From positions 3,286,001 through 3,350,000 of the forward strand of contig NW_026262701.1 in the NCBI RefSeq assembly GCF_021869535.1: 64,000 bases of DNA. The letters run 5' to 3'. Below are positions 1-64,000 of the stretch, piece by piece. The position numbers and the translations under genes were made by a program. Under the pieces are notes generated by a model. The model was not told where the DNA came from. It saw nothing but the letters and a program-made list of their open reading frames with translations, and made no database searches. This DNA comes from Mytilus californianus. Lineage: Eukaryota. How positions within the stretch are numbered: the first letter of the stretch is position 1; each line of letters opens with the position of its first letter.

Positions 1-655
1 CGACTTCAAGAGTTCTTGACGTTTGCTAATCTGAAACTTACGTAAAGAAAGGGGCCCAACCTCGCCCAATTTATATCATTTTCGAGCTTCAATTGCATTA
101 TAATTCTAATATTTTTTTTACGGATGTATTTGATTATCATAACGATTTAAAAGTGAACTAAGCAATGTTGTAATTAGATCTTTGAATATAGTTTACATTG
201 GCACTAATATCGATTTTGTCATCAGCAAATTAAAACATAACTAAATTTGTATTTTTTTCAAGTGGGATGTATAAAGACACACCCACGTTCGTTTAAATCT
301 ATAAAGAGGTTTAACTCCTAACTATCCTACTGTCTGTCGATACATTTATTTTTGGCATTGCACTAGTCATGTCTTCTTTGACTGTCCATGACGTTAAAAT
401 ACTAAATCCCTGGGATGTGTTTTAGTTGATTTTAGTCTCTGATGCATGATTTTTTATTATTAATTGTTTTGGTTTTTAACTAGCTGTCAGTAACTGCGAG
501 TACTCTCAAATCGTACTTTCTTGTTTATTTGACCTGTTGATACTAATTGTATTGCTTTTTTGTTATTTAATGTTATTCAGGGTTATATCTGGTCTATATA
601 CCAGCTTTTATAAGTGTTTGGTATAACTATAAATTTTCACTTCGTACTATGAACA

Positions 656-1088
656 TCAAAATTATTTATTTTGTAATAATATTTCCTTTCTCTATTGGTA
701 CTGCACACGTATACCTGACAACAAAATTATTTTCATTTACCTGTGTTTAAAGTTATTGCAAATGGATGGTATTTTTGTTCGAGCATATTGTTTTTCTTTA
801 ATTGTTTAACATTTCTTACCGATATAACATGTTACTTTTATTATTCTTCCCTTAGTTTATTTATTTTGTATTCAAAATTATTTATTTTGTAAAAATATTT
901 CCTTTCTCTATTGGTACTGTACAGGTATACCTAACAACAAAATTATTTTCATTTACCTGTGTTTAAAGTTATTGCAAATGGATGGTATTTTTGTTCGAGC
1001 ATATTGTTTTTTATTTAATTGTTTAACATTTCTTACCGATATAACATGTTACTTTTATTATTCTTCCCTTAGTTTATTTATTTTGTAT
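656..1088. repeat. Tandem duplication, 2 x ~216 bp
   Basis: tcaaaattatttattttgta...cccttagtttatttattttgta starts at 656 and again at 872, near-identical. Confidence 0.9.
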
Positions 1089-1679
1089 TTACATTGTGTC
1101 ATAGGTCAGATTTATTTGTTCAGTGTATGTTCAATGGTGTTAATATGTCCTTTGATTGAGTTAAGCTATTTCAGTTGATATTTTATAGTGTGTCTTTCTA
1201 TGTTGTGATGTTACACTATTGTTTCAGAAAAAGGGTGAAGGTTTGGTACCATTAAAACGTTTAAACCCGCTGCATTTGTTTGCACCTGTCCTAAGTCAGG
1301 AATCTGATGTTCAGTAGTTTTCGTTTGTTGATGTGGTTCATAAGTGTTTCTCGTTTCTCGTTTTTTATATCGATTAGACCGTTGGTTTTCCCGTTTGAAT
1401 GGTTTTACACTAGTAATTTTTTGGGGCCCTTTATAGCTTACTGTTCGGTGTGAGCCAAGGCTCCGTGTTGAAGACCGTACTGTGACCTTTAATGGTTTAC
1501 TTTAATTTATAAATTTTTACTTGGATGGAGAGTTGTCTCATTGGCACTCATACCACATTTTCTTATATCTAAGATTTAGATGACGTCAATAAAAACATTT
1601 TCGAAAAGGGTTTCAGTATCTTAGGAAATTATTTTAACATAATCTTTTCATACAAGAAGCTATAGAATCATCGAAGCAT

Positions 1680-1753
1680 GCATATAAAATTCTTTGATAC
1701 GGAAACTTTCACATTTGATTTGTTGATCCATTTTATTGAACCCTTTCCTACAG
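1680..1753 (+). other. Candidate 5'-UTR exon of the 89-aa microprotein gene (5' boundary uncertain)
   Basis: Strong donor CAG|GTAAGA at 1753/1754; the next good acceptor upstream of the ATG exon is tttcag|G at 5556/5557. Confidence 0.35.
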
Positions 1754-2769
1754 GTAAGACAAAAAGTTATTATATCTCATGTTTTTCATCAATAATTTAA
1801 GGACCCCGACGTAAATATTTTTGAGTTCTTGAAAAACAAAAATCGACATAATTTAAATACAAATGTAGACATATAGTGCATTTGTAGTGTCTTTTCTAAA
1901 TTATTTTATCAAGACGTTTCTATGTTTTTCTATTTTTTTAAAGGAGTTGTTATTGTCACATACTACGCGGAAAAAAATACATGATTCAAAGTAGTTTTTC
2001 GTTTATTTTAAAAGGAAATAAATGAATAATTCTTAGAAAGCGTTGTACCAACCGCATTAAAATTCAATAATTGTTTAAAATATTCCAAGTTGTGTTTTTG
2101 CACGGCATAACATTTTTATGTATGAATATGGATAAAAAAAGTTATGTAGAAACTCTACACTGTACAAAACTACCCGCAGTTCTTGGTGGGGTTCGTGTTG
2201 CTCAGTCTTTAGTTTTCTATGTTGGGTTTTGTGTTCTATTGTTTGTCTGTTTGTCTTTTACTATTTTAGCCATGGCGTTGTCAGTTTATTTTCGATATCA
2301 ATATATCGCAGGTAAAACACTCAGTTTAACTTTCAGATAAGGGTAAAATCAAAGCCAAAGCTACACCGAAAGTAATGTGAAATGCTGCTGACGCGACATC
2401 GTCACTACGTTACCACAATGTAACGTTCATAAACTGTCTCAAGAACCAATATGACGACTGGAAGCGCTAACAGTTATTACTTTTTATCATATAACTAGCA
2501 TTACTATGCTAGTTTTTGCATATGTGTATCGAGCGGAAGTAAGCTACCCTTAAATTCACACCTAGGCTAATAAAGCATCAATCAGTCTTATGTGACTTCA
2601 AGTATAATTCGCGTGATCGGGCTGTTATGGGACTATCAGTCTTGGAGCGTTCGTACATCGATAGTATAAAAAGATTAATGCATGACCTTTTCCATATCGG
2701 CCCATGTATCATCCGTCGACCCATATCAGACCTCTACGATCGTCTCGGGCTGATATATATATATATATA

Positions 2770-3380
2770 TTTCCGCAAATTTGCAGATTTAACATTGTTG
2801 TGCTGATAATTAGAGTAGTTATGTATATATAAAATTGAGAATGAGAATATATATGTCTCGATATCCTAATAGCATGAGTTCGATCCTGGCGAGGGAAAGA
2901 CAAAACTTTGCTCCCGCAAATTTGCAGATTTAACATTGTTGTGCTGATATTTAGAGTAGTTATGAATATAACATGTGTTTTCAGCCTTCACTGGCGACCC
3001 AATGGATGGATCTGTCGTAGAGTTGTCACTTGTTTAGACGTACTTATCAAAATGATTATTACTGCGATTGTATCATACGATCCTTTACGATAGATATTTA
3101 GATAATCTGCAATCAATTCCATCTTCATGCTTAATATGTCATGTATTGTGTTACAATTCTAAGATTCTACTGACGAGGAAAGGTAACACTAGGCCACCGA
3201 AAGCTGAATTATTGTTCAGTCTAGGTGGCCGAGAAAGAAAAAAAAGAGCGATGGACACAGTGCACGCGGTAGTGTCTCGGTATCCCAATATCATGAGATC
3301 GATTCCCGGCGAGGGAAGAACAAATATTTGCTTCCGCAAATTTACATACTCAACATTTTTTTGCTGATATTTAAATTAGT
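2770..3380 (+). mobile_element. Degenerate tandem copies of a tRNA-derived SINE-like repeat
   Basis: ccgcaaatttgcagatttaacattgttgtgctgata recurs at about 2773, 2915 and 3334. B-box-like GAGTTCGATCC (about 2876) and GAGATCGATTCCC (about 3295), and A-box-like TGGCCGAG (3226). Confidence 0.55.
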
Positions 3381-3749
3381 TATATATATATATATATATA
3401 CAAGTCTAAATTGAAAACAACGTTCAAACCTATGATTGCGTTGGATAAAAACCGCAATTTTTATACGTGTGCATGCAAAACAAATTTCTTGGTAGAGGGG
3501 TCTAAATACAACACAAACAACATTTTCCAAAAGACCAAAAAAGTGAAAAAGTATATTTTAACAAAACGCATTTGACTAGCAGGTCGAACAACTGATGTTC
3601 TTAAACCCTGCTGACTGCCATTGGCGATTGCCAAATAAACGGATCACCAGATGTAACAAAATGGATCTTATGATAATTTATTACCAAACAGAAAACAATA
3701 AACTTGCGGAAAAGATGGTATACCGCAAACATGAGGTGGAAAAATTTGT

Positions 3750-3793
3750 ACACCATATCCGGACTTCGACAATTAATGTCTCTTCAGTGATGT
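3750..3793 (-). ncRNA. Minimal type I hammerhead ribozyme, copy 1 (GAAG core variant)
   Basis: Minus strand: ACAUCA CUGAAGA GACA-UUAAU-UGUC GAAG UCCGGA UA^UGGUGU. Differs from copy 2 by one base at 3764. Confidence 0.7.
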
Positions 3794-4287
3794 TAGGAAT
3801 CGAAACGGTATTTGGAAGGCCATGTAATTTACCTCAATTTAGGATAGACTCTTGAATTTTGAAAGAGTCGAAATAGGATGAACGGATCATATAAACCCGA
3901 AGGCAAATATAATACAAGCCCAAACGAAAAAATATAAACAAGTCTAAATTGAAAACAACGTTCAAACCTATGATTGCGTTGGATAAAAACCGCAATTTTT
4001 ATACGTGTGCATGCAAAACAAATTTCTTGGTAGAGGGGTCTAAATACAACACAAACAACATTTTCCAAAAGACCAAAAAAGTGAAAAAGTATATTTTAAC
4101 AAAACGCATTTGACTAGCAGGTCGAACAACTGATGTTCTTAAACCCTGCTGACTGCCATTGGCGATTGCCAAATAAACGGATCACCAGATGTAACAAAAT
4201 GGATCTTATAATAATTTATTACCAAACAGAAAACAATAAACTTGCGGAAAAGATGGTATACCGCAAACATGAGGTGCAAAAATTTGT

Positions 4288-4331
4288 ACACCATATCCGG
4301 ATTTCGACAATTAATGTCTCTTCAGTGATGT
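4288..4331 (-). ncRNA. Minimal type I hammerhead ribozyme, copy 2 (intact core)
   Basis: Minus strand: ACAUCA CUGAAGA GACA-UUAAU-UGUC GAAA UCCGGA UA^UGGUGU. It has the CUGANGA and GAAA core boxes, a 4-bp stem II, a 6-bp stem I, a palindromic stem III and an AUA cleavage triplet (cut between 4294 and 4293). Confidence 0.85.
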
Positions 4332-4644
4332 TAGGAATCGAAACGGTATTTGGAAGGCCATGTAATTTACCTCAATTTAGGATAGACTCTTGAATTTTGA
4401 AAGAGTCGAAATAGGATGAACGGATCATATAAACCCGAAGGCAAATATGATACAAGCCCAAACGAACAAATATAAACAAGTCTAAATTGAAAACAACGTT
4501 CAAACCTATGATTGCGTTGGATAAAAACCGCAATTTTTATACGTGTGCATGCAAAACAAATTTCTTGGTAGAGGGGTCTAAATACAGCACAAACAACATT
4601 TTCCAAAAGACCAAAAAAGTGAAAAAGTTTACTATATATTATTA

Positions 4645-4689
4645 GTTACATAGTGTGCTAGTGACCTAGTTACCATCACACTATGTAAC
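4645..4689. repeat. Perfect 13-bp inverted repeat hairpin
   Basis: GTTACATAGTGTG (4645-4657) and CACACTATGTAAC (4677-4689), 19-nt loop. Confidence 0.9.
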
Positions 4690-5616
4690 GAATTTGTCTT
4701 ACCGACTATCTTAACATGTGGTATTTAGACTAGTGGCCTTTTAAAGTGATCAAGTCTTCAATACCTTTAGTATTAAGAATTCATTTGTCTATACAAAAAC
4801 AAATGCCAACAATAACAACTTGTTAGCTTTAAATGTGTTTTGTGAATTTATTTTAAGCGTTCATCATCAATTTCTTTGTCTGTTGAAATCTTTAAGATTT
4901 TTCCTCAACACCGTTGTCTGTTTAACTTGCGAAACGCTTCTGCGTCTTTTTTTTGTCGCCATCTTTTTGGTCTGAAAGGGAAGTAACTCCTTACGAACCC
5001 CATATGGTAACTAATCCTATATGGTAACAAACCTCATATTTTTAGGACACCTATATCAAATATATATAGTCACCACGTGTAGTTCTTTAACTATTCATAT
5101 CCCCATAAATCTATAGGCATTAGGAGGTACATGTATTTTACCGGCTCATCTGGGACAGGCACGTACAGAATGTGGCTGGGTAAAACATGTTACCCGGAGC
5201 CCAAACGAGCCTCCGCTCCATTATTTAACAGCAATGGACAGTTATTTGGAATTTCTCCATAAATGAACAAACCATTAAAATAAGTTGATAACGGCTTAAA
5301 TCATCTGATCGATACAAAGTAACAAAAACACAGTGTGGGCGTGACAGGGTATTTATACATCCCTATAACAAACAAAAAAAGACACTAAGTACAGATCTGA
5401 GAGTACTCCCAGTTACTAACAGCTAGTTGAAAGCCAATAACAAATAATGAAAAATCATTTATCTATCATCACCCTTCCAACATCAAATGGATTGTATAAT
5501 GACGTCATTGCAGTCCAGTATATAAGACCAGGGCACTTTTGTTGATTTTATTTCAGGTTCCTCTGTTGTGTTATAGAATCATTAGTTTTATATCCAGATG
5601 AAAACAGAAAACTGAT

Positions 5617-8600
5617 ATGGATAAACAATTGAAGAAGGACGCACAGTTAAAAGAACTAAGGGATTGTCAACGTGAGTTTCTAAATTGCAAGACGGAATAA
5701 ATGTCTCTGAAAATGTTAGTTAGAAATGGATAATTTATATAAACATTATTATTAACAAAATGATGATATTTTTTTGCCATAAAACACACAGCTAAACAAT
5801 TGTTAAATGCAATTATTGTACTCAATGCATCGGAAATATGAACATGCTATACAATATCTTATGTTTGTACCAACTTCAGCCCGAAATTTTACAGTTTATC
5901 TTAATGCCATTGAATTCATGACCCAATCCTTTTAAAATTTTATTGTGCTGTTTGTCAAGACAAAATGTAGGTCAAGATTGGTTTTGTCGATTTTTTACAT
6001 CAGTCATTCACATTCTTTGCTTTAATCTATGTTACTGTTTGTTAACAAACTTTACAGTCAAACTTGGTCTAATTTGTATGAACTAACAATGCAAAACAAT
6101 TAGTGAAGATATTTCATAAATCGAAAACAACGTCAGTAATTGCATTTCTCATCATATTACATCTAGGTTAAATTTCAGGTAGTTTTTATGGCTCAACTGA
6201 AGATCCAACAGAGTACTATGACATTGAAAGTAGGAATTTCGGTAAGTAAAACGCAACACTCTTATAATAGATGAATACACAAAAAATAAGGCAAAGTTGC
6301 TTTGGATATTGAATAGATATATGTCTTTTTGGACATTGTTTGATAAGGAGAATAGAGAAAAATACCAAAGGAAAAATCAAACTGACAATGCCATGACAAA
6401 ATACAATAAGATCAAAAGACTAACAATAGTATATAAAACACAACATTTAAAAACATACTGAGCAACACGAACCCCATCAGAATCTGGAGGAGGGATCTCT
6501 GGTGCTTCGGTAAGGTACGCAGATCATGCTCCACATCAGTCACCTGTCATGTTGCTGTAATATTATTATAAATATATAACTATATATCGGTGAAACGTCT
6601 AAATCGGCATGACATATGACCGACAACCTGTAAATATCTCTCGTTTATGTGTGCTGTTTGGTTGCTGTCTCCTTGACGTGTTTTAAATTTGGCATACACG
6701 AATTCAGGTAGATTCACTGTATACTATCTTGGATTGTACAATAGCAGTACACATTTGGTTTAGTTTATTGCCTAAATCTGCAAAGAAAAAGGTCCGGTAA
6801 GGGCTAATTTCGGCCTAAAATTCGAAGTACATCTGACGAAAGATTTTTGACATTTTATAAACACTTTAGTATCTTCTTCATTCGATTCAATTGGTTATTG
6901 TAAAAGATTTTGACTGACTTGGTCATTAAAAACGCTCAAATCCAAGCTTTAATATGAAAAATCGATCAAATATGCCATTTAACGTGACTTTTCAGATGAT
7001 TTTTTTCTAAAATGGAAATGGCCGCATTCGTGCTCACTCTCAACATTTATATATATTATGTACTATCATTTAATACAACATATATTTAAATATAAAGAAT
7101 GAACACAAGTGCGGCCACATCCATTTAAGACAAAACCGTCTGAAAATTAGCACAAATGTTTAAATTGTGAAGATATCAATATTTTTGCATGCAATAATGA
7201 TGCTAGTACCAGATGCATGTCCATTGTATTATCAAAAACAGCCCATATTTATGTAACAAAAGCATGTTTCTTTCCAATTAATAAGTAAAAGTTAACAATT
7301 TAACAACTTTGTAAAAATGATATATTTTGGGGCCAAAAAGGGGTCTTACCGGGCCTACTCCTTTAGAGATAGTTATGCAATTTATGCGAAAAACTGTTTA
7401 TTTGTATTAAGAAAAATAAGTGATTGATTGCAATATCTAAAATGTTTAAACAAATATCAATATTTGTTTTTTTAGGATCAAATTTTCAACTTGGCCATTT
7501 AACGAGAGATAACTCTTACTGTAAATTTTTTATACTGGATTGATAGTGAAATTTCCAATTTTTACTTGTAGCAAGAAAACAAATGACATCAATTTTCTTT
7601 TCATTTTCTTAAAGCATATTATAAAACATATCTTCTCATATTTTACTTCAAAATTCTATCTCATAGATTTCTTTTTATTCACAAAAAAATGTTTTCTCAT
7701 GAACAATCTATGGAAATTTGGGCAATTTGACACGACTTGTAGATTGTGACCCATACGTTTTATTATATTTTTGAAAAAAAGCATAGTAAAATCGTATGAC
7801 AAAGTATAAGGAAATTCTATCAGAGGAAATATATATCGATGATCCACCTTAATTTATTTTATAAGTATAAGAATCGATGAATTTAAAACATTTTAAATAA
7901 ACGAATATTAATAGGATATTGAATATAACTATATCAAGATAAGCAAAATGATAAGAAATATGTCTTATTATATTAGAAAAATATTCAAAACTATGTATCA
8001 CATAAGCACCAACTTGCATTATTTAACTTTATAGTATTTTAGAGTGTTATTATTGATATGAAAACAAAATGCATACACAATTTGGTGTAAGTCTGTGAGT
8101 TACCAAACCAACTACACAAAATTGATAAAAAAGAAACATAGAGAGCAATTTGCATACAGTCATCAACAGTAGAAATGAGTTATACTATATACCAAGATGT
8201 AGAACTGTTTGATTCTAAAAAGTTAAAAATAGAATAAATAAAAATTGTCAAGAAAACACCATACATTTGTGTTATATTTCAAAATGATAAAAAAAAACAT
8301 AATTAAGATATTATGACCAATGACAACCACTGATGATACTTTACTCCACAAATACACGACTACAAGTAAAACAATAATTAACAATACACTATCAGAGAAT
8401 GTTCGGAGTAACAGAAACAAGAACAAAACTTTAAATTTTGTTTTATATCGGAAGCTCGTTTCTGGATTTACTATCACCAGGAACGTTCAAATCCAAAGAT
8501 CTTGAATTCTAGTATGTACGAATACCAAAATAGATCAGCAGCTAACTCAAATTAATAACCTGTTGATATGTATTTTTTACCTGCCTTCACTCCGTGGGTG

Positions 8601-9128
8601 AACGTACAAGACAAATGCAAATGAATGTCACTTTGACGTCAAATGTGTCTGAAAACCCAGTCTTTTGCAAACAAAAACAAATAATAATATAAAAAAACCC
8701 ACTCTTTTGTCTATTGCTGAAGACCGTAAGCGTGCTTTGAATTACTTTGGTTTTTAATTGGTATATTTGAATATCCATCTCATTTAAGTTTATATAACAT
8801 TTTGTTAACTGAAACAACATCTTCACTCACTGAAAAGAAAAAAAATACTAATGAGGTAGAAACATAAAAAAGAATTAGTGTTTTCATTCAGAGCACCAGG
8901 TGTGTTGACTAGACACACATATATTATGTACAGTGATTGTTAAGCCTTATACAAATACAATACTTTCGCATTGCAGACAACTCTCGAGGAATCCGACCTC
9001 CTGTAGTTGAAGGTTGTGTCATAAATCTAGGCAGTTTTGCGAAAGAGGCTTCCAGTAATACATCAGCTGTACCAGTAGGACCAACTCCACCACCACCACC
9101 GCCACCACCTCCCAATCCGCCAACATAA
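5617..9128 (+). CDS. Uncharacterised 89-aa protein with C-terminal polyproline tract (3 coding exons)
   Basis: Exons 5617-5671, 6179-6241 and 8977-9128 have canonical GT-AG sites (C|gtgagt, tttcag|, G|gtaagt, ttgcag|), phases 1/1, and total 270 nt. Product: MDKQLKKDAQLKELRDCQRSFYGSTEDPTEYYDIESRNFDNSRGIRPPVVEGCVINLGSFAKEASSNTSAVPVGPTPPPPPPPPPNPPT*. An in-frame TGA lies upstream (5599) and AATAAA signals lie at about 9203 and 9220. Confidence 0.7.
6782..7364. mobile_element. MITE with imperfect ~40-bp terminal inverted repeats
   Basis: aaagaaaaaggtccggtaagggc... at the left end versus ...gggtcttaccgggcctactccttt at the right end. Confidence 0.65.
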
Positions 9129-9396
9129 ACATAACCTTTTCATTTTGACCTTTAACATATCGACCACGAATGCATTTTGTGAGCAGTAAATTGTTATAAA
9201 AAAATAAAAAAGAATGTATAATAAATATTTTTGTATTTCTTTGAGAAACAAGATCATAACGTAAGTTACATCAGATCAAATTGATCGTATTTATAATGGT
9301 TTGTATGTATTTAAGTGTATGTTTTAACCAATCGCTTCCAATATTTTAAATTACCGTAGGGCAGTAACTATCTGTACCCGTATTGTTCGCAATCTC

Positions 9397-9620
9397 GAGG
9401 GAACACACAGACGAAACAAATCATAGTTCACAATCCTAAAAACGGAACACACCAACAAAAATTATAGTTCACTATCCTGAGGGAACACATCAACAAAACA
9501 AATTATAGTCCACAATCCTGAAGGAACACCAAAAGGAACACATAAACGAAACAAATAATGCTCACAATCTACTTGGAACACTAGACCAACAGATCGTTCA
9601 TGATCTAAAGGGAACATATG
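9397..9620. repeat. Degenerate ~41-bp minisatellite, about 5 copies
   Basis: Recurring ggaacac...aaacaaattatagttcacaatcctga units. Confidence 0.6.
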
Positions 9621-12237
9621 AACAACTATTTGAAAATTTGAAAGGCATTATGCGTCCAGAGAGAAAACCATAATTTAGAACGTTGCTGCATATTCATACA
9701 CCCTTAACACCTAACGGTATATGACTTAATCTGATAACTTCAGCATATTTAAATATAGATCGATAGTATGGAATCGGAAATTAGCAAATAACTTATTTCT
9801 AAACATTGATAAATAACTTATGTCGATCCTTTATTTTGTAATTCACGGTTATTTAATTTAATGAAATGTCTTGACTGCAGCTTCCCTTTTTTCATCGTCT
9901 ATCATTGTAAACCTGCTGCAAGTTTTCATATGAAATTCGAATTCATTTAACTGTCATATGCATTTTCGGTATGTAACACAGATTTTGTATTCTCAAATTC
10001 AGACTATGAATTGTTTCCAAAGTATTTTTTGAAGTAAAATATATCCGTAAATATATTCGAACCAATTTTGGTATGCTATGATTTTCAACGAGATATATCT
10101 TTCAGACAAAATAAAAAGAAAGATAATAATATGTGGATTTGGCAATGATGCTTAAAACATTGCACGTATTTACTTTTTAGATATTTTCTTTTATCAAAAT
10201 GTACCCCACTAAAAGGTGTTGAAAGATGACCTAGCTGACGCTTACGTTCAGAACATTCTAATCTCACGGAAACATACTATTCCGGTACGTTAAATCAGAC
10301 CATTAAAACTTGCTACTTGACCAGTATCGCATCAGAACATACCTTTTATATCGATGCATTTTAATTCATGTAATTATAACGCAATCATACATCTTAACCA
10401 TTTCTTTTCTTCGTATATCCATTAATTCAAATAGTTACCCGTACATGTAGCTCACAATGCGCTACAGTCAATTCATTAGAAATTAATTGAACATGAAAGA
10501 TAATTAACAGGACAGTTCCTACTTTGTAAGACTTAAACACTTTTCTTGTAAATTATCAGTTTAAATTATCAGTTGACTAGTGTTAGTTTGTCACCGTCTT
10601 TTGGATGAACAAATTTTTTTTTCCTCCGTAAAAATGTTTCTTTACATAAATGTTACCATTTCGTCTAATTTCTTTCTTTTAATTTGTTAATATAATAAAA
10701 AAATATATATTGAGGTATTTTAAAACTAGGACAAAATCGATTTCAGATAGGAAAGGAATAATATCAAAGCCAACTGCGAAATCCACACTGCATAGTTTAG
10801 AAACGAGATATTATATATATATACATACACAAATATAATTATTTATGAAAACAATATATACTGTTTAGGTGAAATGAAATTGTGGTTGGTGGTGTGATGC
10901 TTTTTTAAACCATGTTATAAAATATACTACTAAATATACTTAATAACATGAACAGAATCAGCAAATTTACTAGAAGAACGTACAAGATTGTGTACTGTAA
11001 GTCAATTAATATAGTTGTAAACATCAGATGATTCATCCTTGACCTGTTCTCCGCTGAATCTATAAACGTCACACTTCAAGGTTAGTAAATTTATATATAA
11101 TTTGTTTCAGTAAAGAAATATGTATTCCCAGTATCAGTTTCAATAGTAAAATGCATTGAACTATTGTTACCACTGTGATAATATATATTGTTACTTATAA
11201 GGAAAGTAATTAGTGATAGATATGATATACATATACATCTAAGATTACCAAAATTCAATTAAGGTTTTAGTATAACTGATGCTCTGGAGGGGTGAGGATC
11301 GAGAGGGTATTAATTTTTTTAACATTAGGGTCATTTTTCTTTGTTTTTTTTATATTGATTCTGTCTATTATTCTTTATAAGTCTATGTTTTCAGCGGCCC
11401 ATTATTCATTCAATTATTCTTTATTGTTTTACCCATTATTTTCCATTCTGTAAACCACATCTAGACCCTCGTAAATAATCCGGTATGCAAAATTATTTTT
11501 TATTATGTTTTATAATTCTCAACCATCAACTTTCCTGTGTACATTACAAGTATGAATTCCAAACATGTTAAATATTTGATTTTACTGTAAATCAGTAATT
11601 GTATTTTTCAATCAAGCTTTATGTTGTGCATCCTTGAATACGAACATAACACTATGAAAATACACAAATAAATAAGATGAACAATGAAAGTACTATATAT
11701 GTACTGCTATGTTTATAATTTAATGATTCAATAAAATGTTGTATTTTGTTACATAAATTGGAAGTATTTTGTTACTAATAAATGTTAAACTATACTGTAG
11801 AGTTGTGTCCGTGGAGATTCTTCTTTATTTTTTCCCTTCAATCACGTCAATGCTATACATTTTAAGTGTATTGTGAATTTAAAACAAAAAAAAACATATT
11901 TATGTCAGAAACAATAATTATATATGAATGTATGATCTAAAAGGTATCTAAATTAAACATAAATCAGAAGAGCTGTATTTGACGTCCCTTGGCGTCTGTC
12001 TTTCCGAAGCCACTGGTCACAGGGGAGGGATTGGGTTTCTCAGAAGACAAATTTTTGTACGGAAGTACGGATTGGGTTGAATAAATATTATATAAAACGA
12101 TCAATGCAAGGTGTTTACAGGCATCATAATATAGATAACTCCACGAAATTGCACCCCATTGATATATTTGACATTCCAAAAAAGTGACACATACTAACGG
12201 CACGTCGGTGTGACAATTATATTCAAAGAGTCAATAT

Positions 12238-12985
12238 AAAAAAGAAGATGTGGTATGATTGCCAATGAGACAACTCTCCACAAGAGACCAAATGACACAG
12301 AAATTAACAACTACAGGTCTCAGTACGGCCTTCAACAATGAGCAAAGCCCATACCGCATAGTCAACTATAAAAGGCCCCAAAATGACAAATGTAAAACAA
12401 TTCAAACGAGAAAACTAACGACCTAATTTATGTACAAAAAAATTAACAAAAAACAAATATGTAACACATCAACAAACGACAACCACTGAATTACAGGCTC
12501 CTGACTTGGAACAGGCACATACATACAGAATGTGGCGGGGTTAAACATGTTAGCGGGATCCCAACCCTCCCCTAACCTGGGACAGTGGTGTAACAGTACA
12601 ACATAAGAACGAACTATAAAAATCAGTTGAAAAAGGCTTAACTCATCAGATGGATACAAATAGAAATACATATAACAAAAACACAGAGAGGACGTGGCCG
12701 GGTACTTGTATATCCCAACAACAAAAAGACACTAAGTACAGATCTGAGAGTACTCGCAGTTACCGACAGCTAGTTCAAAGCCACTAACAACATATAAAAA
12801 ATCATGCATCTAAGATTAAATTATCAATCAGTACACATCCAAAATCCAATGGATTTAGTGTAAAGACGTCATAAACAGTCAGAGAAAAACATGACCTTGT
12901 GCAATGCCTTGATACAGGTATCGACAGATTGTAGATCCATGAATGTGTTTATGTATATAACAATAATATTTAGTTTACTTTTAAT
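12238..12985 (+). mobile_element. High-copy non-autonomous interspersed repeat (head GATGTGGTATGATTGCCAATGAGACAACTCTCCA), near full-length copy; class not determined
   Basis: Related segments at about 330-520 (rev), 1215-1575 (rev), 5130-5510, 15290-15900, 17530-17575 (rev), 17965, 18118, 23565-23860, 40145-40270 (rev), 45105 and 60590-60930. Confidence 0.8.
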
Positions 12986-13664
12986 TTACTGATAACAAAA
13001 TCAACCCCGTCCACACCCTTGTGCTAAATGACAAACATTTAACAAATTTTTCCTTTTCAATCTACCATCATGTCCACCCTGACCTTCATTCCCTTACGTA
13101 TATACGTCAATTATCACAATTCATTTCTTACGAATAATGAAGATAATTATGTCGCTTGTGTGTTTCTATATTAAAGTACACAAATGTGTTATAATCATCA
13201 CAACAAACAGGACATTTTGTTCTAAGTAATGGTGAAAAATTTTAGCTATTCAAAATTTGAGAATAATAGAGGGTTTTTGTATGAATATATCGGTATATTT
13301 ATTCAGCAGTTTGTCATATTGCACGAGCTTGCGAGAACAATATATTGCACTTATATTTAAAAAAAATGTACATGGACAATTTGATACTATTTCAAAATAC
13401 TTATTATTTTGAGCCTATTCAACCATTTACCTAAAAAAAAATGTACATGGACTATTTATTACTATTTCAAAATACTTATTATTTAAAAAGTACATGGACT
13501 ATTTATTACTATATCAAACTACCTATTATTTTGAGTCGATTTAACCATTTTGATAAAACGACTCATGCGTATACTTAACACATCTACAGCTTGTACGCAG
13601 AAGTAACAGTTAAGGTTATTTAAAGCAATTCAAAATAAGATAATTCGTTGCTTTATATTGCAGC

Positions 13665-16600
13665 ATGTCTATAAACAAGACAAATACAGCAGATCCATTG
13701 ATCACACAAGAGGCACCAGACCAACCATCTCAAAGAAACCCTACATACCCAGTGAGGACATTCAAGGTGTTTGGAGGTATACAGATTGGGTTAGGCGTAA
13801 TATTAGGGATCATATGCCTGATAGCGGTCATCACTGATGCCATGGGCATTCAAAATTTCCATGACTGTCTCCTGCATAATGAACAGTTAATTAATGATAG
13901 TATTATGTACTGGAGCTGGCGGAGGTACTATAAAAGTGAGGAGTTATTCTCATTTGACATAGTGTGTTTAATATGTTGTGGATGGGTAAGTGTATATATA
14001 TATATATATAGTTTATAGGCTAATATAGGTATTAATTTCAATTTTTGATAACATAGTAACTCAATTCAATAGAAGCTTAAATAAAGGCAACATAATTATA
14101 CCGCTGTTCATAAGTCATAAACCGATTGAGTGAAAACAAATCCGGGTTACAAACTAAAACCGAGGGAAACACATCAATTATAAGAGGAAAACAACGAAAC
14201 AACAGAAACACTGAAGTGCAACAGCAACAAATGACAATGCGACATACATAAAAACGAACTATTAGATAACAACTGCCATATTCCTGACTTGTTACAGGAC
14301 ATTTTAAGAAAAAATTGTGGATTGAACCTGGTTTTGTGGCTAGCCAAACCTCGCGCTTTATGGCAATGTCAAACATACCGCTAAAATGACAACATAACAT
14401 GGCACTGTTTAACAATGTATTGATTGATTATTGCATGCTTAATCTCTAACGGCAAATATTGGATGCATATTTGGTCATTGAACACATAAACAAATACCAA
14501 AAAGTATGGTTAGCAAATAGATCGACCATTATTAAGGAACTAAGAAGTGATGGTAAAGTGATGAGGGGCAGACATTTTGCCTGTTGTTAGAATTCTTTAA
14601 CTTGCAGAAAGAATGGCACACTCTCTACAAAGAGCATAAGATTTGAAGTTCCCATATTATCCCGGACATACTTGCGTATCTATTCATCAAGTACGATTAA
14701 ACATCCACCCCACTGTAGCAATGGTTATTTTACTGCTTGACAGAAGACATCTATAGTTGACCATATGTTATGCTAAGGTCAATCCGTTTTGAGTGTCAAA
14801 ATGGATATAGATGATAGAATTTGTTCCAAACCTTCAACAAATTTGATAAGAAATATCGGGCTTTAACTAGAACGTACTATTCCACCAGTAGGAATTCAAT
14901 AACATGTGGGTTTAACAACTAGATTTTTACGGTAATGTTACTTACAAAGTTAACAAGTTAAAAAATGACCTTTCCCATTTGAAAGAAAAGTCGTGTTGAC
15001 AAAGGCGATTATTTTACTGTTAGTATTTCAATGAATTGCCATCAATTTTCAATTTTAGCAGTTTGAGAAAAAAAAACTGAAATATTACTTTTTTATAAAT
15101 TGAATTTCTGTACATGTTTGCGCATTGTACAGAAAATAGAAACGTGTTTGATAATTCGGTTTATAACATTGCTGTAGAAAAGTTTCCCTAAAAAAAAACC
15201 CAGCCAGTAAAGAAGTATGGATTTGTTTTCAGTAACTTTGAAATACTATATTTTATTATTTTTTTCGGCTATACAAGACCCTGACATGAAAAATATAAAA
15301 CAATTCGATTGCGAAAACTAACGGCCTAATATTTAACAAAACAATTTACGAAAAATAAATATGACTGACATGAACCAATGACAATCATTTAACTACAGGC
15401 CCCTTACATGAGTCAGGCGCATAGAGAATGTGGCGAGGTTACATGTTTGAGAACATTTAACCCTCCCCTAACCTGGGACAGTGGTATAACCTCAAAACAC
15501 GAGAACAAACTATAACAATCAGTTGAAAAAGGCTAAAGTCATCAGATCGATATAAAGCAGAAAAACATCAAACAAATACACAGACCGGACGTGCCAGGTA
15601 TTTATACATCCCTCATCCCTACCAAAAAAAACAAAAAAAAAAGACACTTAGTACAGATCTGAAAGTACTCGTAGTTACTGACAGCTAGAACTAAGGCAAT
15701 AACAACTAAAAAACATGTATCTAAGACTAAAATATGAATCAGTACACATCCAACATCCAATGGATTAGGGAAATACGTAATTAACAGTCAGAGAAAAACA
15801 TGACATTGTACAATACCAAATTATAGGTATCGACAGATTGTAGTCACGTGCATATGTATGAATAATAATGATTTTTAGTACGGTTTTAATCTAATGTTAA
15901 CAAAATCAATATCTATACCCCAAAACAAATGTTCAAAGATTAAATAACTTTAGAATAATAAGTTTATTTAGATTATTAAAAAGTTTACCCGGATCGTATC
16001 TAAATCTTATAAACATCACTGTAAAATTTATGATGTTTTATTCCGCTAGAAATAAGTTTGTTACAGGTACAGCAAAAGTTGCAAACCAAATCTTGGTATC
16101 AATGGAAGAATTATTTAAAGGTTTTAAGTAGTTTATGGTAACGAAATCCCTGACTTACTAATTTACAAGTAATACATAGATTACGCTCATTGAAATCCAA
16201 AACGTTGCTACAGACTCGGGCAAAGCGAACAAGTTGGGATATATAAACACCGTTATACGGTACCAAAGGAACACCACCTTCCAAAAAGGAAAAATTAACA
16301 ATAGTAAAAGTAAATATCATCCCTTTTTCAAGTTAATCGACTCTATGTATAAACTGCAACACAATCAGTATGCTATTTTTTTACGGCATGTTATTCCCAA
16401 TAAATGACACTTTCGGTAGTTCTCTGTATAAACCTTAAAAAATAGAAGAAAAAAAACCAACCATGAATGGCATCAATAGTTAAAGAGAGACAGGCCGAAA
16501 AAAAAAGACGAAAATACATATAACGATCTAACGAAGACTACCCGGAAAAAGAGCAACACAAAACCTATTCAAATCGGGATAGTGGGTTTGGCAATGAATA

Positions 16601-19600
16601 AACTATAATACAGTAAATTGTAGCAGTGATCGGGGCATTTTGAATGGTTGGACGCACAATTAAGTTGTTTTGTTAAAGGTGTTTGTACAATGAACCTCTA
16701 ATTATGACATACTCTAAACTTTCAGTTTGTTCTGACTGGTTTCCTGCCAATGTGTATGTCAAGAAAAAGACAATCAAGTTGGAGAAGTTTGGTGAGTGAT
16801 GAAACGAGATGTTCTTTTTCCACTTAATTTTGGTTCATTTGTATGTTTCGGAGTTTGTTGCCTTGGACTGTTTTTGCTCTTTGGTCGTGTTGTTGTCTTC
16901 TTGACACATTCGCCATTTCCATATTGTATTCCTGATGTTTTGTGAAGAAAAAGTTAATAATAAAATTGAGAATGGAAATGGGAATATGTCAAAGAGACAA
17001 AAACCCGACAAAAGAGCAGATAACAACAGAAGGCCACCAATGGGTCTTCAACGCAATGAGAAAATCCCGCACCAGGAGCGTTATTAAGGATAATGAGAAG
17101 GAATAAACTTAAAATTTGACATAAACACATCTTTTATACTCTTTATATAGTATGTTTTTTTTTTTTTTTTGTTTTTTTTTTAGAAAATTGGGTTTATGGT
17201 GTGCAGTATTATTGGCGCATCAATTTTTAGTACGACGAGTATCATTCTAGGAATAAACGGAGTACTATTTGTAAGAACATGTATTTTATTCAATATTTTT
17301 CAAGTATTAAATTATTTTGATTCATGTTAAGAAATGAGAATGTGTTCATATTCAAAAAAACAAAAAACTTTACAACTGAAATGATGTATGAAAAGGGGGG
17401 TATGGTTAAAAATAAAGAGAGAAAAGAAATAAAGTGCAATAAAAAATCATAACAATTACAACAGATAACACAATGACCAAGAAAAAAACGACAAACAACT
17501 AAAATTGTTTACTTTTTACATATTGTGACTTGGATGGAGAGTTGTCTCATTGGCACTCATATCACATCTTATATCTATTTTGTAAAATTTTCGAGATCAA
17601 TTAAAAAGGAATGCATGTTGAATTTACTTTTGTTTGTTGACATTCAATAATATATGCAAGAGATATTATTAACGATTTATGTGTTCACAGTAAGCGTTGC
17701 TTATTCTAAATCTGTATTTTTACTGTTTGTTTCGTCATGCCATTGTTTTGTTTCAGAGATTGTTCTATGGAGCCAACCCTATTCTATCAGCATTCATTGT
17801 ATTAATAGCATTAGTTGAAGCTATAGTGGCGACCGTTGCTGCTTCATTTTGTTGCTGCTGTTCACCCTGGGAAATACCAAGTGAAGGGGTATGGATTTAT
17901 ATATGTCGTTTTAAAAAAGAATTTGTTGTATTGGCAGATTATCAAAAAAAAAAAAAAGGAGATGTGGCATGATTGCCAATGAGTTAACTATCCACTAAAG
18001 TTCAAAATAAAGTGGATGTAACCACTTAATAGTTAATCGCACGGCCTTTAAAAATGAGATAAACCCATACCGTATAGTCGGCTATAAAGCCTATATATAT
18101 ATATTAAATAGATATAGGAAGATGTGGTATGAGTGCCAATGAGACAACTCTCCATCCAAGTTACAATTTATAAAAGTGAACCATAAAGCCTATATATATT
18201 TGTAGACTTTAATTCTAACAGGATGTTCTTTTTGGCTTTGATAATTGAAAACAAAGCCATGTTCTAATTGCATAGAACATAGGCTGCACGTGATTGACGT
18301 TACTATTGACATTTGTGTTGGTGTTGCTCGCTGGGAAATTAAATAAAATAATTTTAAAAGTGAGTGTTCATGTATACATTTTTGGTTATCGTGAAACGGT
18401 TGATTTTTATATATCGTTTTGCTTTCATCAAATCACAATGGTTGCCTTTCGAACGTGTACTATATGTACGCTTCGAAGAACAAAAGTTCTAAATGTTTCT
18501 ATATAAGAATCGAAATAATTCTTTCATGCCATGTTCTCTTTGCTCGTTTGAACATGGGTAGGCATTACATTTGTCAACGCTCACGCTAGCTCGGTATAAA
18601 GATATTGACAAATATAATGCAAAACATGTTAAAATGAGCTAAGAGCCTGCCATGAAAGAATTGTTTCTTAAATCGTGAACACTTGTTTTTTTTTAAGTGC
18701 GCCTTTCTTTCATCAAATCAATGGATCCCTTTTGAACTTGTACTATAGGTCAGTTTAAATGAAAAAAAAAAGTTATAAATTTATATTATATTACAGAGCC
18801 GAAAAATCATTTCATGCCTTGTTCTATGTTTATTTTAACAAGGAGAGGCATTATAGATGTCACTTTTTCAATATTGACAAACATTATCATTAATACCCAT
18901 TCATCCAAATAAAGATTAATCATGCAAAAACAATTATTCAATGTTCTTTTGTGTATTAATTATCTTTATATTAAATTTTCTTTAATATTATTACGTATTT
19001 CCCTTTACTTTAAATATTTGTTTTTGTTTTTATTCGTTTGGTTTTACAATAACTGTCTTTTATAAAAGCTCATATATAATCATACATATAAGACATGTTT
19101 CGAAAAACAAGATATGCATATATAAATCAACAATACAATACAGGCAAAAACCACCAATAATTTACAGGACTATCCAATAGAAAACGAAATCCAAACTTTA
19201 CACAGAATGCATCTAACCTAAACCCTACACAGACACACGCTACTGACCATCGGCACATGAGAGCGACATAATGCCAGTGGTGTAGTACGACCTGTCCTGG
19301 GTTCAATATATATTTCTTTACAGGTTAGGTAGATATAGCGTATTGAGATATAAAAAAATTAATCAGGGTACCAAACAAAAACCGGGGGGGGGGGAGTCTC
19401 AAAAGGAGATAGACCAGGTCTACAGGATAAGCATCTTCTACTATGCCCGCCTCTCTTGTCATGAGATTTCCATTTACTTAAATTTTCACAATCAGAAATA
19501 GGCACAATCAGTAACATTAAAGATCAAATATTTCAAAGTTCATGTTTTATGCTCATTTCTGGTAGTAAAGTGTCTTCATGCAATCAACTAAAGACCTAAT

Positions 19601-19880
19601 GTATGTATATATTTAACAGCAAGCAGTTGTGTTTGTGAATGGAACACAGCCTGGAATGATCACGAATGCGCCACAGACCCAGGTTCCAATGGATAGTCCA
19701 ATTCAGATAACTACTGGACAAACAATAGTTCAATATCCGAGTGCACAACAGTGCCAAATAGTAAACAAAAACGAACTATCTTTGGAACAGATCTCAACTA
19801 GTGGCAGACATCAAACTAGCACTGTAAGTTCGTCAGAACAACAAGTTTTTGACACCTCTCCGCCAGCTTATAAAGAGTAG
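13665..19880 (+). CDS. MS4A/CD20-like membrane-spanning 4-domain protein, 288 aa (5 coding exons)
   Basis: Exons 13665-13985, 16726-16791, 17184-17270, 17757-17888 and 19620-19880, all phase 0 with GT-AG sites. Four hydrophobic segments (FGGIQIGLGVILGIICLIAVI; CCGWFVLTGFLP; IGFMVCSIIGASIF; ILSAFIVLIALVEAIVATVAASF), a CCCC cluster after TM4 and a C-terminal PPAY. The acceptor ttgcag|C-ATG implies an upstream non-coding exon (candidate donor at 11080/11081). Confidence 0.85.
14077..14410. mobile_element. Interspersed repeat family (TAAAGGCAACAGTAGTATACCGCTG...GACTTGGTACAGGACATTTTAAG)
   Basis: Near-identical copies at 53028-53305 and 58856-59127. Confidence 0.8.
14560..14925 (-). mobile_element. 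Possible highly decayed Penelope-like RT remnant
   Basis: The minus-strand translation, with stops, gives IPTGG..SPIF..FVEGLEQIL...IWSTIDVF...ESVPFFLQV, loosely resembling PLE RT motifs (GxxMGSPxSP, WxRYVDD, LPFLDV). Confidence 0.3.
15960..16345 (-). mobile_element. Naiad/Penelope-like RT C-terminal fragment
   Basis: ORF 16111-16320 contains FTIVNFSFLEGGVPLVPYNGVYISQLVRFARVC, homologous to [33 protein letters not shown] in the 25.4-kb element. Confidence 0.8.
18400..18900. repeat. Fold-back element in a ~290-bp degenerate tandem unit
   Basis: Arms AATAATTCTTTCATG (18514-18528) and CATGAAAGAATTGTT (18651-18665), with nested inner pairs (aacatg/catgtt, gcatta.atttgtcaa/ttgacaaat.taatgc). The unit repeats partially to about 18900. 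Confidence 0.7.
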
Positions 19881-21456
19881 ATTACCGTCTGACAAGAATG
19901 ATGTGATTCATTAAGCAAATTATACTTGAATCTGTTTGAACTTTTTTATATCTTTTTATGTTTACATTAATTAACATTTTTAACTGTACAGAATGAAGAT
20001 ACCTGAATCTAATTATTTTTACTTCTTCTATTGAATGCAAATGTGCTTATTCAATATTTAAGCTGCTTTATATAACTGTATTATGCATTTTATTTGTTTG
20101 TATTTTTTTTCCTTTCTATTTGTATTAATAGTTTTTGAAAGCCTCAGGGAAGATTAACATGTCATTGTTAAATACATTACCTGCGTTAAATAAAGAATTT
20201 TATTAGTATTATTATAGGTTGTACTGTGTTTATGAGTCAATGAATCTGATTCAGTAAAGAATATACATGTACATTCAAATTGACATGTTGTTAGTGTATT
20301 GGAAGAAACTGAAAACAAAACATCTTGTCAATTTTCATTATGGCTTTTTATTATTGTTTAGTCTTTCAATAGTTTATGGCCGAAGTTGAAAGAAAAAGTA
20401 TGATTTTAGTTTTAAAGATGCTCAAACATGTGTATTAAGGAATCTTAACTGCTATTATATAAGAAATACAGTTTTATAATATGTACAAACTATATCGATA
20501 TTTTATTGATACCTCTACAATTGTAATTTTTGAAAATGATAGGGCGCATTAGGCGCTTTATACTCATCATTCTTTAAGCTATTGATTTATATTGTTTTAA
20601 AGGAAATTCACAACGAGCTTCAATTGAATTGTTTCAAAAGGACGTTATTAATTTTGATCAAAATTGTTTGTCTTTTTTCCTTTTTCCAAATAAATAAAGG
20701 ATTCAAAATTTCATTTATCTATAAACATTAAGTCACATGTTTGGAAATACAACATGATGGAATTATTAACTTTTTGTACACCCTTGAAGCTGCAAAATGA
20801 CAATTTTAAAAAAAGATATCAAGATTGTTTAGTATGATAGTCATAGGGTGAAATAAATTCAGGGGACATTCTTTTTACCTTTTTATACATTATTTCTTCG
20901 CGAAAAAATCAAATTATAGATTTAGTGATATCAATATGTCAAAGAGAGAACTTCTTAATATTTTATGTCATTGTATTCTTTTCATACTATGTTATTGTAT
21001 ATGTTGTATTTGAAAAATAAATTGTTTATGCATTCATTAAAACTTATGGTAGAACTAAGGTTTTAGCAACAAAGAAAAAAAATAAATTAAAAAAACCCAA
21101 CAATATTTCGCCATACTGAGCAAAAAGTGTAGTTATAAATTGTTATCTTAAAACATGATGAAAAGGACAGGTCATCACACTTTCTTTCTAGCTATTGAAT
21201 GTGAAATTATATATTGACAAATCTTGAAGGATTTGGTATGGAAAATGCATTATTATGCGATCAGGCAGGGAGAAACGTAAATGATAGAATGTTGAAATAA
21301 ACATTAAAAGATGGCATTTGAATCCTTTCGAAAAAAAGAAGATAGCATCAGCTAGCTTGATTTCTTGAGACAAAAGAAAACGGAAATTTTGTTTGTACAT
21401 TATTTTATAAAACTGAACTATCACAGTTAACTCCCTTTATAAGACAAATTTGTAAA

Positions 21457-21663
21457 ATGTTTAATCAATCAACATTTTGTCAGTATTTCCATCTTTTGAC
21501 GTTTACATATCGTATTTTACGTTACGCCTGTGCATGTTTACACTACTCAGACTTAAGTCACATGGGTTTCCTCCTTATACATAAACTGCTCCAACAGAAA
21601 TGGGAGGAAGAACGACTAAAATCGACACTACATATGTTTTACTTGTCTATCATTGAAAAGTGA
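21457..21663 (+). mobile_element. Decayed Naiad/Penelope-like RT C-terminal fragment
   Basis: ILRYACACLHYSDLSHMGFLLIHKLLQQKWEEERLKSTLHMFY aligns with [43 protein letters not shown]. Confidence 0.65.
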
Positions 21664-22106
21664 GAAAATAATAAATAAATAAATAAATATATATATAAAT
21701 CTAAAAAAAGAAAAATACAAAACACACGGAAATTTCTATTTTTGGCAACTTAATATATTCACAACTGAAATATGTCTTAAATTCAGAATTTAACACACTT
21801 GTCAAGTATGTTTCTTTATGTAAAAATTATTACAAGCACCAGAAGTTATTAAAAAATACATGTGGTTATAATCACAAACTAGAAAAAAAATATAACAATG
21901 TTATACATTGTATAATGTATAAATGTTGGAGAACACGAATGAAAGTTTTTTTCCTTTGATGTAATAGTTGTCTTCACTTTTCTTTTGGAGTGTTTCTGAA
22001 GTACATCTACTCAGTCCAATGCTTTACTTCAGGATCATTATATTATAACACTGAAAAAATTTGCGTAAGAACTATATATTTTATCTTTGACCAACAAAGC
22101 TATATG

Positions 22107-22151
22107 AACTTGACAATATGACCACCATACGTGATTTGACTGTCAACTAGC
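22107..22151 (+). promoter_or_regulatory. Conserved non-coding block upstream of the SLC17 start codon (promoter or 5'-UTR element)
   Basis: 40 of 45 nt are identical to 44218-44262 upstream of the paralogue. Contains TACGTG and TGACTGTCA. Confidence 0.55.
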
Positions 22152-22196
22152 CACTTACGCAATCTAAACAAATTTAAAGTAACAAAAGTAGGTAAT

Positions 22197-25100
22197 ATGG
22201 AACCAAGCAAGGACGATGGATCGCACAATGTGTGTAAAAACTCTGAAAGTTTTAAAGGTAAGCACGTCTCTATTAACACCATAATAGTTAATCAAAAGCC
22301 TGAAATATTGTATCAATTTAGATATATTCTTCATGTGTAGACGCTTCTGTGAAGTCAAGATCTCAAACACACATAACTGTTTAATTCCTAAATTTAACTT
22401 TATCTGCTGATACAATAACTGATCCAACACAGTTATGATGAATAATGTTTAAAGTCAACATTACTTTTTTGATTTCATGCGATTCCCTTCGTTTTGTTTT
22501 TAACCTTTATCAATTCAAACCATGATTTATGACGTACACTACTGTTTCCTCTAATATAAGTCAAGTATTCAGAGCATTACTTGTATGATCTTGTATGTTT
22601 CATTGAACTGTCTGTTGAATAAATATGTCACGTTTCGGGTTTTTCTAATTATTTATATCTACCTTTGAATTTTTTCCTGTTCACAATAACATACATGTAG
22701 TTTATTTATCTCCATTTACACATGATATTCAGAAAAAGTTCCAACCTTCCTGTCGCAAAGATGGATATTGGCATATCTCTTTTTAACGGGATACTTCAAT
22801 GTATATGCGTTGAGAGTAAACATCAGTGTTGCACTTGTTTGTATGGTGAGGACATCGATTGATAATTCAACATTAATGAATTCATCACAGAGCAATTTTA
22901 CGACTGATGAAACATGTGGTGTACTAGATGTCACGAGCCCTAAAGCTCAAGAGGTATTTTAGTCATTCTTCCATTAAAACCTCGATTCATCTGAGTAAGT
23001 TGTTTCAAAGGACAATCAATTTGCATGAAAATGTCCTTGATAGTTTAAAGCTCTACAACATTTTTGGTCCATATACATCCTTGTCTTTCAAATATTCGGC
23101 TTTGAGCGTTCCTGATGGTAAATCCAGAAAAGCGCTTCGGACGCATGCCATTTAAAACGTGTTGTTTTCATTTTTCTTTTACAGCAAAGCAAAGCAATTT
23201 AATTCATTTTAGGTTAAAAAAAAACAACACTCTATGGTATTGAAAACACCAGACGAAACAATGAATAGTACTGAAATCAACACAAAAGGCATTTGAGCTG
23301 CTTATATTGACCTTTTACACTCTAACATCGATCACACGGTGAAATTGTTATTGAACGAGGTCCAGCAAAGTGTTGAACTAAGTTTTCTGCTGCAGTTAGT
23401 TTGATAGGACTACTTGTGATAGATCAATGACATTTTTTTTAAAGTTGCATTACTATCAGTACATATCAGATTGACGACCACTTTGAGGCCCTGTCCTCTA
23501 GGTGATTTTGAATTAATCGGTAATTTTCAATGTGAAGTTTTCTGCCTAGTATAAAAATAAGAGGAGATGTGGTATGATTGCCAACAACTATCCACCTAAG
23601 TTCGAATGAATTGGATGTCAGGGATTATATGCAATCGTGCAGAATTCAACAATGAGAAATTCCATACCATATAGTCGGCTATGAAAGGAATATATGAAAC
23701 CAGTCATTTGGAAAAACTAACGACATAATTTATAACAAAGCAATTTATGAAAAACAAATATGACAGACTCCTGACTTGGGACAGGCACAAATATATGTGG
23801 CAGGATTAAACTAGTTAGATTGCGCCAAACCCTCCCTCCAACCTTGGACAATGGTGCAACAGCACAACACAAGTACACACTATATAAAACATTAAACGAA
23901 AAGCAAAAAAAGATAAGACAGCAACAAAAAACAACAAAAGAAAAGAACATATTGTATACCCAAGGCAACTGTTGTTGGTAACCATAAAACAAAGTAAATT
24001 TGTTGATACAATATCTATGCTTTAAGATGCAACCATATCAACATTCACATATAATTTATTGAAGCGAGGAGAATTTGATTGGGATAAGAACACAAGATCT
24101 GCAATATTATCTTCATTTTTTTACGGCTACGTTTTTACACAAATACCTGGAGGATGGTTGGCTGATAGATTTGGTGGGAAACGTATTTATGGCACCGCTA
24201 TGGCAATATCTGGAGTGGCAACACTTTTGATGCCAGTGTTTGCAAGAACCTCTGTTATACTTGTATACGTACTTCGTGTTGTTGTGGGAGTAGCTACGGT
24301 ATGTGTTTCATTCAAACATTTATAAGATATATTCATTGATTTTTCAAATTGATGATGAATCTATTGAATCTTAGTAAATAAAAGTAGTTTTGCTATTCCA
24401 TTTTAAACTGCCTTTTATCATATTTTGGAGGAAATTGGTTGATTTGTTCTCTCTTTGTTTTTATTTCCCTTTCTCACCCTTTATGTAGAACATTTTCTAT
24501 AGCCTCATGAAGATCGTTACTCGAAAAGGTTCTAAAAAGGAGTACCTCTGTTCATCTCCGGTTTTTGGTGGGGCTCTTGTTGCTCAGTTTTCAGTTTCCT
24601 GTTGTGTTTTGTATTCAGTTGTTTGGTGTTTTTTTTTTTTATTGTTTTTCGTTTTCGAATTATGATTGTAGATATACAGTTTGCTATCTTTCGCCTCTCT
24701 TTTAGTCCCGTCTGGTATAAGAAACTCGGCAGTCAGTGCTTCGTTAATTAAATGTGTCTAAGCAATCTGTTTTCTTGAAGTATCTGTTGATGAATGAAGA
24801 ACTTATTAAGAAACACATGATAAACTTAAATTCCAACTACTTTAAGGAACGTTGATCATAGATGAATTTGGAATTTTTTTTTTGGTCACTTTTGGTCCTA
24901 TCGCGCTTGACATGTTTAGAATTGAGTAGCACGAAATGATAATTATCTTTATATTTAATTACGTTTAATTAGCATGGCGGACGGTGCATGCATAACATGA
25001 GATACTTAACCTGTCGATGAACCCGGTCTCGCTCCTTTTGGGGTGCATGCGATTATCTCTCTTTTTTCTTTTTTTTCACCTTGATTTGTATTTCCCTTAT

Positions 25101-28100
25101 CGATTTATAAGATTTGAAAAAAGAGGGACGAAAGATACCAGAGGGACAGTCAAACTCATAGATCGAAAACAAAATGACAACGCCATGGCCAAAAATAAAA
25201 AGACAAACAGACAAATAATAGTACAGATGACACAACATAGAAAACTAAAGACTAAGCAACACGAACCCCACCAAAAACTGGGGGTGATCTCAGGTGCTCC
25301 GGATGGGTAAACAGGTCCTGCTTCACATGTGGCACCCGTCGTGTTGCTTATGTTATTACAAATCCGGTAAATAGTCTAATTCGGTAGGTCACATTAGTGA
25401 AAAGGGAAGGGTATTGTAGTTACGACATAAGGAACATATCCGATATCATCTGTGAAACGGTTATTCCATAACGGTCAACCAACTCGTGATGGCGTCCGTA
25501 AAATTTACGAAGGGATGATTTCAACTTCACCATTTGGAACTCTTGGTTTAATAGCTTCCTTGTGAGCAGCAATCCTCTATCAATGAAATCATGATAGGAA
25601 ATACAAGCCCGGGAATATCGTATCAATTGGGTGATATATACTCCGTATGCAGGCGCTGCTGGAATGTTGCTACATAGAAATGGAAAGTTCACAATTGGGA
25701 AGCGGAAATCATCTCTTTTGTCGTAAAGTTTTGTTTTCAACCGACCCTCATTGTCATTTTCTAGATGTAAGTCAAGATATGAGGAAGACTTAACTGTATC
25801 TGTAGTATCCTTTATCTCTAGTACGATGGGATAGATTCGTTCAACATAGTCACCAAATTTTGTATTATTTAGTGAGAGAACATCATCTATATAGCGGAAC
25901 GTAAAGTTAAAGGATATTGCTAACTTCTTATCTTTCTTCCTAAGAAGTTCTTGTATGAAGTCAGCCTCATAATAATAAAGAAACAAGTCGGCAAGAAGAG
26001 GGGCACAATTGATTCCCATTGGAATTCCGGCAGTCTGTTGAAAAACACGTCCTCCAAACGTAACAAATATGTTGTCAATCAAGAAATCAAGCATCTTGAT
26101 AATGTCAGTTTCAGAGAATTTTTTGTTTGATTCAGAGTGATTCTTTACAAAGTAGATTTATCCCTCCCCAAGACAAGATACTTGTATCTACGTTCGCCAT
26201 TCTTTTTAATGAAACAAAGTAATACCAACTCTTTCAATTTGTCTTTTAGTTTCGAATGAGGAATACTTGTGTAATTGTAGAAAAGTCAAATGTTTTAATA
26301 CTATTGCAAGATGAGAGAGTCTTAGATTGTATGTACTCTAAAAGATCTTTGGAATTTTTTAGTATCCACATCTGATTCACGCCACCTCTAGAATAGGCAT
26401 TTTCACAATAACTTTGGAGCCCGGGTTTGATTACTGATTAAATATATGTTAATAATTAAGAAAGAGGTTTCGTGGAGCACTTGGAAGACCCAGCAATATA
26501 CCGTTGTTTGTAAGAACACTTATGTAGTTTAGGTATCCAATGCAGTGATGGAAGATCCAGTTCTTCATCTTTGGTTGAAATTCCAAAGGAACATAGAACA
26601 GACCTATGATTATCCAGAATTTCCTCTTTGGTAAGTGTCGTGAGGGTATATGTTGAGTTTCCAAATGAATTGTCAATACCTAATTCATTTCTCAAGCAGT
26701 TTATGTAATGATATTTACACACAAAAACGATGTTGTTTGGGGCTTTATCTGCGGGGACAACAACATAATTGTCATGGAGGTAGGACAAGTGTTTTGCAAC
26801 ATTTGGGTCTTTAAAAATTGACGTAGCGTGGGTATTGATAGACCCATTTAGTTTCTTAATTCGGATTTGTATCAACGACCTCACAGCCTTAATCCATTCG
26901 GAAAGAGTATCAACGTCTTCTTTCTCGCGTTTAGCCCATTGCCTAGCATAATCCTCGACTGAATCCATCAGTATTTTGAAGTTGTATTTCCAATTGATGG
27001 ATTTAGGCTCGCGATATTTCGTACCTTTGGATAACAAATTTCGCAGCGAAGTGTTATTGACAATGTTGAGGTCTCCGGTAATCACGTGGCCAGCCGGATT
27101 ATATGTGAATTGGGAACTAGCACAGGTGCAATCAGGAGGTTTAGACTTAAAGTCGTCAATGTTGAGATCCTGCAAAACGTGTTTGTAATTGAAAATTTTA
27201 GTTGCAATTAGTTTGGTATAGGTATGAGAAATTATTAGTACAGACTGATCTTTAAAATAAGGAGGTATTTTCGACTGAACTAATTTATGATGAAGGATAT
27301 TGCCTAAGTTGACGCAATCGACATTTGAATACAATTTTCCTCTTCTCATATCTCCTTAGCCATCCCAGCCGTATGGCAGCAGTGTTTTCTTTTTTTTTTT
27401 ATATCCCACCCATCATGTTCTTCGGAAAATGTCTGTACCAAATCAGGAATATGGCAGTTGTTTTTCATTTGTTCCGTTGATTGATATCATTTGATATTGT
27501 CAGTTTTGAATGGACATCCTTTTTGAATTTATATTGGAGTTGGGTATTTTATGTTTTACATTTTTATTGCTTATGTTTTTTATCTTGTACTTTCAATTTG
27601 TTATTGTTTCCTTTGGCACATCTACGTTTCCTTTCATGTTTACCTAGCTTTTGTTTTTTGCAATACATAAAGCAATCATCCCAGATATCGATATTTGAAC
27701 ATAAACCTTTATATTGCAAGAACAGTCATTTCTTTTCTTCTCTTTTATTTCCATTATTTTTATTTAAATTAAACGTATTCATTGTTTAATCATTCTAATG
27801 TTTAGATTTGAATGTTCTGGAAGCCTAGAATGTATCAAGTTTTTTTTTTAATTTTTGTTTTTATTTATTTAAGGGTGTCGTGTTTCCTGTTGGCCACTCA
27901 ATGTGGGGAAGATGGGCTCCTCCTCTAGAACGTAGCAAACTTATAGCAACGTCCTACGTAGGCAAGTTTTATATTTACATTAACTATGTTTTATTGAGTT
28001 TACTTGTATCAAATTTAAAGATATATCGTATTATTTATGCTTATCATTTTAATATTTAGTGGCGACAATCTGAAGGTGACCTTTTAAGTATGTTAGCATA

Positions 28101-31100
28101 CTTTAAAATGATATTTCAATTGATCGGTCGTAATACAATTAACACATGTATCACCTGTTTTCCAGTATAAAAAGTCACGCACAATAAAATAATACTGATA
28201 ACACCCTTCTCCCCTGCAAAAACGAACATGCAATCAAACAAAACAAATCATTAAAATGATTAAACTGTCTTATAACTGTGTACATATTGAGTACATTTTT
28301 TTAATTGATAATTTATGTATGAGGTCATTGGTAAAGTTAAACCGGGATGGACTTTTCTCGATGTACTTTCATTTTAATGATATGAAATTCAATATGATAC
28401 AATCCGATTTTAGTGACCTTTTGTTATCAGACAACGCCTTATATTAGATCAGCAATTTCAACAAGATAAACGTATTTTGAAGAAAAAAAAATGATATATT
28501 AAAATCTGCATTTTATTCCTAATGAACGTCTACTAATATATTATTCAAACGCTTAAAAGACTATCATATTAAAGATTAATGTTTCCAGCTATAATCCTAT
28601 ATCTAGGAAATCCTGAAACTATCCAACAGAGACATTGATTTGTGTATTTGTGTGTGTGGTGTCAATCTCAATGTAAAAGAGAGGCGAACGATACCAAAAG
28701 GATATTCAAAGCCATTTGTCGAAAACAAACTGACAATACCATGACAAAAGATGACAAATGTCGAATGCTTGAAATTGCTAATAAATATGTTCATCAATGG
28801 CATTATCTATCAGGACAATTCTTAAACACATATAGTATGTATAAGTATAAATCAAGTCTTAAATTAGATGTTCATACTTCATATGAAACAATTATCAAGC
28901 TTTGTCCGTTGCTTTCTTTTTTCAAAATTTTTTTAGACAGTATCCATGATTACTGTTATTTTGAATATATCAAAAAACGTATTAAGGATACAAAGAATAA
29001 AGTAGAGACATTTACTATTTTTTGTTTTAGGAGCAACGTGTGGAATAATTGGTACATTTGCTGCCTCAGGACTACTTTGTGAATATGGCTTTGATAATGG
29101 ATGGGGTTCAATATTTTATATCACTGGTAAGTGTTTAAAGAGTTACGGTTGATATATGTTACAAGAATTAGCAATTTAATCAAAATTTGGTTGACCGTTA
29201 AGTAATATCTGTGTCACAGACGACCACGGACATGTTCTAAAAAATAAAAACAGTATGTAAGAACCGAAACAGTTGAGGAGCTTTATGACAAAAAAAGTAT
29301 AGAAATAATAACCAAATCCTTCTCCGATTCCCTCAGATTTCGTTTGTTACCTTGATTTGATTTGTTTCTTCTTTATATTTTCTGATTGTCATTACCACAT
29401 TCCCAACCTCTTTTTCTCGATCACCGAATGAGACTCATTACCGAATGTGTACTTACCATAAGCAGCACGACGGGTGCCAATAGTTGATGGGGTTCGTGGT
29501 ATTCAGTCTTTAGTATTCTATGTAGTGTTTTGTGAAGTTATTTTCATTCAATCGTCTTTCGTATTTTGATATAGCATTTAGGCGATAGAAGCTTACCGTT
29601 GTTTAAATCTTGTAAAACGATAAGGAAAAAAAAAATCAAATCAAGATTAAAAAATATTGGAAAAGGAGCGAAATTAGGAACGACAGAGTATTGTAAGTTT
29701 CTATGAGTTTGAATGTTCTATTGGTATTTTCTGACTCTTTATTTCAAATCGCAATAGTTAAAACAAAGACAGATAAATGTGGAGTTAGAATAGCCGAAAA
29801 ACTATTGCAGAACTATGGGCAGACAGGATAACAAATATCTGATTCATCTATTTGAGATAGCATACAGTAGTAATAATCTCAGTGAACCTATACACACTCA
29901 TCATAAGGTCAGTTATTATTTCAAAAGGACAATTGAGGACACTTGTAATGTACATTGTAAGACAGATAAAACAACTATGTCGTACAAGATTGTTTACCTG
30001 GTATCTTTGATGCATTTTCATAAATAGACTATCCCACCAAACCAATTTTTGATGTCGTAGGACTTTGATTTCGACTGTCAACATTCCATGCCATAGTCAA
30101 ATAGTAAATAACTACTTGATAGTTTAAAGTTGACAATTAAATCAAAAACATTGTGCTTGTATTATGATATTTGGTTTGTTTGTGTGTGACAAATTCTACA
30201 ATGAATATTAAATGAAATAGACACCATTGTCCATATAGTATTCACCATGAGTAACATGACTTAAAACACACGCAGAGCAGGATCTGTTTACGTTTTTGGA
30301 GCACTTGAGCCCACCACAATTCTTTTTTTCTATGAAGTGGTTTGTGAACTTGATTGTCATTTCCTTGTTTTTCGTTTATGCTACGGCTTGTCAGTTTCTC
30401 TTCGAATTACGAGCTTTGCATGTCCCCTTGGTAGCTTTTTTTGTTAGCCTTTGTTTTAATTGCGGTAATTGGAAACCATAATAATTATTTTTTTAATTAA
30501 ACTGATATGTGGGGTATACGTCAATTAGACAATTCATCAATTGAATAGATCAATTAAAAGACATTTTATACATGTAATTTAAATTCTGGGTGGAGAATCA
30601 TAAGGTTTTCTGAGAGAAAAAGCATTAAAATAAGATAGGCAATATCAAAATTGATAAGCATTTCGCATAGATACGTTACAAATGAACCACACACTCTTTT
30701 AAAGTAATTTTGGATGTATTTATAAATATTAATATAATATTGGTCGTCTTATAATTTGAAGAATACGGGAGGAAATTCGGGGTCAATAGGAAAGCAAAAA
30801 CAATAGAAAAAAGAACCAAAGACATATCAATTGTGTTCAACAAAAGAAAAGACAATTACATGTTTCTAAAAGAGGCGCGTTTAGTGCCACTGAAAGTTCA
30901 CAGTATTACACAAATAAAAACAAAAAATTAGTTTTGCTTACTTCAATTCGTGGAAAACAAAATCCGGAAAAAAGGTATTTTACTGTGTATGAATACGATT
31001 TATATATTTTTTTCCGTCAGGTGGATTGAGTTGCATTTGGACTGTTGTCTGGTTTTACCAAGCTAGAGATTCCCCGTCAGAACATCCTAGAATATCTAAA

Positions 31101-34100
31101 GCAGAGTTACGATATTTAACGAATGCTATTGAGTTTGACACATCCAGAAAGGTACATGCAAAAAAAAAAACCCCCAAAAAAACAGTTTAATTTTTTACTA
31201 TTCGTGATTGCAACATAAACATGTTAATTACAGAAATGATTTTCCCCAAAACAACGGATACACTTCCAAATAACAATTTATAGGATGCTACGTGCTATAA
31301 CATATTGTCGTTTCTTTTTGTTGTGATTCACCATACCTTAAAACAACAAAAACTACAAAAACAAAAGACAGATCGTTGCGACTACATGGCGACTTGGGGT
31401 AAACTATGGTTGGAGGAAATACCCCACAAGTTGCATAGCTTTGTAGGAAACCATGACTATCAATGATAGATCTGCACATTTGTAGTCGCAAATACTTGTC
31501 CTTACCACAGATAGATTTTAATCATTTCACAATATCACAGATCAATGCATATTGGTTCAAAATTTTAGACGAAATATGTACATTATTTGTGGTTTAAGCC
31601 TTGGATTACCCCAGGTTATTACACGGATTAAGACTGTCGTAAAGTGATTACATTTCTAAACGTATTTGATTAAATGATATCACTGTATGGTAAAAATTAT
31701 CATCATTTGGACGTTTATCTGCATCGTAGGCCACAATACATAATATAGTAATTTACAATCCAACATAAAAACGTAGTATACATACCTGTATTTGTGATTA
31801 TATATTCAAAATAAAGATTCAGATCTTAAACTCTAGTTACAAATTGCTGATTTGGTTTTTTTAAATAACAACAGGTGTCAGACATACCATGGAAAAAAAT
31901 GGGAACTTCAGTTGTTCTATGGGTAGGAATATGTACCCATATGTGTTCTAACTGGGGATGGTATACACTTCTTACAAATCTACCTGCTTTTATGAAGACA
32001 GTTCTGAAATTTGATATTAAAAGTGTAAGTTTCTATAAAATTAAGCTTAAGCTTGAGCTGACAGTTCGATATGGTTATTAAAACGTAAAATAACAAAAAA
32101 ATACCGAACTCTAAGGAATATTCAAAAAGGAAAGTCCCTTATCAAATGGCAAGATCAAAAGCTCAAACACATTAAACGAATTGAAAACAACTGTCATATT
32201 CTTTACTTGGTATAGGCATTTTCTTAAGTAGAAAATGGTGGATTAAATCTGGTTTTATAGCTAGCTGTATGAGAGTCATATAGCATTCCAGTATGTTGAC
32301 AACAATGTGTGAACAAAACAAACAGACAAAAAGTGCATTATCTTATGACTATAATCTGAGATCTATTTCCAGCATCAAACAATTATCGTATCAACTTAAA
32401 AGTAATGTGATATGAATATTGATACGACAAATATGCATATTTGTATCGTATCGATACAATATGCAACGACTATGCGACAATTAAATTAGGTATCCGTTAG
32501 GTCAATGACGACTTTCAAAGGCGACACCGAAACTGACTGGTTTTTTTTCTGTTGTAACAATCATTTTAAATTTCTTCAATAATATACAAAGCACATGTTT
32601 CAACTGTAACTTTTATTCTTGTCTAATTTGATTCCATTTTTTGCAAATTAACATCTTGAAACCATATTATATTAATGGTCGACCCTAAAAGAGGACTTAT
32701 GACATGAACCTGGTTAGGAGCAACAGATAAGAAAAAATGTGTTGTTGAATTTTCAATTTCAAAAAGAAAATCTTGTCATAGAATTGCAGATCGCTTAATT
32801 TAACTCTCGTTATCCAATTTTAATAGTCATGAAAATAAACTCGTCAAAGGCTCGTTTATCATAACATTTTAATCAAATAACTCGAACTTGTGTCAAGCGC
32901 TATCCAATTCCACTCGTTATGAAGTCTTTGATTATAATAGAATGTATCTGTATCAAAAACCGTTGTTTTAATGTTTTATGATATGATATATTCTTGCTCC
33001 TATTGGAGAAGTTTGTCCATGAACCTAACATATATAGAAAAAATCAGCATTGATTTTAACGAATTGTGTCGTTTTGAAACGGTCATTTATATACTAGTGT
33101 CAGTGATTCGGTGCATATTAAAATGCACAGAACTGATATACACGAAGATATGAGGAATATTCACAACAATATACAGTACAACAGAACACACTTTCAAAGA
33201 TCCGCTTTAATCGAAAAAAAAGTACAATAAAACACAACAACAAATAGCAACACAACGTCAAACTATCACGACTTGGTACAGGCACAACATGTGTTTGGGT
33301 TAAATCAGTTTAATGTGGGCAGACACATTCCCATTCCTGTCTAGATCACATATCGTTAAAGTAATACGCACAGTAGAAAATAAAACCACGCACAGCTTAG
33401 CTCAAAGTTGGCTTCAAGTTAGCAATCATCTTAGAAAAGGGAATAATAAACGATATACGATATAAAAAATAAACACAGTAAAAGTGTACTCGCTTCCTCA
33501 GGAAGCTAGGTACTGTAGCAAAAGCTTTTGGTTGAATACTGCCCGCTCAATTGAACAAAAAATATATCAAAAAACAAAAGTCAAAACAGTTTTCATGAAT
33601 TTTTATCATCATAACTTTCAACTGAAATTGGCAGTATTTGTGAGAGATCAAGAATGGTTAGACAATCAACATACCAACCAGACTGGGACTTAGTTTTATT
33701 AGGGTTCTATGGCCGAGGAGTTTATTTTTGAGTAACACAAACTATATATATATATTTATAAACATGAAGCAGATGTAGGTACTTATCAATGTGCTGTCGT
33801 AAAGTTATCTTTTGTTTTATTTAATTCATAGAATGGAGGTCTGTCATCTTTGCCATACATTTGTCAGGCTATCATGTCAATAGGAGCTGGACATTTGGCC
33901 GACTTTCTCAGAAGAAACAAAATATTGACAACAAGACAAACCAGGAGATTAAATCAGACTATTTGTAAGTCTATTTTAAAAAATACTATTTTTCACAGTA
34001 ATTTCAAATTCAATCTAGTACGATTTTTGTAATTTATTGACCAAGTTACAACACTTATTGAATTACCAATTACATTTGACTCAAAACATTCTCATGATTT

Positions 34101-37100
34101 CATGAAATAAAAATAACTTTAGCTACAAACAAAACAAAGAAATTACTTTATAAGTTTGGTGCGTTTGATGTGACTTTCTGGATTGGCAATTATCTGGAAC
34201 TCAAATGAAAAAAAGTATGCAAGGTAGTTAAAAACGTGAGGAACTAATATAGTACGGTTACAAGAAAGGGTAAATTTGATACATTAGTGGACTTATTTTT
34301 TTTTTTTTGCATTTTTAAAATTAATTCTATTCGATTAACGCCTGTGGTAAAATGCTAAATGCTGCTTTTTTTTTAAATTGAGGTCAAAGGTCAGTAGGCG
34401 GAACTTTTCGAAAATCCTTCATGATACTTAACTAGAAATCAATGAAATCATGCTCTGGTAATGTTAGTTTGATTGATATTTTACTTCTACGCCCGAATGC
34501 CAGATATTGATGCCTTGTACACTGCTTACATTATGTGCGAAAATGACAAAAACTATCTTAATCCAGGAAAATGTTTACCCATAAATCTTTAAATCTTAGA
34601 TTAAATCAGCAATAATATTGGACATTATATATAGACATTTCCAAAAAGTATTTGGTTTAAATTCAATGAATTATAAAGAAATAAGTCATCTTCTGACTTT
34701 CAGTCAATTTTGAGACTATCTGCATTAAATTCTGTACTGTTCAGACAATTCGCTTTTCGCTTGCATTCAAATCAGTATTGTTCAGTAGCTTTTCAGACAA
34801 TTAGGAATGATGTTAAGGTTTACAGGTGAAAAGCAATTACTGAACAATCTGAACATAGAGCGAACAGATCTTGATTGACTGCCAGAGAACGGTCTTAACA
34901 GTAATGTATTTACTGCAGTAGATAAGTATGAAAAATGACTGAAAGACTAAAAATGAATTGATAGATTATTGTTCAATCTTTTAAAGGCTGTTCAGATCAA
35001 AATGACTGCTATACTTTTTTTTGTCCTTTTTGATGTATAGCTCTTCATAATTAGCTTTTGATTTTCAAATATGTTGGCCTCGAGCATCACTCAAGAGACA
35101 TTGATTGTCAAAATGCGCATCTGGTACGTTTATGTTATTTCGGAACGAAAATTGAAAAACCAGGTTCAATCCACCATTTTTTTCATAAGAAAATGCCTGT
35201 ACCAAGTCAGGAATATGACAGTTGTTGTCCATTCGTTTGATGTGTTTGTGCTTTTGATTCTGCCAATTGGTTAGGGACTTTCCGTTTTGAATTTTCCTCG
35301 GAGTTCAGTATTTTTGTGATTTAACTTTTTTTTTGGAAAGTTTCTGTTATTTCGTAACAAAAAATTGGAACGTTTATGTAATTTTGAACGAAAAATTGGT
35401 TTATTAGTGGCACTATTCTAACAATGCTCGAACATATGTAACAAAAATTCACGAATCCAGATTACCATATAGGACTAATATAGCTATGTGTCGTTTTCCG
35501 ATTTCATCGGGTTTTCTTCATGATTGTGAAGTATGTGGTATGTGTAGCTGGTATCCTAGATAGTCATCTTTACAACTTTGCCTTGAAGGCGACTCTAGCT
35601 TTTGTCTCATAAATGTATATGTGATGATGACTTACTAATGTTATCGTTGTGGTTTCTTATTTGATGTAATACATAAAAAGTTAACCATTAGGCTCTTTTG
35701 CTCTGAAATGTGCTTTTAATATTCCAGCATTTTCCGGATCTGGAACATTTCTGGTTGCCACAGGTTTCGTGCCTTGCGAGAAAAAGTACTTAGCAGTTCT
35801 GTTTCTTTGTCTGGCAGTAACGATGAGTGGGTTTACCAGAGCCGGATATTCTGTTAATCATATTGATGTTGCGCCAAAGTAAGACTTTTGTCTTTTATGT
35901 TTAAAGATTAAGTGTCATTATGTAATGCTATTCCTTAAATTGAAATCATCAAGCTGTAAATCAGGAGTCAAATGCGTTAATAGGTCCCTACAACAGATAA
36001 TTTATTGACCTTAATAAAATTCAAAGTCAACGGTTGTGCTGACTATGATCTTCCCATTTTCCAACGTGGAATGAGATTTACTCACAATCGTATAATTAAA
36101 GAAAGGTAAATGAACAATTTAGGAACACCAAGCAACAACTTTGTATTGTTTTTACCGAAAAGCTATGACCTCTCTTTAAAAAAATAAACACCTTCTATAT
36201 TTCCAGAAATATCGTATGTGGGCATTGGAAACTACTAGTCGTAGTTGTTTTCCGAAATATACTCTTTTATATATGTGAGAAGGAAAAATTGTGAAAGAGC
36301 AAGGTCGTCATAATCATTCCACATGAAAACTAGTATGTAACATATTTCGACAATACAAATTTTGTACATTAAGCCGCACCTTCGTTATGTTTTGACAAAA
36401 AATGTTACGACCGAGATAATTTTCCAACACCTTTTTTTCATTTAAGTATTCAATGCTTCTTTTTGTAAATTTATTGGGGTTTAAAAGCGTTGACCGAAGT
36501 ACATGTTGTATGAAGCGCCGAAGCGCTTCATTCTAAAAATGTGCGCACGGTCAACGCTTTTACAACACTTCAAAAGTACTAAAAGAAGCAATCAATACTT
36601 ATAATTACTTTTTTTTGCTAGGATCATGAAATCACGATTTCTATCAAGTTTTTCTTTTATTTACCTGTGCACTTTATTGTGGAAGCTCGTGTCATCATGA
36701 ATGTTACATTTCATTTTGAAATGAAGGTTAATTTCGGAATGACGCGAGATTGCTGTTAGCCAATCAAAATAACGTATTATAATGAAACATACGTATAATG
36801 TAATTATAAAGACATAATGTCCCTAACTTTAAATCCTTGAAACCTTTATACAGGTAAAAAATCAAATGTAAAATTCACAAAAAAGCCGGATATACCCTTT
36901 TCTTTTTCAACAACCTCAAATACTATGATTTCAGAGAACATATGCTATCATTTTGTGCTATTGGCATCAAAATAAGGCATTTCCTGTTATCAGCAGTCAC
37001 ATCCTGTTGACAAAACTACATCAGCATATAGTTGGTTTCAGTAGAGAGCATGACTATCACTTAAGATATGCATGTGTCTTAGCTCAGGACAGGACACGGT

Positions 37101-39185
37101 TTCGCGCGCAAAAACTTTAGATCTGAGAATAATCGTCTAATCTGTAGTTTAACATATTGTCACCTATTCCTGGTTTTGACATTTTGAGTGTTGATTCGCA
37201 TGGCAAGTGATGCTTGCTATCAGGAGACACTTACCCAATCGACGTACCTGCTCTTGCTCCTTTAGTAGCTCATGCGATTTCCTAAGGTTTTGTTTGAAAC
37301 TTTACATATTTAGTGAAATACTCGTTGAACTGTTGTTGCTTTTGTAATATTTTCCTTATAATTGTTGTGACTAATGAATTGTGACCTCAAATGTTTGATG
37401 TTGTGCAATTCTTGATTATTATTCATTTTGGTTTTTGCAATGCAAAGTAATTAAAGAAAACATTTTGTGTTTGTCTTGCATTGTAATATGGAGAAAATCT
37501 TGTTTGATATACGTCTTCAACATAAATAATCTAGAATAAAATTACCGAAAATTGACTAATTCATTATTTAAAATTTAATCTGGCTATAATATGGATATTT
37601 TTTTTAACTTAGATACAGTGGAATAATGTTGGGCATTTGTAATACCATGGCAACAATTCCAGGAATGGTTGCTCCATTAGTAGCAGGTGCTTTGACTCCA
37701 AATGTATGTAAACTTATCATGTTTCACCCCCTCCATCTATATTTCAAATACTTTATTCGTTTTTGCCATGTCGTTGTGAGTTTATTTTGACATGCGAGAT
37801 CGAATGTCCCTTTGGTATCTTTTGCCTCTCTTTTCCTTTTCTTCGAGAGGTATAAGATAAGTCTTCTTCTATGTACAATCTTTAATCTATATCGCATGTC
37901 ATTGCATAACATGCATGCTTACCCGATCGATATGGACCTTTTTGGGACATATTGATAGTGTTATGAGTTCATCGTCGTCGCAATTTTGCATAAAAGACAC
38001 AATAAACGAAGCAATTGGTTGTTGTTTGCTGAATATCCAGGGGGTAATAAGTTCATACATGTTCAGAACGAAAAAAACAATAAATATAAATAACGCATCA
38101 AAAAGGTAATTGCTTGAAAGTAGGTCGACTTTGATGAAATAAAAAAAATTGAACTGCCACCGATGAGTTTAACCTAGAAACACAAAAATGAACGAAACAG
38201 ACACGCGACGTTATCTTGCAAAAATCAGAAAAGCAAGTACTTTTATCATGATAAATAAATATTTACAGTATAACATATCATGAAAATTAAATTGTATAAA
38301 CTTTAATGCACAGTATCAACTTTGAAATTTTATTACACAACGTCATTTGATAAAACGTTAAGAATTTTAACAGTAATAATTGTATGCACCAGATGCGCAT
38401 TTTGACAATCAATGTCTTCAGCGATGATCGAGGCCAAAATACTTGAAAATCTAAACCCTTATACAAACTTTGAAGAGCTGATCAAACCAAAAAGGACTTA
38501 CAGTATAGCCAAATTCGGACAATGAATCAGAGCTTTGCATATATTCCTTAATTTCAAAACCAATTTCCAAAATTGCATTACAGCACATTTACATCAAATA
38601 ATATCCATATTTTCTTGCCAGCAATGAGGGGTGACTTCTGGGCCAGTGATACCCTCGGTGACTTTATTTTAATCTAGATCACAGATCAGTTCGCCGATGA
38701 TGTAATGTGTCTTTGTGTTTTGAAAAAGAAAAAAATATCTTCCTTTATTTCATAAGTGGAATAGAAAAATCATATTTATTCAGCCAAGTATTGAATGAGG
38801 ATGTGGCAACATAAGTATGTGTCACATATTTCTTTTATTGTTTTTAATAATTCTTAATCCTGTGTACCTTTTCAAACAAAGCTAACATAAATGTGTGTTT
38901 TGAATTACCGTTTTTGTCTCTCTTTACAATGGAGTTGTTTTTCAAAAATCTGTTTTTTCCCCTCTTCATATCTAGATGAAACTGTTGTTTTCATTGCAGG
39001 ACACTCAAGAAGAATGGAGAAATGTGTTTTATGTGTGTGCTGTCTTTTACCTCATTGGTATAATTGTATTTGGAGGTTTTGCAAGAGGGGAAGTACAGTC
39101 ATGGGCGAAAGATAAAGATACGGAACTCGATATTGTTGATATAAAAGTACCCTTGACGTCTGAAACAGCGCAAAAAGATCAATAA
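22197..39185 (+). CDS. SLC17 family (sialin / vesicular glutamate transporter-like) MFS anion transporter, 513 aa, 11 coding exons
   Basis: Exons 22197-22257, 22733-22953, 24065-24298, 27874-27961, 29031-29126, 31021-31151, 31875-32024, 33832-33964, 35728-35878, 37613-37703 and 39000-39185 total 1542 nt in one open frame. SLC17 motifs: [100 protein letters not shown]. The intron 4 donor is GC. AATAAA at 39340. Confidence 0.93.
25121..27349 (-). mobile_element. 5'-truncated Naiad-type Penelope-like retroelement (RT, decayed) in SLC17 intron 3
   Basis: CxC linker ([17 protein letters not shown]), then [37 protein letters not shown] and RYIDDV. Two TAA stops (26456 and about 26438) and a frameshift near 26275 separate ORFs 26456-27349 and 25420-26094. 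The 3' UTR is 25121-25419. No GIY-YIG domain is present. Confidence 0.88.
36445..36599. repeat. Long nested palindrome / fold-back element
   Basis: AAAAGCGTTGACCG (36483-36496) pairs with CGGTCAACGCTTTT (36548-36561). Inner stem ATGAAGCGC-CGAA-GCGCTTCAT; outer AGTATT..TGCTTCTTTT / AAAAGAAGCA..AATACT. Confidence 0.85.
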
Positions 39186-39387
39186 CAATACTATCATATA
39201 AGTCTGCTCACCTTCAAATTTACATTTTATATTGTTTTTCAAGATGATTTATACATTGAGAAGGTGCAAAGTCTTTCAAAACGTGACAGTTTATTAAATT
39301 GTTACCGATTCAATAACTATTTTAGTATTCATAATGCATAATAAATACGGGAGCTTCTAAGGAAATATGAAAAGAAGCTAGCATATA

Positions 39388-41115
39388 TGTAACACGCTCA
39401 AACGTGTCCATCACCTTAACCGTGTCCTATTCACCCAAATGTGTCTATTTCGCCCAAACATGTTCTAAAACTTCTAAATCGCTAAATCGTGTCCGATAAT
39501 TGTTATTTGCCAAAACGTGTCCACTTTTAAACGCCTGAACGTCTCAAAACTTTTAGCGCTATGATGTCCTTAGTGACGATAAAAATGGCAATTCAATAAT
39601 AGGGGACACGATTGAAGATGTTAGGTTTCGGTTGGATTCTAAAAAAAGATTAAAGTCGCTATCAAAGGACATAAATGCTGAAGTATTTGGGGCACAAATA
39701 CCGGATTCCAACATTAAACAAGTAACAGAGTTGAAAGAAGAAATCCAAACGTTATTATAACATTATACTAAGTTTTGTTCAATGCCGGTTGTTTATATTT
39801 AGCATAATAGCAAGTTTTTTTGCAACATATAAATTAACTCTTGATTGCTTAATGTCCAGTCGCAAATATTTCATGCATATTTAGAGCTGACATTCAAATT
39901 GAAATTAATTAGATTTGTACAGTTCTTATAGTTTACTAAGTGAATTCTTTTGTACTAATATACTCCGCTGATGTCTTACTACATTCATATGATGTATGAG
40001 GAGATATCACGGATTTTTAAATCAGCTCTTCAAAGTATGTGCTGGTATTAAGTTTTTAATTTTAAAATATTTTTGGTTTGAGCAGCACTAAAGACACATA
40101 AACAAGAGGAATTAATTTGCATGTATTGATAGCATCCCTGATACCAACCTTATAATTATGTCAGCTCCGTGTTGAAGGCCGTACTTTGGCCTATAATGGT
40201 TTACTTTTACAAATTGTGACTTGAATGGACAGTTGTCTCATTGGTACTCATACCACATCTTCTTATATCTATTATAATTCATAATCGTTAAGTACCTAAA
40301 GGTATCGATAAAATACGTTAAAAATGCGTAAATTCCAAGATGTGAATGCAAGTCATTTAAAATATGCATCCTATTTTTAACTGTAACATAACGTTAAATC
40401 AATTGAGAAAGAAGAAACAGTCGACTGCCAGAAAATAATGGATTAACTGATTGAGTTCATGCATATATCAGACAATAAATCGATTGATTGTTGGTTGGTT
40501 AATGCCCAATGGGTAATATTTCATGGATATTCAGGACGAGAACATATTACCAATAAAAACAATAGGTAGGTCTATAATAAAGGCACTCTCCCTACACGTG
40601 GTTTCGGATTTAACATCCCCATTCTGACCGGACGTGACTGCGTACTTTTACATCCCGCACAGCCAAACGGACGCCCCATTTGGCAAGGGTTTTACTGTCG
40701 GGCGGAGGAAGACCTAAGTGACCATATTTTTCTATTTCCCAGTCACACTCTAGGGTAGGACAATATATGACAGAGTAAAAGGAGTACACGTAAATGAAAG
40801 AGCAATAACCAAACTTGTTGTTGAAAAAATACATATTTAATATTGTGGACATGTTATCGTTATTTGAAGGCAAAACATCAACTTAATTAAAAGGGAAGTT
40901 TAGAATGTGGTCAAAATTGAGCGTTCATAAAAAGGAGACGTTTAGGCTTTATATGGACACGTTTGGGGGAATGGTCACATTTGGGCGTTCTTATAAATGA
41001 ACACGATTGCGCGCTTTTTAACACCTAGACATGTTTTACAATTCAGTGACGTAATATGGACACGTTTGGGGGAATAGGACACGTTTGGTTGATGGATACG
41101 TTTCTGAGTGTTACA
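39388..41115. mobile_element. Non-autonomous DNA transposon with ~60-bp TIRs (TGTAACAC...GTGTTACA), TA flanks and nested repeats
   Basis: The left end tgtaacacgctcaaacgtgtccatcacc... matches the reverse complement of the right end ...gatggatacgtttctgagtgttaca. TA lies at 39386-87 and 41116-17, and AAACGTGTCC subterminal repeats occur at both ends. Confidence 0.8.
40585..40725 (-). mobile_element. GC-rich SINE central-domain-like fragment
   Basis: Minus strand AAATGGGGCGTCCGTTTGGCTGTGCGGGATG...CAGTCACGTCCGGTCAGAATGGGGATGTTAAATCCG resembles conserved mollusc SINE core domains (from recollection, not searched). Confidence 0.4.
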
Positions 41116-41176
41116 TACATATGCGTTATCTCTAAACCACACGTAAAAAAAGGACGGGTTTGTTTGGCACTAATCT

Positions 41177-41479
41177 TTACGACAAAAGAGAAAATTTTAG
41201 TTTCCCAATTGTGAACTTTCCATTTATATGTAGCAACATTTCAATAACGCCCGTATATGGAGTATATTTCTCACAGTTGATACGATAAATACAGTGCTTT
41301 CGTTTCCTATCATGATTTCCATGATAGGTGTTGCTGATTATAAGAAAGCTAAATACCACTCTAGGCGAGCTCGCAACTAAAACAAATCCAAGGTCATGAG
41401 ACACAGAACTTTCAACTAAATCACGATGACGTCCGTTCAGTGTTCGATGATATGATTTCAACTTATCAACTTGCAGCAC
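41177..41479 (-). mobile_element. Decayed Naiad RT C-terminal fragment
   Basis: The plus strand carries gacaaaagaga...ttcccaattgtgaactttccattt...ccgtatatggagtatat...cagttgatacgata, matching the [26 protein letters not shown] region of the 25.4-kb element (in frame on + strand with indels; orientation call tentative). Confidence 0.5.
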
Positions 41480-41574
41480 TTAGTAGGCTTCCTTGTGAGC
41501 ATCAACTCTCTATCATGAAAATCATTATCAAAAAACGCAAGCAGTGGAATATCGTAACAACTGGAGCTATATGC

Positions 41575-42452
41575 AAAACCCCGAAAGGTCCAACGTGATG
41601 CGGCTTCAGCAAGTAAAAGGTTCCTACTTTTACACATTCAAATTCTCTGGAAATTCAGTTCTTACAAATATTTAATAACTCCAAAGTTTTACATCTCTAT
41701 TGTACTGTCTGCTGCTTTTTAGAAAACAGACACATGGTTAGGCTCTGACAATTTAAAAAAATGGCATCATCTCCAATATCATTGCATAGAGATTCATTAT
41801 TTATAGCTATGTTCCTCATTTTGAGGCGCAAAAGAGATTTTGACCCATTTTGTAGACGTTAGATATAATTTTTCGAAATACTCTTGTGTGATCCTCTTTG
41901 GGTTGACTTTCTGAATAGATCTCTGCATTTTTGTTAAATTCTGTGGGGGAAAAAGGTTGTTTCACCACTTTAAGGCAATGACTCTAATATCGCTATAAGT
42001 CATCAATTATTAATTCAATGTGTAAGTATAAAAAAAATTTTCCAGTATACCTTCACAGGTCACAATATGTATGTGAATTCTTATCGATACTTTCAATTAC
42101 AATTACAATTACAATATACAGACCCTGTTAAAGCATTGTGAACATTATTTTGCTGTATACGAGTGCATTTGAACTAAAAATATATGCAAAATAATCTCGT
42201 ATTTCCACCCTTAAAATCCTTATTAATGTGCTGTGAACATTATTCGTATCATAAAATGTTCAGGGCTATGAAGTACCAATTTTAAAAACCTAATTTTTCA
42301 ACATAATCCTAATTCAATAAAGATGTGTTAATGAAGAGCAGAATAAAGATTGCGTTATTAAGTGCTGGTAAAGAAGTAACTTTCCAATGAAATCAACTAA
42401 GGACATTTTGAATTTCATCAACATAACATAGGGCCTTTTGGGGGTTTCCCAT
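41575..42452. mobile_element. ~0.9-kb non-autonomous DNA element with GAAACCCCGAAAGGCCC-like inverted ends
   Basis: A second diverged copy lies at about 47374-48632, interrupted by another repeat at about 47965-48300. Ends aaaccccgaaaggtcc and gggccttttgggggttt. Confidence 0.65.
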
Positions 42453-42789
42453 GTTGTGAAAGATTTATTCTCATCTATAAAAAGCTTTAATAGCTTTAAA
42501 GTATTAATATGTGTGAGATGGCGAGGTTTTAATGAGGTAGAAAGACCCAAAATTTATAGGAGATTATGGGCATGCCTAGTGATATTATATACATTCCAAT
42601 GATTTGATGTACATATCATTGTTGTTCTTTTATTCATAATAAATGAAAACAATCACGCGATAAATAGATGTACAGGTTTTATTAAACCATGAAAATGAGG
42701 TAGTCTTTGGACAAAAGTCTTACATAAACGTGTGACCATAAGGTAGGTCTTCTCTAAGTTTCATAGGTTAATATAAAGAATCATGTTGT

Positions 42790-43222
42790 CGTCATCGTCG
42801 TTGAGGAATAAGGGTCCCTATGTCGTCATCCTCCTTGCTGCAGGATAAGTGCCCTTTGTCGCCATCCTCGTTGCTGCAGGATAAGTGTCCCTATGTCGCC
42901 TTCCTCGTCACTGCAGGATAAGTGTCCCTCTGTTGCCATCCTCCTTGCTGCAGGATAAAATTCCATATGTCTTCATCCTGGTCGCCCAAAGATAGGTGTC
43001 CTTATGTCGTCATTCTCGTCGCTGCAAGATCAGTGTCCTTATGTTTACATGCTCCTCGTTGCAAGATAAGTGTTCCTATGTCGTCGCCATCCTCGTCGCT
43101 GCAAGATCAGTGTCCATATGTAATCATTATCGTTGCTGCAGAATAAGTATCCCTATGTCGCCTCCTCGTCACTACAGTGTCCCTTTGTTGCCATCCTCGT
43201 CGCTGCAGGATAAGTGTCCTTA
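42790..43222. repeat. GC-rich 37-bp minisatellite, about 11-12 copies
   Basis: Consensus CAGGATAAGTGTCCCTATGTCGCCATCCTCGTCGCTG, head-to-tail without spacers. Confidence 0.9.
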
Positions 43223-46200
43223 TTTCGCGCATTCTGTGATACTTGTTTTAGGAGAAACAAAAGCGGACTCATATGCCTCAAATCATTTTAGGGAGGAGTT
43301 ACTAACTGAAAAGAAAAATTTCGAACGTGATTTTCGATGAAAACTTTTTTTTATGTATACTGAAATAAGACATGAAATAACGGAATTTAATTTCACTTTG
43401 AACAAAGCCTTTCATAAAAGAATAAATTGCCTGAAAAGTATTTTTTACAAACATTTTTTTAAATGTATGAAATTTCACAGCAAAGTTTTATTGAATTTTA
43501 AATTCCCGTTATGTAAATAGTTACCATTCATGCCATGTATTTGTGAACAATTAAAGGCTTTTAGTAATGCAGGTAAATAAATTTTACTAAATATATAGTC
43601 CAAGTATTTATTTCATTTAGAAACCTCTTGCATTATCAGCAATCATCGCTGCTAAAATTGATATTATTTTTAAAAAACCCACGAATTCCTTTTCCAGTTT
43701 GCAACTTGGTTTTGTATTTAGGCACAATAGTTTTGCAATATTGATAAAAAGAAGTGTCCTTGTGTGTGTTTAAAACAAGCTCTCAGTATCGCAAATCAAC
43801 TAATGTTATTTGTACGTTTCTGCGATAAATGTGTTAGATGAGCAGGTTGTAAAAGATACTAGGTTTACATTAGGCATCATGACTGTACAAGATGCATACA
43901 GGATATATCACTACAGTTTTTGATCACATGCACATATTTTCGTATACTGTCTTCAATTTTCTAAAACTTCTTTATTTGACATACACCTCACTCAAAATAT
44001 GTACTTAGATCTTCCAGCAATTTAGAAGAACATGAATTAAAGTTTATTCATTTGATATCCTAGTTGGTTGTCTTAATAATTCCTTGGGATTGTTATCTGC
44101 TGCACCGCATTCAGTTCAATTCCTTTAAATTTGACTTCACAAACATAATATAAAAAAACTGAAAGAACAAAACATTATGGCCTAGAATATTCCCTTTGTT
44201 ACCTACAAAACCGTATAAACTTGACAATAGGACAACCATACGTGATATGACTATCAATTAGCAAATATTATCTGTCAATTGCATACAGTTATATAATCTA
44301 TACAAATACATAGTCATAAATCTAGGTGATATGGACACACACAAGGACGATGAATCCCAAAATTTGGTTAAACATCGAAAATTCTGAATGGTAAATAAGT
44401 TTCAAAGCAACAAAGATGGCATTGAAATAGTGTAATTTGTATACTTTTGCTTACACATTCGTCATGTGGTTTCATACGTGCGAACATACCCGAATAAGTG
44501 AGTGACATGTGAGAAATTTATGTAAATCTAATAAGTCACATTACTAGAGATCGTCATCCAAAAAAACATTTAAAATCGAAAGGGAGCTTACCGTTTAAAA
44601 TCGATCCCAGCATATGTTTAATGTGTTATGAAGTATATTAAATATTGTATTAAGTTTGACGGTTAAAGTTCAATAACTTTGAAACAACAATAATCGTAAA
44701 TCAAAAGGGAGATTTCTTTAACCGCTTCAAATATTCTATACAAGCTTTAAAAATTTCATGACATCATTGTGTTGCTTTTTATGGCGGACATACGGTCAGA
44801 CAAACTGACTGACGGACTGACGGAGAGCGTTACATCATGATATGTTCCGTCTATGACGGCCGCATACAAATAATATAAAAATGAAAAAGAAAGTGTCTAT
44901 TTAGTTTCGGATGTAGTTTTGTTGCTGTCCAACTTACCTAATTTATTTAATTTTAATAAGTTCATGATCATTTGTTTCATTACATATCATTCAATAAGTA
45001 ATAATTTTAAGAAAGCATTTTTTTAATAAGGAAACAGAATTCGTGTGATAAGTTCATTATGGGAAATAAATAGAATATATATATAAATATGAAAATAAGA
45101 GGATATGGTATGATTTCCAGTGAGATAATTATCCACATGAGACCACATGATGAAGATCTAAGTTAAAGTTTATTTTGTTAAATAAAAAAAAACTACATAT
45201 ATCTTGTGTAAATTTCGTTTTCGTACTGTAACCAAGTGTTCTTGATTCATACCGGCTTCTTGTCGTACATAACATAGCCTAAAACCTTTAGAAATGTGCA
45301 TCAAATAATGTCTTTACCTGTCCAAAAGTGTTGTTGTTGTTTTTGTACTCCTTCTTGTATACTTAAACATTTATATGATGAATTTTGGATACTGTAAAAT
45401 TTCACATGAATGTATTCAATCTACATTCAAGAATTTAAAATTTGAATTTGTGGTATGTTGGATAATGGAGTAGTAATAACGGATGTTCTATATCTGATAA
45501 CAGTCATGTAGGTATGTAAACATATTATGTAAAATTCCAAACTTAGTTTAATATGGCACCTTCTGTGGGAACGAAAAAAAAGGAATCTCAAAATCCAGAA
45601 AAGTTTATAACTTTTCTGAAACATAAAATGCATTAAGAATTTAATTATCCTGTTCCTGCCTGATGCCTTAAAAAATGTGAGTCATAATTGCTTTTTTTTA
45701 ATAACTGGAAAAAGATATAAACATTGCAAATGCGCTGTATTGCAAAAGTCGTATAATAAGTTACACTTAACACAACTGGTTGAGTATAATTCTAAATTGG
45801 TAGTATGGTCCCATTTTTTGGTGGAGTATGGTTTAGACATTAAGAACAGGTTATGATCTTGTCTGACACAAGTGAAACATAGATCGAATATATGTCAAGC
45901 ATTGGTTAAGACCGTATCAGCCTTGTCCACTTTTAAGTTTTGAGTAGGATAGAGTTCATGGCAGTTCAGTTAGTTATAATTAAGATGGCGTCAAGTAATA
46001 TTGAGTACATAGACTACACAGACTTTGTAAAACGTCATCGGTGTCTGAGCAAAAGGTGAATGAGACAGAGTTTTGTCAAAGAAAGTCTCGTCCTTTTTCA
46101 TCGGAAAATACCAAGACTTAATTGATAAATATTCAGTGTCTACTTGACAAATATTACAAGATTTTATCTGAAAAAAGACATTATCAATATTCTATATTTC

Positions 46201-47109
46201 TTGATTGACAACATATTTGTTACGTTGGAGGACATATTTTTCAACAAACAATCGGCATTCCTATGGATTTCAACTGTGATCATCTTTTTGCCGGAGTAAT
46301 ATGTCAAGTAAAAACAGTACAATCAATTACACACACTGCCAATTTCAGGTTTTTTAGTCTATGTAGCAAGGAAGTAGATTCGAATTCAGAATATGATTTT
46401 TAATATTTTTTTTGTTAGAATCTCAGCTTTTCATATATTATAAAATTAGTTTAAAAAAAACTTTACAACTGATTTCCGACGAGGATCAGGTGAGTAAATA
46501 CTTCATAGGGACAACAAATATAAGAATAAGAAGGGTGATCAAAAGATGTGTGTAAAAAGGATGAAAATCTTAATGGTAAGCAGGTTTATATGCAACTTAG
46601 TTGGAAAGAGATTCATATAAAACTGTTTGATTGTTATTTCATAAAATGTCAATATTGAGAATAGGTATACAAAAAGACACAGAAATACAAAGGGATATTC
46701 AAAATTCAGACGTCGAAGAGAAACTGACAACATAATGGCAAAAAAGCAATGAAAAGACCAACAAGTTAACAAAACACTACATAAAAAAACTAAAGACTGA
46801 GCAAATCGAACCCCACCAAATACTTATAGGGGTTTCAGTTGCTCCTGAATGATATGCAAATTTGCTCCACTTGTAGCACCAATCATGTTGCTCATGGTAA
46901 ATAAAAAATCGTAGATAGGTCCCATTGGCTGAGGTCACAATCACGGAAAAGATGATAATGATGATGATGATGATGGATGGTTGTTTAACGTATAGGACAA
47001 ATAACATGCATAATCAGGGCGATAACATGATACTGTGATATGAACTCTGCTTTGAACAGACTGTACACGCTGAACCGGGTGTTTGATGTACTAGTTTCCA
47101 AGGTAACTG

Positions 47110-47275
47110 CATGCTAAAAAGACACATGATTTTGATTTCGTGCCGACCCGTTTTGGGCCTAACTTCTACATAATGTGTGAATGGCGGAGAAGCAGTAGAT
47201 ACCAGTATTCAAGTCTTTGGTTTGACCCGACCGAAGGTCTAACCAACGGCATCATGCACGCGAGGATTGGAATCA
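47110..47275 (-). mobile_element. tRNA-derived SINE fragment
   Basis: Minus strand ...cggtcgggtcaaaccaaagac...ggtatctactgcttctccgc..., a typical mollusc SINE body following the tRNA-related head. Confidence 0.5.
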
Positions 47276-49950
47276 TAACTACTCAAACATCTAGGGTCAT
47301 GAGACACAGAAATTCGATAACTGTCAACTGATCGCAACGACGCCCGTTTTTTGTTCGAAGATATGATTCATGCGAAACCTCAAAGGTCCCATATGATGCG
47401 GCTTTAGCAAGTAAAAAAATCAATTCTTTTATACATTCAAATTTTCTGTAAATTAAGTTCTTTACAAATATTTAATTACTCCAAAGTTTTACATTTTTAT
47501 TTTACTGTCTGCTGCTCTTTGATACTGGTTAGGCTCAATCAATTTTTAAAAATAGCATTACGTCCAATATCATTGCATAGAGGTTTTTATATTATCTATA
47601 GTTGTATTCCTCTTTTTGAGGCGGAATAGGGATTTTGACCCACATTGAAGACGATTGATCTGATTTTTTGAAATATTCTAGTGTGATCCTCTTTGGTTTG
47701 ACAATCTTAAAAGATTTGTGCATTTTTGTTCATTTCTGTAGAAAAATGTTGTTTAAGCACATTAAGGCAATGACACTCATATCGCTATAAGTCATCAATT
47801 ATTAATCTAATGTGTAAGTATAAATTTTTTTCTTCCAGTATACCTTCACAGGTCACAATATGGATGTAAAATCTTATGAGAACTATCAATTACAATATAC
47901 ATACCTTGTTAAAACATTATGAAAAACATGTTGTTGTCTAAGAGTGCATTTGAACTAAGAATCTATGCAAAAAGTAAAATGACAAAATACCGAATTCCAA
48001 GGAAAATTCAAAACAGAACGTTCCTTATCAAATGGCAAAATCAAAAGCTCAAACACACCAAACGAATGAAAAACAACTGTCATATTCCTGACTTGGTACA
48101 GGCAATTCCTTTTGTAAAAAAACGGTGGATTAAACCATGTTTTATAGCTAGATAAACCTCTCACTTGTATGACAGTCGCATATAATTCCATTATATTGAC
48201 ATCAATGTTTTAGCAAAACAAACAGACATAATATGTACAAAATGACAAAAATCGGGGTACAGCAGTCAAGAGTGTGTTATAATTTTAATCACTATAAAAA
48301 AAAATAATTTGAATACGTGCTACTACCGGAAATCTGGTATTTCTAACATTAAACATCCTCTTTGATCTGTTGTGATCATCATTCCTATCATAAAATGTTC
48401 AGGGCTACATATGAAGTAACAATTTCAAAACCTTATCCTGTAATCAAATCCTACCTAAGAAATAAGTTTTTTTTGTAATGAAGAGTAGTAATGAACAGTA
48501 CAATAAAGATGTGAACATTTGGAGTTATCAAATGCTTGTAAAGAAATAATTTTTCATAGAATACAAGTTTGTGAAAATAAGGACATTTTACTTCCTGAAA
48601 TCACATATCTCGGGGCCTTTCGGGGTTTCCCAATTTGTGAAAGATTTACTTATGCTGTGTACCCCGAAAATTTAACCACATGTATGAAAAGGTCTCCCCT
48701 TCGATGTCTAACTTTACGATATGGACAGACGGATGGAACAAAGTTTTACATCTTTATTGTACTGTCTTTTGCTCTTCAAAAAAAGCAAAAAATGGTTAAG
48801 CTCAGTTAATTGTTTGAAATAGCATCGTGTCCAATATGAATGCATAAAGGTTTTTATTTCTATATTTAGATGTCCTGCTCATTTTGAGGTGCATGAGGGA
48901 AATTGACCCAATTGGGAGAAATATACCCCATATGCATGCGTTGCTGGAGTGTTCACAATTGGTAAGCTGATATTTCCGTATATTTTGTGTTTCCAACGGC
49001 GTAGACATTCATATTTGAAACACTTTTCTCAGAAATGTACATTTCTTTTATGAACATCCACAAAAGAAAGTTTTTGACGACACGTACGTTTTAGAACCAG
49101 GTCGGAAATATCTTGTCTATCCGTAAATTTTATATCTGAATTAATAATTGCAGTCTACAATCAAGGGTGTTACTGAATTATAAGAGCTTGTCACGTGCTA
49201 CAAATATCAAGAATAAAGTACCGGTCAGTTTTACAAAGTGCAAACTGAATTCACTCTTTCTATTTTACTGATCGAGCGATGGACAAAATGATATGCCTGA
49301 CATGTATGATGGGTTTATACATTACAATATGGTACCTTTATTTTGATTTGAACATTGTTTTTAGAAAAAGTTCCAACTCTCCTGTCACAAAGATGGATTT
49401 TGGCATATTTGTTTTTTACGGGATTCTTCAATGTATACGCGTTGTGAGTAAACATCAGTGTTGCACTTGTTTCTATGGTTAGGACACCACTCGATAATTC
49501 TACATTAATGAATTCATCACAGAGCAATATCACAACGGACTATGCACATGATACATGTGGTGAATTAGATATAGCCAGCCCTCAAGCTGAATAGGTATTT
49601 AAATCATTCTTAAAGCAATATAAGGTTACATGTAATGAATGTCCCATCAAATGCCATCTATGGCATTATATGATTGTATAATAGTCATATGAAAACAAAA
49701 GGTACACTAAAATAAGTCTATGTTGCTATGTAAAGTAGCAGATCTGCTTGTGTTATCCTAAATGCCTTAGATTCCTAAAACCATGTGGATTGTACTTACC
49801 AATGTATATATAGCTTTAGCCAGATTTTGTAAAACTCTTTTAGCAATTTGTTTTGTAAAACTTGTAAATGATTTGGCTTTCTGAAAGATTATTTGCCAGT
49901 GTCATCGCTGTCTTTACGTATAAAATATAAAAGGTACAAATTTATGTTCA

Positions 49951-50262
49951 TTATGTCGTAACTACAATACCCTTCCCTTTTCACGAATGTGACCTACCGA
50001 ATTAGACTATTTACCGGATTTGTAATAACATAAGCAACACGACGGGTGCCACATGTGGAGCAGGATCTGCTTACCCTTCCAGAGCACCTGAGATCACCCC
50101 CAGTTTTTGGTGGGGTTCGTGTTGCTTAGTCTTTATTTTTTGTTGTTGTGTCATCTGTAATATTATTTGTCTGTTTGTCTTTTTATTTTTGGCCAAGGCG
50201 TTGTCAGTTTGTTTTCAATCTATGAGTTTGACTGTCCCTCTGGTATCTTTCGTCCCTCTTTT
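49951..50262 (+). mobile_element. Isolated 3' end of the Naiad element (young copy)
   Basis: Near-identical to the reverse complement of 25121-25430. Further 3'-end copies at about 2170-2295, 6355-6560, 24540-24702, 29390-29720, 30240-30450, 46670-46960, 53570-53740, 55005-55410, 56750-56900, 57545-57680, 60345-60575 and 60970-61085. Confidence 0.88.
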
Positions 50263-50921
50263 ACTCCACCAGATGCGCATTTTGACAACTAATGTTTGAA
50301 GATTGATATTAAAGGCTAAATATTTTAAAAGTCTAAAAACGTGATGCAAATTTTTAACAGCTGATAAAACTAAATATGGACAAACGTTTAGCCTGAACTT
50401 TACAAGGTATCAGAACTATGCATGATGGAGATACTCTCTGAGATGTGAATAAAGTTTTTATCTTGGCCCGAGGACGCAGTTATCGTCCTTTGATTTTCGT
50501 TGTCTACAAATGTAGTCCCTAGTGTAGACAGTGTATAACTTGCCAGTTTTTTTATACACTTTTCAAATTTATTTCTTTATATTGTATGCATGAGATATTA
50601 AGTTTGGGGATAAAATTACACGTTAAAAAAATTTAGGTGATGAATTTTTATGTAAAGTAGTAATTTGGTCCAGTTAAAAAAGGTCAAAAATTAGTATGTC
50701 TGAAGCTGTCAAACACTCGTGCATATAACGTACAAGGTATTTTTTGCTGATATGATGTTTTGAAACATAGCAACGCTGTAACTGACATTTTTTTCTTTGT
50801 TAAAGCGAGGAGAATTTGATCGGGATAAGAACACAAGATCTGCAATACTATCTTCATTCTTTTACGGGTACGTTTTCACACAAATACCTGGAGGATGGTT
50901 GGCTGATAGATTAGGCGGGAA

Positions 50922-52083
50922 AAGCCATATAGACAATTTGATTATTAGTGTAACGAAACATTTAAATATACTGAGAAAAATCAAGTATCAACTTTGTAGG
51001 AAAAACTTTGAAAAACTCTATATAGTATTTATAAGACCAATTTTTGAATATGCAACTGAAGGTTGGGATAATTGTGGGATAGGATATGCTAATAAACTTG
51101 AAAGTCTGCAGCTAGAAGCTGCTAGAATAGTTACTGGTTTGCCTATATTTACAAAATCTGAAAATCTGTATGAGGAAGTTGGGTGGGAAACTTTAGCTGA
51201 CAGGAGGAAAAGACGAAAATTACAAATGTTTTATAACATTCAATACAAACATGCTCCGGATTATCTATGTAATCTAGTTCAACCCAGTGTACAGAGCACA
51301 ACTGTATATCCCTTGCAAAATGGCAATGATATTATTGTTCCCTTTTGTAGATTATCCCTTACTAAAGAATCTTTTATACCATCAACTATTAGACTATGGA
51401 ATCATACCGATTTGTCCCTTCGAAAATCAGACTCTATCTCAAAATTTAAAATCCAATTAAAAAGGCTAAATACTATAAATAAAGATGTACCGAAGCACTA
51501 TTCATATGGACCGAGGAAACTAAATATGATTCTAACACAATTCAGATGCTATTCATCTTTCTTGAACTATGACTTGTTTAGAGTCAATATAATTTCTGAC
51601 CCATCTTGTTTTTGTAAATGCAACATTGAGACTGTACACCATTTTCTTTTCGACTGTTCTTTATATACACACCAGAGAGAAATTCTGATGAACAATCTAA
51701 GATGGCTTCCTGATGACCTTATATTAAATGTTAAGTTACTAACATCTGGTAATCCAAACCTTTCGTATGAACAAAAAGTCAATATATTTAAACATGTATT
51801 CGAGTTTATTAAAAGGTCTGAGAGATTTCTTGTTATATGATACTAATAGTGTATTTGCGGTACATTCACGTCATCATCCTCATCATCATTACCAATGTTT
51901 CCGTTATTATGTTTTATCTTTTTTTTTCAATAGAGACTCTTATAGTATTGTATATTCTGAATTATTGCACGCTCACATTAATATTGTATTGTAATTTATT
52001 GTTATTCGGAGCGGACTTCATAAGTATGGTTTACTTGTGTCCAATCCATTTTACTTTGAGTAAATAAAATATGTTTAAACTAA
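50922..52083 (+). mobile_element. 5'-truncated CR1/L2-type LINE (ORF2 C-terminus and 3' UTR) with 12-bp TSD
   Basis: TSD ATTAGGCGGGAA at 50910-50921 and 52084-52095. About 305 uninterrupted codons with IRPIFEYA, LESLQLEAARIVTG, FIPSTIRLWN and a C-x-C-x8-H-x4-C motif (CFCKCNIETVHHFLFDC). Stop at 51840, AATAAA at about 52064. Confidence 0.92.
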
Positions 52084-55000
52084 ATTAGGCGGGAAGCGTG
52101 TATTTGTATACCATTGATAACTATTTGTTAATGTTACTTTCCTCCATTTTAAAATATTTTCGAAATTTCATTAAAGCAAATTTTCATGAAACAATGTCCG
52201 TGTAAAAATGATATCAGATTAATTTGACAATGGTTAATATAAATTTATATACATTCGAAAACACTGTTATCAAGTATGTCCTATTCCTTATTGTTACATT
52301 TTACTGAGTTTGGATTCACATGGAGGCTGATACACTCAAATAAGAAGACGCTGACCTGTCGATGCACCCAACCCAATCAATCGTTGTCAACAAATATAGT
52401 CCCTAGTGTGGACAATGTATAACTTGCCAATTTTTTTCATACACTTTCCAAATTTATTTCTTTATATTTCATGCATGACATATTAAGTAGGGGATGAAAT
52501 AACATGTTAAAAAAAATTGGGTGATTTTTTTTATGTAAAGTAGTGATTTTTTCCAGTTAAAAAGGTCAAAAATTATTATGTTTGATGGTGTCAAACTGAA
52601 TTAAATACCCCTTTAACATAGAATTATCCATATTTTGAGTTGGTAGACTTTTCTATAATTTTTATATAATTTGTCCCAAAAGTAGTACACTACACTTTAA
52701 AAATCTCTTTGGGATAGAGCAGGTTTCTGAAAGTTATTGTCTAAAAGAAATGCACTACGAAATAACTGTGTTCTTGGACCTCTTGGTTTTCAAATGTTTG
52801 GCCATATCGTTGCTGATGAAGGTCAATCCAGAAAAGCGCTTCAGAGACAAGAAATTTATAAAGTGTTGTTTTTATTTTTTATGTCGTTTTATTGCAATAT
52901 GGTGTTACGATTGATAACAGAAATGAAGGTATCTGTAATAAAAGCGTATCAGTTATTCTCGATCGGAGTATAACTTGGTGATACATCTGATCTTATTTTA
53001 TTATAAAGTCTAATCCCCATGTATTTTAAATAAAGGCAACAGCAGTTTACCGGTGTTCAAAAGTCATAAATTGATTGAGAGAAAACAAATCCGGGTTACA
53101 AACCAAAACCGAAGTATAAGAGGAAAACAAAGGAACAACAGGAACACCGAAGTACAACAAAAAACAAACGCCAACACACATAGAAACGAACTATTTGATA
53201 ACAACTGCCATATTCCTGACTTGGTACAGGACATTTTAAGAAAAAATGGTGGGTTGAACCTGGTATCATGGCATGCCAAATCAACCGCTTTATGACAATG
53301 TTAAAAAAACAGTAAACTTGTAGCATCATCCTATGTGCGTAAGGTTTATATCTTTGATAATTATGCTGAACTGAATTGATGTCTATTAGACAAATACATC
53401 AAGTTTTAAAGTACAGTCATTTTATAATTTAGTAGTTGGAACTTGACGTTACTATTTCAGTACGTATACATACCTAATAAGGGTAGCAGTAAGAACAATT
53501 GGCGAAAGGAGTGTTGACATAGAGATGTGTCTCGTCTACTTTATAACAAAAGGAAACCATTAATTTGATAAAGAGAGGCATGAGATAGCTACGGGACATT
53601 CAAATTCATCAGTCAAAAGTAAACATAAAACGCTATGGCAAAAAAAAAACAAGACTTAAAGACAACTAACAGTAAACATTACACAACATAGAAAACTAAA
53701 GACTGAGCAACACGAACCCCACCAAAAACCGGCGGTGTCGCAGGTACCTAATAAACTGGATTCATAAAGGAGGGAATATCCTTTTCTATGTACTTTCAAG
53801 CTTACTTGAATTGGAATTGAACGGTCATATCAAAACCAATACTACATGACAAAACAATCATTTGACTAATAATATTCTTTTTTTTTTAAGTAAATAACTT
53901 TTATCACATATCTGATTTAACAATTTACTCGGATTACAGCGTTAGTACGAGTATCCCTGTTATTAGTTACTGAATTTCCAGGGGAAAAGTTCAGTAAAAA
54001 GTAATCAAATATTATAAGTAATAACATATACATTCTTTTAAATACAGTGTATATATAAAGTATAGAATTCCATGGTATAGATTACGTGTTTACGGAACAT
54101 CAATTAAATAATATTCTTGCAAATTAGACACATGTATTCGTGTTTCAATATAATCAAATCAATATTACTGATTTTGAACGCCCAATAGAAAAAAAACAAA
54201 TAGTTAGATAATGCATAAATTTCACTGTCAATAATACGAACTAAAAGTTTGTTTGAAAGTCAACAAACTTAACATTGCACTCTAAAGACACCTTAGGATG
54301 AACTAAAAGGTGATGTTTCATATTCTCCGATAATATAAAATGCAAGTATTAAAATACAAGGACACTCCTGGCTTCATTGCTTCATACAGTTGCAATTTAC
54401 AAACCAAAAAACAAAACAAAAAGTTTAATATAAAAAAAACTTTATTTCATCTGTACCTGAATAAAATACAAAAGCAAAATATAAAAACAAAACAAACAAA
54501 AAAGAGCAAAAATCAACATTTCTAAAAAAAAATATTGAAACAAACTAAAATCATAAATTAACTCAAATATTCTTAACATTAAATGAGATTTAATAGTCGA
54601 AAGATAGAACTATTTTCTATAAATTCAAATTACACTTTTTATAAGTCTTTACCTCCGACGCGGTTTTCGGGGTTTACCTCCATCAGCAACTATTTGAAGA
54701 ATGCCAAATGCATTATTTGGACACATATTTATGAGCTGAAAAACTCAAATGAATTTATGTCCAATATAAATATTACTTGAGAAGTGTTTAAAAATGTTAA
54801 AATACAGATAAGATGAACATGAAATTTCTTGTGCTTTGTACTTTGTATTCATACTTCAACTGAACTTAAAAATTCATTTTATTTTCAGTTAAATGTTCTA
54901 ACTTCAAATGCAATTTTTAATTATTAAATGATTATGAATGATATGTCAATGTTTATTATTACTTTGTTTAATAAGTACAGACGATTCTTTATATGTAAAA

Positions 55001-57026
55001 AAAAAAGAGAGGCGAAAGATACCAAAGGGACATTCAAACTCATAAGTCGAAAATAAACTGACCACGCCATGGCTAAAAAAGAAAAAAACCAACAGACAAA
55101 CAATAGTACACAAAACACAACATAGAAAACTAAAGACTAGGCAACACGAACCCCAACAAAAACTGGGGGTGATCTCAGGTGCTCCGGAAGGGTAAGTAGA
55201 TCCTGCTTCACATGTTAGTACAAACCCCGTAATAAGTCTAAATCGGTAGGTCACATTCGGGGTAAAGAGAGACGGTATTGTAGTTACGACATTTTGAACA
55301 TGTCCGCTATCATCTGTGAAACGGATATTCCATACGGTCAACCAAACTCGTGATGGCGTCCGTAAAATTTACGAAGGGTTGTTTCAACTTCACCACTAGG
55401 AACTCTTGTTTTAATAAAGCAGACTTTAACTAATTTTCTTCTAGGTGCAACGATCGGACTAATAGTCACGTTTGCTGATTCAGGATTGCTTTGTGAGTAT
55501 GGTTTTGACAATGGATGAGGTTCAATAGTTTACATCACTGGTAAGTGTACAATTTGATGGCATGGCGAAATAACAATAACTGATCTATATCAACGAAACC
55601 ACCCTCACTTCAAAGCACGTTGGTATAGACACAGGTAGATAAACATTGGAAGGATGAAAGCTAGCATCTGTGTAATCGTAATTTGTTGGAAAGATGAACA
55701 ATGCTACTATGCATTACACAACCGTCGTGCGTTCCGAAAAAAAGCTTACAAATTACAAAAAACAGGAGGAAACTGGTTTAAAGTGTGGTAGTGGTCGAGT
55801 TGTTTAAATTTTAGAAGAACAACTCGTCAATTAGATTTATACTAACATGGTTAATGGACTAGGTTTTGTTCGTTGTTGTATGTATTAGGGCATGATTTGA
55901 ATCTGAAGAGTCGGGTGTTGTTGGTTGGTGTAATCAGCGTACTTTCAAATACGTTGGTATTTCCAGATAATCTTTTATCATATTACTGTATACACCTAGT
56001 AAATTGTAAGTGAGAACCATGGGTATTGTATCATAACTCTTTAACTTATAAACGTTAAGGCCATTGCAGTTGCAAATAATGAATAGATATAAGGTAATTG
56101 ATGTTCATAAGAAGGCACAAACCAATGTGTTTATCTGATCCATGTGTTTAGTCTGAAGTTGTCTATATGTTGCATTATCAAGGTGACATACAGCTAAAAC
56201 AAACACATAATGTGTAAAGTGTTTTTTACTGAAGTAATTTGAAATAATAATGATATAAGTAGAAGAGATGTAGGCTATATTACAACACACAGAGGGAAAA
56301 CAAATTGAATAAATGTATAAAATCAAAATAGGTTTCCAAATGTGTTTTTTTCAAATGCTCTTCAATCTTGATTTTATTTGACCTTCCATTTGATGAGACT
56401 TATGAAGAAGAAACGCGCGTCTAGTTTGCTGAATGATAAGCCTGGCATTTTAGCCATATCAAAGAGATACATGAACCTGACATATATTCAATAAAAAGGA
56501 CCTTTAAGACTACCGGTGTTATACATCATTAAGACAGCAACAAACAATCTGAAAAAAACATTCGGTTTTCCAACAATATGTATATATATATGTATCTACC
56601 TATACAAGACCAGATAGTATACATATTAGACATGTGTGAGGACCATTTTTGAAAATCTAGTTTGCTTTCTGTTTGCTTAAGATTGACAAAATTACAAACA
56701 AATAGGGATGCAAAGGTATTAATTACATACTCAAATAGGGAAACAATGGATGAAAAAGGCGGAAGATACCAAACTATTCAAACTCTTAAGTCGATGAAAA
56801 ACTAACTTTACTATGGCAAAAACGAAAAACGACCAATAGATAAAAACATTATACAAAACATAACATAGAAAACAATACACTGATTAACACGAACATGAAA
56901 GTAAGATACAACACAATGCCACATCATTGACAAAATAAAGATTTTTCTTAACGTATGCATAACGATCTGTTTATGATTTAAGGCAATAGTAGCTTACCGA
57001 GGTTCACATCTCATGAATCGGCAAAG

Positions 57027-57100
57027 AAGACAAATCAAGGCGACAAGACAAATCAAGGCGATAAGACAAATCAAGACAACAAGATAAATCTAAGCAGCAA
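57027..57100. repeat. 18-bp tandem repeat, about 4 copies
   Basis: AAGACAAATCAAGGCGAC units. Confidence 0.8.
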
Positions 57101-57758
57101 ACAAAAACCTGAGGAATCAAATAAACTCTAAAAGGAGCTAGACCGGGTGGGTTGACAGAGTAAGCGTCTCCTGCTACACATGCATCACCCGCCATGCGAA
57201 TCCACACTAAATTCAAATGTCAAAGTCGGGAATAGGAAACAATCGGTAGAATAACACACTAAACGACTATTCTGGTATCTAAGGATCTAAACCTACGAAC
57301 AAATTTTCCTAGTAATTTGAAACACAAACATATCGTATGGGTTAATCAATTCGTTATTACGACTGTAACACTTACGTAGTGTTGACATCAGTCATTCTTC
57401 TTTATACCTCTATTTGAGCACATGCTGAATAATTCCGTATAGTATAAACATGCACGAGCGTAAGTTATCAATTGATTCATTTAAACGGCATTCGATTTGA
57501 CAGAGGGTAAGTTACCGCTGAGAAATGAAAAGCTGACTTTTGAAACGTTGCTAAGTCTTTGGGCTTCTATGTTGTTTTGTGTACTGTTAACGTTGTTTTT
57601 CTGTTTGTCCTTGTCTTTTTTAGCCATGGCGTTTTCAGTTTATTATCGCCTTATGAGTTTAAATGTCATCACGTTTGTCATAGCTTTTAGTGGGAAGTGA
57701 AAATTAAGAGGAAACGATCAAGATATGTAACAGAACTTCTAATTTCGGTATCCTTAAT

Positions 57759-57953
57759 CTAAAGTTCACTGGAATATATAAGATTCAAACACTCACTGAT
57801 ATGTTTGGTATTGAGTGACAGGACATCATCAAGATATCTAAGAATGAAATGACAGATCTTTGCAAGATATTTCTTGTTTGGTCTTTGAGAAGATTTTGTA
57901 GGAATTCTGCTTTGAATGAGTACAACAATAAGTTGGCCAGAAGGGGTGTACAA
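57759..57953 (-). mobile_element. Decayed Naiad RT core fragment
   Basis: HFILRYLDDVLSLNTKHISECLNLIYSSEL matches [29 protein letters not shown]. Confidence 0.75.
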
Positions 57954-60900
57954 TTAGCATCATTTTGATACTGTATTTGCTTATATTTTTCTTAGAAGGG
58001 TTAACTTGTATTTGGAGTGTTGTTTGGTTTTACCAAGTTCGAGATTCGTCCTCAGAGCATCAAAGGATTTCACGTGCGGAGTTACGCCATCTAACAGACA
58101 ATATTGGGTTTGACACAACAAGAAAGGTACATGGAAAAAAGTAAAATAATGAAAATACCAAATTACAAGAAAAATTCAAAGCGGAAAGTCCCTTATCAAA
58201 TGGCAAAATCAAAAGCTCAAACACATCAAACGAAAGGAAAACAACTGTCATATCATTTACTTTGTACAGGCATTTTATTATGTATAAAATGATGGATAAA
58301 ACCTAGATTTATGGCTAGCTAAATCTTTCACTTGTATGACATTCGCACGGAATTCCATTATATCGACAACAACGTGTGTGCAAAACAAACAAACATAATT
58401 TGTCGGAAACTACTTTTTACAATTTGTACGATTTGTAATTGCTTAAAACCTAACCTTTGCTAAAAATGGAAGAAATTATTTTTGAAAAGGCAAATGATAG
58501 ATTGAACACCAATTTACATAATGATAGCGTCTTCATTTGGTATACGGTACATATTATATTGATGTACTTGAAACAGCGCACCACCGATAAGTGGGGTAAT
58601 TATCTTTTATATATACACTTCTTGTGTTGTAAGAGTAATTTATTCACATTCATTTCATCTTAAGGTTTTACAAAACTTAAGAATACAATATGAAGAGGTT
58701 CTTATTACAAATTATACTTATTGTTAAAAGTAAATGTTTATGTCTTACTGCTATGTCAAGAAGATAAATCTAATTGTGACATATTTTGTTATTTTATTGT
58801 TGAAATTTGTTCATGTGTAATTGTTCTAATAACAGCAGGCGGCAGGAATCCCATGGAAAATAAAGGCAACAGTAGTATACCGCTGTTCGAAACTCATAAA
58901 TCGATAGAGATAAAAACAAATCCGGGTTACAAACTAAAACTGAGGAAAACGCATCAAATATAAGAGGAGAACAACGACACAACAAAAACACAACATTAAA
59001 ATGTAACACACACAGAAACGAACTATAATATGACAATGGCCATTTTCCTGACTTGGTACAGGACATTTTAAGAAAACAATGGTAGGTTGAACCTGGTTTT
59101 GTGGCATGCCAAACCTCCCGCTTTTATGGAAAAAGATGTGATCTGCAATTGTTCTTTGGGTGGGAATGTGTACCCATGTGAGTGCAAATTGGGGTTGGTA
59201 TACACTTCTCACAAATCTGCCTGCTTTTATGAAGACAGTTCGGAAATTTAATATTAAAAGTGTAAGTCACTATTACATTAAAATTAATTGAAAGTTGAGA
59301 ACGATGATCAAGTGCATTATCATTGTCTATAAATGTATTAATTCCATGGTTTGTATGTTTTATAATACAATATATACATTATATATGTGCCTTTCCCAAC
59401 TCCATAGCCTGTAATTAAGAGGTTGTCTTCGGCTGCTGTCTGTCATTTATGATGTTATTTTCTTGTTTTGGCAGAAATCAGGCCATTGGTTTTCTCCATT
59501 GAATTGTTTTACATTTTCCCAGATCCTATTAACCCTTTCTGTACGGTGTGGGTTTTGTTCATTGTTAAAGACCATGAAATAAACTATAGTTGCTTCCTTA
59601 GCTGTATTTGTCAAGACCGTTCGGTTGGTTCTTCATAGTTCTTCAACTTCGTACTTAATTTGGCCTTTTTACTGTTTAGATTCGAGCGTCAATAATGAGA
59701 ATTTTGTAAACAAAACGCGCGTCATCCGTACATAATCATAAGCATGAAATGTTTTCCATCCACGTCATTTGCTCCTCATTTGATATTTATCTCATTGGCA
59801 ATCATATTCCATCTCCTTATTTTATATTCGTACGAAACGGGTTGACAATGGAACATTAGCTGTTTAGTCTTAGGTTTATAACTTCCTCAAAGATGTAAGT
59901 TAATTAGGCATTTGATTAACAGAAATGCGCGTTTCTAAATCATCAAATTTTACCGAGTGGGGATTTACATTGCAGGTGTTTCATATATATACCCCTATCA
60001 TGACGACGCACCATGTCTTGCTCCGTTTGGAAGTCAAGACATGCGATTCCCTCGGTTTTTTTCATCTTGATTTGTATATTCTAGTGGATTAATGAGATTT
60101 GAATATCGGTTCATTTTTAAGCTGTGATTATAATAACATAGAAAGAGATCAGTATTTATATCGATGTCTTCAATTTTACCGACTACGTTCGTCGTGGAAT
60201 GTTTGCGGTTTAAGAACAATGTATAAACATAACAGGTCATGTCGTCTATTGAAACAGTGATAAAGTTTTGCTCTTGGCTTGTTGTGTCGACTGAAATATG
60301 CATCAAGTCTGTCAGAAAATTCTAATTTTATTTTCTTATATTATCGGGTAACTCGATGGGTGCCACATGTGCATCAGGATCTGCTTACCCCTCTGGCGCA
60401 CCGGATATAATCCAAGTTTTTGGTGGGGTTCGTGTTGCTCAGTCTTATGTTTTATATCTTGAGATTTGTGAACTGTTGAATGTCTGTTTGTCTTTTTCTT
60501 TTTTATCCATGGAATTGCCAGTTTATTTTCGACTTATGAGTTTGAATGTCCCTTTGGTATCTTTCACATCTTTTTAACCTTTATGAAAATAAGAAGATGT
60601 GGTAGGATTGCAAAAAACAACTCTCTACTAGAGACCAAATGACATAGAATTTAACAACTATAGGTCAACATACGGCCTTCAACAACAAGCAAAACTCTTA
60701 CCGCATAGTAAGCTATAAAAGGCCCAAAAATGCCAAATGTAATACAATTCAAAAGAGAAAACTAAAAGCCTGATTTATACACAAAACAATAAACGAAAAA
60801 CACATATGATATACAGAAACAAACGATAACCACTGAATTGGGACAGACACATACATGATGTGGCGGGGTTAAACGTGTTTACCTAACCCTAACATGGGAC

Positions 60901-61085
60901 AGTGGTGTAACAGTACGACATGGAAGAAACTATAAAAGAAATCAATATCAAAACCCATAAAACAATATTTAAAAGAGAGGCGAAAGATACCAAAGGGACA
61001 TTCAAACTCATATTAAGTCAAAAATAAACTGACAAGGCCATGGGTAAAAGAGAAAAAGACCAACAGACAAACAATAGTACACAAT

Positions 61086-61475
61086 TCAATTACAGTATTG
61101 AATAGGTAACCTTTTAAGTGTATATAAAGGATCGATCAGTTTCCCCGGAGCGTATCTTAATTTACGGGCTCGGTACACATCATCACCGTAAAAATTAGGA
61201 TGTGCTTTCCCGTTAGTAATAAGCCTTCTACAAGCCGAACTTTCAAACCAAATTTTAGTAAAAGTTTTCATTAATTTGTAGTAACAAAATCCATAAATCA
61301 ATAAGTAATACATAGATTCATTGAAATTGAAATCCAACACGTCACTACAGACATAGGTATAGGTAACGAGTTTTGATATATAAACGTCGTAAGATGGTGA
61401 CAAGGGAATATCATTCCAAAAAAAGGAAAATTAACAATAGAGAACGACAAATCATCTCTTTTATCGTACATTTTA
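61086..61475 (-). mobile_element. Naiad RT C-terminal fragment joined to its 3' end (60970-61085)
   Basis: LYNKMYDKRDDLSFSIVNFPF, followed by a frameshifted VYISKLV. Confidence 0.8.
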
Positions 61476-63657
61476 TTGTAGAGTCTATGTACTAGCTGAT
61501 CACACATAATTGGCGCATAGTAATTCAATGTTAAATTAATTTATAAAATGGAACTCTGTCAGCATTGCCGTTCATTTGTCGGTCCTTCATGGCGATTTTA
61601 GTTGGACTTGTGGCCGACTTCCTAAGAAAGAACAAAGTATTGACGACGAGACAAACTAGGCCAACAGCTGAATGTATTGGTAACTATTCTATTATAAAGT
61701 TATTACAAATATAGTGTTTGTCATATTTGTGCATCAAAGAAAGCGAGAAGATACTAAGGAAGTTATACAAATCGCAGAACTAGCTGATTGTATTACTCCT
61801 TAGATTGTTATGCTGGTTAAATTACAAAGAGAATAAAACGGAAAGAATTTGAAAAAAAATCAATTTACTTTTATATTGAATATCAAGTGAAAAAATGTAT
61901 GTTTCAATACTGTTTCTAGGGCCCCACACTATATATTTGAAGGGATGATGCTCACAAATACGCTAGTTGTTTATAATCTATGACTTGATATAAATATACA
62001 AATATAGATGACGTATATATCAAATTGATGTTTTAGGTGTTATTTTAAATTGGTTCATATCCTCATTTGCTCAGAATATTGTCATTTAAACCAAAGGCCC
62101 AATTACACAGTTAGGGGGTTCTACAGGTATACATGTAAAAGGGCTGTGACCTTTTTTGTACCATATATTCCTTTGAATTCTTTAAAGAAACTAGTCCTTA
62201 ACCGATCCAAATATATCAATACAATCCCTAACATATAATTCTGTCTTTATTGCAACAGTAGATATGTCCATCGAATTATAATAAGATATCATTATCTTTT
62301 CTGTTTATACATACATTATATAATGTAAACTTCCTACGTATTGGAGATAGTTAGTCCAGTCAATCAAAATGAATATCAATTTTGTTTTAAAATAAGACCA
62401 TGTTGGCAAATAAGTATTTTGTTATTATTTCAATGATTCATTAATTAACTCATTGGTGTATTTGTAGAGAGGCAATTAATATCTTGATGTCACTGCACCT
62501 ACTGTTTTGGTATAAGTCAATATATTAATTTATGTGTTTCTGTTTTGTGATAATTACTATACTATATAATAAAATATTAATTTTCGCGAACCATTTAGGT
62601 CACAGAAATTCCAAAAAATGGCATCAGTAAGGAGAGTTGTACAAATGATGTGAATACACAGAACCCGGATCCAAATTATCTTTTACTAAAAGTATTCATC
62701 ATTTTCTGTTTTGTATGTACTAACAACATTTCATTTTTCTACAATTTCGATTAAAGTATTATAAAACCTGCAGTTCAATAGGTCACATGCCCCAAATAAA
62801 CATTCCCCGATTGGTCGAACTACTGTGGCCTCGGTGTAAAGCAACGCAAGCCTCGATGTAAATATCACGCTTCCAAAAATAGAGGTTTGTCCCAACTTAA
62901 CATTCCCCGATTGGTTGAATTGCTGCTCGGTGTAAAGCAACGGATGCCTTGATGCAATGAAGAAAAGGGGTTGACAGGATAAACGTAATCGTTATAAATT
63001 TTAACTTCATGGTTCTTATGCAAGCAAATTTAATAAACAATGATTTTATACAGATGTGTTATTGTTTTCACCTTACATAGGGCTTTATTTCTGATCTTAT
63101 TTCTGTGTACACAATTCTGAATCTACATATTTCACCTATATCAATATTAGGTAATCCGTTTGGACGATTCCATATACTATTATGTTTTAGGGTTTTTTTT
63201 AGCTTCAGTGTCGAGTTGGTGTATAGTATTGAAGGCTGTCTGCGAGAAATAAATCCTTTTTTCTGATAGATTAACTAAATTCAAAACCAATATAAAAATA
63301 GTTAACACATATATTTTATTTAACTGAGTAAATTGATCGGAATGTGAATGATACATAAACCTAAAATTCGTTTTGGTCTATCCCAGTGATGACATTTGCG
63401 CGGGAATTTAGTCCATTGACATATCGTAATATAAATTACTTTGGATTATAATTATCTTTAGATGTAATGTTACAGGATTTAATGTGAAATTATTTGTCTC
63501 TTCTTTTATAGTACACGAGTTTGACGTCAGGTTTGTACACATGAAGTCTCTAGTCTAAAAAAAGCCAGTGACAGAACGATAAACAGATAAGCAACTGTCT
63601 ATAGGGCCAAGTAAGGGAGGTGAAAAAGCCAGTATTACGCAGACCGATAAACAGTTA

Positions 63658-63946
63658 CATAGACGGATCAAGGGGGTTCGGAAAATTTTGTTGATATTAT
63701 AGGGAAGCAGGGGCGGATCCAGCCATTTTATAAAAGGGGGGTTCCCAACTCAGGACAAAGGGTGGGGGGGGGGTGTGTTCCATCTATGTGTCCCCATTCA
63801 AATGCATTGATCGTCCAAAAAAAGGGGGGTTCCAACCCTCGGAACCCTCCCCCGGATCCGCCACTGGGGAAGCATGACGGGAGTGGGCAACCCTTAGGTC
63901 AGTCAGCGGCCACCCCCTTTTATGAAAAGTTGTGGATCCGCCACTG
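63658..63946. mobile_element. Nested GC-rich MITEs with CAG(G/T)GGCGGATCC termini
   Basis: Inner element 63708-63866 (CAGGGGCGGATCC...GGATCCGCCACTG) is flanked by direct repeats GGGAAG (63702-07 and 63867-72). The outer element ends GGATCCGCCACTG at 63946. Confidence 0.75.
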
Positions 63947-64000
63947 AGATTTATATAAGCAGGTTTTCTTTGTGTAGATACCTTAAAATATCACCAACTG

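Follow-up and report, generated by a model that had tools for sequence, protein, structure and literature searches.

An array of 538-bp repeats with type I hammerhead motifs in a mussel genome is probably one insertion of a non-LTR retrozyme-like element

What is the short array of 538-bp repeats that lies beside a TA run near the start of this 64-kb window (the whole stretch of DNA analysed), and by what route did it arrive there? The sequence-only reading took it for a tandem repeat with a hammerhead ribozyme in every unit on the minus strand, and for a candidate retrozyme. The ribozyme-made circular RNAs known so far in animals come mainly from retrozymes, and the route by which retrozyme RNA is copied into DNA is unsettled. 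Our analysis bears out the retrozyme proposal, in that a tandem repeat whose units each hold a type I hammerhead with a palindromic helix III is joined by homology, conservation, retroposition and RNA of the ribozyme sense. We consider the array to be one insertion of a non-coding, non-autonomous non-LTR retroelement of the retrozyme kind, with a probability of about 0.85.

The array was located at 3401-4628 of the window, directly beside a (TA)10 run at 3381-3400, which agrees with the roughly 2.3 head-to-tail units that had been read from the letters. It is 1228 bp long with 34.8% GC and holds 2.28 units at a period of 538 bp. The copies at 3394-3693 and 3932-4231 lie 538 bp apart and are 99% identical, the third copy is partial, and divergence between units amounts to 1.3%. 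The longest period in the TRF search was 500, below the length of the unit, and the array is therefore invisible to that program. The array had been placed in the probable 5'-UTR intron of a microprotein gene; it lies outside the 5617-9128 span of that proposed gene. Unit positions are counted from the predicted cleavage site along the minus strand, the ribozyme sense, and the parts of the insertion are as follows.

3381-3400, no strand: (TA)10 run, the 3'-side remnant of the (TA)n microsatellite receiving the insertion
3401 (about 3400)-3755, minus strand: 3'-terminal partial unit, unit positions 1 to about 356/362, placed by BLAST of the unit
3756-4293, minus strand: the sole full 538-nt unit, bounded by the predicted cleavage sites 4294/4293 and 3756/3755
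3938-4029, minus strand: second well-kept block, unit positions about 265-356, directly upstream of the fixed 3' terminus
4294-4628, minus strand: 5'-truncated unit, unit positions about 201/204-538, the 5' end of the insertion
4633-4639, no strand: short ATATATA stretch at the 5' junction, likely the other half of the (TA)n target

The partial unit at 3401-3755 ends in ...CAATTTAGACTTGT, the fixed 3' terminus of the family (pattern match at 3400-3421), and the block at 3938-4029 recurs at 3400-3491 and 4476-4567. Compared with the family majority the full unit carries three changes, among them A to G at position 15.1 of the hammerhead core. Two hammerhead motifs were found in the array, scored here with a covariance model (R1) that is described below.

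4288-4331, minus strand: intact type I hammerhead, R1 39.3 bits, E 1.7e-8, predicted cleavage 4294/4293
3750-3793, minus strand: second hammerhead copy, with GAAG, R1 34.4 bits, E 4.1e-7, predicted cleavage 3756/3755, probably impaired

The minus strand at 4288-4331 matches letter for letter the motif that had been spelled out from the sequence, with ACAUCA at 4331-4326, CUGAAGA at 4325-4319, GACA/UUAAU/UGUC at 4318-4306, GAAA at 4305-4302, UCCGGAU at 4301-4295, A17 at 4294 and UGGUGU at 4293-4288. These letters give a helix I of 6 bp, the CUGAAGA box, a helix II of 4 bp with a 5-nt loop, GAAA, A17 and a helix III formed by the 8-nt palindrome AUCCGGAU. The short palindromic helix III together with a 6-bp helix I and a 4-bp helix II is the standard metazoan type I form, a palindromic helix III being a requirement of a ribozyme that pairs with a second copy (PMC4209133). 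The AUA cleavage triplet is unusual yet known among natural hammerheads (PMC1636495).

The two copies differ in their catalytic core. All of the type I core letters (C3 U4 G5 A6 N7 G8 A9, G12 A13 A14, A15.1-U16.1, H17) are complete at 4288-4331, whereas the copy at 3750-3793, 538 nt downstream, fails at 15.1, where window position 3764 carries G for A. The GAA(A/G) variation is thereby confirmed, and the G15.1 variant is present in only 2 of 48 sampled arrays. The A15.1-U16.1 pair is required for hammerhead activity. Cofolding of two hammerhead domains yields an 8-bp intermolecular helix III at -26.7 kcal/mol, compared with 2 x -9.1 kcal/mol for the monomers, which misfold. Cleavage at 4294/4293 and 3756/3755 had been proposed to free an RNA of exactly 538 nt, and the predicted spacing fits. 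With G15.1 in the downstream copy, however, such release from 3401-4628 appears doubtful, because the GAA(A/G) contributed by one partner of a dimer would act at the site of the other, so that one of the two sites should be impaired either way.

A covariance-model search, which had been suggested as a check, gave a divided answer. Rfam returned no hammerhead across the whole window at its gathering score and none at E<=10 on 1.45 kb; on 96-nt stretches the full-length Hammerhead_1 model (RF00163) was matched, but the GAAA copy scored 22.4 bits and the GAAG copy 18.4, both under the gathering score of 34. The lineage model R1, which was built from 16 hammerheads of the published 355-bp mussel family and contains zero sequences from the 538-bp family, was run across the full 64-kb window with filters off and ranked the motifs at 4288-4331 and 3750-3793 top, both significant. 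In addition, a strict hammerhead descriptor matched once in the window, at 4288-4331, against 0 matches in 150 simulated windows, and a 32-nt core pattern matched twice where 0 were expected.

The relationship to known mussel ribozymes was then read from the base pairs. The genome's Rfam-significant type I hammerheads sit in 354-365-bp tandems, and their letters are those of the cloned, self-cleaving Mytilus galloprovincialis retrozyme (PMC7229834 supplement). In an alignment of the 538-bp and published types, helices I, II and III show 14 of 14 standard pairs in every sequence, compared with 15-52% pairing in slid controls. Five pairs differ on both sides between the types (one in helix I, two in helix II and two in helix III), which amounts effectively to one deep split rather than many independent events. 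The 538-type motif is clearly a homologue of the mussel retrozyme hammerhead that has been validated biochemically, and the two differ by compensatory changes.

A third type is present in the window as two decayed relics, at 35084-35127 on the plus strand and 38386-38427 on the minus strand, and the intact form predicted from them has 395 exact copies in the genome at a spacing of about 350 bp. The third type has helices I and II in common with the 538 type, from which it differs by a G-C to C-G flip that leaves helix III palindromic. Helix III reads UCCGGA in the 538 type, UGCGCA in the third type and CGCGCG in the published type, palindromes in 3 of 3.

Two further proposals on RNA structure fared less well. 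A distal AUACCG/CGGUAU pair had been suggested as an extension of stem I; its coordinates are correct, but the extension finds no support from informative covariation. A local hairpin (unit 28-33 with 47-52) competes for the 3' strand of the pair, both pairings being compatible with the consensus, and the conserved block of a related expressed family stops at 4286, short of that 3' strand. A viroid-like rod was also considered and rejected, the 538-nt RNA being not unusually structured (z = -1.47).

Conservation of the ribozyme among genomic copies had been set beforehand as a test, and the hammerhead is indeed kept better than neighbouring sequence among more than 10,000 of them. A 35-nt hammerhead core (unit 507-538 plus 1-3, with one N and one R) has 10,780 matches in the 1.65-Gb genome, compared with 4,275 exact matches for a control 35-mer directly downstream (unit 40-74) and 3,887 for one directly upstream (unit 440-474). 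The core is thus 2.5-2.8 times commoner than the flanking controls, and it is 3 times commoner than the published-family hammerhead pattern (six Ns; 3,364 exact matches). Reversed-pattern controls gave 0 matches in every case. The downstream control is intact 2.5 times less often than the hammerhead, though it would be expected wherever the hammerhead occurs. A control near the 3' terminus (unit 296-330) reaches 12,601 exact matches, a high count that reflects the retention of this block even in short insertions. By hammerhead count the 538-bp family, with at least 10,780 cores and roughly 0.35% of the genome, is the most abundant such element in the mussel assembly.

Variation among copies gives a similar picture. 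In 54 sampled arrays (165 units), half of them chosen by hammerhead pattern, none of the 103 variants common to at least three arrays falls within the 44-nt hammerhead, where 8.4 would be expected, and the variant rate is 0.021 there compared with 0.053 elsewhere. The other, blast-ascertained half shows the same direction as a trend only, with 0 of 29 common variants in the hammerhead against 2.4 expected and rates of 0.023 and 0.039. Sliding windows also find a low variant rate at unit positions about 265-356, and this block may be regarded as a candidate recognition or priming region for a reverse transcriptase.

In order to establish copy number and tandem organisation, a BLAST of the unit against the genome had been called for. 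It returns short arrays of the unit, dispersed over many contigs, at 95-100% identity and with up to approximately 35 repeats at period 538. The 3' end lies at unit position 356-366 in 34 of the 54 sampled arrays, and at exactly 362 in 28, while the 5' starts are scattered over unit positions 1-489; arrays that do not have the canonical 3' end are mostly interrupted or rearranged copies. The terminus ...CAATTTAGACTTGT continues into (TA)n in nearly all arrays, TATATA ends 10 of 12 upstream (5') junctions of other arrays, and the flanks of different arrays are unrelated apart from (TA)n. Across the genome the canonical 3' junction followed by (TA)5 occurs 3,653 times, in some cases where a pair of elements meets tail to tail at a single TA run, and several of the sampled loci contain adjacent inverted copies.

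The sequence inside the unit at the position of the fixed end is GACTTGTTTATATTTT, which has U/A microhomology to a nicked (TA)n. Divergence within arrays has a median of 2.0%, compared with 5.3% between arrays. Spread of the 538-bp family by retroposition, that is by target-primed reverse transcription of ribozyme-sense RNA, is supported. The array at 3401-4628 looks to be a fairly young daughter insertion, given 1.3% divergence between its units, and with only 2.3 units, that divergence and G15.1 in one of its two ribozymes it is probably inert.

Transcription of the minus strand had also been anticipated, and we aligned three raw RNA runs and one RNA contig set to 3300-4750. Ribozyme-sense RNA is present in the stranded runs X22 and X23, the reads of which carry another organism label and in many cases come from a related family with only an 80-nt hammerhead block in common. 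Over the hammerhead block these runs have a 97-98% bias to the minus-strand-RNA orientation, and at 4280-4328 the depth is 384-579x in that orientation compared with 11-13x in the opposite one. High depth is limited to 4286-4365, the hammerhead plus 35 nt upstream, and hundreds of reads extend into unlike sequence on both sides of this stretch, which indicates that a different, more highly expressed family has the same 80-nt module. That family has fixed changes only in loop 2 (4312) and upstream (4336, 4362). Segments of the unit body are covered at 40-110x in X22 and X23, with a strand bias of 4-10:1. Run X21 covers the whole unit at 30-80x in both orientations about equally, a level that DNA carry-over of about 3% could explain. 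No pile-up of molecule ends above threshold was found at 4294/4293 or 3756/3755 and reads cross the site, which fits circles and uncleaved transcripts equally well, circular and tandem templates looking alike on a tandem reference.

As a retrozyme-like element the family would be expected to move as follows. Source arrays would be transcribed on the ribozyme-sense strand (minus here), and neighbouring hammerheads would pair into an extended helix III via the palindrome AUCCGGAU and cut after AUA, giving 538-nt monomers. A host RNA ligase could close these into circles, by analogy with related mussel retrozymes of 350-390 nt. A (TA)n microsatellite would be nicked by a reverse transcriptase that is provided in trans, and the cDNA would begin at the U/A stretch at unit positions about 357-362, beside the conserved block. 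Copying would cross the cleavage site for one to many rounds with a variable stop, and would leave arrays that share one 3' end, are shortened at the 5' end and lie between two (TA)n stretches. Within this scheme we infer the self-cleavage, the dimer action and the circularisation of the 538-nt RNA.

As the cDNA starts 362 nt past the cleavage site and the arrays run through that site, a cleaved linear monomer did not serve as template; the template was a religated circle or else an uncleaved multimer. We put forward only tentatively the view that the fixed internal 3' end, the (TA)n flanks and the nearly identical units of young arrays are footprints of rolling-circle reverse transcription, in which a circular 538-nt ribozyme RNA is microhomology-primed on nicked (TA)n by a Naiad-type Penelope-like element, the hammerhead being a portable module moved between unrelated retrozyme bodies that each parasitise a different reverse transcriptase. 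It is rather unlikely, in our judgement, that the same retroelement was instead copied from an uncleaved multimeric linear transcript, with a hammerhead that serves otherwise or only trims transcripts. A multimeric template would accommodate the fixed 3' end at about 362, from which it follows only that the template ran across the cleavage site, and the RNA reads that cross the site without ends; it would also give variants present in some but not all units, as are 89 of the 505 within-array variants. However, 83% of the within-array variants are private to one unit or common to all, as expected from a single monomer, the hammerhead is kept better than its flanks, and RNA of the related mussel retrozyme family is mostly circular in vivo (PMC7229834).

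The retrozyme-like reading calls for a reverse transcriptase from elsewhere. Truncated 5' ends, partial tandems and a microsatellite target are insertion features in the style of Penelope-like elements (PLEs), and no RT/GIY-YIG or PLE ORF was found in the 62 array loci examined. A Penelope-like element is our best guess for the partner by analogy, possibly one of the (TA)n-targeting Naiad type. The RT-like ORF pieces at 25.4-27.4 kb of the window were considered for this role and rejected, as they are positionally unrelated to the array. A 3' tail in common with the neighbouring SINE-like repeat was likewise rejected, local alignment being no better than shuffles.

It is very improbable that the arrays are simply a dispersed satellite that spread as DNA, borne by Helitrons/Helentrons or by segmental duplication, and that the hammerhead is a dead relic without a role. 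Bivalve genomes are rich in short satellite-like arrays on DNA transposons (PMC7492417), and cleavage of the 538-type hammerhead is a prediction here; but such spread sits poorly with array flanks that are unrelated except for (TA)n, with random 5' truncation beside a fixed ribozyme-sense 3' end, with a core kept 2.5-2.8 times better than neighbouring sequence and with a helix III that is palindromic across three families. There is similarly little chance that the units are the pLTRs of an autonomous Penelope-like element and the array its remnant. Penelope-like elements do have hammerheads in their pLTRs, partial tandems and 5' truncation (PMC4209133, PMC8557442), and the adjacent inverted copies seen at several sampled loci would fit. 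Against this, no reverse-transcriptase ORF lies inside or next to any of the 54 sampled arrays, and the arrays, with up to about 35 repeats at period 538, have (TA)n immediately on either side.

The 86-aa and 79-aa ORFs do recur with each unit, as had been pointed out, but the idea that they encode a small protein and that the RNA motif is incidental can be set aside: the third-position excess of ORF86 in raw variant counts is lost once repeated occurrences of a variant are collapsed into one (p = 0.41), only 32 of 94 copies keep ORF86 intact, a Pfam search of the ORFs gave chance-level matches only, and unit lengths range over 530-541.

Among known systems the retrozyme-like element stands closest to the approximately 350-390-nt non-LTR retrozymes of M. 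galloprovincialis (Cervera and de la Pena 2020, PMC7229834), which come from the same host lineage and, like the 538-bp family, are AT-rich, non-coding, dispersed short tandems with a hammerhead of 6-bp helix I, 4-bp helix II and 8-nt palindromic helix III. Non-LTR retrozymes are defined by just this picture of hammerhead repeats that are tandem, AT-rich and non-coding (PMC7229834). In satellite 2 of newt and axolotl and in the axolotl retrozymes, likewise tandem repeats, the palindromic helix III is minimal and the hammerheads perform best as dimers (PMC7229834, PMC4209133), and our cofold predicts the same dimer for the 538 type; these elements belong to a different phylum, however, and have no sequence relation to the 538 unit. 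Plant LTR retrozymes are also non-autonomous, with hammerheads that delimit a circularising RNA (PMC7229834), as proposed for the 538-bp family. They differ in their type III hammerheads, LTRs, primer binding site and polypurine tract, 4-bp target-site duplications, high GC and Gypsy-type mobilisation, none of which applies to the 538-bp family, where a primer binding site and a polypurine tract are presumably lacking.

Like the 538-bp arrays, Penelope-like elements including Naiads are truncated at the 5' end, form partial tandems and now and then have inverted copies side by side (Craig et al. 2021, PMC8557442), but the arrays have no ORF and the likeness is one of insertion style. Canonical PLEs carry hammerheads in their pLTRs (PMC4209133, PMC8557442). 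Naiads have a (TA)n insertion bias, are very abundant in Mytilus and are said to have no hammerheads (PMC8557442); by analogy they are a candidate partner for the 538-bp family. A 2026 preprint derives animal retrozymes from PLE pLTRs and gives vertebrate families of 51-972 bp (bioRxiv 10.64898/2026.07.22.740005), a range that takes in 538 nt, which the sequence-only reading had set above the lengths usually reported. Neither the unit length nor the Penelope link is new, and animal retrozymes are an already known kind that involves no new principle. What appears to be new is the 538-bp family itself, together with the way in which it outnumbers the published family and inserts strictly into (TA)n from a cDNA that starts inside the unit; the letters of the 538-type hammerhead were not found in the searchable literature, in line with the sequence-only reading's suggestion of a possible undescribed retrozyme family.

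Thousands of insertions bear an unusually clean scar, in which the cDNA begins at one point within the unit, the target is (TA)n and 5' truncation is random. Such a scar means that the copied RNA ran across the cleavage site, and it restricts the reverse transcriptases that come into question. The 538-bp and published 355-bp families, which have the same ribozyme type with another 3' end and target, moreover represent a natural experiment on partner specificity. The 538-bp family is three times commoner in the assembly, its cleavage and circles being predicted only. Outside the ribozyme the units, 538 nt in one and about 355 in the other, are unrelated, and the 538-type ribozyme differs from the published one by A17 for C17, A7 for U7 and the five pairs changed on both sides. 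In both families the arrays stop at a set 3' end within the unit and are cut short at the 5' side. That 3' end lies about 362 nt past the cleavage site in the 538-bp family compared with about 43 nt in the 355-bp family, and the former targets (TA)n whereas the flanks of the latter are not (TA)n, differences which suggest that the two families probably used enzymes with different target preferences.

RNA depth was unequal along the minus strand of the 538-bp unit in X22 and X23, the two stranded runs filed under another organism label, where an 80-nt block at 4286-4365 consisting of the hammerhead and 35 nt upstream of it was covered 5-8 times as deeply as the rest of the unit. Reads leaving this block continue into unlike sequence on both sides, so the 80-nt hammerhead module is also carried by another highly expressed family in a related organism.

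Hammerhead relics are also found elsewhere in the window:

35084-35127, plus strand, and 38386-38427, minus strand: two decayed relics, both belonging to a third type of hammerhead
56391-56445 and 59596-59741, both plus strand: old relics, members of the published 355-bp retrozyme family
23106-23144 and 52807-52847, both plus strand: old relics of another type, which is weaker and has the palindrome AGCGCU

The third-type relics resemble the 538 type, the hammerhead of the 538-bp family, in helices I and II and have UGCGCA as helix III and C at position 17. Both carry a G12 to A change at a CpG, and the intact form of this type occurs 395 times genome-wide at a spacing of ~350 bp.

Two repeats lie beside the 538 array, the 2.3-unit tandem itself:

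3240-3380, 2860-2970 and 2743-2829, plus strand: tRNA-like, SINE-looking repeat with 3' ends on TA runs
4655-4700: near-perfect inverted repeat (hairpin), directly 5' of the array

The array and the SINE-looking copy at 3240-3380 have the same (TA)10 in common, where they meet tail to tail. Similarity between the tails of the SINE-looking repeat and of the 538 array was not significant, and ARAGORN called no tRNA on the SINE-looking repeat. RNA run X21 contains reads with an 'opposite strands' joint (4648/4690) at the hairpin, whose microRNA-family match was at chance level.

The remaining features of the window are as follows:

25423-26157, minus strand: broken retroelement, open frame 1, weak RVT_1 match (E 1e-4)
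26459-27355, minus strand: broken retroelement, open frame 2, no match in Pfam
42795-43228: tandem repeat with a 37-bp period, copy number 11.9, 71% matches

At seven sampled genome loci, including L044, L045, L050, L057, L059 and L018, a second 538-type copy lies inverted within a few hundred bases, the pairs standing head to head or tail to tail. Such pairs are reminiscent of inverted arrangements that have been described for Penelope-like elements, or alternatively of repeated hits on one (TA)n. On contig C1, a 538-type array is adjoined by a 641-aa open frame (L054:4779-6701, minus strand) containing Mab-21 nucleotidyltransferase and C-terminal domains.
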